From Candidatus Omnitrophota bacterium (GTDB lineage: Bacteria; Omnitrophota; Gorgyraeia; Tantalellales; Tantalellaceae), in assembly GCA_015231405.1 (NCBI GenBank), contig JADGBR010000007.1:40791-104790 (forward strand): 64,000 nt of DNA, in the 5' to 3' direction. Shown here in pieces: positions 1 to 64,000 of the stretch (the first letter of the stretch is position 1; each line of letters begins with the position of its first letter). The notes under the pieces are model-generated. The model saw nothing but the letters and a program-made list of their open reading frames with translations. It was not told the origin of the DNA and did not search any database. The translations under genes were made by a program, and so were the position numbers.

Positions 1-35
1 AAAAAGGGCCGGCATATGGCCTGGAAATATCTTCC

Positions 36-3000
36 ATGGGTGAGGTATCGAAACTGGACGCGTTGAGGGATAAGATGGAGCTTTTCTACCGCTCGTCACT
101 CGAACGCGACGAGGCTTTTATCCGGAATATCGGGTCTAAAATGGACCAGGGAGGTAAAAAGGTCACTATTCTTGTAACAGGCGGGTTCCACGCGGATAAT
201 CTCGCGGGCCTTTTCAGGGACGTGGGTTACTCCTATATAAAGGTAATGCCTAAGTTCGTTAACAATAAGGAAGTGGAAAACCCGTATATCCGGCTTTTGT
301 CGGGTGGGAAGAGTTCTCTCGAGAAGATGATAGAGACGTTTGTGACCACTTCCAATATAGCCATAGAGAGCATGCTCTCGGAAATGGGGATAGAAGGGTA
401 CAAGGGCGATAAGGACCTTTTCGCCCTGGCGGTAGAGGCCGAAAGGGCGCTTAGGAATGGCGGGGCGTTCGGTATAGCCGTTAAGGGGTTAGGTTATTTT
501 AAACTCACGGCGACCCCGAAAAATAAAGAGATGGCTGAGGAACTGGGCGAGGCTCACGGGAAACCGCTGTACGCCGAAAGGTTTGAGGGGACCGAAACCG
601 ACGCGGATCCGGGTATGGTGAGTTTCGTGGACGTCGAATACCTGAGGGAAGCTCTTACCTACAAGGGACATCAGACGATCGTGGACCTTCTTCTTAAGAA
701 AGCCCATGCCGGCGAAGGCGGCGTAAAAGCCGTCTCAATAAATGAGATCAACGCGCAGGTAGCCGAAGCATGGACAGGCGACTTCGGCCTGGATATCGAG
801 GATTGGCAGGAGCTATTAAGGCTCAACAAGAAATACGCGTTCATTAACGTTATCACCGGGAGTAACGGCGAGACGCTGAAGTTCAAAATAGGGTCTGAAA
901 GCCCGGGTTACGGCATAAATCTGACGTATTCCTCCGATGCCGACGGGGCTTTTGATTCCAGGTGGTTCGTCGCCTGTCTCCTTCACGAGATGTCGGCTTT
1001 TGCGTTTCCGGATGTTGAGCACAGGGATAATCTGGACGTTGAGGGGATCGCTGGGACCGATAAAGGAACACCGGTAAGAATGAATAGGGGCGCGATATCC
1101 GGGTTGATGAATTCGTTAAAAAGCAGACTATATAACCTGCAGGCCGAGGGCGAGATGAAAGAGAGACGTGGGATAGAGATAATACCCGTTTCGGCCCTTT
1201 TAGAAAAGAACTGGAGCGATGGGATGGAATCGAGATTTTACGGAAAGTTCAATGATCTACTCGGTGCGATAAGGGATAAGGCTGCCGGCGAAGTATCCCG
1301 GCGGGTGGATATACGTAGTATGAGAAGCGTTGAAAGCTATTTTGCCGTTACTATGGTGAAGAACATGAATAGAGAGATGTGGAAACTGTTCGGGCATTCA
1401 GACCTGGAGAGAAATACGTTCTTTGGAACGGGGGATGTGAGGGGTTATATGAGGGGGAACTGTGCGGTGATATGTTTGTTCGGGTTCGAAGTTCTCAGGT
1501 TGAACGGAGATCTTTCAGTGGATCTCGCATTGAATGAAGAAAGTTCTAAAGGCATAAGAATGGCCATGTGCATGAGGATGCTGAGAACTGATTTCTTTCT
1601 TAGGGATGTCATTAAAACACTGGAAAAGGACAGATCAGGGCCAAGTGAGTACATCCTCAACGCCGAAAAGAATTTCAGGGATGTGGTCGAGAACCTTAGG
1701 GAAGAGAGCGAATTTTTTGATGCGTCTGTCGATGGGGCCAGGGAGTTATTAAGTTCAGTATGGTTTGCCCTGGATCTTACACTGCCTGATCAGAGGAGGA
1801 TCCCCCTTATCCGGGTATTTCATGAAATAGAAGAGACTATCAGGAGCTTGACAGCGCAAAAAAATACCCTGATCAACATGGCTGCCAAGACAAAAGGGAG
1901 GGATATCGACGGCGCCCAGTTAAAACAGCTGTATGACGCTTGGAGTAATTGTAATGACCTTTGTGAAATAATAACGCAGAATATGAAGGCGATCGGCCAA
2001 GAGTTGAATTTCCTTCAGGATGACGCTGATGAAATGGCGGAAAAAATGAGAGCGTCGAACAAACATGAGGACGCTGAGCGGGAGGACGCTCGGGCCAGGG
2101 CTTTCTTTAAGATGAGGAGCGACCTGGGCATTAAGCTATCCGCGATCTTTTTTACTGAAAACGCGGTATATGATATGAAGGGCAGCAACTCGGTTCTAAA
2201 GAACAGATTTTATAATCCTGTTTCCAGAACGCTGAGTTCCGGTAATAAATTGCTCAATTGGGCTAAAGGATGGCGGGGGTGTGACACAATAGAGGCGTAT
2301 TGCGCGGGTTGGATAAAGGCGTTGGATACAATGGGAGCGAAAAAAGGGGCGGTTGAAACATCAAGGGAGGATCTTGAAAGGGCGAGAAATATAATTGATG
2401 AATTGAGAAGGGCGAATGACTGGTTCCGGAAGGGCGTCCAGGCATTGGCCAAAAAAAGGAATCCCGGGATACTGGAATTAAGATATTTATTCGAGAACTG
2501 GATAAGCCTCAGGGAAATGGCAGGAAAAACCGAAGTACTTATGGCTGATTCGAATGAAGAAGATCCCGCGCAAAGAGGGATAATAGCGAACTTCGATCAG
2601 AACAGCCAGGCCAGTTTAGGGATCACACTTCCAGTATCCCTGTTCATGCCAGGTTTTTTCAATATCGATATTGAAAATGGAGAAAAGAGGAAAGTAGAGA
2701 AAGATATTGTGGAAGCTAAGGATTTTAACAGCCCCGAACTGGTCTTCAGAGAGAGGGTGGAAAGTTGGAGTGAAGAGAACGCGGCGAACCTGGAGAACGC
2801 ATGCGCAAAATGGAGGGAATGGGTGGCTTCAGTAAGCGACGGGGAGAAAGAAGTTGGGAGTGAGACCAGAACAAATATAACCGGGAATAAAGATACCATT
2901 AACAGGATCCTGGATCATATCCAAGCTTCGGCCGCCAGATTTAGGGAGCTCTCCAGGTCAATGAAAGGCCGGGAAATAACAGGGGAGGAGCTTCAGAACC

Positions 3001-4235
3001 TGTTATTGGCGTGGAATGATCTTTACGCGTCGATCAAACACTTCCGGGATAATCTTCTGGATCCGGCGACCAACGGGGGGTTAATAGAATTAAAGGATCT
3101 CCAGGTGGTGCAAGTAATGATCATTTCGGAGGACCTTGCTGGCTTTCTTGTGCATTTTGATCAGGTCTCCGATAACCCGGTAAGGACAGCCATCTATGAC
3201 CTGTTCAAACGTTTCTCGACCAACCCCAGAGGCGATTTCGCCGAAGCTGAGGGAGTTATTTCCGGAATGGCTGATAGAGTGGATAGCCCGGTAAGGGTTG
3301 TTGAGGATAAGAAAGGGATAAATCGTGTCAGTGTCGCGTCAAAAAACTACGTGTCTCTTGACGCGGCGCGTTTGACTATAGCGGTCAAGGGGCAGGTCAA
3401 GGAACTGGGGGGCTTTCTTTCAACGGTTATGAATAAGGATATCCCGGAAAGTTACTCGGTCATAGCCGGGGCCGAGCCGACGGATGAAAATGGCGATGTT
3501 GTCACGGGGGACCTTTTCGATTCTTCATTGACCAAACTGAAAAGTTCCGAACGACATTTTGTTAAGATGAGGCTGGGAGACAGTAATATCCAGCTTTATC
3601 AGACTATGGGCGTCATGAACGCCGTGGAAGCGGTACTGGACCTTCCGATAGAAGGCCTTAAAGAGAGAACGGGCCTCTCCGATACGAGGACAAGGATAGA
3701 TTTCCAGATAAGCTCTTGGGTACTTGCCGCTATAGAAGCCATGTTGACAGCGGAAAAACTTGAAGCGGATCAGGGCGAGAAAATAAATGCGTTAAAGGCT
3801 TTGTTAGGCGGGGGTACCCTCCAGGCTTATCTTGAAGCCAATACTATGCTTACCGTGTGGACAGACAAGGACGAAAAAACCGGGCAGGTATTCCCTATGC
3901 CTTACGGCCTTTTGATGGGCGCGTCGTTCGCTAACCTGAACGTCGGGTATGTTACGGAAAAGATCCTGAAGGACCCGGCAAGGAAGGATATGGAAGAATT
4001 AAAGCAGGCCGTTCAGCTCAAAGCCAAAGGGGTGGCCATAGCCACGAATGACCTGAATAATGAACAAGCCATATTCGAAAGTTTTTGGAAACTAGTAGGA
4101 CAGGGAGAAAAAGAAAACCTCCAGAACTTCATTAAGGCGGTGCTCGAGCTTACTCTCCCGGCCGTGGCGCCGTTGAATATAGGCGAGATAAAGGAACTTT
4201 TCGCGGCCCAGGCCGAGGTATGGCGGTCGCTGTAA
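36..4235 (+). CDS. Large hypothetical protein (1399 aa). No in-frame stop between window start and the first ATG, so the gene may begin upstream of the window.
   Basis: Long uninterrupted ORF; the minus-strand ORFs inside it are short. No recognisable catalytic or binding motifs by eye. Confidence 0.5.
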   Translation: MGEVSKLDALRDKMELFYRSSLERDEAFIRNIGSKMDQGGKKVTILVTGGFHADNLAGLFRDVGYSYIKVMPKFVNNKEVENPYIRLLSGGKSSLEKMIETFVTTSNIAIESMLSEMGIEGYKGDKDLFALAVEAERALRNGGAFGIAVKGLGYFKLTATPKNKEMAEELGEAHGKPLYAERFEGTETDADPGMVSFVDVEYLREALTYKGHQTIVDLLLKKAHAGEGGVKAVSINEINAQVAEAWTGDFGLDIEDWQELLRLNKKYAFINVITGSNGETLKFKIGSESPGYGINLTYSSDADGAFDSRWFVACLLHEMSAFAFPDVEHRDNLDVEGIAGTDKGTPVRMNRGAISGLMNSLKSRLYNLQAEGEMKERRGIEIIPVSALLEKNWSDGMESRFYGKFNDLLGAIRDKAAGEVSRRVDIRSMRSVESYFAVTMVKNMNREMWKLFGHSDLERNTFFGTGDVRGYMRGNCAVICLFGFEVLRLNGDLSVDLALNEESSKGIRMAMCMRMLRTDFFLRDVIKTLEKDRSGPSEYILNAEKNFRDVVENLREESEFFDASVDGARELLSSVWFALDLTLPDQRRIPLIRVFHEIEETIRSLTAQKNTLINMAAKTKGRDIDGAQLKQLYDAWSNCNDLCEIITQNMKAIGQELNFLQDDADEMAEKMRASNKHEDAEREDARARAFFKMRSDLGIKLSAIFFTENAVYDMKGSNSVLKNRFYNPVSRTLSSGNKLLNWAKGWRGCDTIEAYCAGWIKALDTMGAKKGAVETSREDLERARNIIDELRRANDWFRKGVQALAKKRNPGILELRYLFENWISLREMAGKTEVLMADSNEEDPAQRGIIANFDQNSQASLGITLPVSLFMPGFFNIDIENGEKRKVEKDIVEAKDFNSPELVFRERVESWSEENAANLENACAKWREWVASVSDGEKEVGSETRTNITGNKDTINRILDHIQASAARFRELSRSMKGREITGEELQNLLLAWNDLYASIKHFRDNLLDPATNGGLIELKDLQVVQVMIISEDLAGFLVHFDQVSDNPVRTAIYDLFKRFSTNPRGDFAEAEGVISGMADRVDSPVRVVEDKKGINRVSVASKNYVSLDAARLTIAVKGQVKELGGFLSTVMNKDIPESYSVIAGAEPTDENGDVVTGDLFDSSLTKLKSSERHFVKMRLGDSNIQLYQTMGVMNAVEAVLDLPIEGLKERTGLSDTRTRIDFQISSWVLAAIEAMLTAEKLEADQGEKINALKALLGGGTLQAYLEANTMLTVWTDKDEKTGQVFPMPYGLLMGASFANLNVGYVTEKILKDPARKDMEELKQAVQLKAKGVAIATNDLNNEQAIFESFWKLVGQGEKENLQNFIKAVLELTLPAVAPLNIGEIKELFAAQAEVWRSL

Positions 4236-4237
4236 TA

Positions 4238-4669
4238 TTACAGCGAAGTGAAGATCAGCGTCTCGGCTTTAGTGAGCGCGGTTGAGCTGTCGGAGCTCAG
4301 AGTTACAGTCGTGGTAGAGTTGTCTTTAGAGTCGAAGAATATCCCTACGCGCGTGGTCGGGGTTTGTTTCGGCAGCCCCATGATCACTATATAGCCGTCG
4401 TTCAGATCAGACATAAAAACTTTAAGCTTATCTTCGCCCTCGCCTTTTTTTCTGTCAAGTTTGGCTTTTTCGTTGAGTAGAGCTATAACTTTATTGAACG
4501 CATCCGCCTTTGAAAGCGGGACTTCCTTGATCTTGCCGCTCGACTTAAGCTGTATAAGATCGGCGTAACCGAACCCCATAATGTTCCTGGGCGCGTTCCT
4601 GATCCCGGCGCAGGCCGAGAGAAGGGCGAGAGTGAGCGCCATCAACATGAAAAGAAAACAATTTCTCAT
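4238..4669 (-). CDS. Small putative lipoprotein
   Basis: N-terminal signal peptide MRNCFLFMLMALTLALLSAC with lipobox-like L-S-A-C; 143 aa. Confidence 0.4.
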   Translation of the reverse strand: MRNCFLFMLMALTLALLSACAGIRNAPRNIMGFGYADLIQLKSSGKIKEVPLSKADAFNKVIALLNEKAKLDRKKGEGEDKLKVFMSDLNDGYIVIMGLPKQTPTTRVGIFFDSKDNSTTTVTLSSDSSTALTKAETLIFTSL

Positions 4670-4837
4670 AAGATAAATCCCCGTTAATTATGAGTTCCGG
4701 AACAAAGAGATTATAGTATCAGTTCGGGGAAAATACAAGGAAAACATGTTCGCCGATGGGCCTTTAACGCTCATTCGTAATGATACTTCAAAATTCTCCT
4801 CTTTTGTGCTATTATTATCCCCTACGGGAGGCGTGGA

Positions 4838-6349
4838 ATGAAGGTATATCTGGCCGGTTTTAACGTGGACACGACGGTCCTTAAAGAGCTGGAGGAGCGA
4901 GCGGGTAAGCGCGACGACGTGACACCCGAGGTCATTTCGGCGGCGTACGCCCGCATAAGCCGCGATCCCCGTCCCGTCAACGAGATACGCAAGGACGCCC
5001 GCGGGGAAGTCGAGAAGTCCCGCAAGTCCAATTCAACCATCATTTTCAAGATGGGGCATCATTCCGTGGCCGAGCACGCAGTTTTTAATCTCGATGTTAT
5101 CGGCGTTTCGCGGTTAGCCATGGAGGAAGTGGAGAAGTTCAGGCTTTGTTCGTACACGGAGAAATCGCAAAGGTATGTTACTCTCGATAAGGATTATGTC
5201 GTCCCGGATGAAATAAAAGGCACGTGGCTCCATCCGGTTTTTGAGGATATGATCCGTGCCCAGAACGAGGCCTATTTCAAGCTTTTCGCGCTACTGAAAG
5301 AGCATGTTTTCGTGAAATTTCACGAGCTCGCCAAAGACCCTAAGAACCAGAGCCTTCTTGAGGGATGGGCGAAGGAAGACGCGAGGTATATCACCGCGCT
5401 TGCTACCGAATCGCAGGTCGGAGAGACCATTAACGCGAGGAACCTGGAGTTGATGCTCAGGCGTTTTGCTTCTCATCCGCTCGCCGAGGTAAAAGCTCTC
5501 GGGAGGGCTATTTTTAAGGAGATCCACGAGGTCGCGCCTTCTATCGTGCTCTTTCATGAGGCTAACGATAAGGATATCAAGACATACCCCGAGCTTAGGG
5601 AGCTGGCCACCGGGATATTGGGCGCCTGCATGGCCCGGGATAAATGGGACGGCGAAGAGGTGAAACTTGTGGAATATACCCCCGGGGCAGACGATATCAT
5701 AGCCGCCGCTATACTTCATGTATCGTCTAACCTGTCTTATGAAGAATGCGCCGGAGCCGTAAAAAGAATATCGCTCCAGGATAAAAGAAAAATATTCACT
5801 ACCAGCTGGCGGAACATGCAACTCTACGACTCTATGCTCCGCGAGTTCGAGTACGCCAATCTCACTTTCAATATCGTCCTGTCTTCCGCCTGTTTCGGCC
5901 AGCTTAAAAGGCATAGGATGTCCACTATAACAAGCCAGGGTTACGATCCGTCGCTCGGGAATACTATTCCCGAGTCGGTCAAAGAGATAGGGATGGAAGG
6001 CCTTTTTAAGGATATAGTGTCGAGGACCAACGAAACCTATGAAAAGATAGCAAAAGAGATACCCGCCGCGGCTCCGTACATACTCACCAATTCCCACAGG
6101 AAAAGGGTCCTTATCCGGATGAACGCGAGGGAGATGTATCATATTTCCCGGCTTCGGGAAGACGCGCATTCCCAGTGGGACATACAGAATATTTCCCGGT
6201 CGATGGTCCGTAAAGCCAAAGAGGTGATGCCGCTGGCGTTCGAATTCGCCGGCGGTAAAGACCGTTTCGGCGAGATCTATAACGGCATTTACGGTCATGG
6301 GCCGAAGGTGGCCGAGGCCGTTCTTCCCGGCGCCAGGAAAATAAAATAA
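4838..6349 (+). CDS. thyX: FAD-dependent thymidylate synthase ThyX, tandem-duplicated long form
   Basis: Thy1-family signature in first half (HHSVAEHAVFNLDVIGVSR ... SQRYV) and RHR motif in second half (LKRHRMSTITSQ). 503 aa fits the double-length ThyX seen in some lineages. Confidence 0.75.
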   Translation: MKVYLAGFNVDTTVLKELEERAGKRDDVTPEVISAAYARISRDPRPVNEIRKDARGEVEKSRKSNSTIIFKMGHHSVAEHAVFNLDVIGVSRLAMEEVEKFRLCSYTEKSQRYVTLDKDYVVPDEIKGTWLHPVFEDMIRAQNEAYFKLFALLKEHVFVKFHELAKDPKNQSLLEGWAKEDARYITALATESQVGETINARNLELMLRRFASHPLAEVKALGRAIFKEIHEVAPSIVLFHEANDKDIKTYPELRELATGILGACMARDKWDGEEVKLVEYTPGADDIIAAAILHVSSNLSYEECAGAVKRISLQDKRKIFTTSWRNMQLYDSMLREFEYANLTFNIVLSSACFGQLKRHRMSTITSQGYDPSLGNTIPESVKEIGMEGLFKDIVSRTNETYEKIAKEIPAAAPYILTNSHRKRVLIRMNAREMYHISRLREDAHSQWDIQNISRSMVRKAKEVMPLAFEFAGGKDRFGEIYNGIYGHGPKVAEAVLPGARKIK

Positions 6350-6452
6350 AAAAATACTTTTGAAAAAAAGAATCATGCGTTGACACTTTCCCGGGACTAG
6401 TATATATTAACCCCGGAAAAATCGGTTTTTAAACGGAGGTGTAGAAAAGGAG

Positions 6453-8342
6453 ATGGAGATGGATCAAAGGTATAAGGATTTTCTGACAAAAAAATGCGGC
6501 GAGGAGAACTATAAGAAAATTGTGGACCTCGAGAACCCGAAGTTGTACTACTTCATCGCTAAATACGTGGAGCTGTGTGATCCCGACAGGGTATTCGTGC
6601 GTACGGACGACCCGAAGGACGCCGAGTATCTCAGGAAAAAAGCGATCGAGCTTGGCGAGGAGAAAACGCTGGCCGCTAAGGGGCATACCATACATTTTGA
6701 CGGCTATTTTGATCAGGGCCGGGACAAAGCCAATACCCGGTATCTGCTTCGCCCGGACGAAGTTCTGGGTTCGGATATAACTTCAATGGACAGGGAGAAG
6801 GGTCTCGCCGAAATACACGAAAGGCTCAGCAATATCATGGCCGGGAGGGAAATGTACATTTGTTTCTTCTGCCTGGGCCCTAACAATTCACCTTTCTCGA
6901 TACCGGCCGTGCAGATCACAGACTCTGCCTACGTGACGCATTCGGAGGATATCCTTTATCGCCCGGGTTATGAGGAGTTCAAGAAGCTGAAAGGTTCCGA
7001 CAGATTCTTCCGCGCCGTGCACAGCTCCGGGAAATTGACGAATAACGTCAGCGAGGACCACCATAACCGCAGGGTTTTCATTAATATCCTGGACGAGATA
7101 GTTTACAGCGTGAACACCCAGTACGCCGGCAATACCGTCGGGCTTAAGAAACTGGCGATGAGGCTAGCTATAAAGAGGTCGTCGGAGGAAGGGTGGCTTA
7201 CGGAACATATGTTCATCATGGGGGTGCACGGGCCGGATAATAAAAGGGTGACGTATTTCACCGGCTCTTTTCCGAGTGCCTGCGGGAAGACCGCGACGGC
7301 GATGCTCGGGGGGGAAAAGATCATAGGGGACGATATCGCATATCTCCGCAATATCAACGGCACCCTGAAAGCCGTTAACGTGGAGAGGGGCATCTTCGGC
7401 ATTATCCAGGATGTCAGCCAGGAGAACGACCCGACTATTTTTAAAGCCTTGACCGATCCGGGGGAGGTCATTTTTTCGAACGTCCTGAAGGACCCTTCGG
7501 GCAATCCCCGTTGGCTGAGCGACGGCAGACAGGATCCCAGGGAAGGGATCAATTATTCGGGCGACTGGTTCCCCGGGAAAAAAGGCCCCGATCAGAAAGA
7601 TGTGCCGTTCGCACACAAGAACGCCAGGTATACCATCAGCCTTAAAAATATGGACAATTGCGATCCGAAGATCGAGGATCCCAACGGGATAGAAATAGGC
7701 GGCATAATCTACGGGGGCAGGGACTCGGATACGAGCCTGCCGGTCGTTGAATCGTTCGACTGGAACCACGGGATACTCACGCAGGCGGCCACCATAGAAT
7801 CAGAGACCACCGCGGCGACCCTCGGCAAAGAAGGCGTCAGGGAATTCAACCTTATGGCCAATCTGGATTTCCTTTCGATACCCGTAGGACGATACATACA
7901 GAACAACCTCGAGATCATTGACGGGGTCAAAACGCCGCCGCGTATTTTCCACGTCAATTATTTTCTCAGAGGACAGGACGGAAAATATCTGAACGGGATA
8001 AAGGACAAGCATGTATGGCTGAAGTGGATGGAGCTAAGGGTGAACATGAACGCGGAAGCTCTCAAGACGCCTATAGGTTTCATACCCGAATACAAAGACC
8101 TGGCCGAGCTTTTCAAGAAGGTGCTTGGAAAGGAGTATAAGAAAGAATCCTATGACGAGCAGTTCACCCTTCGTATACCCGAACAGATAGCTAAGATCTC
8201 TAGGATCCGGGAAATTTACCACACAAAGGTTTTCGACGCTCCGCATATACTGTTCAAAACCCTGGACGCTCAGAAAACGCGCCTTACGAAATGCCGTAAA
8301 GAACACGGGGATTATGTTAAACCGTCGGCGTTCGGCGCTTGA
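6453..8342 (+). CDS. pckG: Phosphoenolpyruvate carboxykinase (GTP)
   Basis: PEPCK-GTP P-loop FPSACGKT ([15 protein letters not shown]); ~630 aa typical length. Confidence 0.85.
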
Positions 8343-8365
8343 GGCGGGACGGAAAAAGGGGGATC

Positions 8366-9274
8366 ATGAGAGAAGCTTTATTGAACATAGATATTCCGGA
8401 ACTGACACTTTTCCGCAAAGGCAAAGTGCGGAACGTTTACGATATGGGTGATAAGCTGCTTTTCGTTGTAAGCGACAGGATATCGGCTTTTGACGTTGTG
8501 ATGCCCAACGGTATTCCCGGTAAAGGCCGGATATTGAACAACATATCGAAGTTCTGGTTCGATCTTACCCGGGATATCATATCCAACCATGTCATTTCAG
8601 CCGACATCGACGAGATAGTGAAAATGGAGAAAGTACTGAAGAAATATAAGAAGACGCTTGAAGGTCGAAGCATGCTGGTCAAAAAAGCCGATCCGATACC
8701 TGTTGAGTGCATAGTCCGGGGATATGTCGCGGGTTCGGGCTGGAAGGATTACAGGAAGACGGGCAAGATCTGCGGGATAGACCTCCCGAACGGGCTCAAG
8801 GAATCTTCCAAACTGAAAGAGCCCATTTTTACCCCGTCCACTAAAGCCGACGAAGGACATGACGAAAATATCTCCCTCGAAAAAGCTAAAGAGATAGCCG
8901 GCGAAAAGACGGTCGACGAAATAAAGGATAAAAGCGTTGAGATATACGTTAAAGCCAGGGATTATGCCGATACCCGCGGGATAATAATAGCCGATACAAA
9001 GTTCGAGTTCGGTACGGTCGACGGCAAAATAATACTCATGGACGAGATCCTTACGCCGGATTCCTCCCGTTTCTGGCCCAAGGCAGAATACGCGGAAGGC
9101 CGGCCTCAGAAAAGTTTCGATAAACAGTTCGTAAGGGATTACCTCGAGGCCTTGGTCTGGGATAAAACCCCGCCCGCGCCGGCTCTCCCGGATAAGATCG
9201 TCGCCAAGACGCTCGAGAAATATCTGGAAGTGTATAAGGTGCTTACGGGTAGTGAGTTAGTGACCGGGGAGTAG
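8366..9274 (+). CDS. purC: Phosphoribosylaminoimidazole-succinocarboxamide (SAICAR) synthase
   Basis: [12 protein letters not shown]...DRISAFD motif. ATG at 8366 preceded by AAGGGGG RBS; the ORF-track start at 8339 is probably too far upstream. Confidence 0.85.
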
Positions 9275-9315
9275 TGATGGGGCAGATTGTGGCGCAATTT
9301 GAATATTAGCTTAAT

Positions 9316-9410
9316 CCGTCATTGCGAGGAGCAATAGCGACGAAGCAATCCCTGTAATTTATTATTTTAACAGAGATTGCTTCGGGCACTTCGTGCCCTC
9401 GCAATGACGG
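9316..9410. repeat. Palindromic intergenic repeat element, family A (core CCGTCATTGCGAGGAGC-AGCGACGAAGCAATC), full copy with inverted partner
   Basis: CCGTCATTGCGAGG (9316-) pairs with CCTCGCAATGACGG (-9410); inner GAAGCAATC/GATTGCTTC. Related copies at 12325 and 16899. Confidence 0.6.
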
Positions 9411-9433
9411 CTAATTTGTCCGTAACTATTATT

Positions 9434-10465
9434 ATGAAACAGCCTGATTTGTCACCCACCACCCGGCACATAATTATAGATCCGGACAATATCGATCCGG
9501 ATCTTATTCGGGAAGCAGCGGATGTCATACGAAGAGGCGGACTTGTAGCCTTCCCCACAGAAACCGTTTACGGGCTCGGAGCGAACGCTCTTGACGCTAA
9601 GGCGGTCGCGAAGATATTCGAAGCGAAAAAAAGGCCTCTTGATGATCCGCTTATCGTTCACATAAATGATAAAGCGAGTTTGGATATTCTCGTCCGCGAT
9701 ATTTCCCCGGTTGAAACAGCTCTCGCGGCCAGGTTCTGGCCGGGGGCTCTTACGCTCGTCCTGAATAAAAAGGACATTATCCCGGATATCGTCACTACGG
9801 GTCTCGATAGCGCCGCTATACGTATGCCCTCCGGAAAGATAGCCTTGGCTCTTATAAAGGCCGCCGGTGTGCCCATCGCGGCGCCGTCGGCGAACCTTTT
9901 CGGGAAGACATCGCCGACGACCGCGGCCCATGTGAAAGAGGATCTTGACGGAAGGATAGACCTGATCATCGACGGAGGCAGTACGGATATAGGAGTAGAA
10001 TCTACCGTTATATCTGTCGTGGACGGTGAAGTGCGGATCCTGAGGCCGGGAGGGGTCAGCGTAGAGGAAATTAGGGAGATCGTTCCGCGCGTGAAGGTAT
10101 ATACGGAAGAGGAAATAATTAAATGCTCACCCGGGAAATACAAACAGCACTACGCGCCCCGCGCGGCGGTAGTTATAGTAGCGAATGACCGGGCGCAGAC
10201 GGATAAATGCCTGGCCCTGGCTAAAGAGGCGGCTAAAAGATCGAAAGTCGGGATAATGTCAAAGGCCGAGCACGCTGTGTTCTATAAGCCTTTCAATACG
10301 CGGGTCATGGGTCCCGGTGACGATCTCGCCAAATGCGCAACAGGTCTTTTCCGTGTGCTTAGGGAATTCGATTCCGACGGTACCGAAATAATTTTCGCCG
10401 AAGCGGTCGAGGAGCGCGGTTTGGGGCTCGCGATCATGAACAGGCTGCGTAAGGCGGCGGGGTAG
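9434..10465 (+). CDS. tsaC: L-threonylcarbamoyladenylate synthase (Sua5/YrdC/TsaC family)
   Basis: VAFPTETVYGLGANALD and Sua5 C-terminal domain. The ORF-track TTG start at 9377 lies inside the palindromic repeat, so ATG 9434 is preferred. Confidence 0.8.
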   Translation: MKQPDLSPTTRHIIIDPDNIDPDLIREAADVIRRGGLVAFPTETVYGLGANALDAKAVAKIFEAKKRPLDDPLIVHINDKASLDILVRDISPVETALAARFWPGALTLVLNKKDIIPDIVTTGLDSAAIRMPSGKIALALIKAAGVPIAAPSANLFGKTSPTTAAHVKEDLDGRIDLIIDGGSTDIGVESTVISVVDGEVRILRPGGVSVEEIREIVPRVKVYTEEEIIKCSPGKYKQHYAPRAAVVIVANDRAQTDKCLALAKEAAKRSKVGIMSKAEHAVFYKPFNTRVMGPGDDLAKCATGLFRVLREFDSDGTEIIFAEAVEERGLGLAIMNRLRKAAG

Positions 10466-10487
10466 GCAGGATAGTTAAGTATACGGG

Positions 10488-10562
10488 TTCCGTGGGACCT
10501 GTGACGTAGGACGTAAGTTTGTTCGCCACATCCCACGTCCTACATTCTACGTCCCACGGGAA
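10488..10562. repeat. Palindromic intergenic repeat, family B (core CGTAGGACGTGGGA / TCCCACGTCCTACG) between convergent genes
   Basis: TTCCGTGGGAC ... GTCCCACGGGAA outer inverted repeat with inner GACGTAGGACGT / ACGTCCTAC. Copies at 14634 and 15814. Confidence 0.6.
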
Positions 10563-11779
10563 TGGTCATTCCTGTTTTCCATTTTGGGGCCATTACTCAG
10601 CGCTCTTAGCGTCTGACGGAGTTCCGCATCTTTCGCCACCTCGTCATAAGAGAAGATGACTATCCCTCCGGGAGAAGCTTTTTTTACGGTCTCTATCTCT
10701 TCTTTAAGTACGCCTGGAAGGCTCTTTAAAAGGTACGCGCCCAACCCGATATAGACTTTTTCCCTGGAGGATTGGGAAAGGCTGGACCTGGCGTTTATTC
10801 CGGCCAGCTCCGGATTTTCCGTGTAGTTCATCGTCACTACATGGTCTATGTAACCTTTTCTGAGCCAGTCCGGCCAATCCTGGAAATTGACGCTGTAGGC
10901 GAGTTCAGCGGAAGGCATGACAGCGGCGGATATACGGTATTTTCCCTCCCGGGCCCTGACATTTCCGGATATCATCCTGGCAAGTTCCGTCACCTGGCGT
11001 CTTCTCCAGTCGTCCCATTTCTGGAAGTTGTCCCGGGTCTTTTCCATCTCCTTGGGCGTGGCGCCGTTATCTTTTTTGAAATTCAGCATGTTCTGGAAAG
11101 TGTAGCCGTAGCTCAAACTGTACGCGTCGAACCTGGACCCCGGGCTGAAAGGTACAGCCTTTGGGTAGCGGATATAGTCCAGGTGCACGCCCGCGATGGA
11201 TGGGTATTTATCCAGTATCTCACCGACTATGGACGTTAAATACGTCCGGACTTGAGGGTTGCCCGGCTCGAGGAAAAGCTGGTCTTCCCGGACGAACCTT
11301 TTGTCGACGGCTTCTTTTTCCTTAGACCATGACTTTTTCTCGTTCTGGTCAAGCGTTAAAGCCGCGGGGCCTATCTTCAGGAGCACATCCGCCTTATCGT
11401 TCTGGGCAACGCTCAGGAGATTGAGCCAGGCGTGGACCTCGATACCGTTCTTTTTGGCGGCGTCGATGATATATTTTACCGGATCCCCTCCGAACGATTT
11501 TTTGATCTTCTCGAACGGGGACGCGACTGTAATAGCCGAATCGTAAAAAGCTTCGCCGGCTCGGTACAGCTGAAGATATATATGATCTATCCCCGCCTCC
11601 TTACATGTCCGGACCAGTTTATCCGCGTTCTCTCTGGAGTAGAATACATTTTCGGGAGTAAAAACCGTTATCCAGGCGCCCAGTCGGGGACTTGTTCCCG
11701 CGCCGCCGGCGAGAGCCGTCGAAAAGAGCGTGAAAAATATCGCCATTAGGAAATACCGTTTATTGGTCATATTATTCAC
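10547..11779 (-). CDS. Secreted glycoside-hydrolase-like family 10 (GHL10/DUF187, YngK/YddW-like) protein
   Basis: Signal peptide; TIM-barrel-like hydrolase sequence pattern; 410 aa. Confidence 0.45.
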   Translation of the reverse strand: MNNMTNKRYFLMAIFFTLFSTALAGGAGTSPRLGAWITVFTPENVFYSRENADKLVRTCKEAGIDHIYLQLYRAGEAFYDSAITVASPFEKIKKSFGGDPVKYIIDAAKKNGIEVHAWLNLLSVAQNDKADVLLKIGPAALTLDQNEKKSWSKEKEAVDKRFVREDQLFLEPGNPQVRTYLTSIVGEILDKYPSIAGVHLDYIRYPKAVPFSPGSRFDAYSLSYGYTFQNMLNFKKDNGATPKEMEKTRDNFQKWDDWRRRQVTELARMISGNVRAREGKYRISAAVMPSAELAYSVNFQDWPDWLRKGYIDHVVTMNYTENPELAGINARSSLSQSSREKVYIGLGAYLLKSLPGVLKEEIETVKKASPGGIVIFSYDEVAKDAELRQTLRALSNGPKMENRNDHSRGT

Positions 11780-12293
11780 CGTGATAATCTATCAGCGTTT
11801 TAGGGCCGTATTTTCCAATTTTAGCCGCGTAATTGAGGAACGGCAGGCCTATAATGCCGAATATCCCCGCGACGGTGGCGCCTTCGGATTCGACCATAAG
11901 GGCTGTCGCTTCGATTGTCCCGCCGGTAGCGATAAGATCGTCGACGATAAGCCATCTTTTCCCCGGAATAAGGTCTTCCTTGTGTATCTCGAGCGTGGCC
12001 TCGCCGTATTCCAGCGAGTAACTCCGTGAGACGGTTTTACCGGGAAGTTTACCTTTTTTTCTGGCCATGACGAGCGGTATCCCCATTTTGAGTGCTAAAG
12101 GAGCGCCTACGACGAATCCGCGGCTTTCTATGGCGATAATTCCGTCTAAACCGGAATCCTTATACAACTTAAGCATTTCTCCGAGCACATATTTAAAGGC
12201 TTTGGGGTTCGTGAATATGCTCGTTATATCATAGAACAAAATGCCCGGTTTCGGGAAATCAGGCACTTTTCTTATTGCTTTGTCCAGGTTCAT
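11772..12293 (-). CDS. apt: Adenine phosphoribosyltransferase
   Basis: DFPKPGILFYDITS and PRPP-binding LIVDDLIATGGT. Start moved to M14 (MNLDKAIR) with AAGGAG RBS; the first ATG of the ORF lies inside a family-A repeat. Confidence 0.85.
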   Translation of the reverse strand: MNLDKAIRKVPDFPKPGILFYDITSIFTNPKAFKYVLGEMLKLYKDSGLDGIIAIESRGFVVGAPLALKMGIPLVMARKKGKLPGKTVSRSYSLEYGEATLEIHKEDLIPGKRWLIVDDLIATGGTIEATALMVESEGATVAGIFGIIGLPFLNYAAKIGKYGPKTLIDYHGE

Positions 12294-12324
12294 TGTTACT
12301 CCTTTCTTTAGTTGAGAGAAGAGA

Positions 12325-12416
12325 GCCGTCATTGCGAGGAGCGACAGCGACGAAACAATCTAGATGACTCTGATGGCGATAGCTTCACACCGCATGCTCA
12401 GGATTCGAAATGACGT
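12325..12416. repeat. Family A palindromic repeat, degenerate second arm
   Basis: GCCGTCATTGCGAGGAGCGACAGCGACGAAACAATC ... GATTCGAAATGACG. Confidence 0.5.
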
Positions 12417-12478
12417 ATTTCAAAATACCACAATACGAATGATTTGGCAAATAAACATATAGATAACAGGGTGTCAAA

Positions 12479-13033
12479 ATGCTAAAATATACAGGTTTTA
12501 GATCTCGAAAAGGTATTTCGATGTGGAAATTACGCAAAAAGTATATAGATAATCTCTATGTCGACCTTGGGTCGCACGTTATCGTGACGCTGGCGATAGG
12601 GGTTTTCTTTTACGCCGAGACAAGGTCTTTTTCTCTTTTCATGGTATGCGTCCTGGGTGGTATTTTCATCGATCTCGATCACATTTATGATTGCGTGAAA
12701 TATCACGGTCGAGGTTTCACGTTAAAGGATTTCTTCGCTGGGAATTACTATATACGGGGATGCAAACTGTACATTCCGGCGCATTCCTGGGAGCTGGTCA
12801 CATTGTTATTCATCGCAGGATGTTTGTCCGGCAGGCTTTGGCTTTTCGCCCTCCCGGCTTCAATGGGCGGACATCTTATTGTGGACCATCTGGTGCATTG
12901 GAAAAGGCCGTATCAGTATTTTTTGGCGTTCCGGTGGAAATTCGGGTTCGACGCCTTTCTTTTAGACCCGACTTTCGCCCTTGAGCGGGAAGAATATCTA
13001 AGGGAGCGGCGGGAACATTACAATTATTACTGA
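12479..13033 (+). CDS. Membrane-bound metal-dependent hydrolase-like protein (YdjM/DUF457-like)
   Basis: Multiple TM segments and His/Asp-rich motifs (DLDHIYDCVKYHG, GGHLIVDHLVHW). Alternative start at MWKLRK (12521). Confidence 0.4.
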   Translation: MLKYTGFRSRKGISMWKLRKKYIDNLYVDLGSHVIVTLAIGVFFYAETRSFSLFMVCVLGGIFIDLDHIYDCVKYHGRGFTLKDFFAGNYYIRGCKLYIPAHSWELVTLLFIAGCLSGRLWLFALPASMGGHLIVDHLVHWKRPYQYFLAFRWKFGFDAFLLDPTFALEREEYLRERREHYNYY

Positions 13034-13067
13034 TCTTTCGCCGGACTGAGGCCTAACGGAGGTAGAT

Positions 13068-13823
13068 ATGGGATCTGAACTCTTGAATGTCGGGATGTTC
13101 CCGGATAATGTAAAAAAGGCGCTTGTCCCTTACGTCCTCGCGATGCTGGACTCTTTTAAAGGCGGCGTGGTGTCGGTTTTCGCCTACGGGAGCGTGACAG
13201 GCGCGGACTATGACCCGAAACGCTCGGATATCAACCTGGCGTTCGTCCTCGCCGACAATTCGATGAAAAAATTATTGCCCGCGTCTAAGTGCATATTGTC
13301 GGGTTTGAAGAAAAGGATCAATGTCCCGCTCTTTATTACGCCGGAATATATAAGGATGTCGTTGGACTCATTCCCCGTGGAATTCACCGAAATGAAGGAA
13401 TCCAGGGTAGTGCTGTTCGGAAAGGATATACTTAACGATATCGAGGTCCGTAAGGAAGACCTGAGGCGGGAGTGCGAATACCAGATAAAAGGAAAACTTC
13501 TTACCCTAAGGCAGGCCTGTCTTGAAATGTCGGGGAAGGCAAAGGACATCGATCGTCTTCTGAAAAGCGCGCTAAAAGGTCTTTTCCCGGTATTCAGGTC
13601 GCTCGTCAGGCTCAAGAACGCCGGTGTAGCTGGAAGGGGCAGGAGAGAAGTGCTGTCCAGGATAGGCGAGATCTACGGCCTGGACATATCCGTATTTGTT
13701 AAAATCCTGGACGGGGCCGCTACCGGATGTAAACCTGGCCCGGGTGACGCGTCCCGGCGCATGGATGATTTTTTCGATGTGCTGAATAAAATATCTGTGC
13801 TCATTGATGAGATAAAAATATGA
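13068..13823 (+). CDS. Nucleotidyltransferase-domain protein
   Basis: Minimal NTase motif YGSVTGADYDPKRSDINLAFV (GS x9-13 DxD). Confidence 0.45.
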   Translation: MGSELLNVGMFPDNVKKALVPYVLAMLDSFKGGVVSVFAYGSVTGADYDPKRSDINLAFVLADNSMKKLLPASKCILSGLKKRINVPLFITPEYIRMSLDSFPVEFTEMKESRVVLFGKDILNDIEVRKEDLRRECEYQIKGKLLTLRQACLEMSGKAKDIDRLLKSALKGLFPVFRSLVRLKNAGVAGRGRREVLSRIGEIYGLDISVFVKILDGAATGCKPGPGDASRRMDDFFDVLNKISVLIDEIKI

Positions 13824-14629
13824 CGTCCAATGGAATTTCAAAAAAACTTCCGGCGTGGATAGCGGTCACTGCCTGTTCTCTATTCCTGGCTGGTTCCGTT
13901 TTTGCCCAAAAGGTCGACGTCCCTAAACCCGGCGGCTACGTCAACGATCTTGCCGGGATACTCTCCGTGAACGAAAAATCCAGACTCGAGAATATCCTCG
14001 TCCAGATAGTCGATAAGACCACGGCTGAAGTCGCCGTTTTTACGGTCAAGACCGTTTCGCCCATGAGCGTCGAGGAATACGCCGTTAAGCTTTTCGAGAA
14101 GCTCGGCATAGGAAAAAAAGGGAAGGATAACGGGGTGCTTATCCTCGTCGCTTCCGCCGACAGGAAAGTGAGGATAGAGGTTGGATACGGGCTCGAAGGC
14201 GCCATCACGGACCTCGACTCGAAAGCCATAATCGACGACCATATTGTCCCATATTTCAAGAACGGTGAATACTCCCGGGGAATAACAGCCGGGGTCATAT
14301 GTATCGCTTTTTTGCTCCAGAAAGAATACGGTATAAAATTCGATATCGACGGCAGACCTGTACCCGTATTCGACCGGGGGAATGAGGAAGGCTCCGGGCT
14401 CGCGTTCGCGCTTTCTCTCATCCTATTCATTTTGCTTTTCGGCATAAGGATGGGGCCTTTCCTGTTCGTAATGAACGAATCCGGGAAAAACTACTGGTCG
14501 CGCGGTTCGGGAGGGTATTTCGGAGGCGGCTCAGGCGGGTTTGGAGGCGGTTTCGGAGGCAGTAGCGGAGGTTTCGGCGGATTCGGCGGAGGGCGTTCCG
14601 GAGGCGGAGGGGCGTCTGGGGGGTGGTAG
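13820..14629 (+). CDS. TPM-domain (TLP18.3/YgcG-like) protein with Gly-rich C-terminal tail
   Basis: Signal peptide and TPM phosphatase-like domain (GYVNDLAGILS...VAVFTVKT...GVLILVASADRKVRIEVGYG). TM then GG(S/F)GG tail. Paired with the downstream LemA gene. Confidence 0.75.
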   Translation: MTSNGISKKLPAWIAVTACSLFLAGSVFAQKVDVPKPGGYVNDLAGILSVNEKSRLENILVQIVDKTTAEVAVFTVKTVSPMSVEEYAVKLFEKLGIGKKGKDNGVLILVASADRKVRIEVGYGLEGAITDLDSKAIIDDHIVPYFKNGEYSRGITAGVICIAFLLQKEYGIKFDIDGRPVPVFDRGNEEGSGLAFALSLILFILLFGIRMGPFLFVMNESGKNYWSRGSGGYFGGGSGGFGGGFGGSSGGFGGFGGGRSGGGGASGGW

Positions 14630-14633
14630 GCTG

Positions 14634-14664
14634 GATTGTGGGACGTAGGACGTGTAGGGAATAG
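14634..14664. repeat. Family B repeat, partial copy
   Basis: GATTGTGGGACGTAGGACGTGTAGGG. Confidence 0.4.
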
Positions 14665-14766
14665 ATAGGAAATAAAAATAGTAGGCGCGGACCCGTCGTA
14701 GCCAGATAATATCAAAATAAATTGGCGAAGGAGGATGTCCGCGCTTAAAAATAAAAAGGAGAAATT

Positions 14767-15333
14767 ATGAAGAATTTGTGGATTGCATTGGGCGTAATAG
14801 CGGTTATCGCCATCGCCGCCGGCGGTTGGGTCGTCAAGGGTCTCAATCACGCGGTGACGATGGATGAAGACATTAATAACTCGTGGGCGCAGGTCGAGAA
14901 CCAGCTTCAGCGGCGGAACGACCTTATCCCAAATCTCGTGAGCACGGTAAAAGGTTATGCCGCTCACGAGAACGAAGTTCTGACAAAGATCACCGAGCTC
15001 CGCAGTCAGTGGGGCAAAGCCAATACCCAGGCCCAGAAGATGGAAACAGCTAACGAAATATCGAGCGTCCTGTCGAGGCTGATGATGGTATCGGAAAGAT
15101 ATCCGGACCTGAAAGCCAATCAGAACTTTTTAAGTCTGCAGTCCCAGCTCGAAGGAACGGAAAACCGCATCGCGGTCGAGCGGATGAGGTATAACGATAC
15201 GGTAAAAGGCTTTAACTCCTACCGCCGTACGGTCGCCGGCGGTCTTTTTACGTCCATGAGAGGTTTGACCAAACCGCGGGAATACTTCGAAGTCGACGCC
15301 GCCGCGAAAAAAGTCCCGGAAGTAAAATTTTGA
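14767..15333 (+). CDS. lemA: LemA family protein
   Basis: N-terminal TM then the LemA conserved region (NSWAQVENQLQRRNDLIPNLV...ERYPDLKANQNF...RYNDTV). Strong RBS. Confidence 0.8.
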   Translation: MKNLWIALGVIAVIAIAAGGWVVKGLNHAVTMDEDINNSWAQVENQLQRRNDLIPNLVSTVKGYAAHENEVLTKITELRSQWGKANTQAQKMETANEISSVLSRLMMVSERYPDLKANQNFLSLQSQLEGTENRIAVERMRYNDTVKGFNSYRRTVAGGLFTSMRGLTKPREYFEVDAAAKKVPEVKF

Positions 15334-15337
15334 AAAC

Positions 15338-15366
15338 GTAGGGGCGGGGTCCCCCCGCCCGGATGT
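15338..15366. repeat. GC-rich palindromic element, family C (GGCGGGGTC-CCCCGCCC) immediately after the stop codon; no U-tract
   Basis: GGGGCGGGG TC CCCCGCCC; second copy at 16856-16885 after the next operon stop. Confidence 0.45.
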
Positions 15367-15384
15367 AAGTTCACAGGAGACAAC

Positions 15385-15801
15385 ATGACCGCCTTTAGCT
15401 GGGCAATAGTAACGGTTTGCATATGGGGAGTGGTCCCCATAATCGAAAAACACGCGCTTACCAATACGGCGCCGCTCGTGGGGGTGTTTTTCAGATCAAT
15501 GGGGGTGGTGATAGGGCTTATTTTTTTCGGGTTATTCGCCATAAGGCCAGGCGATCTTAAAAGCGTCGATATCAAGACCGTGCTCCTCCTTATGCTTGCC
15601 GGGGTTCTAGCGAGTCTGGTCGCGCAGATCACTTTTTATAACGCGCTCAAACTGGGAGAGGTATCAAGAATAACGCCGTTATGCGGCACTTATTATCTGA
15701 TAACGTTCGTTCTGGGTGTTTTTTTACTGGGAGAGTCGATAACGGTGCCTAAAGTGTGCGGGGTCTTATTGATAGCGGGCGGAGCGTGGTTGTTGAGATG
15801 A
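15385..15801 (+). CDS. Small EamA/DMT-like membrane protein (4 TMS)
   Basis: 138 aa, four hydrophobic segments, EamA-like sequence pattern; AGGAGA RBS. Confidence 0.45.
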   Translation: MTAFSWAIVTVCIWGVVPIIEKHALTNTAPLVGVFFRSMGVVIGLIFFGLFAIRPGDLKSVDIKTVLLLMLAGVLASLVAQITFYNALKLGEVSRITPLCGTYYLITFVLGVFLLGESITVPKVCGVLLIAGGAWLLR

Positions 15802-15813
15802 GTAAAGTTCAGA

Positions 15814-15896
15814 TTAACGTAGGACGTGGGATGTAGGACCCGCCTTCGCCAAGGCTACGGCGGGCAGGCGTAGGACGTCCCACGTCCTACGTTAAA
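15814..15896. repeat. Family B palindromic repeat, full nested palindrome
   Basis: TTAACGTAGGACGTGGGA ... TCCCACGTCCTACGTTAA, a perfect 18-bp inverted repeat enclosing CCCGCC...GGCGGG. Confidence 0.6.
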
Positions 15897-15910
15897 CGAG
15901 GAGTTTAATT

Positions 15911-16855
15911 ATGATACAGGAAAGTGCTGTAAGAGCGGTGTTTGAGAGGTCTTTGAAATTGAAAAGAACGGAATCCTGTCTTATCGTGACGGACACGGTG
16001 AAAGAATCGATAGGCCGGGCTTTTTACGAGTTCGCTAAAGGGATCACCTCTAAGGCGAAGATACTTGTCATGGAGCCGACAAAAGAGCATGCTTCCGAGC
16101 CTCCGGCGGAAATAGCTAAGGCTATGCTTGAATATGACGTTGAGCTTCTTATAACCAGTAAATCCCTTACTCATACGGCCGCGCGGCGCGCCGCGACGGA
16201 TAAGGGTGCGCGTGTAGGGACCATGCCTAACATAATCGAAGAGATAGTGAACCGCTCTCTTGACATAGATTATGACGTCTTGAAAGCCCGGTCCACTTAC
16301 ATATACGGCCTTTTAAAAGCCTCGGATAAGGTGCGTGTCGTGACCGAACTCGGCACGGATATCACGTTCGAAGTTGGCGGAAGCGGTTTTTTCGGCGCTA
16401 CCGGCGGGGTTTTCGACCGCCCCGGCGATTACGGCAATCTCCCCGAAGGCGAAGTATCTTTCGCGCCGTCGAAAGCCGACGGCGTATTCGTCGTCGACGC
16501 ATCTTTTTCGGGCCTGGGGCTATTGGATTCGCCGCTAAAGCTTAAAGCGAAAGACTGTTCAGTTTATGAGATAACGGGAAAAAGAGCGGAAGAGTTCAAG
16601 GAAAGGCTGGACAGGGTCGGGCCCAAAGCGTATGTTGTCGCGGAACTCGGCATAGGGCTTAACCCTAAGGCGATAATAATGGGCAATATCCTCGAGGACG
16701 AAAAAGTAATAGGCACCGTACACATAGCCGTCGGCAACAACTGCTCCTACGGTCGAACGAACAACGTCCCGCTCCACCTGGACGGCGTTATTACGAAACC
16801 CACCGTCTATCTTGACGGGAAGTTGTTGATGGAAAAGGGAAATTTCGTCCTGTAG
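15911..16855 (+). CDS. Aminopeptidase, M29 (AmpS-like) family
   Basis: C-terminal GTVHIAVGNNCSYGRTNNVPLHLDGVITKPTVYLDG resembles the M29 metal-binding region; 314 aa is short for the family. Confidence 0.5.
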   Translation: MIQESAVRAVFERSLKLKRTESCLIVTDTVKESIGRAFYEFAKGITSKAKILVMEPTKEHASEPPAEIAKAMLEYDVELLITSKSLTHTAARRAATDKGARVGTMPNIIEEIVNRSLDIDYDVLKARSTYIYGLLKASDKVRVVTELGTDITFEVGGSGFFGATGGVFDRPGDYGNLPEGEVSFAPSKADGVFVVDASFSGLGLLDSPLKLKAKDCSVYEITGKRAEEFKERLDRVGPKAYVVAELGIGLNPKAIIMGNILEDEKVIGTVHIAVGNNCSYGRTNNVPLHLDGVITKPTVYLDGKLLMEKGNFVL

Positions 16856-16944
16856 TGGCGGGGTCTCCCCGCCCCGATGGGCTATAACCTAATAAGGGCC
16901 GTCATTGCGAAGGCGCGATAGCGCCTGAAGCAATCCCTAAAGGA
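16856..16944. repeat. Family C hairpin (16856-16885) followed by a family A half-element (16899-16944)
   Basis: GGCGGGGTCTCCCCGCCCC then GCCGTCATTGCGAAGGCGCGATAGCGCCTGAAGCAATCCC ending at the RBS of the next gene. Confidence 0.45.
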
Positions 16945-16946
16945 GA

Positions 16947-17492
16947 ATGATGAAAGACAGTGATCTATTGAAAAAATACATAAAAGAATACCTCAACGTA
17001 GTCGACAACCGCGAAGAGACGGAAAAACTATTGCTGGTCAAATCCGCGTTCCTTAAAGCCCGGCAGAAGCGCAAAAAGGTCATCTTCGCCGGCAACGGCG
17101 CGAGCGCCGCGATCGCGAGCCACGCTTCTCTCGATTTCACTAAACAATCCGGCATCAGGTCCGTATGTTTCAACGAAGCCGCGATGATAACCGCTTTCGG
17201 CAACGACCACGGCTACGAGAACTGGATAGCCAAAGCCCTCGAGTTCTACGCCGATAAAGGCGACGTCGTGGTCCTCGTATCCTCGAGCGGGCGTTCGCCA
17301 AACATAATAAAAGCCGCGAAAGACGCGGTTGAGAAAGGATATACGCTGGTCACGTTCAGCGGTTTCGACAAGAATAACCCTCTCCGATCGATAGGGAAAA
17401 TAAACCTCTGGGCCGACAGCCGTTCATACAACATAGTGGAATCCGCCCACATGTTCTGGCTGATGTGCGTGAGTGATCTGATAAAAAGTTGA
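16947..17492 (+). CDS. SIS-domain sugar-phosphate isomerase (GmhA/phosphoheptose isomerase-like)
   Basis: SIS motifs VIFAGNGASAAIASH and VVVLVSSSGRSPNII. Confidence 0.7.
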   Translation: MMKDSDLLKKYIKEYLNVVDNREETEKLLLVKSAFLKARQKRKKVIFAGNGASAAIASHASLDFTKQSGIRSVCFNEAAMITAFGNDHGYENWIAKALEFYADKGDVVVLVSSSGRSPNIIKAAKDAVEKGYTLVTFSGFDKNNPLRSIGKINLWADSRSYNIVESAHMFWLMCVSDLIKS

Positions 17493-18208
17493 TCATGGAT
17501 AAAACCCCGACAAGAATAACTGCGATCATCCTCGCCGGCGGGACCGGTAGCAGAATGAGGACGTCTACTCCCAAACAATTCCTTGAATTGAAGGGGAGGC
17601 CAGTCATTATGTATTCCGTCGAAATATTTGCCATTAGCCCGCATATATCGGACATCGTGATAGTCTGTCATAAAGAGTACATAAAACTCGCGGAACAGCT
17701 GGTGAAAGTGGAAAAGACTCCTAAAATACATAAGATCATTCCCGGAGGGAAGACCCGCCAGGAGTCCGCGTACCTGGGCCTCAAGAATTGCCCCAAGGAT
17801 ACGACCCATGTGCTTATACACGACGCCGCGCGCCCATTTGTCGATAACGCCATGATCAAAAGGACGATCTCCGCCGCCGTCAAATACAAAGCCGCGACGA
17901 CCGCCGTCGACGTTACTGATACGGTCATCGAGATCTCAACCGGTAAAATAATAAAATTCCTCGACCGTGATAAACTGAGAAGAGTACAGACCCCGCAGGG
18001 TTTCGAATACAAGACCATCCTTTCCGCTCATGAGAAAGCCCGGAAAGAGGGTTTTAACTCTGCTACCGACGATTGCGTCCTGGCCATGACCTATGGCACG
18101 CCCGTTAAGATAGTGAACGGCTCCGAGAAAAATAAAAAGATCACCAGAAAAGGAGATATATTATATGTCCAAGATAGGGATGATCGGCCTCGGCTATTGG
18201 GGAAATAA
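17489..18208 (+). CDS. IspD/TarI-family sugar-phosphate cytidylyltransferase
   Basis: AIILAGGTGSRM...PKQF N-terminal signature. Confidence 0.7.
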   Translation: MIMDKTPTRITAIILAGGTGSRMRTSTPKQFLELKGRPVIMYSVEIFAISPHISDIVIVCHKEYIKLAEQLVKVEKTPKIHKIIPGGKTRQESAYLGLKNCPKDTTHVLIHDAARPFVDNAMIKRTISAAVKYKAATTAVDVTDTVIEISTGKIIKFLDRDKLRRVQTPQGFEYKTILSAHEKARKEGFNSATDDCVLAMTYGTPVKIVNGSEKNKKITRKGDILYVQDRDDRPRLLGK

Positions 18209-19118
18209 TATATTACGGAACCTGAGCGAAATGGGCGTCCTAGCTACGGCGTGTGATACCAATAGGGAACTTTTAAGGACAAGGGAGAAGGAATATCCGA
18301 ATATTAAATTCACGGATTCCATCGATGATGTCCTGAAAGATAATGGGATGAACGCGGTCGTGATCTCTTCGCCCGCCGTTACGCATTACGACCTGGCGAA
18401 AAAAATACTCGCTTCGGGAAAAGATATTTTCGTGGAAAAGCCGCTGGCCTTGACGCTCAAAGAGGGGGAAGAACTGGTCAGACTGGCGGCCGATAACAAA
18501 AAAATAATAATGGTCGGGCATATACTTCAATATCATCCGGCCGTCATCAAGTTGAAAGAGATCATAAAGAGCGGGAAATTGGGCAAGATGCGTTATCTCT
18601 ATTCCAACAGGCTGAACATGGGTAAGCTCCGGGTCGAGGAGAACATACTGTGGAGTTTCGCGCCGCATGATATTTCCATAATCCTTATGCTTGTAGGCGA
18701 CGAACCGGTAAAAGTCGGCTGCGCGGGAGGGTGCTACCTCAGTAAGAGCGTCTATGATACGACAGTGACCACCATGGAATTCTCGAACGATATAAAAAGC
18801 CATATCTTCGTGAGTTGGCTGCATCCATATAAAGAACAAAAACTCATAGTCGTAGGGTCCGAGGCCATGGCGGTCTTTGACGATATGACAAAAGAGAAGC
18901 TTTTTATATATCCCCACAAAGTGGAATGGCAGGACGGTAAGATACCCGTCGCCAAAAAAGCGGAGTATTATACGGTCGAACTCGAGAATAAGGAGCCTCT
19001 TCGCGAGGAGTTGGCCCATTTTATCGAGTGCGTGGCCGAAAGAAAAACCCCCAGGACCGACGGCCGAGAAGGCCTCCGGGTCTTAAAAGTCCTTGAAAAA
19101 GCGGAGGGATGTTTATGA
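18165..19118 (+). CDS. Gfo/Idh/MocA-family NAD(P)-dependent oxidoreductase
   Basis: MIGLGYWG Rossmann start and EKPLALTLKEGEEL motif. Confidence 0.75.
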   Translation: MSKIGMIGLGYWGNNILRNLSEMGVLATACDTNRELLRTREKEYPNIKFTDSIDDVLKDNGMNAVVISSPAVTHYDLAKKILASGKDIFVEKPLALTLKEGEELVRLAADNKKIIMVGHILQYHPAVIKLKEIIKSGKLGKMRYLYSNRLNMGKLRVEENILWSFAPHDISIILMLVGDEPVKVGCAGGCYLSKSVYDTTVTTMEFSNDIKSHIFVSWLHPYKEQKLIVVGSEAMAVFDDMTKEKLFIYPHKVEWQDGKIPVAKKAEYYTVELENKEPLREELAHFIECVAERKTPRTDGREGLRVLKVLEKAEGCL

Positions 19119-19705
19119 GTGACCCAAAAGAGAACAATAAACCTTATTTCGCACATCCGACGGTATGTATCGACGAGAATGCCGAGATAGGCGACGGGAC
19201 AAAAATATGGCATTTTTCACATATCCTTTCCGATACCAAAATCGGGAAGAATTGCGTTATCGGGCAGAACGCTGCTATCGGACCGAAGGTAAAGGTAGGC
19301 GACGGATGTAAGATCCAGAACAACGTATCTCTTTACGCCGGCGTCACTCTCGAGGATGAGGTTTTCATTGGCCCCTCGGCGGTATTTACGAATGTTCTGA
19401 CCCCGAGGTCCTTCGTCGATAGACGAGGAGAATTCAGCCGAACCCTCGTTAAAAAAGGCGCCTCGGTAGGCGCTAACGCCACCATAGTCTGCGGCGCCAC
19501 CATAGGCCAATACGCCTTCGTGGGAGCCGGAGCCGTAGTGACAAAAGACGTTCCGTCCTACGCTCTCATGGTAGGCGTTCCCGCCCGTCAAAAAGGATGG
19601 GTCTGCAAGTGCGGGGTCCCGCTAAAGGGCATATCTGGAAAATACGCATGCCCCCGTTGCTTCGCCGAATATCTCCTTGAAGGATCAGTATTTCGCTGCC
19701 TTTAA
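19109..19705 (+). CDS. Hexapeptide-repeat (LbH) sugar N-acetyltransferase (WxcM/PglD-like)
   Basis: Repeated [LIV]GxxxxI hexapeptide units through the whole protein. Confidence 0.7.
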   Translation: MFMSDPKENNKPYFAHPTVCIDENAEIGDGTKIWHFSHILSDTKIGKNCVIGQNAAIGPKVKVGDGCKIQNNVSLYAGVTLEDEVFIGPSAVFTNVLTPRSFVDRRGEFSRTLVKKGASVGANATIVCGATIGQYAFVGAGAVVTKDVPSYALMVGVPARQKGWVCKCGVPLKGISGKYACPRCFAEYLLEGSVFRCL

Positions 19706-19718
19706 GACATCTGATATA

Positions 19719-19762
19719 CCCTGCAAATTTAATTTGCAATATTATTATTGCAGGGTAAACTT
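19719..19762 (+). terminator. Putative intrinsic terminator of the SIS-to-acetyltransferase operon
   Basis: CCCTGCAA ... TTGCAGGG stem followed by TAAACTTTTT. The loop contains a perfect inner palindrome TTGCAAATTTAATTTGCAA. Confidence 0.4.
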
Positions 19763-20359
19763 TTTGTGAGGATTTAGTTACATGTTAACTGTTATATGCA
19801 TACAAAAGGCAGGAGGCATCGAAAACGCTTTTGTGTATATAGGTCATACGCCAAGGCAAGAGAAAATTGCCTTTCTGATATATATCCTATTATGGTCGGT
19901 AAATGCGGTGAAGATGCCCTGATCAAAGGTTTCTATCTCCTGGGAAATTTGCTAAAACGCGAGATCAACTATAAGCCATATGATCCTGATGGTGTCAGGG
20001 AGCGTGGTTGTCAAAGAGAGCCGTTTTGACTGTCTCATGGGGTATACAGGAGGGGTCGGCAACCTTGTACAACGCTCATAAACAATACTGAAAGTCCGGG
20101 AACGGTGACTCAATGAACGAATTATCTAATAGTGCGTGACGTCAATAAGATCAAAGGGTTAGTAAAGCTTATTTTATCGGACGACGCAAAGAAGGCAAAA
20201 CGGTTAAAAACTTGGGATGGCGAAACAGCGGAAAGGATAGTCAATATCATTGCACGGTAATATGTTGTGATCATTCCGGTGTTCGTGCCGGGAAAAGCCA
20301 GGCGATTTTGGGTTTATATGGAGAATTGCCAGGGAAACATTTTAAACAGGAAGGGAAAA

Positions 20360-21349
20360 ATGAACATTAAAGGCGGAAAATTCTTGGTTATAGGCGGTGC
20401 GGGGCTTATCGGATCTCACACTGTGGAAGAGTTGTTGAAAGAAGATGCGCGGGAAGTGATCGTTTATGATAATTTCGTAAGAGGATCGGAAGAAAACCTG
20501 GAAAAAGCGTTGAAGGATAAACGGTGCAGTGTTTTTGGCGCCGGGGGTGATATCCTTCAAACGGACATCCTCAATGCGGCCATGAAAGGGGTAGATGGTG
20601 TGTTTCATTTCGCCGCATTATGGCTTCTTCAGTGCTATGAATATCCCCGGGCCGCGTTCGATGTCAATATGAGAGGCACTTTTAATGTTCTGGAGTGCTG
20701 TGTAGCCAATGGTGTCAAGCGCCTTGTATATTCATCTTCGGCGTCAGTGTACGGTGACGCCCTATTTGAGCCTATGACGGAGGACCATCCATATAATAAC
20801 ACGACTTTTTATGGGGCGACAAAGATAGCTGGAGAGCATATGTGCCGCGCCTATTATCATAGATTCAATTTATCTTATTTGGGGCTGAGATATATGAATG
20901 TGTATGGTCCCCGGCAAGATTATAAAGGGGCGTATATTGCGGTGATCATGAAAATATTGGATAGACTTGACCAGGGTCTTGAACCTGTCCTGTTCGGTGA
21001 CGGGTCACAGGCATATGATTTTGTTTACGTAGGAGATTGCGCAAAAGCCAACATTTGCGCGATGTGTGCGGATAAAACCGATGTATTTTATAATGTTGGA
21101 ACTGGGACCAAGACCAATTTGAAAGAACTCGCTGAAATGCTGATAGAGCTGATTCAAGCGAAATGCAATATCCACTATGAGCCGGCGGGTAAAACATTTG
21201 TCAAGAATCGTATCGGTTGTTCTAAAAAAGCAGAAGGAGATATAGGATTCAAGGCGCAGGTTGGATTGGAAGAAGGACTTAGAAGGCTCATAGAGTGGAG
21301 AACATTGCATATTGAAACTGTCGCAAAAAAAAGGCAAAAAAATATATGA
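20360..21349 (+). CDS. NAD-dependent sugar epimerase/dehydratase (extended SDR)
   Basis: GGAGLIGSH Rossmann motif and YxxxK (YGATKIAGEHM). ATG 20360 with AGGAAGGGA RBS preferred over the ORF-track start. Confidence 0.8.
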   Translation: MNIKGGKFLVIGGAGLIGSHTVEELLKEDAREVIVYDNFVRGSEENLEKALKDKRCSVFGAGGDILQTDILNAAMKGVDGVFHFAALWLLQCYEYPRAAFDVNMRGTFNVLECCVANGVKRLVYSSSASVYGDALFEPMTEDHPYNNTTFYGATKIAGEHMCRAYYHRFNLSYLGLRYMNVYGPRQDYKGAYIAVIMKILDRLDQGLEPVLFGDGSQAYDFVYVGDCAKANICAMCADKTDVFYNVGTGTKTNLKELAEMLIELIQAKCNIHYEPAGKTFVKNRIGCSKKAEGDIGFKAQVGLEEGLRRLIEWRTLHIETVAKKRQKNI

Positions 21350-22542
21350 ATATGAAGATCCCGATAATTAGACATTCATTCGATGAAGCCGACAGGGAGA
21401 ACCTCTTGAAGCCGTTAGAGTCGGGTTGGCTGGTTCAGGGCCCTTATGTCGCCGAATTTGAAAGAATGTTTTGTCAGTTCACCGGCGCTAAATACGCCAA
21501 AGCGACTACAAGCTGCACAACGGCGTTGCATTTGGCGTTGGTGGCATTGGGTATAGGACCGGGAGATAAAGTCATAGTCCCTTCCTTTACATATGTGGCG
21601 TCAGCCAATGCAGTGGAATATACGGGGGCCGAGGTTGTCCTGTGCGATATCGATCTTAGAACATATAACATAGATGTCGAACGGGTACGGGATATATTGG
21701 AAAATGATAAGGGAAGGAGAATAAAAGCAGTAATGCCGGTAAATCTTTTTGGGCTCTCAGCCGATCTTGTGACGATCAAAGAATTGGCCGAAGAATATGG
21801 CATAGCGGTTATCGAGGACTCAGCGTGCGGAATAGGCGCGTCGATTCGGGGAAAACATTCCGGAACTTTTGGAGCGGTTGGATGCTTTTCTTTCCATCCG
21901 AGAAAAGTAATTACCACTGGAGAGGGCGGGATGTTGATAACCGATGACGAGAATATAGCTAGCAAGGTGTCCTCATTGCGGGACCATGGAGCGGAAAAGT
22001 CAGATCTCGCGAGGCACAAAGATAAAAGCGGATCTCTCCTGCCGGATTTCAACGACAGAGGGTATAACTATAGAATGACGGACATACAGGGTGCGTTGGG
22101 TGTCGCGCAAATGCGAAAGGCGGAAAATATTATTAAGGGAAGAGGGCTGGTGGCCGGACGCTATAATGAAAGCCTGGCAGGCATAGACAAGTTAAATATC
22201 CCTTATGTTCCCGAGGGGTATATTCACGGTTTTCAGTCCTATGTTTGTATTTATTCCGGGGGAGAGGATATAAATAATCTTACGATGGAAAAGATAGTTA
22301 AGCTTAACCGTGAGAGGAATCTATTGATGGAGAAATTAGAAGAGAAAGGAATAAGCACCAGACAAGGCACCCATGCAGTCCATACACTGGGATATTACAA
22401 GAAGAAGTTCGTATTTTCTGAGATGGATTATCCCGTGTCATTTGCCTGTGACCGGTTGAGTATAACTCTGCCGCTTTATTCAGACATGTCTGACGAGGAG
22501 TTTAATTACGTTATAACTAATATAACGGAAAGGTTGGCATAA
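21346..22542 (+). CDS. DegT/DnrJ/EryC1/StrS-family PLP-dependent sugar aminotransferase
   Basis: Typical DegT N-terminus (KYAKATTSCTTALHLAL) and PLP-lysine region (SFHPRKVITTGEGG). Confidence 0.8.
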   Translation: MNMKIPIIRHSFDEADRENLLKPLESGWLVQGPYVAEFERMFCQFTGAKYAKATTSCTTALHLALVALGIGPGDKVIVPSFTYVASANAVEYTGAEVVLCDIDLRTYNIDVERVRDILENDKGRRIKAVMPVNLFGLSADLVTIKELAEEYGIAVIEDSACGIGASIRGKHSGTFGAVGCFSFHPRKVITTGEGGMLITDDENIASKVSSLRDHGAEKSDLARHKDKSGSLLPDFNDRGYNYRMTDIQGALGVAQMRKAENIIKGRGLVAGRYNESLAGIDKLNIPYVPEGYIHGFQSYVCIYSGGEDINNLTMEKIVKLNRERNLLMEKLEEKGISTRQGTHAVHTLGYYKKKFVFSEMDYPVSFACDRLSITLPLYSDMSDEEFNYVITNITERLA

Positions 22543-24435
22543 ATGTGCGGGATCGTGGGATTTGTTAATTTGAACAGGGAAAAGGTCAATAAAGAAATAC
22601 TTTGGGAGATGACCGATTCCCTTTCGCACAGGGGCCCTGATGGGAGGGGAGTTTACACCGACAGGTATTTGGGGCTCGGGCATCGCCGTCTTTCAATAAT
22701 CGATCTGTCGGAAAAGGCGCATCAGCCCATGCTTGCCGATGGGGGTAGATATGCTATTAGTTATAACGGCGAAATTTATAATTTCAGGGAATTGCGCCGT
22801 GTTCTAGAACGCGGTGGAACTAAGTTCAATTCTCTTTCCGATACGGAAGTGTTATTGAGGTCATTTGCCCAATGGGGTACTGATTCGCTTGAAAAGTATA
22901 ATGGGATGTTCGCTTTCGCTTTTTGGGATAAAGAGAATACAACGCTTACGCTCGCAAGGGACAGGTACGGGATAAAACCGCTTTACTATTGGGAAAACAA
23001 AAAAGTATTCATGTTCGCATCTGAGATAAAGGCATTCTTAAAACATCCGGATTTCAAAGTCGGGATGGATCTAGAAGCGTTACTTGAATATTTTACTTTT
23101 CAAAATACGTTTACCTCAAAAACGCTTTTTAGCGGGGTGAATATCATACCTCCCGGGCATTATATCCAGGTCCGACTTCAGGAAAAGCCATGGATGAGAA
23201 GCGGGAAGTATTGGGATTTCTGTTTTAAAGAATCGAAGGATAAGAAGAGCCTGAAAGAATACATGGAAGAAGGGGACAGGTTGTTCAATCAGGCCGTTAA
23301 AAGACAGCTTGTAAGTGATGTGGAGATCGGGTCTTTTCTCAGCGGGGGAATAGATTCCGGTTCGATAACAGCCATCGCATCGCGGCACCTAAGTGAGTTG
23401 AAGACATTCTGTATCGGATTTGATCTCTCTTCCGCTGTCGGGTTGGAAAGGGCCTTTGATGAAAGGAAGAAAGCGGAACACATATCATATCTGTACCAGA
23501 CAGAACATTATGAGATGGTATTGAAATCCGGCGATATGAAAAAATGCCTTCCGGATGTTGTTTGGGGCCTTGAAGACCTGAGGCTCGGACAGAATTACCC
23601 CAATTATTACGCGTCAAAACTGGCCTCTAGTTTTGTAAAAGTGTGCTTGTCCGGGGCCGGTGGGGACGAATTATTCGGTGGATATCCATGGCGGTACTAC
23701 AGGACGCTCAAAAGTAATAGCTATGATGAGTATTCCGGAGCGTATTATGCGTATTGGCAGAGGCTGTTGGATGGCAAACTGTTAAGAAAATTATTTTCGC
23801 CGGTTTGGGAAAAAGTAAAGAACGTACATACGGAAGATATCTTCAAAAGGGTCTTGTCTGGCGCTAATACGGAAATCATTAATCCGGAAGATTATGTTAA
23901 CCATTCGCTTTATTTTGAGGCGAAAACGTTTTTACACGGCCTCCTCGTGGTTGACGATAGATTGAGCATGGCGAACGGCCTGGAAGTCAGGGTGCCGTTC
24001 CTCGATAATGATCTTGTGGATTTTGCCATGGAGCTTCCCGTCAGGATGAAGCTGAAAAACATCGATAACATATTGCGCATCGATGAGGATGACCTCGCGA
24101 AAAGATACAGGTATTTCAATAAGACCCGTGACGGGAAAATATTGCTGAGGAAAATATTAAGTAAATACATAGGAGAGGGTAGCGCCAAGCAATATAAGCA
24201 AGGGTTTAGCGGTCCGGATTCAAGCTGGTTTAAAGGTGAAAGTATTAGATATGTCAGGGAAACTCTCTTGAATAAGGGAGCGGAATTGTATAATTATCTT
24301 GATTATTCCACCGTTGAAACATTAATTAATGAACATATCAGCGGAAAGGTCAATAGACGGTTGCTTATCTGGTCGTTTTTGAGCGTAGAGATCTGGCTTA
24401 AGGTATTTAAGAACAAGGAGTATAACAAGACATGA
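22543..24435 (+). CDS. asnB: Asparagine synthase (glutamine-hydrolysing)-family amidotransferase, copy 1 (glycan-associated, WbpS-like)
   Basis: N-terminal MCGIVG Ntn nucleophile and SGGIDS PP-loop; 630 aa. Confidence 0.85.
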   Translation: MCGIVGFVNLNREKVNKEILWEMTDSLSHRGPDGRGVYTDRYLGLGHRRLSIIDLSEKAHQPMLADGGRYAISYNGEIYNFRELRRVLERGGTKFNSLSDTEVLLRSFAQWGTDSLEKYNGMFAFAFWDKENTTLTLARDRYGIKPLYYWENKKVFMFASEIKAFLKHPDFKVGMDLEALLEYFTFQNTFTSKTLFSGVNIIPPGHYIQVRLQEKPWMRSGKYWDFCFKESKDKKSLKEYMEEGDRLFNQAVKRQLVSDVEIGSFLSGGIDSGSITAIASRHLSELKTFCIGFDLSSAVGLERAFDERKKAEHISYLYQTEHYEMVLKSGDMKKCLPDVVWGLEDLRLGQNYPNYYASKLASSFVKVCLSGAGGDELFGGYPWRYYRTLKSNSYDEYSGAYYAYWQRLLDGKLLRKLFSPVWEKVKNVHTEDIFKRVLSGANTEIINPEDYVNHSLYFEAKTFLHGLLVVDDRLSMANGLEVRVPFLDNDLVDFAMELPVRMKLKNIDNILRIDEDDLAKRYRYFNKTRDGKILLRKILSKYIGEGSAKQYKQGFSGPDSSWFKGESIRYVRETLLNKGAELYNYLDYSTVETLINEHISGKVNRRLLIWSFLSVEIWLKVFKNKEYNKT

Positions 24436-25502
24436 GAAAGGGATTGGACCGCTATGTTGATCCATTTTCAGGAGAAAGATTAACGCTGAAATCTTCCGAG
24501 GAGAAAAGTGGTCATGTTATTTCAGGAACACTTTCATCATCGAAGAAGGTTTATCCGGTTATTTCCGGTATCCCGCGTTTTGTCGATAAGCCTTTCTATG
24601 AAAAGCTTAATGTGCGCAACGGTGAAACCCAGACGGCGGGATCTTTTGGCAATAAATGGCGGGAAAAGAGATTTGGTGAACTGAAGTCAGCAGATATTTC
24701 CGGGCTAAGGCAACAAATGATCGCCGTACTGGGTTGTCATAGTGAATCCGGGATGAGGAAGGTGTTTAAAAAGGTCCGTAGAACGCTGAACGCCGGATGC
24801 GGGGTGGCGTGGTCAGAGCAGTACGTTAATTATTGTCCGGAAACGGAACGGCATTGTTTTGATGTAAGTTTATCGGTAGAGGCCGCTTACAAGGCTACAA
24901 AGGGGCTCGGTAACGTTATTATAGCCCAAGCTTCAATATTTGAAATTCCATATCCCGATAATTTCTTCGATATAGTATATTCGATCGGAGTGGTCCACCA
25001 TACGCCTGATCCTGAAAGAGCCTTTTATTGTTTAGCTGATAAAGTTAAGCCAGGCGGGATCTTAGGTATATATATCTATAACGTTAAGCCGTTCATGCGG
25101 GAAATACTGGATGAAAATCTCAGGAAACTCACAACAAAAATGTCATACGGTGAATGCATGAAGTATTCCAGGGATCTGGCAAAACTTGGTAAGGCGCTCA
25201 GAAAAATAAAGAAGCCGCTAATGATCCATGATGATCTATCCTCTTTGGGTATTAAAAAAGGAGAATACTCCGTTCATGGGTTTATCTATGACCATATTGT
25301 GAAATGCTGGTATAACGACGCTAATGGGGAAGAATATTCGGCTTTGATAAATCAGGATTGGTATCATCCGACCTATGCAAGCCATCATACAAAGAAGGAG
25401 ATTGAAGGCTGGTTCAAAAAAGCACGGATGAAAAAGATCTTATTTATTCAGCCAAAAGGGTGGGAATACAGCGGATATTTTGTGTCTGGGAGAAAAGAAT
25501 GA
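24432..25502 (+). CDS. Class I SAM-dependent methyltransferase
   Basis: Motif I LNAGCGVAW and IVYSIGVVHHTPDP; 356 aa. Confidence 0.6.
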   Translation: MRKGLDRYVDPFSGERLTLKSSEEKSGHVISGTLSSSKKVYPVISGIPRFVDKPFYEKLNVRNGETQTAGSFGNKWREKRFGELKSADISGLRQQMIAVLGCHSESGMRKVFKKVRRTLNAGCGVAWSEQYVNYCPETERHCFDVSLSVEAAYKATKGLGNVIIAQASIFEIPYPDNFFDIVYSIGVVHHTPDPERAFYCLADKVKPGGILGIYIYNVKPFMREILDENLRKLTTKMSYGECMKYSRDLAKLGKALRKIKKPLMIHDDLSSLGIKKGEYSVHGFIYDHIVKCWYNDANGEEYSALINQDWYHPTYASHHTKKEIEGWFKKARMKKILFIQPKGWEYSGYFVSGRKE

Positions 25503-25527
25503 ACATTGAAATATTGCGGAGGCGGGT

Positions 25528-26079
25528 ATGAATGCTGATGAATTGATCGGGGCCCATATGATATTGAGGGATAAGATCAAGAAGGAATTCAAAAGGGTAT
25601 TGCCATTTGGCGATGAAATATCTGACCGGTGGGAAAAAGCGAGATACTTGGGGTTTGGGGAAGGTTCGAGCATATATGATTCATCTGTCGTGCTTGGTGA
25701 TGTCGTGGTGAAGGAAAATACATGGATAGGGCCATATACTGTCTTGGACGGCGAGGGTGGGTTGGTGATAGGAGCAAATTGTTCTGTCTCGGCAGGAGTC
25801 CAAATATACACCCATGATAGCGTTAAATGGGCAGTTTCCGGGGGTCGGCATCCTTACGAACATGCCCCGGTGAAGATCGGGGATTGCTGCTATATCGGTC
25901 CAAACACAATTATCCGGAAAGGGATAACTATAGGAGATCATTGCGTTATTGGTGCGAACAGCTATGTGAACCGTGATATACCTGGCTTTTCGATCGCTTT
26001 TGGCTCGCCTTGCGAACCGGTTGGGACGGTCGTGATCTCGGAAGGCGGTGGTGTCGAATTCCATTACAACAGGAAATAG
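25528..26079 (+). CDS. Hexapeptide-repeat acyl/acetyltransferase (WbbJ/maltose-O-acetyltransferase-like)
   Basis: LbH repeats ([39 protein letters not shown]). Confidence 0.65.
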
Positions 26080-26083
26080 CCGG

Positions 26084-27139
26084 ATGATATCAGATAAAAT
26101 GAGAATATTTCATGGAGTGATGGATATAGGCGGATTAGGGCATATCTTGTCAAAATACCAGCGTGGGCAGGGGTATTATTCCCAGTTCTTTACGTATAAA
26201 AGCAACCGTTATTTTCAGAATGCCGATAAAAATTTGGGCTTGGATCAAAATAGCGTCTTTGTTAATTTTTTTATTGTAATTGGGTTTTTTGTCAAATGCT
26301 TGTTTGCGTACGATATCTTCCACTTTTACTACGGGAGATCTTTCTTTCGTTTGGGAATTGATCTGCCTGTCCTGAAAGTATTCGGGAAGAAATTGGTCAT
26401 GACATATTGTGGTTCTGAGATACGGTTATATAAGGATGTCGAATTGAAAAGAAATCCATTCGCTAATTTGCTGAATAGCGGTGACGATCGACAGGAATTA
26501 GATACGCGGAAAAAGCTCGTGATGTGGTGGCAGAATCTATGGATCGATAAATTCTTTGCGATAAGGGATCTTTATAAGCACGCATTAACGGTTATTCCGG
26601 ATAAAAAAATAATCAGGGAGATCTCCATAAACAGCATATTAGATATTGAGCCTTTTTATCCGTCATACATATTCAATAAGACCCCTGTTCTCGTACATGC
26701 GCCGACAGATCCGTTGGTGAAAGGATCACGATATGTGGATAAGGGGATCGATGAGCTAAGATCCGAGGGTTACATATTTAAGTACATCAGGCTTAAAAAC
26801 GTGACGAACATAGAAGCTAAAAGAATATACAAGGAAGCGGATATTATAATAGATCAGTTACTGATCGGAGCACATGGAGTGCTGGCCATTGAGGGTATGT
26901 ATTACGGGAAACCGGTGTTTTGTTATCTGACAGATGATTTTGTTATGGATAATCGGGGTTGTCCGGTTGTTAACTGTAATATAGATACTTTTAAGGATAA
27001 ATTGGCATGGCTGCTGGATCACCCCGAAGAAATGGTCCGGATCGGTAAGGAAGGCCGTGCCTATGTCGAGAAGAATTATGATCCCGCGGAAATCAATGCG
27101 AAAGTGGTTGAATTATATCGAGAGATGTATGAGCGTTGA
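26084..27139 (+). CDS. Putative GT-B glycosyltransferase (GT1/GT4-like C-terminal half); N-terminal half unrecognised
   Basis: C-terminal E-x-G...G-x-PV pattern (GVLAIEGMYYGKPVF). ATG 26084 with AGGAAA RBS. Confidence 0.3.
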   Translation: MISDKMRIFHGVMDIGGLGHILSKYQRGQGYYSQFFTYKSNRYFQNADKNLGLDQNSVFVNFFIVIGFFVKCLFAYDIFHFYYGRSFFRLGIDLPVLKVFGKKLVMTYCGSEIRLYKDVELKRNPFANLLNSGDDRQELDTRKKLVMWWQNLWIDKFFAIRDLYKHALTVIPDKKIIREISINSILDIEPFYPSYIFNKTPVLVHAPTDPLVKGSRYVDKGIDELRSEGYIFKYIRLKNVTNIEAKRIYKEADIIIDQLLIGAHGVLAIEGMYYGKPVFCYLTDDFVMDNRGCPVVNCNIDTFKDKLAWLLDHPEEMVRIGKEGRAYVEKNYDPAEINAKVVELYREMYER

Positions 27140-27249
27140 TACCGTTCCGTAATACTGAACCGTTCAGGCTATCGGCCGAATAACCGACCCCCGATCGATA
27201 GCTGTCGGGTAGTCTGTTCTGCCTGTATTAACTCGAAAACGCGAAAGAT

Positions 27250-28707
27250 ATGGCTTTAGTCAAGGATACATTCTATTATTCTCTGTCTTTCTGGGGAAAA
27301 CAATTAACCGGGTTGTTATTGGCTCCTGTCGCGGTCTTGTATTTCTCTCCAGTAGATTATGGTTATATGAGCTTGGTTAACTCTGTCGCACAGTTTTGTT
27401 CGATTTTGGGATTACTGGGGATAACGGACCAGGGGTTGCCGAGATTTTACCTGGGGGCTGACAATGAGAGCGATAAAAAGGAATATGTAAGTTCTGCATA
27501 TTACGTAAGTTTTTACGGGTTAACTATCGTTTTAATAGGCATATTTTCGCTTCTCCCTTTCGTGCAAAATATTTTTGGTGAAGTCGGCAAACCGCATATT
27601 TTCGTCGCGCTTTTAGCGTTAACGTATTTGGGGCAATGCTTGTTCTCCGTGGGCACTAATATGCTTAAATGGAGTTTTAAATCATTCATGTTCATGAAAG
27701 TTGTCATGCTCCAGGCGATAACCTGTTCGATAGTGAATATCGCAGGAATAGTGTTCCTTGGGTGGGGGGTACGGCCTGTAGTTCTTGTTAGCGCGTTGGG
27801 CACACTGCTGGCAGGAATATTTTCGAATGTAATAAATAAAGACCAAATTGGTCTATCTTTCGTGAACAGAGCTAAGATAAAGGAATTACTTCTTTACTCG
27901 TGGCCTTTGCTGGGCTTAAATGTATTCGCTTTTTTTACGCGTTCGTTTGATCGAGTCTTTCTCGCAAAGTATGATTCATTAAGTTCTGTGGGGGTCTATT
28001 CGGTATCTTTTCTGGTGGCAAATTTATTCGGAGCGCTGATAAGCGGGTTGTTATTCGCCTGGGGCCCGCATTTATTCTCGACCTATAAGGAGGACTGGGC
28101 ACCGAAACAGTACGCTAATATTTTTGGCTTTGTCACAGTAGTGAGCGTTATAAATATCGCAGTTCTTGGTTTATGGGGAGAGCCGCTTATCGCGTTGCTG
28201 CGCCCGGATGGGATATATGATCAAATAGGGGTTCTGATACCCTGGCTGGTAGCGGCGATGGCTTTGTACTATTTAGGCGGGTATTTCTCGCCAGGTCCGG
28301 ATATAGCAAAGAAAACCCATTTGAAATTTATCGCTTTTGTGTGTGGGGGTATAACTAACGTCATTTTAAATTTTATTATGGTTCCGAGATATGGTTGTAT
28401 CGGGGCGGCAATGGCATCGGCAGCCGCCAGCCTAATAGCCGCGGTCTGTATCCAGGTTGTTTCAAATCGGTATTATTATGTTCCAAACCGTTGGAAAATG
28501 TCTTTTTTGTATATCATTGTTGTAACGGTTATCGTATCGGCGGTACAGAACAGGGCACTTGCTCTTTATCCAGGGGAGCTATCTATTATGCTCAGAATTG
28601 TTCTTACTGTTGCGCTAAGTGTCTTTGCAGTTTTACTTTTCTGGAGTGAACTTGTCAGGTCCGGGTTAATAACAAGGTCCTTTTCTATGCTAATTAACCT
28701 AAAATAA
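27250..28707 (+). CDS. wzx: Polysaccharide-unit flippase, MOP superfamily (Wzx-like)
   Basis: 485 aa with ~12-14 hydrophobic segments throughout; Wzx-like length and topology. Confidence 0.65.
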   Translation: MALVKDTFYYSLSFWGKQLTGLLLAPVAVLYFSPVDYGYMSLVNSVAQFCSILGLLGITDQGLPRFYLGADNESDKKEYVSSAYYVSFYGLTIVLIGIFSLLPFVQNIFGEVGKPHIFVALLALTYLGQCLFSVGTNMLKWSFKSFMFMKVVMLQAITCSIVNIAGIVFLGWGVRPVVLVSALGTLLAGIFSNVINKDQIGLSFVNRAKIKELLLYSWPLLGLNVFAFFTRSFDRVFLAKYDSLSSVGVYSVSFLVANLFGALISGLLFAWGPHLFSTYKEDWAPKQYANIFGFVTVVSVINIAVLGLWGEPLIALLRPDGIYDQIGVLIPWLVAAMALYYLGGYFSPGPDIAKKTHLKFIAFVCGGITNVILNFIMVPRYGCIGAAMASAAASLIAAVCIQVVSNRYYYVPNRWKMSFLYIIVVTVIVSAVQNRALALYPGELSIMLRIVLTVALSVFAVLLFWSELVRSGLITRSFSMLINLK

Positions 28708-28720
28708 CTGGTTGGATAAA

Positions 28721-30688
28721 ATGTGCGGGATAGCGGGAATCTATTCACCGGAGATATTGCAGAAACCATCTGGCATAATAGCTATGACAACGGCTATGCG
28801 GCACAGAGGGCCTGATGATGAGGGTTATCTTGCGGTCGATCTTAATGGTTGTCGTGCTGATCTGTTGGCTGGTAACGATACGAAAAGATCCTGTCCTATG
28901 ATATGTGATCACAAGGGGCGGGTCGATATGTATTTGGGACACCGGAGATTATCGATACTTGATCTTTCAACCGCAGGTCATCAGCCGATGTCGAACCATG
29001 ACGGGTCACTATGGATCGTTTATAACGGTGAGATCTATAATTATCTTGAATTACGCGAGGAGTTATCCGGATCCGGGTATTCATTTCGAAGCGAAACAGA
29101 TACTGAAGTTATTATAGCGGCATATGAACGTTGGGGGAGCGGATGCCTGGATAGGTTCAACGGGATGTGGTCTTTCGTCATCTTTGATTCGCGTAAGCGG
29201 GGCTTGTTCGGGGCTCGGGATAGGTTCGGGGTAAAACCTTTTTACTATTACATTAACAACAAAGTATTCGCGTTCGCTTCTGAGATAAAAGCCCTGCTCA
29301 AATTGCCCTTCATGGAACGCCGTATCAATAGAGAAGCCGCTTTTGATTATCTTGTCATGAATCGTGAGGAAGTATCCGAGGAAACGATGTTCAAGGGGAT
29401 ATTCGAGTTGCCTCCGGCGCATTACTTTGAATTCGACCTAAAAGCCTCTAATTTCAGGAAACATCGTTATTTTGATCTGGAATGTGCCGCCGGGTGGGAA
29501 GATGTTCGTCCCGAGAAAATGGAGGCGTATGTCGGTAATGTACGTGAAATGACGAAAAAAGCCGTTAGGATGCGGCTGAGATCAGATGTACCTGTGGGTA
29601 CCTGTTTGAGCGGGGGGATAGACAGTTCAAGTATAGCGTCGATAATCAATGATCTTCTCAGAAAGGAGGATATCCGATCGGTCGGGAATTCGCATAACAC
29701 CTTCACGGCATGCTATCGTCATGCCATGATTGATGAAAGCAAATGGGCTAGGTTAGTGGGAGATGTTTCGGGGTCAAAATGGCATAGGGTATATCCTGAT
29801 GCGGAAGGTCTAAAGAGAGATATTGAAGATATGGTATATACGCAGGATACCCCTTTCGGATCAACGTCCATTTATGCGCAATATTGCGTGATGCGTCTCG
29901 CTGCAGAGGCCAAGATAACTGTATTGCTGGACGGGCAGGGTGGAGATGAATTGTTCGGGGGATATACGAATTATTATAGGCCGTTTTTTGCGGAGATCAT
30001 ACGAAATTTCCGTGTGGGGAGGTTTTTGCGAGAATTGTTAAATATGGGTAATTCGCCGCTAGGCATGGACGAGTTGATCAGCTCGGGTTTATTCAGGATA
30101 TTATCCAAGGCTATTCCAATACGCCTAGTCGCGAGGTCGGGAAGAAATACTTCGCTCGGATACTTCGAGAAAGATTTCAATGATGAATATAAATACAAGT
30201 GGGATGAGGAAAGATCAGATCATTATGGTTCGTTGAACAAAGTGCTGCGGTATCATATGGCTGAAGTAGGGCTCAAAAGCCTTTTGAGGTATGAGGATAG
30301 GAATTCCATGAGGTTTTCCATTGAGGCTAGAACGCCATTTGCTGATGATATCGATCTGATCAGGTATGTATTTTCTATTAGCTCCGGTTATAAGATCCGT
30401 AACGGGTGGAGTAAATATCTGCTTCGCGCGGGGATGTCTGGAATTCTGCAGGAATCTATACGGTGGAGGAAAGATAAAATAGGGTTTGCCACCCCGGAAT
30501 ACGAGTGGCTCATATTGCTTAAGGAGCGGCTGAGATCATATATTACGGAGGAATTAGATGAGTACTGTGACGTAAAGGCTATTAAAAATGATTGGGATAA
30601 TATTATGCTTACTCAAGATAAGACAAGGTTGAGAGAAGTCTGGCGTATTATCTTTTTTGCGATATGGAAAAAAGTATTTAACTTATAA
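28721..30688 (+). CDS. asnB: Asparagine synthase (glutamine-hydrolysing)-family amidotransferase, copy 2
   Basis: MCGIAG at the N-terminus after ATG 28721, and SGGIDSS PP-loop. Confidence 0.85.
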   Translation: MCGIAGIYSPEILQKPSGIIAMTTAMRHRGPDDEGYLAVDLNGCRADLLAGNDTKRSCPMICDHKGRVDMYLGHRRLSILDLSTAGHQPMSNHDGSLWIVYNGEIYNYLELREELSGSGYSFRSETDTEVIIAAYERWGSGCLDRFNGMWSFVIFDSRKRGLFGARDRFGVKPFYYYINNKVFAFASEIKALLKLPFMERRINREAAFDYLVMNREEVSEETMFKGIFELPPAHYFEFDLKASNFRKHRYFDLECAAGWEDVRPEKMEAYVGNVREMTKKAVRMRLRSDVPVGTCLSGGIDSSSIASIINDLLRKEDIRSVGNSHNTFTACYRHAMIDESKWARLVGDVSGSKWHRVYPDAEGLKRDIEDMVYTQDTPFGSTSIYAQYCVMRLAAEAKITVLLDGQGGDELFGGYTNYYRPFFAEIIRNFRVGRFLRELLNMGNSPLGMDELISSGLFRILSKAIPIRLVARSGRNTSLGYFEKDFNDEYKYKWDEERSDHYGSLNKVLRYHMAEVGLKSLLRYEDRNSMRFSIEARTPFADDIDLIRYVFSISSGYKIRNGWSKYLLRAGMSGILQESIRWRKDKIGFATPEYEWLILLKERLRSYITEELDEYCDVKAIKNDWDNIMLTQDKTRLREVWRIIFFAIWKKVFNL

Positions 30689-30713
30689 ATGTGAATAAAT
30701 AACGGAAATTGTA

Positions 30714-31991
30714 ATGAAAAAAGTATTGGTGATAAGCTTTAATTTCCCCCCCGACGAAATCATAGCCTCAAGGCGGATGTGGGGGTTGGTTAAATATTTG
30801 AATAATTACGGATATTACCCTCTAGTATTAACCAAAGAGAACTCTGGTGTTGTGTCGGGAATAGCGAAAATTATCCAGACATATTTCCCCGGTGATATAT
30901 ATGATATGATCCTCAAGAAAATTGTTTTTCTAAACCCGGAAAAATTCAGAGGGAAATACGCGGATTTCCAGTCTAGCATTTCCGGGAGAAGGAGTTTAGT
31001 TGATGCTTTGACCCGTTTTTTAAAAGGAATAATCACTTATCCCGATGAGAAAAAAACATGGTATCCGTTTGCCTGGAGTGCAATTGAGGAGATTTTTAGG
31101 TCAGAGGATATAAAAGCTGTTATAAGCAGTTCAGCTCCGGTAATAACCCATATTTTGGCTAATAGGGTCAAAAGAAAATATAAGGTTCCATGGATCGCTG
31201 ATCTCAGGGACCCATGGAGTCAGTACCATTCCTATCCTTATGATAACATAAGAAGGTGCCTAGATAAAGGGATCGAGAGAAAAACCTTGCAGGAAGCGGA
31301 TTTCATGGTTACTGTTACTGAGCCGGTTGCTGAAAAGTTAAGCGAGCTTCATGGGGGGCGGGACGTAAAGGTGATACATAACGGATTTGATCCGGACGAA
31401 AAGCAGAAAGTTGCATTATCATCGAAATTCTCGATTATATATACAGGGAATATTCATAGAGGGAAACAGGACGCGAAACTATTTTTATTGGCGATAAAAC
31501 GATTGCTTGATGAAAAAAGAATAGATGCCGAATGTTTGGAAATTAATTTTTATGGGCCCAAGAGAACTTGGCTGCAGGAAGAGATAGATGAGTGCGGTTT
31601 GAGTGATATTGTTATTCAAAAAGGAGTTATCTCCAGGAAAGAGGTTATAGGTAAACAGTGTAGTTCCCAGGTATTGTTGCTTTTTAATTGGACGGTGTCT
31701 GAGGAACCGGGGGTTATGACCGGGAAAATATTTGAATACCTTAATGCTGGACGCCCAATAATCGCCATAGGTGGTGGAAAAAGCGTTGTGACTGATATTT
31801 TAGAGAGAACAAAAACGGGGGTATGTGCTTTCAATCTCGAATCGCTTGTCAATATTTTAAGCGACTATTACGAAGAATATCTCCGCTTAGGTGCTATCGC
31901 GCCAGATGGAATAAGAGGGGATATTGATAAATACAGCTATGTGGAAATGTCGCGGCAATTTGGAGCATTACTTGACGCTGTGACAGACTGA
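30714..31991 (+). CDS. Glycosyltransferase family 4 (GT-B)
   Basis: C-terminal E..G pattern (GKIFEYLNAGRPIIAIGGGKS); 425 aa. Confidence 0.55.
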   Translation: MKKVLVISFNFPPDEIIASRRMWGLVKYLNNYGYYPLVLTKENSGVVSGIAKIIQTYFPGDIYDMILKKIVFLNPEKFRGKYADFQSSISGRRSLVDALTRFLKGIITYPDEKKTWYPFAWSAIEEIFRSEDIKAVISSSAPVITHILANRVKRKYKVPWIADLRDPWSQYHSYPYDNIRRCLDKGIERKTLQEADFMVTVTEPVAEKLSELHGGRDVKVIHNGFDPDEKQKVALSSKFSIIYTGNIHRGKQDAKLFLLAIKRLLDEKRIDAECLEINFYGPKRTWLQEEIDECGLSDIVIQKGVISRKEVIGKQCSSQVLLLFNWTVSEEPGVMTGKIFEYLNAGRPIIAIGGGKSVVTDILERTKTGVCAFNLESLVNILSDYYEEYLRLGAIAPDGIRGDIDKYSYVEMSRQFGALLDAVTD

Positions 31992-32007
31992 AAACATGCG
32001 TTTGATA

Positions 32008-33636
32008 TCAAAATGGACGTAATATCAATGCCTCGTTCATAAAAAGAGTAGTTAGCCCCATAGGGATGCTCCAGTAGGCGGAGAAGATGAGGCCGCTCAC
32101 GAAAAGCACCGTTCCGATCCGGAAAGACGTTTTTTTATCTATTAATTCCCTGAGATGGTCAGCCGCGTAAGCTCCAAGTATAGCATAAACGGGATATGCG
32201 GGTAGACCGTAGCGTATTTCCTTTCCGCCGGCACCCAAATAAAATTCAAGGATATACAAGAAGACTGCAAGGAATATCAATAGGAAGGTGGTTTCCTTTA
32301 TTTTTAACTTTTTAAAGAACAACCAGGCAGGGGATAACAGGGCTAACGTGAAATAGGGATTTTGAAAACAGCTTACGGTTATGTGAATGTATTTTGGCCG
32401 GCTGCTGACCATGTCGAACCAGGATGTGCCCGCGACCTTCGCTATGTTCGCCTGTTTCGGCTGGAAGAAAGGGTTGCCGTAGACGGAATAGGCTTTGTAG
32501 AACCAGAAACCGCAGCCTATGAGCGCTCCCGAACCAAATAGAATGATGTATTTGTCGAAAAAGAACGACAAAAAGGTCTCTTTTTTTAACAATCTGTCGA
32601 AATTTGTGAGAAGATGCCAGAAGAAGAGGGCTATTATGACAAACGCTCCGTTCTGCTTTGTCATGGCGGCCAACCCGCATGAAACGCCGCCTATGAACGC
32701 CAGAACGGGGAGTTTCTTCTTAATGGCCAGGAAAAAAAGAAAGACCGCGAGAGTGGTGAGTGCCGCCGTCATATCGTCGGCCCAGACTTTTTGGGATGTA
32801 AGAAGGTCTTCCGGGCTGATCGTGATGAGGTACATGGCGGTCAGGGCGATCCATTCATTATCGTAAAGGGTCTTCGCCAGAAAATATGTCATCGTTATAA
32901 ATAAAAGGCTGAACAGGAAAGGCACGATCACGGCGTAGAACTGTTTATTTTTGATTTCCCCGGGGAACCTGAAATACTCGAGCCCTATCCCGCGGGTAGC
33001 ATTCTGTATGACTTCGGCGTCGTTCGGTATGTACAATACATGGAACGGGTCGTTGGGGGCGAATATTTTGTGCGATATAGCCAGGGCCATCGGAAAACCC
33101 CAGGGGATATGATGCAGGGGAAGATCGTAATAAGTTATGCCGCCGGCTTCCAGCCCTTTAAGGACCGAACCTTTATCCTTGGCGGCCTGAAATGAAAGAA
33201 GGCCTACGTTTTTTTGATCGACGAGTTCATCAACTCCCCTTAAACTGTATCCGCCTATTCCCTTGGTGTCAAGATTGAACGCGAGAGCGGCGTAATGGGC
33301 CTGGTCGCCTCTTAAGTGGGGGAGATCAAAAGTGTGTTTGCGGAGGTTCATGGCCAATAGCAGAATAACGGCGAATATCGCCCATTTGATGATGCGTCTC
33401 GTTTTGGGTTCATTAAGCTTGTCGAATGGGATGAAACTCAGTTTTTCTATGAGCTTGGTCTGCGTGTAACTTGCGAGGCTTTTACCGGAAATATGCACGG
33501 CATGGCTTTCGCGGTGCTTCTGGACGACATCCCGGGGGATACCCAGCTCTTTGGCTATCTCCTTGTTGGACATCGAATCCAGATGAGCGAAAATATATTC
33601 TTTCTGTTCAGCGAGTGTAAGTTTTTTCCTGGCCAT
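32008..33636 (-). CDS. GT-C-type integral-membrane glycosyltransferase (ArnT/PMT, GT39/83-like) with an N-terminal LuxR/GerE-type HTH
   Basis: N-terminal LTLAEQKEYIFAHLDSMSNKEIAKELGIPRDVVQKHRESH matches the LuxR-type HTH pattern. Then 10+ TM segments and an LRGDQAHYAALAFN motif resembling the DE/first-loop motif of PMT/ArnT enzymes. Confidence 0.5.
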   Translation of the reverse strand: MARKKLTLAEQKEYIFAHLDSMSNKEIAKELGIPRDVVQKHRESHAVHISGKSLASYTQTKLIEKLSFIPFDKLNEPKTRRIIKWAIFAVILLLAMNLRKHTFDLPHLRGDQAHYAALAFNLDTKGIGGYSLRGVDELVDQKNVGLLSFQAAKDKGSVLKGLEAGGITYYDLPLHHIPWGFPMALAISHKIFAPNDPFHVLYIPNDAEVIQNATRGIGLEYFRFPGEIKNKQFYAVIVPFLFSLLFITMTYFLAKTLYDNEWIALTAMYLITISPEDLLTSQKVWADDMTAALTTLAVFLFFLAIKKKLPVLAFIGGVSCGLAAMTKQNGAFVIIALFFWHLLTNFDRLLKKETFLSFFFDKYIILFGSGALIGCGFWFYKAYSVYGNPFFQPKQANIAKVAGTSWFDMVSSRPKYIHITVSCFQNPYFTLALLSPAWLFFKKLKIKETTFLLIFLAVFLYILEFYLGAGGKEIRYGLPAYPVYAILGAYAADHLRELIDKKTSFRIGTVLFVSGLIFSAYWSIPMGLTTLFMNEALILRPF

Positions 33637-33637
33637 A

Positions 33638-34810
33638 TTATGATTGTATATTAATTCCGGTCTTTTTTGAAATAATATTTTGAAAAAGCGCTAAGTATCT
33701 CCGGGCGACGTCCTGGATCGTGTAGCTCTCGCTGGTTTTTTTATTTACGATGGCGATACGTTCCCTTAAAGCATTGTCCGCGCATAGTTCGGAGATAGCG
33801 GAGGCCAGCTTGTCCTGATCATCCGGAGGGACCAAGAGTCCGTTCTCCCGGTCTTTAATAATATCCCTTTGTCCTCCTCGGTCTGTGGAGATGATAGGGA
33901 GGCCGGAAGCCATCGCTTCGAGCAGCACGATACCGAAACTCTCATGAAGCGAGGGAAGGACAAATATATCCGATGTCAGTAGGTGTTCGTATTTGGCATC
34001 GCCTGACAGCCAGCCGGTGAAAAGTACCAGGTCTTTTATTCCCAGTTCCTCTGAAAGATTTTCAAGGTATCCTCGTTCCGGTCCGTCTCCGACCAATGTC
34101 AGGCGGATATTATTCGATACTTCTGAGGCGGAACGGAAAGCCTTTAAGAGTACGTCGAAACGTTTTACTTTTTTCATTGTCCCGACGGATATTAACCGGA
34201 TCGTCCCCTTTTCTCCGCGTCCGGCGGCGGTTCTTTGTTCCATGGGCCTAATGCCAAGAGGAATGATATCGATAGACCTCGCCGGAGCGTAAATGTCCTC
34301 GGCGAATTTTTTGAGGGCGGTTGATTGGGCGATGACGGCGTCGGCGGTCATGAGCACGTGTTTTACCGCTAATCGGAAAAAGAAATTCCGGTCAGGGGAA
34401 TATTCCTTGCCGGGCCCGGAGATGTCTCCGCCGTGTACGGTTAAAACATTCGGGACATTGTACATTTTCGACAGCAAATATCCTGTAGGCCCTGTCGGAA
34501 CGGCGAAATGGGTGTTGATAATATCGTATCCGGTCTTTCCCATAAGGATCATGCCCCGGATCATTGACGGGATGGGGAAGGAAAGGAGCGATATAAGCGA
34601 AGCGACATGGATAGAAGATCTTCCCATGACAGGAACGCGGTAAATATTGACGTTGTTCACGGTCTCATTTATTTTTAAACCTTTAGATCCGGTTGTTATA
34701 ACGTCAACGCGGTGGCCGGTACAGGCGAAATGTTCCGCGAGATCCCGCGTGAATATACCCCCTCCGCCTCCGAGCGGAGGATATTCGTAATTCAGCATTA
34801 AAATTCTCAT
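33638..34810 (-). CDS. Glycosyltransferase family 4 (GT-B)
   Basis: MRILMLNYEYPPLGGGGGIF N-terminus, and C-terminal ESFGIVLLEAMASGLPIISTDRGG. Confidence 0.75.
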   Translation of the reverse strand: MRILMLNYEYPPLGGGGGIFTRDLAEHFACTGHRVDVITTGSKGLKINETVNNVNIYRVPVMGRSSIHVASLISLLSFPIPSMIRGMILMGKTGYDIINTHFAVPTGPTGYLLSKMYNVPNVLTVHGGDISGPGKEYSPDRNFFFRLAVKHVLMTADAVIAQSTALKKFAEDIYAPARSIDIIPLGIRPMEQRTAAGRGEKGTIRLISVGTMKKVKRFDVLLKAFRSASEVSNNIRLTLVGDGPERGYLENLSEELGIKDLVLFTGWLSGDAKYEHLLTSDIFVLPSLHESFGIVLLEAMASGLPIISTDRGGQRDIIKDRENGLLVPPDDQDKLASAISELCADNALRERIAIVNKKTSESYTIQDVARRYLALFQNIISKKTGINIQS

Positions 34811-35739
34811 ACAATGATCTCTTTTATGAGGTAGGTCTTTTTATTCTGGGATTCGTAATAAGTCCGGATGTTGATCTCGCCTAAAAAGCCGATCGACAGG
34901 AGCTGTACGCCTACAAGGAAGAAGAGGACGCACAGTATCAGCATCGGATTCCCTGTCATATCTTCGCCTTTGAAGATCTTCGTGAAGGCCACGAACACAA
35001 GGGAGATGAAAGATAATAAGCCGCTTAAAATGCTTAACCCTCCGAAGAATCGTATCGGTTTAGTGCTGTATTCCGACAGAAAAGCGACCAGGAGAAGGTC
35101 CAGAAACACCCTTATTACCCGGTTGATCCCGTATTTTGTTTTTCCGTGTATCCTGGGACGGTGGTTCACCTCTATCTCCGTTATGTTAGCCCCGTGCCAG
35201 ACAGCGATAGCCGGAATGAACCTGTGCATTTCGCCGTAAAGGTTCAGGTTTTGCACTATGGCCCTTTTGAACGCTTTAAGTGTGCAGCCGTAATCGTGGA
35301 GGTTCGTTTTGAGCATTAATCCTATGAGGCTGTTAGCCGCCATGGAGGGGATAGTGCGCAAAAAGAAATTATCCTTTCTTTCTTTTCTCCAGCCGCAGAC
35401 GAGGTCATAGCCCTCGTCTATCTTTTCGAGCAGTTTTGGTATGTCGTTGGGGTCGTTCTGGAGATCTCCGTCCATTGTGACGATCACGTCGCCCTTGGCG
35501 TGGTGGAAACCGGCCATAATCGCCGGAGTTTGGCCGAAATTTCTTGTCATGCTTATTACTGTCATCCCCGGGATATGGATCTTTTTAAGGCGGCTCTGAG
35601 TGTTGTCGGTACTGCCGTCATTGACTACCAGTATCTCGTGGCTCTTGCCTGTGGCGGAGAGGGCTTTAGAGAGTTCATCGGTCAGTTCCTCTATGTTATC
35701 TTCCTCATTGTAAACCGGGATGACTACGCTTATGTCCAT
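34807..35739 (-). CDS. GT2 polyprenyl-phosphate glycosyltransferase (ArnC/GtrB/DPM1-like)
   Basis: ISVVIPVYNEEDNI, DGDLQNDP (DxD), and C-terminal paired TM helices. Confidence 0.8.
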   Translation of the reverse strand: MDISVVIPVYNEEDNIEELTDELSKALSATGKSHEILVVNDGSTDNTQSRLKKIHIPGMTVISMTRNFGQTPAIMAGFHHAKGDVIVTMDGDLQNDPNDIPKLLEKIDEGYDLVCGWRKERKDNFFLRTIPSMAANSLIGLMLKTNLHDYGCTLKAFKRAIVQNLNLYGEMHRFIPAIAVWHGANITEIEVNHRPRIHGKTKYGINRVIRVFLDLLLVAFLSEYSTKPIRFFGGLSILSGLLSFISLVFVAFTKIFKGEDMTGNPMLILCVLFFLVGVQLLSIGFLGEINIRTYYESQNKKTYLIKEIIV

Positions 35740-35743
35740 GATT

Positions 35744-36700
35744 TTACCTCTTTTGTAAGTTGTTCTTTATCTGGATCAAGTGAAAATAAAAATAAGTGAC
35801 CATTATGGAATAGATATCGAGAACCGGTTTGACAAAAAAGCTGAGAGCGAAACGCCCGCTTAGCGCGAACGCCGCGACCGAGTTCGCCACAAGGAAAAGC
35901 GACGCGGCGAGGACCAGGAGCGCGGCCGCGATATCTTTCCCTGTAATAGCAAGAACCGCTAGGAGGGCGATGAAGATAAGCGGTATATGCGTCCGGAAAA
36001 AGAGGATATCAGGGGAAGAGCCGTGTTTTTCATGGAGCAGTACCCTGGCGAGGGCGCCTTTAGCGAAATATGGAGCTAATGCCTGTAAACTGTCCGGGTG
36101 GTCGTGGTAGATAACGGCTCCGGGTTGAAAAACTATCCTGTATCCCTGTTTCAGGATCGTGTAGCAGAGGTCTTTATCCTGTCCGCGCAGCAGTGCCGGG
36201 TCGAAAGCGGTATCGTGTATAAGGCTTTTCCTGACGGCAAGGTTACAGCTGGGATAGCCCCTTAAGTCTCTTTTTCCGCCATACCGGTGATATCTCATGA
36301 AGAGGGAGATAGACAGGTAGTTCGAAATAATGTTGCCGGGTTTTATAGGGCGGATCTCGCCTCCGACGGCTCCAATCGAAGTGTCCGAGAGATCCCGGAT
36401 GAGTACCTTAAGCCAGTCCGGAGCTACCGTGGTATCGGCGTCCAGGAAAACAACAATGTCGTATCCGGCATATTGTATGCCAAGGTTTCTCGCGTTCGAC
36501 GGGCCTTTTTTTTCTTCTTTAAGATACCGGACGCCCGGATATCCGGCTACGATGTCTTTAGTATCGTCCGTCGAATTATTATCGACGACTATCACCTCAA
36601 AATGATCGGACGGATAATCGATCTTTGCGAGAGAGGAAAGGCATCGTTCAAGGTTAGCACCTTCGTTGTAAGCCGCTATTATTATTGAGCATCTTTGCAT
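35744..36700 (-). CDS. GT2-family glycosyltransferase with C-terminal TM segments
   Basis: IIIAAYNEGANL, VVFLDADTTV. Confidence 0.75.
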   Translation of the reverse strand: MQRCSIIIAAYNEGANLERCLSSLAKIDYPSDHFEVIVVDNNSTDDTKDIVAGYPGVRYLKEEKKGPSNARNLGIQYAGYDIVVFLDADTTVAPDWLKVLIRDLSDTSIGAVGGEIRPIKPGNIISNYLSISLFMRYHRYGGKRDLRGYPSCNLAVRKSLIHDTAFDPALLRGQDKDLCYTILKQGYRIVFQPGAVIYHDHPDSLQALAPYFAKGALARVLLHEKHGSSPDILFFRTHIPLIFIALLAVLAITGKDIAAALLVLAASLFLVANSVAAFALSGRFALSFFVKPVLDIYSIMVTYFYFHLIQIKNNLQKR

Positions 36701-36782
36701 TATAAAGAGAGAATATCATATGTTGTTCCAAAGGGCAAGGGAGCACGGGACAGGCTGATGCAAGGCTCGGGGTTGAGGGAAG

Positions 36783-37619
36783 TTGACTATTTCCTTAAAA
36801 ATAGTAATATTGTTATTAAACATGGCACACGGTGACCTGGAATATTTAATTTTGCGCGTTATTCGTAAATACTTGTTCTCCTACGCGTTTTTGTGCAGAT
36901 ACGGGAGGTTTATCCCTTATTATGTTCCGACGCCTGCGCAGATCTCAGCCAGGCCCATTGTTGACATGTATGTGTGGGGATCTCAGGAGATGGGCAGGGA
37001 TATTAGGGGTAAGGCGGTGCTTGAGATCGGGGTCGGGATAACGAATAGCGCGTGTTACGAAATGGCTTCGCGCGGGGCGGAGGTCTGCTACGCTTATGAG
37101 CCGCGTGTATGGTTGGATAAAAGGCTGGATCAGGATATTTTGCGCAAGAACCCCGCGTATGAAAAGACGCGGGGTAGAGTAGTGAGGATAAAAACCCTGG
37201 ATGAGATAGGGCCACTGGGAGTGGACGCGGTATTCTCAAACCATGTTCTGGAATATATCAACAGCCGGGATCTGATGGTTTTATTCCGGACGATCCGGAG
37301 GATCATCGGGAAGAACGGCTGGATGATGCATAACGTCAACTACAGCGATCATTTTTTTAAATACCCTTTCCATTTTTACAAATATAGCGAACGGTTCTGG
37401 AAAGCCATAGATCCGGGTCTGTCCAGACTGAGGATAAAAGACCATATGGATATTTTGAGCGGAGCGGGGTTCAGGCCGGTGATCCTCCGGCGGGACATAA
37501 ATATGGAGGCATTCGATATCTTTAGGCGGCGGAACAGGATCGCTCCGGCCTTTTCGTCCTATGGTGCTGTCGACCTCGCCACTGTGTCCGGTATCATCTT
37601 TTCAGAAGGGGTATCATGA
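36783..37619 (+). CDS. Class I SAM-dependent methyltransferase; start uncertain
   Basis: Motif I VLEIGVGITNS, and VFSNHVLEYI. Alternative starts at 36822 and ~36968. Confidence 0.5.
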   Translation: MTISLKIVILLLNMAHGDLEYLILRVIRKYLFSYAFLCRYGRFIPYYVPTPAQISARPIVDMYVWGSQEMGRDIRGKAVLEIGVGITNSACYEMASRGAEVCYAYEPRVWLDKRLDQDILRKNPAYEKTRGRVVRIKTLDEIGPLGVDAVFSNHVLEYINSRDLMVLFRTIRRIIGKNGWMMHNVNYSDHFFKYPFHFYKYSERFWKAIDPGLSRLRIKDHMDILSGAGFRPVILRRDINMEAFDIFRRRNRIAPAFSSYGAVDLATVSGIIFSEGVS

Positions 37620-38560
37620 CGCGGATCGTTGCCTGTTTGACCATTGATACCGAGCCGGATTGTGACGCGCGGTGGAAGCAGCGCGTTCCGCTGGAGTTTG
37701 AATCTTTTCTGAGGGGGGTGCCGCTTTTTCTTCGTCCCATATTGGACCGGTTCGAGGTACCTCCTGTATATCTGGTCACGCCCGGGATGCTCACATCTGT
37801 TGAATGCTGTAGACTGCTAAAGGAGGAACTGGTGAAAGGCGCGGAGATAGGCAGCCACCTGCATGTCGCGAGGGGTATTGCCTCTTGTCAAGAGATAGCC
37901 AAGGGACCGCGCGGAACATATATGTGCTCCGCTTATCCGGATGAAATAGAATATCGCGAATTGAAGGACCATGACGAAAATATAAAAAAGGTATTGGGTG
38001 TCAAAGCCACCAGTTTCAGGGCCGGCCGGTATGGCGCGGATATTAATACCATAACCTCTCTCTCCAGGCTGGGATATACGGTAGATACAAGTGTCACGCC
38101 GGGTATTAACTGGGCGGTAAAAGGTGGGCCGGATTTCTCAGGGTATCCGGAACAACCCTATTTCGTGGATACGGAGAATAAGGAGTTCAGCTCTGCTTCG
38201 GCGAAACGCGGTATACTCGAGGTCCCTGTCACGATAAACGGGAAGAGAGCCCCGTTCCTTCCCGACAAATGGCTTTTTTACAGATGGCTCAGGCCTTCCT
38301 TCATGACGGGCCTTGAGCTGAGGGCGCTGGTCGATGACGTTGTCGGACGGAACGGCGACAGGGGGATAGTCGTGCTTTGCATGATGTTCCACAGCATGGA
38401 ACTGATACCTGGGATGTCGCCTTACGTGAGAGACAGGTTAAGCCAAAAATATTTTTTTATGAAGCTGGAACGGATATTTGGTTACATGAGATCTCTGAAC
38501 GCTTCTTTTCTGACGCTTTCTGAGATATGCGACCTTATGGGTGAGGGAACTAATCCGTGA
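37616..38560 (+). CDS. Hypothetical protein, possibly polysaccharide-deacetylase-like
   Basis: LTIDTEPD N-terminal Asp/Glu cluster; no firm family assignment. Confidence 0.3.
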   Translation: MTRIVACLTIDTEPDCDARWKQRVPLEFESFLRGVPLFLRPILDRFEVPPVYLVTPGMLTSVECCRLLKEELVKGAEIGSHLHVARGIASCQEIAKGPRGTYMCSAYPDEIEYRELKDHDENIKKVLGVKATSFRAGRYGADINTITSLSRLGYTVDTSVTPGINWAVKGGPDFSGYPEQPYFVDTENKEFSSASAKRGILEVPVTINGKRAPFLPDKWLFYRWLRPSFMTGLELRALVDDVVGRNGDRGIVVLCMMFHSMELIPGMSPYVRDRLSQKYFFMKLERIFGYMRSLNASFLTLSEICDLMGEGTNP

Positions 38561-38797
38561 CACGAAACATTCCGGATACGCCTTGGAGAATTGCGCTGAC
38601 ATCTCCAGAAACATAAGCAGACCATAACCAGACGCTTTACCAATCCCCATTCTCAGCAACAATTTCCAAAACAAAAAAATACTCCTTTCTTATCATCGGA
38701 CCCATCGAGGGTCAACTTTATAATTATGGCGAGTTTGTTTGACAATGTCGGGGTTGCGTGTTTAAATCAAAGAAACCCAATATTTCGGAGAAAAAAT

Positions 38798-41470
<2,673 letters not shown>

Positions 41471-41489
41471 ACGATAAGGAGAAAAGGGA

Positions 41490-42266
41490 ATGAACCGATG
41501 GGGATGGGCGCCATATGTTCCGTTGGCGGAAAGACGGCTTAAGGCCGATAATGCCGCTTCCAAAATGCTGAAAAAAGGGCAGAAAGTCCTTCCCGTAAGG
41601 CTCGAGGGAAAGAAAATATCAACGACTTTCTGGGGCAAAGCCTGGTGCAGGCATCTTGAGTCCTCGAGCGATCGCGCGAACCGTCTCTTGCGGGGACGGA
41701 CATATGTCCGTAACGGTTCCGTTATACATTTGGATATTGATCCTTCTCGTGCCTTTGCTCTGGTCCAGGGCACGGCGCTGTATAAGGTTTCGGTCAGGAT
41801 CAAGGGACTCAACCGGGAGAAGTGGTCGGAGATACGCGGTCATTGCTCGGGTGAGATCGGGTCCGTGATCGAACTTTTACAGGGCAGGCTTTCATCTGAC
41901 GTGATCAGGACCATGATCGACCGTGACCGTGGCCTGTTCCCCGCGCCGAAAGAAATGACGTTCACCTGTTCCTGTCCCGACCGGGCCAGGATGTGCAAGC
42001 ATGTGGCGGCCGTGCTGTACGGGATCGGCCATCGCCTGGATCAAAGGCCCGAGCTGTTATTCAAATTGAGGAATGTCGATCATATGGAGCTTATGGACGG
42101 GGCTCGCTTAAAACAAGGCGCCGCATCAGGCAGATCTCATATAATAAAAGGCCGGGACCTCTCGGAGATCTTCGGTATCGAGATCGCCGAAGACCGCCCC
42201 GCTATGGCGCCGTCCCGTTCCGGAAAGGCGGCAGTCAAAAAGAAGAAGAGACCGAAAAAACGTTGA
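41490..42266 (+). CDS. SWIM zinc-finger protein (SNF2-associated)
   Basis: CxCxnCxH motif FTCSCPDRARMCKHVAAVLY. Confidence 0.7.
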   Translation: MNRWGWAPYVPLAERRLKADNAASKMLKKGQKVLPVRLEGKKISTTFWGKAWCRHLESSSDRANRLLRGRTYVRNGSVIHLDIDPSRAFALVQGTALYKVSVRIKGLNREKWSEIRGHCSGEIGSVIELLQGRLSSDVIRTMIDRDRGLFPAPKEMTFTCSCPDRARMCKHVAAVLYGIGHRLDQRPELLFKLRNVDHMELMDGARLKQGAASGRSHIIKGRDLSEIFGIEIAEDRPAMAPSRSGKAAVKKKKRPKKR

Positions 42267-42445
42267 AAGAACGCGCTCATCCGGAGTTGTTTTTATACCG
42301 CGTGAGTGACCGTTGGTGTATAATAAATTCATATGAGCGGCAAAAACGTCTATATACTCGCTAGTTCTAACCGTTCGGGGATGCATATTGATATTCGTGA
42401 TCACAAATTATTTCAGGAGATATTAGACAAGGTTGGAGCGAAAAT

Positions 42446-42589
42446 ATGAAAAAACAACTGAGCTTATTGGATAAAGCGGAACTGGCGATGAAAAAAGCCA
42501 TAAAAAGCGTCCTGGAAAAACACAGAAAGTCGGGCAGGCCCCTTGCTATATGGGAAAATGGCCGGGTAAGGAAAATTATCGTGAAATGA
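42446..42589 (+). CDS. Possible small protein (47 aa), unknown
   Basis: ATG with GGAG RBS (GGTTGGAGCGAAAAT); MKKQLSLLDKAELAMKKAIKSVLEKHRKSGRPLAIWENGRVRKIIVK. Below the ORF-track length cut-off. Confidence 0.25.
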   Translation: MKKQLSLLDKAELAMKKAIKSVLEKHRKSGRPLAIWENGRVRKIIVK

Positions 42590-42595
42590 GCAAAT

Positions 42596-43462
42596 ATGAA
42601 ATTTAAAGTCTTTATACGTTCGGCGGCGCTGAACCCAGGCGTTAACGACGGGGTTAAATGTAAGCCGCCTCAGTATGTACCCTTACCTAAGAAACCCCGG
42701 GCTTTAGCCCGGGGAGTGTTGAAAGGGTTCATTAGCTTATGCCTTTTGTCGTTCCCGGCCTTCTTTGCAGGCCGGCTTTGCGCGGATGCGCCGATGGAGC
42801 CGAAGGAGTTCTTTACCCATGACAGGTTCGTTTTTCACCGGGAAGATGTCGTTAAAGTTCCCGTTAACAGAAAGGGCCAGGAGGACCTCGGCGTTTTCGT
42901 GGACAGGATGAACGCGGGTCTCTCTCTTTTCGGCGACGGCGACTACGCGGGGGCGATAAAGTATTTCGGGGGCGCTTCCAGGATCTGGCCGGAATATTTC
43001 GGATGCGATTTCCTTACCGCTCTCGCGTATGAAAAGGCCGGCGATATAAGGCTGGGCGCCCGTTTCTACAAAAGCTACCTCATAAAGCTCGAGAATTTCC
43101 GTAACGGGAAATACGCTATGTCCATGCAGATGCTTTCCGTCATTTCCTCAGAGAGGCTCGAGACTTATGAGTACGCCGAGGACAATATACGCAAGCATCT
43201 ATTCACCGGGTACGGCGGTATGGACCTGGACAAGGTGCGGCCTGTAGTTCGTGTTGAGGAGTTCATCATATACCTGCTCTCGCTCGCGGCCTTCATAGCC
43301 CTTTATTACTATGTTTTCGGTGTCCTTGTACCGCATTTCAAGCGTTTACACAGAGCCAACCATCCACCCGAGGGTTTCTGGGTCTGCAGGAAATGCTGGG
43401 CGGGAAACCCCACATTGAGCAACGAATGCCTGGAGTGCGGGCGGATCAGGGTCCCCAAATGA
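42596..43462 (+). CDS. Hypothetical membrane protein with TPR-like segment and C-terminal zinc ribbon
   Basis: C-terminal CRKCWAGNPTLSNECLECGR; one or two TM segments. Confidence 0.35.
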   Translation: MKFKVFIRSAALNPGVNDGVKCKPPQYVPLPKKPRALARGVLKGFISLCLLSFPAFFAGRLCADAPMEPKEFFTHDRFVFHREDVVKVPVNRKGQEDLGVFVDRMNAGLSLFGDGDYAGAIKYFGGASRIWPEYFGCDFLTALAYEKAGDIRLGARFYKSYLIKLENFRNGKYAMSMQMLSVISSERLETYEYAEDNIRKHLFTGYGGMDLDKVRPVVRVEEFIIYLLSLAAFIALYYYVFGVLVPHFKRLHRANHPPEGFWVCRKCWAGNPTLSNECLECGRIRVPK

Positions 43463-44205
43463 ATAAGGAAAAATTGTTCAAGTTCGCTTTCGGGTGCGCA
43501 CCCGAGGCCTTTCCGGCTAAGGTTATTATAACTCCGGTATTCCCACTTAAATATTTCAAGGGATATTATCCCGCGGATACCCTTTTTAAAGGTCACCTTT
43601 ATTCCGGGTTTATTTCCGGGAAAGGAGGGGATAAGATCGCAGTGGTCCATTCCGGGTTGGGGGATAGGCTCCTCGGTGACGCTGTCCTCATGATGTCCGA
43701 AACAAGTGCTCTAGAGCTCATCTTTCTGGGAACTTGCGGCGGGTTGAAAGATACTAAGATAGGCGATATCATCGTCGCCGAAAGCGCCGTCGACGGGGAA
43801 GGGTTCTCCCGATATCACAGGGAGGGTTTTTCCGTCAGTAAACTGATCGACTGTCCCGGGGGTTTGGAAAAAGGGGATCCTGGGATGGTAACTCGTCTTT
43901 ACGGCGTTCTTAGTGAGAAGATGGGCCGGGTGAGAAAAGGCCCCATTTTTACTATAGGGTCATTGCTCGCCGAAACTCCGGCTAACCTTTCTGAGATAGC
44001 GAAAAAAGGTTATTGCGGCATCGAAATGGAGCTATCCGCGGTCTACAGGGCTTCCGAGGTGTCCCGGATCAAGTCCGCGGGGATCCTGGCGGTAAGCGAT
44101 ATCCCGGGCTCCAAGGGATTAGGTGAAGAAGAGGACCCGGGTGAAAAGGCCGCGTCCGCGAAGGCCATACGTGATATGATAGAACAAGTCGCGCAGACGT
44201 TTTAA
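43459..44205 (+). CDS. PNP/UDP-family nucleoside phosphorylase/hydrolase (MTAN/futalosine hydrolase-like)
   Basis: GIEMELSAVY and LGTCGGL motifs. ATGA overlap with upstream stop. Confidence 0.55.
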   Translation: MNKEKLFKFAFGCAPEAFPAKVIITPVFPLKYFKGYYPADTLFKGHLYSGFISGKGGDKIAVVHSGLGDRLLGDAVLMMSETSALELIFLGTCGGLKDTKIGDIIVAESAVDGEGFSRYHREGFSVSKLIDCPGGLEKGDPGMVTRLYGVLSEKMGRVRKGPIFTIGSLLAETPANLSEIAKKGYCGIEMELSAVYRASEVSRIKSAGILAVSDIPGSKGLGEEEDPGEKAASAKAIRDMIEQVAQTF

Positions 44206-44233
44206 TTTTCCAATTTCAGTTTCTTGTATTTTT

Positions 44234-44803
44234 ATGGGAGGGTTTATGAAGAAAAAAGCAGTTGTATTATTAGCCGAAGGTTTTGAGGATGTCGAGGCCA
44301 TTACTCCGATAGATATACTTAAGAGGGCCGGGATAGAAGTGGTGGTGGCCGGTGTGGGGGGAAAGGTCATAACCGGTTCCCGGACGAAGATAAAAATGGC
44401 GGTCGAGGCGGAGGTGAAGGAGATCAACTTTGTTCCCGACGCTTTGATCCTTCCCGGGGGGATGCCAGGGGCGGAAAACTTGGCGAATTCCCAGGACGTA
44501 AAGAAGCTGATCCGCGCGGTCGACTCAAAAGGCGGTATCATAGCGGCTATATGCGCTTCTCCGGCGATAATACTCGGGCCGATGGGCCTCCTTGACGGAC
44601 GGAAGGCCACCTGTTTCCCGGGCATGGAAGAGCACTTTCCCGCGAAAGTGAAATTTGTGGAGGATAATGTCGCGGTGGACGGGAACATCATCACCAGCAG
44701 GGCGCCGGGTACGGCGCTTGAGTTCTCCCTGAAGATCGTAGAGGCCCTTGCCGGAAAGGAAGTCGCCCGGACGGTCGCCGACTCGGTGGTTTATCGGGGA
44801 TAG
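44234..44803 (+). CDS. DJ-1/PfpI family protein
   Basis: AAICASP nucleophile-elbow Cys; ~185 aa. Alternative start at 44246. Confidence 0.8.
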   Translation: MGGFMKKKAVVLLAEGFEDVEAITPIDILKRAGIEVVVAGVGGKVITGSRTKIKMAVEAEVKEINFVPDALILPGGMPGAENLANSQDVKKLIRAVDSKGGIIAAICASPAIILGPMGLLDGRKATCFPGMEEHFPAKVKFVEDNVAVDGNIITSRAPGTALEFSLKIVEALAGKEVARTVADSVVYRG

Positions 44804-44815
44804 CCCAGAGACAGG

Positions 44816-45991
44816 TCATGCGCTCCTGAACCCGATAGCGTCTTCGCCGAATTTATCCTTTATCTTATCCATGGCGAGATGTATCTTCTCATCCTTTTTT
44901 TTCGGCTCGGATGTCCCGTCGAAAAGATCTGAGGACCATTCCGAGTTAACGAGATTTGACGCCTTCACCCCCACAAGCCTTACGCTCTTTTTCGTGAGGC
45001 TGAAATTTTCGAGGAGCCTCTGGCTGTTATTGTAAAGGTCTAGGACGAAATTCGTGGGCTGACCTAGAGTTATGGCCCGCGTGAACGTGCTGAAGTCGCC
45101 GAACCGGACCTTGAGCGTAACGGTGCGGCATTTTAACCCGTCTTTACGCATCCTTCGGGAGACTTTAGCCGAAAGGTACATGAGAGTGTCCTTTATCCGA
45201 TCCAAATCGGAAGTGTCCTCGTCGAAAGTGTTCTCGTTGCTTATCGATCCCGTCTCCTGGCTTATTTCGACCTTTCGGGGATCTATCCCGTTAGCTAGTT
45301 GCCATATGTGCCCGCCGTGTTTTCCGAAAATGGAAATTATCGCGGCCTCGTCCATACGCGCGATATCGCCTATGGTATTGACTCCGGACTTATTCAGGTA
45401 CGCCTCTGTCTTTTCTCCCACGCCCCAAAGCTTGCCTATAGGAAGCGGGTGGAGGAATTCGAGTACGTCTTTTGCGCCGACGATGACCAGCCCGTCAGGT
45501 TTTTTTAGGTCGGAAGCGATCTTCGCCGTCATCATATTAGGCGCCATGCCGACGGACGCAGTGAGGCCCGTTCCGTCCTTAATAGCCGCCTTGATCTTGA
45601 CGCAGGTCTTGCGGGGCGTCCCGAAAAGGTGATAACTGCCGGTAATATCCAGGAAAGCCTCGTCGATGCTGATGGGCTCTATGTCGGGGGTGAAGGTCTC
45701 AAGGATATCGAGTATCTGGTCCGAGATCTCGGCGTATCTTGACATATTAGGCTCGACGAATATGCCGCCTGGGCATTTTTTGAAAGCGGTGGATATCGGC
45801 ATAGCCGAATGTATCCCGTATTTTCGCGCTTCATAAGAACACGCCGAAACGACGCCGCGCCCTTTTCCGCCCTTGGGATCCGATCCTACGATGACCGGCT
45901 TCCCCGCGAACTCCGGATGGTCCTTCACCTCCACCGAAGCGAAGAACGCGTCCATATCCACATGAACTATATACCGTTCCTTAGTACCCAC
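44816..45991 (-). CDS. dinB: DNA polymerase IV
   Basis: VDMDAFFASVE, SIDEAFLD, and Y-family little-finger region. Confidence 0.9.
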   Translation of the reverse strand: MGTKERYIVHVDMDAFFASVEVKDHPEFAGKPVIVGSDPKGGKGRGVVSACSYEARKYGIHSAMPISTAFKKCPGGIFVEPNMSRYAEISDQILDILETFTPDIEPISIDEAFLDITGSYHLFGTPRKTCVKIKAAIKDGTGLTASVGMAPNMMTAKIASDLKKPDGLVIVGAKDVLEFLHPLPIGKLWGVGEKTEAYLNKSGVNTIGDIARMDEAAIISIFGKHGGHIWQLANGIDPRKVEISQETGSISNENTFDEDTSDLDRIKDTLMYLSAKVSRRMRKDGLKCRTVTLKVRFGDFSTFTRAITLGQPTNFVLDLYNNSQRLLENFSLTKKSVRLVGVKASNLVNSEWSSDLFDGTSEPKKKDEKIHLAMDKIKDKFGEDAIGFRSA

Positions 45992-46048
45992 AAAACCATT
46001 TTAGCATAAGGGCGTTATGTGCTATACTAAAAACCATAGGAGATCAAT

Positions 46049-46591
46049 ATGGAACGCCGTTCGATATTTCACTTGGTATCCAAGATATCCAGGCAGGCCG
46101 GAGTTAACTGTGTGCTGATCGGCGGATTTGCCGTTAATTATTACAAAGTCACAAGGCAGACAGCTGATGTCGATTTTATGATAACGGAAGAGGATTATAG
46201 AAAGATCGAAGCTTTGATCAAAGAGGCAGAATACAAAGAGGATCAAAGCCATGGGAATTTTATACGGTTAAAGAGTACCGGCAGCAAGTTCTTTATGGAT
46301 GTCGATTTTATGTTCGTAGATAAAAATACGCTGGATAAGATCCTGGACAATGGAAAAAAAATGACCATAGCGGGGCAGGAATTTACAGTGCCTTCTTTGA
46401 ACGATCTCATCGCGTTGAAACTCCATGCCCTTAAATACAATGCTAAACTGAGAGAGACTAAAGATCTGCCGGATATTATCGATCTTATCAGGATAAACAA
46501 TATAGAATATAAGAGCAAAGACTTTCACGATCTATGTTTTAAGTATGGTAATGCCGAGACATACGAAAAGATAATGAAAACACTGGAGTAA
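46049..46591 (+). CDS. Nucleotidyltransferase-fold protein (AbiEii/MJ1651-like minimal NTase?)
   Basis: VLIGGFAVNYY...DVDFMI pattern. Confidence 0.35.
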   Translation: MERRSIFHLVSKISRQAGVNCVLIGGFAVNYYKVTRQTADVDFMITEEDYRKIEALIKEAEYKEDQSHGNFIRLKSTGSKFFMDVDFMFVDKNTLDKILDNGKKMTIAGQEFTVPSLNDLIALKLHALKYNAKLRETKDLPDIIDLIRINNIEYKSKDFHDLCFKYGNAETYEKIMKTLE

Positions 46592-46865
46592 AAAGACTTG
46601 GATAAACTGAATTTTCCCGTTATTAAGGGATTAAAACCCAATAAAAAGATCCTGTCGATGGACGAATACCTTGAATTCGTTACATTCAATTTAAAATACA
46701 CCGTCGACAGGGAGGCAGTCCGCCGGTGGAAACGGAAACTTCGGGTAAATGTCCCTTTTGTGATCAAATAAAGGCGGGAAGCAGCCTTTCTCCCTTGGGG
46801 TTTTATAATTTGACAACGATTGCGATTTTATCTATAATTGCTTTTGAGATCGCACCCAATTTCGT

Positions 46866-46941
46866 TCCTCGGTAGCTCAATGGTAGTAGCGACTGGCTGT
46901 TAACCAGTAGGTTGTAGGTTCGAGTCCTACCCGAGGAGCCA
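46866..46941 (+). tRNA. tRNA-Asn (anticodon GTT)
   Basis: Hand-folded cloverleaf: acceptor TCCTCGG/CCGAGGA, anticodon stem ACTGG/CCAGT with loop CTGTTAA, T-arm GTAGG-TTCGAGT-CCTAC, discriminator G, encoded CCA. Confidence 0.85.
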
Positions 46942-46953
46942 TTCTTATATTGA

Positions 46954-46984
46954 GGGCCCATTCGCAAGAATGGGCCCTTTTCGT
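46954..46984 (+). terminator. Rho-independent terminator after tRNA-Asn
   Basis: Perfect 10-bp stem GGGCCCATTC-GCAA-GAATGGGCCC followed by TTTT. Confidence 0.65.
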
Positions 46985-47369
46985 TTAAATGGCTCCGAGG
47001 GTAGGACTCGAAGGGAGATCTGGAGCCTTTAATCAAGGTCTGGTCCGAGAGAGCGAGGACCAGACACACAACCGACAGATCGGGTGGCCGACCGGAGGCC
47101 TGCTATGTTTTTTGAGGAGCGAAAGCGACGAACAAAAACATGCTAGCGGGCCGAAGGCGCCGAGTCCCGCTTTCGTACGTTAAAACAAAACCAAATTGCC
47201 CCCCTATTTCCCTTGTCAAACCCACCATAAAATGCTATTGTAAACCCACGTCAGGGGGAATGTTTGACATGCGAGACCAGTCACAAACCTCAAATAACCA
47301 AAGCGTCACAAAAAAGGCACTGGGCTAACCCGGTGCCTTTTTTGCTTTTGAAAGAAAATAACGTCAATT

Positions 47370-49787
47370 ATGCGGCTTTATTCAGGAACATCAAAACAGT
47401 TTATTCAAGATGCGATTCATAATCAGATTGCAGAGAAGTTAAAAAACGCTTTTTTCGGCTATTACCGCTACAATCCTTCTCCTGCTGAGATAAATTCTTG
47501 GCGAAATTCGCTACGTTCAATGTCCCAAGTATTTCAACACGCAGATCTATTGGACAATGGAGTTCTTCTCGAGTATCAACTGCCTCTAACTTCGAGACGC
47601 TTAGATTGCATGATCTGTGGCCGTGATCAGCAAAAAACTGATAATGCGGTTATCGTGGAGTTGAAACAATGGGATAAGTGCGAAGAAGCCTATGGTGATA
47701 ACGAAGTACTTACGTGGGTAGGAGGTGCAAAACGCGAAGTATTGCATCCGTCGGTTCAAGTGGGACAATACCACCTTTATCTGGAAGATACCCATACAGC
47801 ATTTAACAGCGAAGATGATCCTGTTGTCCTGAATGCCTGTACTTATTTGCATAATTACAATTACTATTCTGAGGACATTATTTATTCGGATAAATTTGCT
47901 CAGACTCTTGAGAAGTACCCCTTATTTACAGCTGATGATGTGGAAAAATTAACGGGTTATTTGCGTAATAGACTTTTGGCCGGTGATGGCTTGGATGTTT
48001 TGCAGAGGATCGAAGAAAGTAAATATCGGCCGAATAAGAAGCTCATGGATCATGTTGGTAATATTATAAAAAACAAAACAGAATATATACTGCTAGATGA
48101 ACAACTTATTGTTTACGATGCGGTCTTGGCATGCGCGAAGCGAAGCTTCCATGATAAGCAGAAGTCAATAATTGTTGTAAAAGGTGGTCCGGGAACGGGT
48201 AAGTCTGTTATAGCGATTAATTTAATGGCTGATTTGCTATTAAAGGGATACAACTCTCATTATGCCACTGGCTCTAAGGCCTTCACGGAAACACTGCGGG
48301 AAATCATAGGAACTCGAGGATCTGTGCAGTTTAAGTATTTTAATAGTTACAGCCAAGCTGAAGAGAATGCCATAGATATCCTGATTGCTGATGAAGCCCA
48401 CCGCATACGCGAGACAAGCAATAGCCGATTCACACCCCGTTCGAGTCGATCAGAAAAGACGCAAATTGAGGAATTGCTTCGAGCGTCTAAAGTCGCGGTA
48501 TTTTTCATTGATGACGATCAAGTGGTGCGTCCAAATGAAATAGGTTCGGTTGATTATATTAAGAATATTGCGGGCGATAATAAAATAAAGCTCCACGAAT
48601 ATGAATTAGAAGCTCAGTTCCGTTGTAATGGTTCTGATGCGTTTGTGAGCTGGATAAACAATACGTTAGGGATAAAAAGAACTGCCCATGTTATTTGGGA
48701 TCAGCATGAAGAATTTGATTTCAAGATATTTCCCAGTCCCCTTGAACTTGATAATGCCATACGGAAGAGAGTCGCGCGGGGTTCTACGGGGAGAGTAACG
48801 GCCGGGTTTTGCTGGGACTGGTCATTACCTAACGGCGATGGCACATTGAAAAACGATGTGATAATTGGAGATTATAAGCGGCCATGGAATGCTAAACCCG
48901 AAGCTCAACGTCTGGCGCTGGGTATCCCCAAAGCTTCTCTGTGGGCATACGAACCTGTCGGCATTGATCAGGTAGGATGTGTCTATACCGCTCAAGGTTT
49001 TGAATTCGATTACGTTGGAGTTATTTTCGGCGAGGATGTGGTATATGATTTTGACAAGCAAGAATGGGTTGGCAATCCCGCTAAGTCTTCGGACAGAGTT
49101 GTTAAACGGTCTAAAGACAAATTTGCCGATTTAGTGAAAAATACCTATAGGGTTTTATTGAGTAGAGGGATGAAGGGCTGCTATGTATATTTCATGAATA
49201 AAGATACTGAACGTTTCTTTAAGTCACGGATTGAAGGTGATAATACACGGGTAGACGAACCCTTAACAGTATCTAAACTACTAGATAGCGAGTCGGATTT
49301 TCTTGAGCGTATTTTACAGGATGTTGACAGTTCTTTAAAATATAAGGAATATTTACCCGTTTATACTTTGACTGCAGCTGCTAGCGCGTTCGGCGAGGGT
49401 ATGGATGTTAGGGAAAAGGGTTGGATTAAAGTTAATATTGGAAAGCCACTAAACAGAAAATTGTTCGTTGCAAAAGTGGTTGGAAAATCAATGGAGCCGC
49501 TGATCCCAGATGGCAGCTATTGTGTATTTAGCGCGAATGTTGTTGGTACGCGGGCAAACAAAATAGTATTAGTGCAACACAATAGCATTTCAGATCTAGA
49601 TACCGGTGGAAGATATACCATAAAAAAGTACACGAGTAAGAAACGATACGCGTCAGATGAAACCTGGGAGCACGAAGAGATAGTCCTACTGCCAATTAAT
49701 CCCGCATATGCGCCGATTATAATACCAAATACCAACGAGGATGAATTTATGGTAATCGCTGAGTTTATTACCATAATAAAGAATTAG
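47370..49787 (+). CDS. PD-(D/E)xK nuclease / DUF2075-type P-loop ATPase fused to a C-terminal LexA-like S24 peptidase domain
   Basis: N-terminal nuclease-like D...VELK motif. Walker A GGPGTGKS and Walker B LIADEAH. C-terminal GKSMEP (Ser) ... TIKKY (Lys) ... VLLPINPAYAPI matches the LexA/UmuD catalytic-domain pattern. Confidence 0.7.
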   Translation: MRLYSGTSKQFIQDAIHNQIAEKLKNAFFGYYRYNPSPAEINSWRNSLRSMSQVFQHADLLDNGVLLEYQLPLTSRRLDCMICGRDQQKTDNAVIVELKQWDKCEEAYGDNEVLTWVGGAKREVLHPSVQVGQYHLYLEDTHTAFNSEDDPVVLNACTYLHNYNYYSEDIIYSDKFAQTLEKYPLFTADDVEKLTGYLRNRLLAGDGLDVLQRIEESKYRPNKKLMDHVGNIIKNKTEYILLDEQLIVYDAVLACAKRSFHDKQKSIIVVKGGPGTGKSVIAINLMADLLLKGYNSHYATGSKAFTETLREIIGTRGSVQFKYFNSYSQAEENAIDILIADEAHRIRETSNSRFTPRSSRSEKTQIEELLRASKVAVFFIDDDQVVRPNEIGSVDYIKNIAGDNKIKLHEYELEAQFRCNGSDAFVSWINNTLGIKRTAHVIWDQHEEFDFKIFPSPLELDNAIRKRVARGSTGRVTAGFCWDWSLPNGDGTLKNDVIIGDYKRPWNAKPEAQRLALGIPKASLWAYEPVGIDQVGCVYTAQGFEFDYVGVIFGEDVVYDFDKQEWVGNPAKSSDRVVKRSKDKFADLVKNTYRVLLSRGMKGCYVYFMNKDTERFFKSRIEGDNTRVDEPLTVSKLLDSESDFLERILQDVDSSLKYKEYLPVYTLTAAASAFGEGMDVREKGWIKVNIGKPLNRKLFVAKVVGKSMEPLIPDGSYCVFSANVVGTRANKIVLVQHNSISDLDTGGRYTIKKYTSKKRYASDETWEHEEIVLLPINPAYAPIIIPNTNEDEFMVIAEFITIIKN

Positions 49788-49897
49788 CACATAGACTTGA
49801 GCACATAGTCTTTGGGTTTAGAGAAATGTTATGAGATGAATATTTGTTATGGAACTGCTTCTAATATGGCAGTTTAAGTAAAGCGTCTTTGCTGGCT

Positions 49898-50078
49898 TAA
49901 CAGTGGTGTAATATGTTATGCACAGTGTCTGCGGGGATGCGGGGAGGGGAGAGTTTAAGCGAAGGTTATGCAAGAAAGCCGGCAGATGGGTGTCAAGGCG
50001 TAAAAAGGCACCCGGATTTGTTTCATAACTAACGGTGGTGTAATATGTTATGCACAGTGTCTGCGGGGAGAACGGGGC
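49898..50078. repeat. Two 40-bp direct repeats (49898-49937 and 50039-50078): TAAC(A/G)GTGGTGTAATATGTTATGCACAGTGTCTGCGGGGA
   Basis: Identical except for one base; located between the S24-fusion gene and its truncated 3' duplicate. Confidence 0.8.
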
Positions 50079-50093
50079 GGCTCGCGCAATGGA

Positions 50094-50318
50094 TTGGTGG
50101 TTTTAGTTGAGTCTCGTTTGGTGAGGGATCCGGAGTCCCACCAGAGTTTCACGATCAAACGATATCACAGCGAGAAGCAGGATCTTGGTGGTGGTGAATG
50201 GCGGCATAAGAAGATCACGCTATCGCCTGACAATAAGGATTTTCACGATATCGTGCTGAAAGATATTACCGGCGGGGATTTTCATGTAGTAGCCGAATTT
50301 GTTGAAGTGATCGTATAA
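50094..50318 (+). pseudogene. Truncated duplicate of an S24-domain C-terminus, a remnant of a paralogous DUF2075-S24-like gene
   Basis: VVLVESRLVRDPESHQSFTIKRYHSEK...HVVAEFVEVIV aligns with IVLVQHNSISDLDTGGRYTIKKYTSKK...MVIAEFITIIK of the upstream gene. Confidence 0.5.
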
Positions 50319-50335
50319 CTATATTGTGAGTAGCT

Positions 50336-51502
50336 ATGAAAAATGCCTTTATTGTTATGCAAATTGGTAATGCTGAGCTCGACTCTGTTTGCGAGCAAGC
50401 TATTGTCCCTGCCCTCAAAAAATGTGGTCTAGATCCCAAGCGAGTAGATAAGCATAATCAGGGAGGACTGCTGAAAAGCGAGATCGTAAATTTTATTGAA
50501 TCCTCGGAGATTATAATCGCCGATCTTACTAACGAAAGGCCAAATTGTTATTTGGAAGTTGGCTACGCGATGGGGTTAGATAAGTTTAGGCATCTGATAC
50601 TGACTGCGCGAGAGGATCACAATCACGATAGCCCAAATTATATAAAAACCGGTCCCAAGATTCATTTTGACTTAGCTGGTTATGATATTTTATTTTGGGA
50701 TCCGAAAAAACTCGACAATTTCAAAGATGAGCTTGAAAAGCGAGTTAAACGGCGCTTGGCTACTCTTCAAACCCCTCCCTCGAAAGAAGAAACTATTTGG
50801 GATGACGATTGGATAAATAATCATGCTGTTACCGCACATGCCAATTTAAAGAAATCAAATAAATCCGGATTTATGGAAATTCGAATGGTCATACCCAATT
50901 CAGGCCTCAATATTCCACAAAGTGAATTGCTGAGTGTTGCTGAACAGGCGACAATCCATACTTTTGGATGGCCAATCGGTGTTGTTCTGAAAAACAGGGA
51001 CGAATACCGACCGCGTCCTAAAACAGATGGTATTGTTGCTGATATAGACACAGGGGATCATTATGATTATTGGGCGATTAGGAAAGATGGCGCGTTCTAT
51101 CTCTTGAAAAGCTTATTCGAAGATATGCGAAAGCCGGGGCATCTATTTTTTAATACGCGTATTGTGAGGATTACGGAGGCGCTTTTGTATGCAGTGCGCC
51201 TTTATACTGGATTTAAAGTTCCAGCAGATTCCCGAGTCGTTATTGGAATAAAGCATGGTGGATTAAAAGATAGAATGCTCGTTTCTTCAAGTTTTTCGCG
51301 AGAACTTAGTTATGAAAGAAAATCGATCGAGGATGAGGTGTACACTGAGATTGACACTACTCTTGCTAAGATCGAGTCACAGTTACCCGATCAGGTTGAG
51401 GCACTTACAAAACCGCTATTCGTATTATTTGATTACTTTGAAATCGGCAGATCTGTTTTGGATGATATTGTTAATAAGTTTGTTGAAGGTAAGGTTACTT
51501 GA
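50336..51502 (+). CDS. Protein with an N-terminal nucleoside 2-deoxyribosyltransferase-like (NDT/SLOG-type) domain; C-terminal 250 aa unknown
   Basis: IIADLTNERPNCYLEVGYAMGL resembles the NDT family D...E[LI]G[YF]A catalytic-Glu motif. Confidence 0.45.
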   Translation: MKNAFIVMQIGNAELDSVCEQAIVPALKKCGLDPKRVDKHNQGGLLKSEIVNFIESSEIIIADLTNERPNCYLEVGYAMGLDKFRHLILTAREDHNHDSPNYIKTGPKIHFDLAGYDILFWDPKKLDNFKDELEKRVKRRLATLQTPPSKEETIWDDDWINNHAVTAHANLKKSNKSGFMEIRMVIPNSGLNIPQSELLSVAEQATIHTFGWPIGVVLKNRDEYRPRPKTDGIVADIDTGDHYDYWAIRKDGAFYLLKSLFEDMRKPGHLFFNTRIVRITEALLYAVRLYTGFKVPADSRVVIGIKHGGLKDRMLVSSSFSRELSYERKSIEDEVYTEIDTTLAKIESQLPDQVEALTKPLFVLFDYFEIGRSVLDDIVNKFVEGKVT

Positions 51503-51954
51503 TTTGTCCGAAGTTCTGATATAAACATTTTCTGCTCTTTGGGATTTTTAAGCATCTGCCGTAGCTGACGCTCGGTTATTAGCCGTTTTGGCATGGGATC
51601 GCCCAAGGCTTCAACGGCTTCGACCAGCGAAGGGTTAAGGTCAAGAAGGCTCGTATATTGCCAGATCCTGACCCGGGAGATGCCGACTTTGCGGGCAAGG
51701 TCGCTTTCGTTCTTGGCATGGCCTGATTCGATCATTCGGGCGTATTCCTTGGCCCGGAAGATGGGGTTCCGGTAGGTCTTTGGCGGTTTGGGGCGGATCC
51801 TGCGGGCTTCGTCAGGCGTCTGGCCTTCGCGGACGATGGAAATGATGCGATGATTCCATTTTCCCTGTTCGGTCACAAGCGCGGTGAAGTGCCATAACAG
51901 GCCTGAATCTGAATACCGTCCGGGGAGCCAATTTTCAGAAACCCCTACAGACAT
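51433..51954 (-). CDS. ParB/KorB-like HTH protein; start uncertain because the start codon sits inside a hairpin, and there is a 70-bp convergent overlap with the previous gene
   Basis: NPIFRAKEYARMIESGHAKNESDLARKVGISRVRIWQYTSLLDLNPSLVEAV resembles the ParB HTH region. Confidence 0.35.
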   Translation of the reverse strand: MSVGVSENWLPGRYSDSGLLWHFTALVTEQGKWNHRIISIVREGQTPDEARRIRPKPPKTYRNPIFRAKEYARMIESGHAKNESDLARKVGISRVRIWQYTSLLDLNPSLVEAVEALGDPMPKRLITERQLRQMLKNPKEQKMFISELRTNQVTLPSTNLLTISSKTDLPISK

Positions 51955-51990
51955 TTAGTTTGTAGGGGTTTTTCATTTTGGTATAATCTC
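51939..51990 (+). promoter_or_regulatory. Hairpin + T-run + TATAAT element, copy 1
   Basis: AAACCCCTACA ... TGTAGGGGTTT stem, then TTTTCATTTTGG, then TATAAT. A near-identical architecture sits at 53818-53867. Confidence 0.45.
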
Positions 51991-52498
51991 TTTAGCCTGA
52001 AGTTGAGAGATAAAAGGGAGATAAGAAGAATTATCGTTGACCATTTTGACTATATCGTTGATAAATGGAATGAATTTTAAAGGGCGTAATAATGTGAAGA
52101 AACTACATGATATAAAAAATATCTCTATCGACAAAATCTGTTTGAAGATGAATGTTGATGGACAAACAATAGTTGCGGAACTCGTTTAATGCATGGTCAA
52201 ATCTCTAATTTCTAATCTCAAAACACCGCTATCTCGACCCAAAAATCTATAACTTCCAGAGGTTATGATATAAAACCCGTATTCACAACACCGCGGAGAA
52301 TGATGGTTATCGGCGACTGATTGATCTTTTAAGCCTTTCTTTTGCTGAATGCAGGGGAGAGACCCTTTATTTAAGCGAAAGGCAAAATGCAAGAGGACAT
52401 AACCTCTAGCCTGAAATTCAAGTGATAGATATTAAATTTGCCTAAGAGTACGTAATAGTGTAAAATATACAACAATCGGTGTAATAAATACAACAAGG

Positions 52499-53071
52499 GT
52501 GGATATGAGCGTATTACTCGGAACCAGACTCCGCAACAAGCTGTTAACTTACGCGTTCTCCCGCGCGGACGGTGAGTTTTATGTGCGCGAGGCTGCCTCG
52601 GTCATAGGAGAGGACCCCGGCAACCTTTCAAGGGAGCTTAAACGCCTTGAGGGCGAGGGTCTTTTTGTTTCCCGCACTTCCGCGAACGCCAGATTTTATT
52701 CGGTCAATAAGAACTATTATCTTTTCAATGAGCTCAAGGCCGTTGTCGCCAAAACGTCGGGCGTTGAGGCCAGACTGAAGGACATAGCTGCGTCGCACAA
52801 AGAAATAGAGCTCGCGTTCATTTACGGATCATACGCGAAAAATACCGAGAAAAAAGGTTCTGATATCGACGTTGTCTTTGTAGGAAGATCTCTTCCCGAA
52901 AAGGTCATTACTGATATCAACTTGCTTGAGAGCGAGATCTCAAGAGAGATCAACTACACGTTCTACAAAAAAAACGACTTTGAGAAAAAACGCCTTGAAA
53001 AAGGCGGTTTTCTCGCCGAAGTTCTCGCCGGGAAAACCCTGGTACTGAAAGGGGAGGTCCATGAAAGATAA
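52499..53071 (+). CDS. HTH + minimal nucleotidyltransferase (MNT-type) protein
   Basis: N-terminal winged-helix-like region; NTase motif IYGSYAKNTEKKGSDIDVVFV. Confidence 0.6.
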   Translation: MDMSVLLGTRLRNKLLTYAFSRADGEFYVREAASVIGEDPGNLSRELKRLEGEGLFVSRTSANARFYSVNKNYYLFNELKAVVAKTSGVEARLKDIAASHKEIELAFIYGSYAKNTEKKGSDIDVVFVGRSLPEKVITDINLLESEISREINYTFYKKNDFEKKRLEKGGFLAEVLAGKTLVLKGEVHER

Positions 53072-53144
53072 ACTGGTAGAAAGGCTAATTAAGGAAGAAA
53101 AACTTTAAAAACAGACATCCGGGATAATTCAGGTAGAAAAACTT

Positions 53145-53534
53145 TTGAAAGAAGCCGTAATTGATATGGGAGAGGCATCGAAGATCAGAAATATTTCCGA
53201 AAGGGGAACATATCTTCTTGCCTACGGGGCGATGCTTAAAACCGGAAGGGCTCTCGTTCTTTTCCTGGGATATGTCCCGGATGACGGGGCGCAGCATAGG
53301 ACCGTGACAGAAATTGTCGCCGCGTGTCTGGGAGAAAAATTCAATAAAGTTACGTCTCATTTTGAAAGAATGCGCAGAAAAAGGAACGATCTTACATATG
53401 AGGCGGGCATTCTCCTTTCCGGAAGCGAAGCGGAAGAGGCGTTGTCCGACGCGAAAAAGCTTATCAGTGAAATATCTAACCACATAAAGACCAAGGATCC
53501 ACAGCTGCGGTTCGATTTTGAAGTTGAGTCATGA
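53145..53534 (+). CDS. HEPN-like / NTase-substrate-binding-like partner of the MNT gene (TTG start)
   Basis: Position directly downstream of the MNT gene. RMRRKRNDLTYEAG resembles the Rx4-6H HEPN motif but with Y/T in place of H. Assigned by context. Confidence 0.4.
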   Translation: MKEAVIDMGEASKIRNISERGTYLLAYGAMLKTGRALVLFLGYVPDDGAQHRTVTEIVAACLGEKFNKVTSHFERMRRKRNDLTYEAGILLSGSEAEEALSDAKKLISEISNHIKTKDPQLRFDFEVES

Positions 53535-53817
53535 TTTATTATACAGCCGGTGAAAAACTATCTGGATCAATATTTTGAGAAAGGCTCTTGAGTTGCGACC
53601 CGAGGGGTGCACTTATCGGGTATAAGGTTTTATGTTAGGCGAGAGGCAAGAGGATATAACCTTTGGCCTCGCGCCTATGGTGAAGTGACGGCTGACTAGG
53701 CCTGACGCCAAGTTTACCTGTGATCGACAAATTCCGACTAACTAGTGGTAGAGTTCTTCTTTAGGCAGGGCCAATAATGCACTGCGGTATTCGTTGATGA
53801 AGGGAGCTAAACTTCCA

Positions 53818-53867
53818 AAGCCCTTACAGACATTTAGTCTGTAAGGGCTTTTCTTTTTTGATATAAT
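53818..53867 (+). terminator. Hairpin + T-run + TATAAT element, copy 2 (terminator-like, 14-bp perfect stem)
   Basis: AAGCCCTTACAGAC-ATTTA-GTCTGTAAGGGCTT then TTCTTTTTTG then TATAAT. Confidence 0.5.
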
Positions 53868-53930
53868 CCTTTATAAGAGATCATACTTTATCTAAAGACA
53901 CTTCCATAAAACAATACAATAATTTCCAAA

Positions 53931-54271
53931 ACAAATCCGGGTAATTGAATGGCTAATACCCGGATTTATTTTGTAATGTCTTGACTATAAACAGCTTGCA
54001 GAAAGTGTCTGCCTGGGGTATATAAACAGCTTGCAGAAAGTGTCTGCCTGGGGTAAATACCCGGATTTATTTTGTAATGTCTTGACTATAAACAGCTTGC
54101 AGAAAGTGTCTGCCTGGGGTAAAGTGTCTGCCTGGGGTATTGACTATAAACAGCTTGCAGAAAGTGTCTGCCTGGGGTCAACAAATCCGGGTAATTGAAT
54201 GGCTAATACCCGGATTTATTTTGTAATGTCTTGACTATAAACAGCTTGCAGAAAATGACTGCCTGGGGTAT
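53931..54271. repeat. Nested direct-repeat (iteron-like) array upstream of kaiC
   Basis: A 91-bp unit (AACAAATCCGGGTAATTGAATGGCTAATACCCGGATTTATTTTGTAATGTCTTGACTATAAACAGCTTGCAGAAAGTGTCTGCCTGGGGTA) occurs at 53931 and 54181. Its 31-bp core AAACAGCTTGCAGAAAGTGTCTGCCTGGGGT occurs 5 times plus a partial, at irregular spacing. An internal 11-bp inverted repeat is AAATCCGGGTA/TACCCGGATTT. Confidence 0.85.
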
Positions 54272-54353
54272 TTCCAGGACGTTAGGGAAGGCCACTGGGC
54301 CCCGTTCTCGGTATTTCATGTAGGTCGCTAGGACGTGAAAAAAGGAGATCAGA

Positions 54354-55817
54354 ATGGCAAAATCAAAAAGTGTGTTGGGGGTGGGCAGAGTAATGCCTGA
54401 GCTACCTAAAGTTATGACCGGCATTCAGGGGTTAGATGAGATAACATTCGGAGGACTGCCAAAGGGGCGACCTACCCTTGTGTGCGGAGGCCCCGGTTGC
54501 GGCAAGACGCTCTTGGCTATGGAGTTTCTTTGCAGGGGCGCTCTGCAATATAACGAACCCGGCGTCTTTATTGCCTTCGAAGAGAAAGAGAAAGATCTGG
54601 AGGAAAATTTCGCCTCGCTCGGTTTCGATTTAAAATCGCTTGTAAAGCACAAAAAACTCGTTATCGATTATGTCTACATCGAAAGAAGCGAGATCGAAGA
54701 GACGGGCGAATATGATCTTGAAGGACTCTTCGTCCGTTTAGCGGCCGCCATTGATTCGATCGGCGCAAAAAGAGTAGTTCTCGATACCATCGAGGCCCTA
54801 TTTTCAGGGTTTTCAAATGAATCGATCCTGCGCGCGGAATTAAGGCGGCTATTCCGCTGGCTTAAAGATAAGGGAGTCACGGCAGTAATTACCGGCGAAA
54901 AAGGCGAGTCACTTCTAACAAAGCATGGATTGGAAGAGTATGTCGCGGATTGCGTCATACTCCTCGATCACCGCACGGTTAATCAGATTGCAACGAGACG
55001 TCTTAAGATAATAAAGTATCGCGGTTCAAAACACGGAACCAACGAATTCCCGTTCCTTATAGGCGAAACCGGTATCTCTGTTTTTCCCATGACGAGCTTA
55101 CTTTTATCAAGCACTGTGAGCTCTCGGCGTATATCATCCGGCATAAAGAGCCTCGATGAGATGTTGGGCAATAAAGGCTATTACAGGGGGAGCACTATCC
55201 TTGTATCCGGATCAGCAGGAAGCGGGAAGACCAGCTTTGGCGCCAAGTTTGTGGACGCCGTATGTGAGACTGGCGAACGCGCGTTATATCTCGCTTTTGA
55301 GGAGCCTGAAGACCAGCTATCCAGAAATATGAAGAGCATAGGTATCGATCTTAAGAAGTGGATAGATAAAGGGCTATTGAAGATCAATGCTAACAGGGCA
55401 ACCCTGTGCGGCCTTGAGATGCATCTTGTCATGGCGCATAACGCAGTAAGAGATTTTAAGCCGTCGGTCGTTGTCATAGATCCGATCACGACACTGATAG
55501 GCGCAGGGATGGCGGATGAGGCAAAAGCGATGATGGCCAGGCTTCTCGATTATCTTAGGAACGAAGGCATCACCGTTTTGGCGACAGACCTCTCGCTTGG
55601 CAGTACTCATGGGGATAGCGCGGAAATAGGCATATCATCTCTTTGTGACACGTGGATAAGGCTATCCATGGAAACTCAAGGATACAGGAGGATGCGCAGA
55701 CTTAGTATCATAAAATCAAGAGGCATGAAACATGCCCATGATACAAAAGATTTTATGATAACCGACAACGGGCTCGAGATGAAAGATATTCCCGGCCGAA
55801 AGGAGGACTTAAGATGA
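54354..55817 (+). CDS. kaiC: KaiC-like double RecA-domain ATPase
   Basis: [16 protein letters not shown], two Walker A motifs ([16 protein letters not shown]), 487 aa; strong RBS AAAAGGAGA. Confidence 0.85.
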
Positions 55818-56098
55818 AGAAGGCCGCTTATAGACTTAAATTATATGTAGCTGGGACAACGCCTAAATCATTAGAGGCTTTCGCTAATCTTAAAAAGATA
55901 TGCGAGGAGTATCTTAAGGGGCAATATTCTATCGAAGTAATAGATCTTATCAAAAACCCCAAGCTTGCCAAAGGCGACCAGATAATCGCGATACCGACAC
56001 TTGTAAGACACTTGCCCGAACCGATAAAGAAGATCATAGGCGATCTTTCCAACAAAGAGAAGGTTCTTGTGGGATTAAATATTATAAATAAAGGATAA
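55814..56098 (+). CDS. kaiB: KaiB, copy 1
   Basis: [25 protein letters not shown]...[25 protein letters not shown]; 94 aa. Confidence 0.85.
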
Positions 56099-56100
56099 AA

Positions 56101-56433
56101 ATGGCTAAACAAAAAAACGATATCGGAAAACAATTGGAACAGCGAACAAAGAAAAAAGAAATGAAAAAATATGTCCTTCATCTCTATGTCGCTGGTCTTT
56201 CTCCACGGTCACAAAAAGCGATAGATAATATAAAGAAACTATGCGATGAGCACTTAAAAGGTCAGTATGAACTTGTGATTCAGGATATATATAAGAACCC
56301 TGTGATGGCCAAGAACAGTCAGATACTTGCCGCGCCTACTCTTGTCAAAGAATTACCTTTGCCTCTACGCAAGTTTGTGGGGGATATGTCTAACACGGAA
56401 AGATTAATTCTCGGATTGGATCTTAAGGAATAA
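56101..56433 (+). CDS. kaiB: KaiB, copy 2 with basic N-terminal extension
   Basis: LHLYVAGLSPRSQKAIDNIKKLCDEHLKGQYELVIQDIYKNPVMAKNSQILAAPTLV; 110 aa. Confidence 0.8.
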   Translation: MAKQKNDIGKQLEQRTKKKEMKKYVLHLYVAGLSPRSQKAIDNIKKLCDEHLKGQYELVIQDIYKNPVMAKNSQILAAPTLVKELPLPLRKFVGDMSNTERLILGLDLKE

Positions 56434-56439
56434 TAATAA

Positions 56440-58915
<2,476 letters not shown>

Positions 58916-58926
<11 letters not shown>

Positions 58927-59278
58927 ACGAATTTTGATTATTGAAGATGATATCCATCTCGCCGATTCGCTTTCCGAGCTTTTAGAGGATGAAGGCTACT
59001 TTGTGGAGTGCGCCAAGGACGCAGTTAAGGGAGAGATCCTTATAAGAAAGGGCAACTTCGACGTCATTCTGCTGGATTACAAAATGCCCTTACTTAGCGG
59101 CATAGACATACTCAAAAAGCTTAAAGCCGATAATATAAGAAAACGTATTTTTATTGTCTCAGGAAGACCTTCTACGGAGCGATCTCTCAAAGAAGAAGAT
59201 GTTTTTGATATGATCAGCGGCATAATCGTAAAACCCATTAATATTGAAGCTTTTCTTGAGAAAATAAAAAATGCATAA
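58916..59278 (+). CDS. Stand-alone receiver-domain response regulator (CheY-like)
   Basis: ILIIEDD ... DVILLDYKMP ... phosphoacceptor pattern; 120 aa; overlaps the kinase stop by 11 bp. Confidence 0.85.
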
Positions 59279-59522
59279 AAGAATTTTGTTGGTAGACACC
59301 GATGTGAGTGTATGTGATTCAGTGGCTACTTTATTGCGACTCGAGGGGTATTGTGTTGATGAGATAACTTCGGGTGAAGCTAAATTTTGGATAGAACCGA
59401 TAGTGTCGTTAGCTTCATATTGCAAGTTAAACAAGGCTAAACTGAATCAGGCACAGAAATTAGTGGAGAAACATAAAGATGAGATCATTAAAGAATGGAA
59501 AAACTATTTCGGTAAGTGTTGA
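59271..59522 (+). pseudogene. Chimeric ORF: N-terminus of a second receiver domain fused in frame to the C-terminal half of a DUF4160-family protein
   Basis: MHKRILLVDTDVSVCDSVATLLRLEGY parallels the preceding regulator's N-terminus. AKFWIEPIVSLASYCKLNKAKLNQAQKLVEKHKDEIIKEWKNYF resembles the DUF4160 C-terminal helix region but lacks its N-terminal HPPHFHA part. Confidence 0.4.
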
Positions 59523-59739
59523 AAATATTACTCCTTTCGGTATTTGGTTGTATGTGAAGCAGAGAGAATATTTTTTGAGTTACGAGGATTACCCATATTT
59601 CAGGGAGAAACCCATATCTGCCATTCAAAAAGTTAAACTTCTTCACGGATTTCATCTTCATTGGAAAGATCTAGATGTTGATCTTGAAATTGATAATTTG
59701 GAAAATCCTGAAAAATATCCATTGAAAAGCAAGGATTAG
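59479..59739 (+). CDS. DUF2442-family protein
   Basis: ITPFGIWLYVKQREYFLSYEDYPYF ... LHWKDLDVDLEIDNL pattern. Confidence 0.55.
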   Translation: MRSLKNGKTISVSVENITPFGIWLYVKQREYFLSYEDYPYFREKPISAIQKVKLLHGFHLHWKDLDVDLEIDNLENPEKYPLKSKD

Positions 59740-59897
59740 GTTTGTTTAAATAGCCGCGAAACTCGTCCAATCCGGGGAACCAATTTGTAACAAGGGCAGA
59801 ACTTCACTTTTTGAGGTTCTGCCTTTGTCGTTTATTATGGGGATGTTATAGTGAACTGTGGCTTTGGATGGGTAACAGCTATCCTTTCGATAAACGA

Positions 59898-59920
59898 TTA
59901 CGCATTATGACACAGTCTGA
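59898..59920 (+). repeat. Left 23-bp direct repeat TTACGCATTATGACACAGTCTGA bounding the AbiEi-like/Fic module
   Basis: Matches 61770-61792 (TTACGCATTGTGACACAGTCTGA) at 22/23. Inverted copy at 61604-61623; partial copies at 61643-61656 and 61750-61763. Confidence 0.8.
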
Positions 59921-59953
59921 GTGCGTATTCGTGATCTGATCGCTAAAAATTAT

Positions 59954-59992
59954 TTGACTTGTTGTCAGAAAAATGATATATGTTTTCTGACA
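59954..59992 (+). promoter_or_regulatory. Putative sigma70-type promoter with embedded operator palindrome upstream of the AbiEi-like gene
   Basis: TTGACT (59954-59959), 17-bp spacer, TATATG (59977-59982). Perfect 10-bp inverted repeat TGTCAGAAAA (59963-59972) / TTTTCTGACA (59983-59992) overlaps the -10. Confidence 0.45.
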
Positions 59993-59999
59993 TATAAAA

Positions 60000-60608
60000 G
60001 TGATAAATATGACAGAATCCATTGAGAATAGAATACTTCACCGGATCATTGGCAAGAAAAAGGGGTGGGTGTTTGCCCCAACTCATTTTTTTGATCTTGG
60101 AAATCGTGCCGGGATAGATCAGGCCTTAAGCCGGTTGGTTCGGTCTCGGGATATCCGCAGATTAACGCGTGGTCTTTATGATTATCCCCGGAAGGATCCG
60201 ACTTTTGGAGATGTGCCTCCAAGCGTTGATCGTCTTGCCGCCGCACTTGCTGAAAAAGATAATCTTAAGATCCAACCTTCCGGAGCATACGCGGCCAACT
60301 TGCTTGGCATGTCTCATCAAGTACCGGCAAAGATTGTTTTCTTAACAGACGGATCTTCCCGTATGGTTCAGATCGGCAATTGGCATATTAAGTTAAAAAA
60401 GACAACACCCAAGAATATGGCGACCGCTGGGCGCATGAGCGGCTTGGTTATTCAAGCCTTACGTTATATGACGCAAGAGAATATCGATGGCAAAATTATT
60501 AAAAAACTTAAAGGAAAATTATCAGTCGAGGACAAAAAACAGCTTATGAGTGATATTCGTTATGCCCCGGCTTGGATAGGTGAAATATTTAAACAGCTAA
60601 ATTCGTAG
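60000..60608 (+). CDS. AbiEi-like / DUF6088-type winged-HTH protein (putative antitoxin/regulator)
   Basis: GWVFAPTHFFDLGNRAGIDQALSRLVRSRDIRRLTRGLYDYP pattern. GTG at 60000 or ATG at 60009. Confidence 0.5.
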   Translation: MINMTESIENRILHRIIGKKKGWVFAPTHFFDLGNRAGIDQALSRLVRSRDIRRLTRGLYDYPRKDPTFGDVPPSVDRLAAALAEKDNLKIQPSGAYAANLLGMSHQVPAKIVFLTDGSSRMVQIGNWHIKLKKTTPKNMATAGRMSGLVIQALRYMTQENIDGKIIKKLKGKLSVEDKKQLMSDIRYAPAWIGEIFKQLNS

Positions 60609-60655
60609 CATTTTCTTGGCTTTTATACCAGTAAGCCAGTAAGGATGGAGGACAT

Positions 60656-61396
60656 ATGAAAGAGATTTTAAGTAAGGTTGAAGAGGCTCAGGCGAAAATA
60701 AACGCATTGCGTCCATTTTGTAATGAAATGAACCATCAAATAAAGGAATATTTTCGTATCGGGCTCACCTATTCAAGCAATGCGCTTGAGGGCAACTCTC
60801 TGACGATATCGGAAACAAAAGTGGTCATCGAGGATGGGCTTACCATAGCCGGAAAGCCGCTTAGAGATCATTACGAGGCCACGGGCCACAGTGACGCGTT
60901 CGATCACATGTATGCTCTCTCTACAGGAAAAACGATAACGGAAGAAGATACTAAAAAATTGCACGCGCTCTTTTATCACCGCATTAAAGAAGGGGATGCG
61001 GGGGTGTATCGAAAAGTCCAGGCCATTATTACCGGCTCTCAATATCCATTGCCTACGCCTGAGGCATTGCCGGGAATGATGCAGAAATTTATTAAAGATC
61101 TGCCCAATTTAAAAATAGACAACCATCCGGTTGTCTATGCCGCCAAGCTCCATAAAGAGTTTGTGTTCATTCACCCGTTTGTTGATGGCAATGGGCGGGT
61201 AGCAAGACTTTTAATGAATGTGGCGCTTATGCAGGCAGGATACATTATTGCGATCATTCCGCCGCTCAAACGGTCGGAATACATCAGCGCTCTTGAAAAA
61301 TCGCATAAAATTGATGCGGATTTTATTGAGTTGATAGCGTCATGCGTCTATGAAACTCAGAACGATCTATTACGCATGGCTAATGGGAAAAGTTGA
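60656..61396 (+). CDS. fic: Fic-family protein (class II, with intrinsic N-terminal inhibitory motif)
   Basis: HPFVDGNGRVARLL active-site motif. N-terminal SNALEG matches the (S/T)xxxE(G/N) inhibitory motif. Confidence 0.9.
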   Translation: MKEILSKVEEAQAKINALRPFCNEMNHQIKEYFRIGLTYSSNALEGNSLTISETKVVIEDGLTIAGKPLRDHYEATGHSDAFDHMYALSTGKTITEEDTKKLHALFYHRIKEGDAGVYRKVQAIITGSQYPLPTPEALPGMMQKFIKDLPNLKIDNHPVVYAAKLHKEFVFIHPFVDGNGRVARLLMNVALMQAGYIIAIIPPLKRSEYISALEKSHKIDADFIELIASCVYETQNDLLRMANGKS

Positions 61397-61465
61397 ATTA
61401 ATGATGTGATGCAAACAGACCATTTTGTCGACCTCAACGAAATAGTTGATCGAGAGGTCGTGCGA

Positions 61466-61627
61466 TGAAAGTCAAAGAGCTGATCGATCGGTTGAAAGCT
61501 CTGCCAGCTGAAACTCAGGTACTAGCAAAGGGATATGAAGATGGATTTGACGGCATTATTGCCGTTAAGGAGATCGCTGTTGCCAAGAAGCCTGCCGCCG
61601 CTGATTACAGTCAGACTGTGTCATAAT
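61466..61627 (+). CDS. Possible small ORF (53 aa) whose 3' end runs into the inverted copy of the 20-bp boundary motif
   Basis: ATG with GAGAGG 8 nt upstream; MKVKELIDRLKALPAETQVLAKGYEDGFDGIIAVKEIAVAKKPAAADYSQTVS. Confidence 0.2.
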
Positions 61628-61769
61628 CCGAAAGCGGCACGAAACACAGTCTGAGTTTTTACAAAAACCAATGTTTTATCAAACTCTTATCCTCCTAGTA
61701 AACCCAAAAGGCTCACTAGGAGGGTAAGAACAACTTTTTTTCTGAAAAGATTCAGACTGTGTCCCTCTA

Positions 61770-61792
61770 TTACGCATTGTGACACAGTCTGA
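61770..61792 (+). repeat. Right 23-bp direct repeat TTACGCATTGTGACACAGTCTGA
   Basis: See the left-repeat entry at 59898-59920. Confidence 0.8.
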
Positions 61793-61982
61793 CTGCTAGC
61801 TGCAGATCCTTCGATTATACTCCGGTACAATTGACGCCATCCTGTATACTGCTACGATAAAGCTGTATGAATTTACTAACGTTATGCCGGACGATCACAT
61901 TCTTGTGAGTCTGATAAGCGGTATAGCGGTACGAGGGATGTTTAAAAGTTAAAAACCTTAAAACTAATAAAGGAGGCAATTT

Positions 61983-62717
61983 ATGAAACGCATCGTTTAT
62001 TTCACTGTATCTATCATGATCCTATTCCTATCGGCGCGGCCAACGCACGCCGATGATAACCGAGGCAATGAGAACATGAGAAAATACAAGGGAACGGACC
62101 AAAATAATGACGGTAAGATCACGCGCGAGGAATGGCAGAGTTTTTTTAATAACCATGATTGGAACGGTGATGGCATCCTATCGGGCGGCGAGATGAATCC
62201 GAGAGCGAGCCGTCAGGATGTAACGTTAACCGCTTCCGATCAATTCCGCGCATTAGACCGGAACAACGATGGCATGATCTCAACCGGCGAATGGACAGGT
62301 ACGATGCAGGACTTTAATAGCCTGGATAGGGATAGCAACAACAATGTAAGTATTAACGAGTTCTATCAGCGCTCGGGGACAGATCAATTCAGCGAACTCG
62401 ATTACAATAAGGATGGGATCATTTTACGCGATGAATGGCGTAACACCTCGCAGTCATTTGAAGCTCTGGATCAGAACCGCGACGGAAAATTGACCCGAGA
62501 TGAATTTTATAATACGCAAAAATACAACGTTTCCGTCTTCCGCGAGCTCGATCAGAACAACGACGGTAAGATCTCGCGCAGCGAATGGCGCAGTACGAAC
62601 GACGCTTTTAACAGGCTGGACAGCAATGGGGATGAGCTATTGAGCGAGAATGAATTCAATTCAACTCAAAGTCGCAGTATCACTCAAACGATATTTCAGG
62701 AAATCTTTGGAAAGTGA
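61983..62717 (+). CDS. Secreted EF-hand calcium-binding repeat protein
   Basis: Signal peptide; at least seven DxNxDGxIxxxE loops (DQNNDGKITREE, DWNGDGILSGGE, DRNNDGMISTGE, DYNKDGIILRDE, DQNRDGKLTRDE, DQNNDGKISRSE, DSNGDELLSENE). Confidence 0.8.
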   Translation: MKRIVYFTVSIMILFLSARPTHADDNRGNENMRKYKGTDQNNDGKITREEWQSFFNNHDWNGDGILSGGEMNPRASRQDVTLTASDQFRALDRNNDGMISTGEWTGTMQDFNSLDRDSNNNVSINEFYQRSGTDQFSELDYNKDGIILRDEWRNTSQSFEALDQNRDGKLTRDEFYNTQKYNVSVFRELDQNNDGKISRSEWRSTNDAFNRLDSNGDELLSENEFNSTQSRSITQTIFQEIFGK

Positions 62718-62999
62718 GATAATAAAAAAATTGGCAGTTAAGTAGAAACGGGGGGCGTGTCAAAATGGGACACAGCGTTAACGTTTCCCTGTCCCAAGGG
62801 GACACGTCCTCGGATCAGGTGGCCATAGCCAGCTCTTTAGCCGGTATCCCGTCATGAATCAGTAGCGAAACTCGTCCACGTGGATGTGCCAAATTCCCTG
62901 AGACCCAGAGACATTCGATTTGTAAGAGCTTATCTGATTTGATATAATTTATCGGTGCTCATAAAAGGGGGCCTCAAATGACACTGGGAGAAGCGCAGC

Positions 63000-63791
63000 A
63001 TGAAACCTAGAACTTCAGAGGGTGTACGGGCAAAACGAACTCGAAAGTCCGGCGCGTGGCATTTGGAGGCCGCTTTTCTTCTGGGACGGAACGTGAAAAA
63101 GGTCTCGAATACCCTGGGCCGGGCCGCTGAAAAAGCGGACGGAAGGGCCAAGAAGACAAGAATTATCGAGCCGGCGATGTCTCCGATCCTCGCCGAGATA
63201 AAAGGGATCATGGATGTCAGCGGGTTGTCGGACGCTATCCGGGAAATGAACGAGATCAGCCTGAAACATTCGAGACATCCGGTGATAGCGGGGTTGATAG
63301 CAAAGATCGGATGTTTGCCTCCCGCGGAGCAGGAAGATCTTTCGAGAAAATTCGTCGACAGGCTCGGCGAGAACCCCTGTTTCTATGACAAGTCGTGTTT
63401 TCTTCCGGGACAAGTAAAATTGAACGAAGAGGATTGCCGGAGAATGTCGGATTCGTTCATCGAGTGCGCGTTCCTGGCCTTGAAAGACATGGGGATGATA
63501 GACGGCGAAGCTGATATTTTGCGGCAACTGACCGGGGAGGTCGCACGGCCGATCAATGACCTGATCCAGTTCTACGTTAAACCGAAAACCTTTGGAGAGA
63601 AGATCAAACGCCTGTGGCGTATGCAAGGCGTATTAATAAGAACGGTCAGTTTGATCGCGAAGGCGAATGCCCTTCGCCCGGATCTTTCGGGTGGTCCTGT
63701 CAAAGCCGATATCGTTTACCCGTTCGGGTCCCTCTCGGGGCAACCCGGGCGAACCTGTGAGCCAAAAAACGGAAAGTCTATTCGGACCTAG
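63000..63791 (+). CDS. Hypothetical protein
   Basis: Long ORF on + strand. The antisense ORF 63015-63626 looks compositionally worse. No motifs recognised. Confidence 0.3.
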   Translation: MKPRTSEGVRAKRTRKSGAWHLEAAFLLGRNVKKVSNTLGRAAEKADGRAKKTRIIEPAMSPILAEIKGIMDVSGLSDAIREMNEISLKHSRHPVIAGLIAKIGCLPPAEQEDLSRKFVDRLGENPCFYDKSCFLPGQVKLNEEDCRRMSDSFIECAFLALKDMGMIDGEADILRQLTGEVARPINDLIQFYVKPKTFGEKIKRLWRMQGVLIRTVSLIAKANALRPDLSGGPVKADIVYPFGSLSGQPGRTCEPKNGKSIRT

Positions 63792-63943
63792 TTCCGGCGT
63801 CTTTCTCCTGGAACCTCTCCTAATCCCCTGGACTCACCTGGGAATTTGTCCTATAATTGTCCGTGGATACGGACCTTCGGGTATTAGGGAAAATGCGCGA
63901 GGCAGCGCCTATTGTCCCGGTTCTCGAATAAGAAGGGAGAAAC

Positions 63944-64000
63944 ATGCCACTAGCTCAAAAGATATTACTGGTCGTCGCGACCGTACCGCTCGGCGTTATA
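63944..64000 (+). CDS. 5' end of a CDS running off the window (MPLAQKILLVVATVPLGVI..., signal/TM-like)
   Basis: ATG with AAGGGAGAAAC RBS. Confidence 0.3.
   Translation, partial: MPLAQKILLVVATVPLGVI

Follow-up and report, generated by a model that had tools for sequence, protein, structure and literature searches.

Operons of the AbiE type and class II Fic proteins

AbiEi of S. agalactiae is a repressor of the operon that encodes it and binds inverted repeats in the promoter (Dy et al. 2014, PMC3985639), and the mechanism described for AbiEi/MenA3 is an induced auto-phosphorylation of the nucleotidyltransferase (NTase) toxin, which is specific to NTases (PMC11375011). The window analysed here, a stretch of 64,000 nucleotides of DNA from a Candidatus Omnitrophota bacterium, carries an operon that resembles AbiE in several respects: it is bicistronic, the upstream gene encodes an AbiEi-family wHTH protein of ~200 aa (PADLOC, 1.6e-69), inverted repeats overlap the promoter, and more distant members of the same family, DUF6088, are located on plasmids directly before AbiEii. 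It differs from AbiE in that the toxin position is occupied by a Fic AMP-transferase and not by a DUF1814/AbiEii nucleotidyltransferase, and the NTase auto-phosphorylation route of AbiE and of MenA3-MenT3 (M. tuberculosis) cannot be assumed for a Fic protein. The putative operator differs as well, being a single 10-N10-10 palindrome compared to the 23-3-23 arrangement of S. agalactiae. As judged from its sequence, the DUF6088-Fic pair is a variant of known AbiEi-type operons, with the toxin swapped for a predicted self-inhibited Fic protein.

One antitoxin partner combined with several unrelated toxin folds has been described for Panacea/DUF4065 (PMC8832971) and for the NetFlax network (PMC10440598), the main text of which makes no mention of AbiE, COG5340 or DUF6088. 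The family in the window shares with both the single conserved upstream partner, the unrelated toxin folds and the swapping of partners, whereas it differs in belonging to AbiEi/DUF6088, in the fixed breakpoint in the 3′ end of the gene and in a second conserved flank of Metallophos genes.

With class II Fic proteins (human FICD/HYPE, SoFic) the window protein has in common the FIC motif HPFVDGNGRVAR and a cis-acting (S/T)xxxE(G/N) motif N-terminal of the core. However, it is shorter (246 aa), carries neither a TPR nor a C-terminal wHTH domain, and its sub-clade has been placed under an AbiEi-type gene and promoter. SoFic is reportedly a single-gene phage-defence system. Fic proteins of class I receive the inhibitory glutamate in trans from a small antitoxin. 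The class I pairs FicT/FicA and VbhT/VbhA are similar to the window operon in consisting of two genes with Fic as the (here presumed) growth-arresting partner; nevertheless, a FicTA-type pair was rejected, as the inhibitory motif is located in the Fic protein itself and its partner is a 199-aa wHTH protein without a conserved copy of this motif.

The DUF6088-Fic operon and its exchangeable effector

The operon and the repeats in the window comprise the following features.

9431..9447, + strand: degenerate sixth motif copy ATTATGAAACAGCCTGA, 2 of 17 positions mismatched (degenerate motif match in the window)
59897..59924, + strand: solo arm of the palindromic repeat family, ATTACGCATTATGACACAGTCTGAGTGC (repeat and motif matches)
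59954..59982, + strand: sigma-70-type promoter (read from the sequence, conserved in homologous loci)
59963..59992, no strand: probable operator, an TGTCAGAAAA-N10-TTTTCTGACA inverted repeat (conservation in 9 other loci)
60009..60608, + strand: DUF6088/AbiEi-family wHTH protein, 199 aa (Pfam and PADLOC profiles)
60579..60608, + strand: 3′ end of the DUF6088 gene, linked to the partner, with the tail IGEIFKQLNS and the recombination breakpoint (end of homology, tail comparison)
60656..61396, + strand: class II (FICD-like) Fic protein, 246 aa (Pfam, FICD alignment, PADLOC)
61465..61626, + strand: 53-aa ORF of doubtful reality (ORF list)
61606..61797, no strand: complete nested palindromic (MITE/REPIN-like) element (RNA fold, arm complementarity, shared architecture)
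61685..61741, + strand: intrinsic-terminator-like hairpin in the core of the element (inverted repeat, fold, sequence)

The assignment of the upstream protein to DUF6088/AbiEi, made earlier in a sequence-only reading of this DNA, was confirmed by both profile sets. Pfam DUF6088 (PF19570) matched at 2.2e-45, and PADLOC AbiEi (PDLC02226) matched at 1.6e-69 over residues 4-197 (full length), together with 17 further AbiEi models; the score of 17.1 bits against Pfam AbiEi_4 lay below the cutoff of 25. The protein has 7337 homologs, the closest of which is 91% identical, and some sources label them as “AbiEi family antitoxin domain-containing protein”. A Foldseek search with an AF2 model (mean pLDDT 73.9) yielded nothing significant in the PDB.

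The downstream protein matched Pfam Fic (PF02661) at 3.3e-21, with no match to an NTase, as well as the PADLOC models PDC-S04 (1.3e-30) and SoFic (1.9e-24), and its best solved relatives are FICD structures, with which it aligns at 1e-31. The active-site motif is located at residues 173-184. The inhibitory motif SNALEG, on which the protein had been proposed to be of class II, was indeed found at residues 41-46, aligned with TVAIEGN, the inhibitory motif of FICD. This cis motif is kept in 120 out of 120 Fic homologs and the active-site motif in 119. A GGAGG ribosome-binding site is present 6 nt upstream of the gene, and the gap to the DUF6088 gene is 47 nt. Gene neighbourhoods show that the Fic lineage of the window also exists without DUF6088, relatives at 57-61% identity being single genes.

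Homology to related loci limits the module to 59944-61402 (1.46 kb), which comprises the promoter, the operator palindrome and both genes; nucleotide identity is 89.8% to locus L044 and 83% to L021-25 and L045-48, spanning 59944/59954 to 61394/61402. The promoter consists of a −35 box TTGACT (59954-59959), a 17-nt spacer and a −10 box TATATG (59977-59982), and its position and sequence are kept in every homologous locus (TTGACT/TTGACA/TTTACT...TATATT/TATAGT). The palindrome at 59963-59992, already pointed out in the earlier reading, proved to be real: it straddles the −10 box and is conserved in the window and in 9 other loci, with the outermost pair altered on both sides in L014 and L044 (CGTCAG...CTGACG), representing one compensatory change.

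Genes encoding DUF6088 proteins 72-91% identical to that of the window are followed by Fic, by SLFN_AlbA_2 (Schlafen), by DUF6577 plus AbiEii (at L018 in the order DUF6088, DUF6577, AbiEii) or by a DUF1016/YhcG nuclease. Across loci with differing effectors, the DUF6088 genes and promoter are 80-91% identical at the nucleotide level, and homology to loci with other effectors ends at 60575-60579, ~30 nt before the DUF6088 stop codon. The DUF6088 tail takes the form GEIFKQ(L/I)(N/D)S in the window and in each of the 4 distinct relatives linked to Fic, and the form EKV(V/I)R(K/R)LQ in each of the 3 distinct loci with another partner. This association is based on 7 independent protein clusters (4 Fic, 3 non-Fic), and the 120 closest DUF6088 homologs contain the two forms in interleaved order. 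Since Metallophos genes are conserved on the far side of the effector in homologous loci, the effector represents a variable middle between two conserved flanks. These alignments show the DUF6088 gene with its promoter to be a conserved platform, the effector having been exchanged by recombination ~30 nt before the stop codon. On plasmids of cultured bacteria, an AbiEii/AbiGii toxin lies directly after DUF6088 in three out of three sampled, in agreement with the previous suggestion that Fic stands in the place of AbiEii, and gene order shows the AbiEii nucleotidyltransferase to be the canonical partner in the wider DUF6088 family. The canonical loci carry an upstream block and, downstream, a Metallophos gene, both of which the window has lost. 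Because these flanks are lost and the left repeat ends 20 nt from the start of homology, a rearrangement involving this repeat may have taken place at the left junction.

The most likely role of DUF6088 is that of an autorepressor or adaptor, as opposed to a classical Fic antitoxin. The sequence-only reading had considered a regulator or another kind of partner probable, which is consistent with the cis motif in all 120 Fic homologs, with the standalone Fic relatives and with the three unrelated effectors that DUF6088 also precedes. By analogy with AbiEi, DUF6088 would repress the operon via the palindrome at 59963-59992; since the Fic protein keeps its own inhibitory glutamate (E45), DUF6088 would serve as a regulator or adaptor and not as an antitoxin plugging the active site. 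Relief of repression or of auto-inhibition, for example by phage infection, might then free Fic to AMPylate a cellular target, resulting in growth arrest. The pair would accordingly be a toxin-antitoxin (TA) or abortive-infection type defence module, a role suggested by family membership (PADLOC AbiEi, PDC-S04, SoFic) and by the defence-gene-rich neighbourhood.

The repeats as arms of a dispersed palindromic family

The 23-bp direct repeats reported earlier, TTACGCATTRTGACACAGTCTGA, were recovered as exact matches at 59898-59920 and 61770-61792, far above chance (0 matches in shuffles), and extend to a 28-nt direct repeat at 59897-59924 and 61769-61796 with 26/28 identical positions, the copies being 1872 nt apart. 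An inverted copy with 2 mismatches is present at 61611-61633. The 11-mer ACACAGTCTGA occurs five times in the window (59910+, 61611−, 61644+, 61752− and 61782+) compared to 0.28 expected, a count reached in 0 of 100 shuffles, so that the five motif copies of the sequence-only reading were upheld. Its statement that there are none elsewhere in the window holds for exact copies but not for the degenerate copy ATTATGAAACAGCCTGA at 9431-9447. The latter lies immediately 3′ of a REP-like hairpin pair, CGTCATTGCGAG...GCAATGACG, and the same composite of REP-like pair and motif was found in other genomes (L004, L006 and L009).

The right-hand copies had been listed as separate copies of the motif. 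The copies are real, but all four are paired arms of a single nested palindrome of ~190 nt (61606-61797), with outer arms at 61608-61633 (−) and 61769-61796 (+) and inner arms at 61644-61656 (+) and 61752-61763 (−). Its arms are 88% complementary across 26 nt, and the RNA fold has −89.9 kcal/mol versus −44.5 ± 3.8 in shuffles (z = −11.9). The hairpin in its core, with 20-nt arms at 61685-61704 and 61710-61729 and a T7 run at 61735-61741, probably terminates the DUF6088-Fic transcript. On its left the element is flanked by TA, on its right by CTA. The copy at 59897-59924 is identical in orientation and subtype to the right arm at 61769-61796 and is located ~70 nt past a terminator-like hairpin (59790-59828); no inverted partner was found upstream of it. 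The repeats of the window are one complete nested element, one solo arm and one decayed copy (9431-9447).

The repeats were supposed to bracket the two-gene unit exactly, which did not prove correct, as 20 nt separate the left repeat from the start of the homologous module and ~205 nt separate the end of the module from the first right-hand copy, and a third ORF (61465-61626) is enclosed. This ORF has no Pfam match, the database returned nothing but the ORF itself, as HQL30_05085 of a Candidatus Omnitrophica MAG, and its last 6 codons and stop codon lie within the left arm of the palindromic element. Elements of this kind occupy intergenic gaps, and the bracketing of the DUF6088-Fic module by the repeats is incidental.

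A 20-mer of the motif was detected in 31 other loci (13 genome and 18 metagenome loci) from Omnitrophota, Elusimicrobiota, Planctomycetota, Ignavibacteria and Muiribacteriota, and the exact 23-mer had no match in the metagenome collection. All 31 matches are intergenic, none lying inside an ORF of at least 120 aa, and their flanks are mutually unrelated. An inverted partner 30-260 nt away, forming a hairpin pair, is present in 15 loci, and 16 are solo arms. Inverted arm pairs 107-200 nt apart occur in L001, L005, L006, L009, L011 (twice), L012 and others, with L005, L009, L011 and L012 showing the architecture of the window element (− arm, variable interior, + arm). The arm is conserved as ATTRYGACACAGTCTGA-NTG (also represented as GACACAGTCTGA) and the interior is variable. 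Elements are found between housekeeping genes (between proB and proA, between deoC and folC, in the bat operon), arms also flank radA-ispD-deoC, and one element is retained at orthologous loci across several metagenomes. One element with unchanged interior sits at three genomic contexts in related genomes, which identifies the whole hairpin as the dispersing unit; TA flanks all three copies compared and could be part of the terminal repeat. As in MITEs, the elements are short, non-coding, bounded by terminal inverted repeats and present in multiple dispersed copies. No recurrent transposase was found among the 31 loci, nor was a transposase, RAYT or clear target-site duplication established for the family, and we infer its mobility from dispersal alone.

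Searching for further cassettes with the motif, as the sequence-only reading had proposed, led to these 31 intergenic loci and to none of the 26 homologous DUF6088 or Fic loci examined; occurring in at least five phyla between housekeeping genes, the motif does not represent sites specific to the module. It forms the terminal arm in a family of palindromic (MITE/REPIN-like) elements that are dispersed and strictly confined to intergenic DNA, and for the DUF6088-Fic module the repeats are neither att sites nor transposon ends.

REP/BIME, REPINs and bacterial MITEs (Correia/NEMIS) are short palindromes of intergenic DNA in which the inverted arms are conserved and the interior varies, and REP and REPIN families are usually species-specific. 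The window family is similar to these in its length of 110-190 nt, its intergenic location, its solo arms, its mosaics with a second family and its overlap with a terminator. It differs from REP/REPIN in an arm common to at least five phyla and in single arms that are not hairpins and have no GTAG-type 5′ tetranucleotide; membership in RAYT-mobilised REP/REPIN families was rejected on the lack of a stable internal hairpin in single arms and on this spread over phyla. Attachment sites of the attC/pdif type are comparable insofar as short repeats enclose one or two TA-type genes and the right site can fold as a hairpin. An integron attC was rejected, however, as the arms CAGTCAGACTGTGTCATAAT and ATTGTGACACAGTCTGACTG lack GTTRRRY and pair continuously over 20 nt without bulges, and as the left junction has a single arm; an association with gene cassettes was rejected as well, arms elsewhere flanking proA, folC, radA-ispD-deoC and the bat operon. 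In contrast to Xer pdif sites, no 11-6-11 dif-like half-site symmetry is present, the left site is a half-element and no integrase is located nearby.

Alternative explanations and the wider DUF6088 family

We favour, with a probability of about 0.7, the explanation that two unrelated features lie side by side in the window, a DUF6088-Fic operon and dispersed palindromic elements. The sequence-only reading had instead regarded the operon as a small mobile cassette with att- or TIR-like boundaries, the 28-nt repeats being attL/attR-like or cassette boundaries used in site-specific recombination. Such a cassette appears quite improbable. The near-identical direct repeats do flank the genes, the left copy close to the start of homology and the missing canonical flanks point to some rearrangement near that point, and a 12-mer, TCTATTACGCAT, is common to the 3′ end of fic and the inner edge of copy 5. 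Yet none of the 26 homologous loci carries the motif, which turns up at 31 unrelated intergenic positions, many of them between housekeeping genes, and its exact 23-mer is unmatched in the metagenome collection; the bracketing copies are direct repeats that do not coincide with the limits of the module, the right boundary being a 190-nt nested hairpin separated from the end of homology by ~205 nt and an unrelated ORF. Neither recombinase nor transposase matches were obtained among the ORFs tested (44.8-56.4 kb and 59.3-63.8 kb), and GTTRRRY boxes and extrahelical bases as in attC are missing. That the arms are binding sites through which DUF6088 or another regulatory protein controls the module is very improbable indeed, although wHTH proteins bind repeated DNA and the arm contains GTCTGAC, similar to the operator half-site TTCTGACA. 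Arms are also conserved without compensatory pairing, left and right differing as ATTRTG versus ATTACG and GACTG versus GAGTG (L005, L012), which suggests recognition of the sequence and not only of the stem. However, arms occur in loci without a nearby DUF6088 gene and other DUF6088 loci are without arms, four of the five copies surround the terminator on the downstream side of the operon, and as operator the conserved palindrome in the promoter is the obvious choice.

The palindromic elements might no longer be mobile, having been domesticated as REP/BIME-like terminators, stabilisers of mRNA 3′ ends or nucleoid-protein sites at fixed intergenic positions. This is consistent with the canonical terminator hairpin and T-run enclosed by the window element, with elements between co-directional genes in operon-like arrays, with mosaics of the BIME kind that include another REP-like family (CGTCATTGCGAG...CGAAGCAATC), with the lack of a transposase common to the loci and with the one element kept at orthologous loci in several metagenomes. 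We nevertheless consider it unlikely: the same-interior element in three genomic contexts argues for dispersal of whole units, near-identical 20-24-nt arms in five phyla fit a shared trans-acting enzyme or horizontal spread better than a function in termination, and solo arms are common (16/31). Somewhat less doubtful, but still improbable, is a bona fide TA system in which DUF6088 neutralises Fic as a genuine antitoxin, either by direct binding via its partner-specific tail or enzymatically. In favour of this, the final 10 residues of DUF6088 change with the effector encoded behind it, the two genes are closely coupled in one operon, annotations and profile models treat the family as AbiEi antitoxin, and hyperpromiscuous antitoxin domains exist (Panacea, PMC8832971). 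On the other hand, the Fic homologs invariably keep the cis motif and related Fic proteins stand alone, neutralising four unrelated folds via one 10-residue tail would be demanding, and the tail difference may only mark the recombination breakpoint. Moreover, no conserved Fic-inhibitory motif was found in 120 DUF6088 homologs, an N-terminal TESIEN-like pattern being present in 29 of these, unlinked to tail type.

Beyond the preferred explanation of an operon next to unrelated palindromic elements, we tentatively propose, while holding it to be rather less probable than its opposite, that Omnitrophota-like bacteria possess an effector-swapping locus composed of DUF6088, promoter/operator and Metallophos. 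Effectors would be exchanged together with the last 10 codons, and one AbiEi-type protein might control Fic, Schlafen/AlbA_2, PD-(D/E)xK YhcG and DUF6577 plus AbiEii by a common transcriptional or tail-mediated mechanism. Separately, the ATTRYGACACAGTCTGA arm may mark an undescribed multi-phylum palindromic family with a mobilising or binding protein. If this proposal is true, the common mechanism of control would differ from the NTase auto-phosphorylation of AbiE and MenAT.

The DUF6088-Fic module and its limits

Database comparisons confirmed the identity of both genes proposed by the sequence-only reading. The product of the first matches DUF6088 in Pfam (2.2e-45) and is covered over its full length by the AbiEi models of PADLOC (1.6e-69); that of the second matches Fic in Pfam (3.3e-21) as well as the PADLOC defence candidates PDC-S04 (1.3e-30) and SoFic (1.9e-24), with FICD representing the nearest solved structures (1e-31). 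The assignment of the Fic protein to class II was borne out by its SNALEG motif (residues 41-46), which aligns with the inhibitory TVAIEGN of FICD, and by HPFVDGNGRVAR at residues 173-184. The cis inhibitory motif is kept in all 120 Fic homologs analyzed. For DUF6088, 7337 homologs were obtained, the best being 91% identical and several being named from Omnitrophota.

Features in and around the module (window positions; strand in brackets for the repeat arms)
59910 (+): 11-mer ACACAGTCTGA in repeat arm copy 1, the left solo arm
59954-59959: -35 box, TTGACT
59963-59992: palindrome TGTCAGAAAA-N10-TTTTCTGACA
59977-59982: -10 box, TATATG
60009-60608: DUF6088 gene, AbiEi-family winged HTH protein
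60656-61396: class II Fic gene
61611 (-), 61644 (+), 61752 (-), 61782 (+): the same 11-mer in repeat arms, copies 2 to 5, within the right-hand element 61606-61797
61685-61729: central hairpin with 20-nt arms, followed by a T7 run at 61735-61741

The limits of the module were determined by aligning its DNA to that of 26 loci with genes for close relatives of DUF6088 or Fic. Homology starts at 59944-59954, at the -35 box, and in Fic-bearing loci ends at 61394-61402, just beyond the Fic stop codon; nucleotide identity of the module is 89.8% to comparison locus L044 and approximately 83% to L021-25 and L045-48. Promoter and palindrome are conserved in every related locus; in L014 and L044, both members of the outermost palindrome pair are altered. 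On plasmids, DNA-level relatives were restricted to matches of approximately 45 nt at the Fic active-site region.

The repeat arms and their dispersal

The 23-bp repeat described from the sequence is present exactly at 59898-59920 and 61770-61792 and was not matched in window shuffles; it is also found in inverted orientation at 61611-61633, where two positions differ. As a direct repeat it is longer, covering 28 nt (59897-59924 versus 61769-61796, 26 of 28 identical), and the 11-mer ACACAGTCTGA of the arm motif ATTRYGACACAGTCTGA occurs five times compared to 0.28 expected. Five copies had been claimed, with none elsewhere in the window; the number stands for the 11-mer, but a degenerate sixth copy, ATTATGAAACAGCCTGA, is located at 9431-9447. 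Nor do the repeats bracket exactly two genes, since a third ORF of 53 aa (61465-61626), which has an identical counterpart in a Candidatus Omnitrophica MAG (HQL30_05085), also lies between them.

RNA folding further demonstrated that the four right-hand copies, previously taken as separate sites, are arms of one structure. The region 61590-61810 forms a nested hairpin whose outer arms of 26 nt (88% complementary) are copies 2 and 5 and whose inner arms are copies 3 and 4, with a free energy of -89.9 kcal/mol versus -44.5 ± 3.8 for shuffles (z = -11.9). Judged by sequence, the central hairpin and its T-run look like an intrinsic terminator of the DUF6088-Fic transcript. Copy 1 is a single arm, and outside the 28-mer its flank (59740-59930) does not resemble the right-hand element. 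The 12-mer TCTATTACGCAT occurs twice, in the last Fic codons (LLRM, 61367-61378) and just inside copy 5 (61766-61777), while the left copy carries AACGAT-TACGCAT, similar to AACGATCTATTACGCAT. With a post hoc chance of roughly 0.01, this sharing may be a coincidence or microhomology left by a past rearrangement.

Scanning one genome per species for ATTRTGACACAGTCTGASTG yielded 13 loci, with approximately 4 expected by chance as estimated from the collection size: four in Omnitrophota, four contigs of an Elusimicrobiota MAG, two in Planctomycetota, and one each in Ignavibacteria, Muiribacteriota and an Acutalibacteraceae genome. A metagenome scan added 18 further loci. None of these 31 exact hits falls within an ORF of at least 120 aa, 15 have an inverted partner 30-260 nt away, and the flanking sequences are unrelated between loci. 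Inverted pairs (- arm, then + arm) 107-200 nt apart, enclosing a variable, self-folding interior, were found in L005, L009, L011 (twice), L012 and others. The surroundings are housekeeping genes: L011 shows the order proB, element, proA, element, L009 carries an element between deoC and folC and more copies before radA, and in L004 elements lie at both ends of the bat operon. One and the same interior was detected in L030, in the L012 group and in the L027 group, each time in a different genomic context, with inverted termini reaching past the 20-mer and TA flanking each copy; therefore, it is the whole hairpin that disperses.

The motif often adjoins a second repeat consisting of CGTCATTGCGAG...CGAAGCAATC hairpins. 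This REP-like family (also represented as CGTCATTGCGAGG...GCGACGAAGCAATC) occurs in the window at 9316-9411, 12326-12360 and 16898-16918 and flanks the motif in L004, L005, L008, L009 and L011, and is common to the window and the Omnitrophota/Elusimicrobiota loci. The ACACAGTCTGA arm frequently lies directly beside this family in a BIME-like mosaic, and the degenerate copy at 9431-9447 is found in exactly such a composite arrangement. In some genomes the arm appears in a tandem 16-nt register (ATTGTGACACAGTCTG ATTGTGACACGGTCTC; L007 5172-5202, L009 4630-4661), and TGACAC often recurs 14 nt downstream of it (GACACAGTCTGAnTGACAC), a pattern that suggests iterated sites for some binding protein.

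Rfam searches (E ≤ 1) of 58800-62200 revealed no relevant family, the lone match (a mammalian lncRNA model, 58823-58896) lying outside the motif and being attributed to chance; six motif loci yielded two tRNAs only, none at the motif. Neither the motif string nor the adjoining REP string was found in any relevant context in the literature search. Phage origin was rejected, as the 17-mer had only 4 matches in IMG/VR, not above chance by a rough estimate, and so was a shared transposase or RAYT, as all-against-all comparison of the ORFs of the 31 loci gave only orthologous housekeeping genes. Because these searches were all empty and the motif is dispersed between genes, we class it as the arm of what appears to be a dispersed MITE/REPIN-like palindromic element, independent of the module. 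Its conservation across phyla is unusual.

The sequence-only reading had interpreted the repeats as boundaries of a mobile DUF6088-Fic cassette. The direct repeats are indeed highly non-random, and only 20 nt separate the left one from the homology limit. The locus has clearly been rearranged: in an ORF immediately upstream (59271-59522), the N-terminal 37 residues of a response-regulator receiver domain are joined in frame to a C-terminal portion of DUF4160, and DUF2442 (59479-59739), the usual DUF4160 partner, follows. We regard 59271-59739 as a rearrangement scar. The rest of the truncated regulator was not found downstream of the island in any frame. Nevertheless, a cassette is improbable, as all comparative evidence argues against it. 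The repeat motif is absent from all 26 DUF6088/Fic loci; the module moves independently of the motif, and the motif is present where there is no module. On the right, the homology limit falls approximately 205 nt short of the first copy. The search proposed for other cassettes gave no exact 23-mer match in metagenomes. In addition, the bracketing copies are direct rather than inverted, and the ORFs searched at 44.8-56.4 kb and 59.3-63.8 kb gave no recombinase or transposase match. Features of attC and dif are lacking: the R-box consensus is absent, pairing is continuous and only a half-site exists on the left, which excluded an integron attC/CALIN, and by reading the sequence the 28-mer shows no 11-6-11 half-site symmetry as in Xer/dif or pdif modules. 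That the arms serve as operators for the module is very improbable. With the arms assigned to an independent intergenic family, short repeats beside accessory genes in such genomes would not be evidence of a cassette, and a palindromic arm common to several phyla represents a separate small puzzle.

Exchange of effectors downstream of DUF6088

Close DUF6088 homologs precede different effectors.

DUF6088 homologs, protein identity to the window protein and downstream genes
P0001: 91%; Fic, then Metallophos
P0004: 88%; Schlafen/AlbA_2 protein
P0021: 85%; DUF6577, then AbiEii
P0051: 77%; Fic, then Metallophos (at least 24 contigs)
P0057: 77%; Fic
P0075: 72%; DUF1016/YhcG nuclease

At the DNA level, L014 (SLFN_AlbA_2) and L018 (DUF6577 and AbiEii) are 91% identical to the window up to 60575-60579, approximately 30 nt before the DUF6088 stop codon, and L049 (YhcG) is 84% identical with the alignment ending earlier, at 60501. 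The last 10 residues of DUF6088 differ accordingly: IGEIFKQ(L/I)(N/D)S is found in the window and in all four distinct Fic-linked relatives, whereas every non-Fic locus has (I/V/M)EKV(V/I)R(K/R)LQ. Seven independent protein clusters underlie this association. Within the 120 closest homologs the two tail classes are intermingled, and DUF6088 of L044 carries the Fic-type tail on a body closest to the SLFN-linked gene.

Conserved flanks in comparison loci (positions in each locus)
L014: TGGACA block 4800-4935; Metallophos 7337-7960
L018: TGGACA block missing; Metallophos 7490-8023
L021: TGGACA block 4800-4935; Metallophos 6411-6986
L044: TGGACA block 215-304; Metallophos 1784-2359
L045: TGGACA block 3845-3934
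L049: TGGACA block 3846-3935; Metallophos 6139-6762

The Metallophos (calcineurin-like phosphoesterase) gene after the effector exists in two types with 91-96% amino acid identity within each. They are common to loci with different effectors, and thus the effector is the variable middle between two conserved flanks; Metallophos may belong to the system as its third component. Upstream of the promoter, canonical DUF6088 loci contain a block of approximately 100-150 nt with several TGGACA/TGTCCA repeats (e.g., TGGACACGTAAATGTCCA, GGTGGACATTTTGGG), which may represent either a further regulatory region or the actual boundary of the locus. This block is missing from the window as well, which has lost both it and the Metallophos gene.

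The proposal that Fic occupies the usual place of AbiEii was supported by plasmid DUF6088 homologs of cultured Alphaproteobacteria (40-48% identity, 525 records), which in all three inspected cases lie directly before an AbiEii/AbiGii toxin. Fic relatives at 57-61% identity also occur without DUF6088, one by RhuM fragments, one in a prophage-like stretch and one beside vapBC. Taken together, an AbiEi-type protein and a class II Fic protein are genuinely paired, the combination recurs in many metagenomic contigs, and it belongs to a wider effector swapping around a conserved DUF6088 platform. Neither the pairing nor the swapping was described in the literature searched; the articles found to mention DUF6088 do not pair it with Fic, and the co-mentions of AbiEi and Fic examined concern separate systems.

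Genomic setting and proposed function

A putative role of the module in defence or as a toxin-antitoxin (TA) system is supported by its gene setting at 46-62 kb of the window.

Defence- or TA-type genes in this stretch
46049-46591: AbiEii/DUF2204-like nucleotidyltransferase (NTase)
47370-49787: Schlafen group-3 helicase fused to S24 peptidase
52499-53071: MNT-type NTase, beside a small convergent ORF (53085-53483)
within 46-62 kb: DUF4160/DUF2442 pair

At the edge of the defence-rich stretch, the last 25 nt of tRNA-Asn (46866-46941) recur in inverted orientation 44 nt downstream (46919-46943/46988-47012, 92% complementary), with a weak Rfam sRNA match below threshold between the arms. This arrangement may be a terminator or the scar of an integration. 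Five tandem units of approximately 49 nt (TTGACTATAAACAGCTTGCAGAAAGTGTCTGCCTGGGGTA), partly inside larger 92-nt repeats, are located at 53930-54276 directly upstream of kaiC (54354-55817) and kaiB (56101-56433), and a related 40-nt pair starts at 49898 and 50030 (49898-50069); these repeats may represent a promoter or operator in iterated form. The C-terminal end of a PAS histidine kinase gene (56440-58926) contains a KERKKERKKERKKER repeat from a (AAGAAAGA)n-like tract (58855-58882).

AbiEi binds inverted repeats at its promoter and represses its own operon (PMC3985639). We propose that DUF6088 would likewise act as operon autorepressor and as a general adaptor for exchangeable effectors, and that Fic would be kept inactive by its own Glu45; upon release, it would AMPylate a cellular target, resulting in growth arrest. 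A direct antitoxin function of DUF6088, exerted through its partner-linked tail, is a less likely alternative. The antitoxins AbiEi and MenA3 induce auto-phosphorylation of their NTase toxins (PMC11375011; also a 2026 preprint), a route that cannot be assumed for Fic. A candidate trans Fic-inhibitory motif in DUF6088 (TESIEN, residues 2-7) was discarded as it is not conserved.

The module provides a compact, defined setting for a bacterial FICD-like Fic protein, a class of enzymes whose physiological triggers are poorly understood. In AbiE-type systems, antitoxin and nucleotidyltransferase are thought to act through a relationship specific to this pair. The occurrence of nearly the same AbiEi-like gene (80-91% nucleotide identity) before Fic, Schlafen-like, nuclease or NTase effectors raises the question of what the AbiEi-type protein does, and the locus represents a natural tail-swap experiment on its function.
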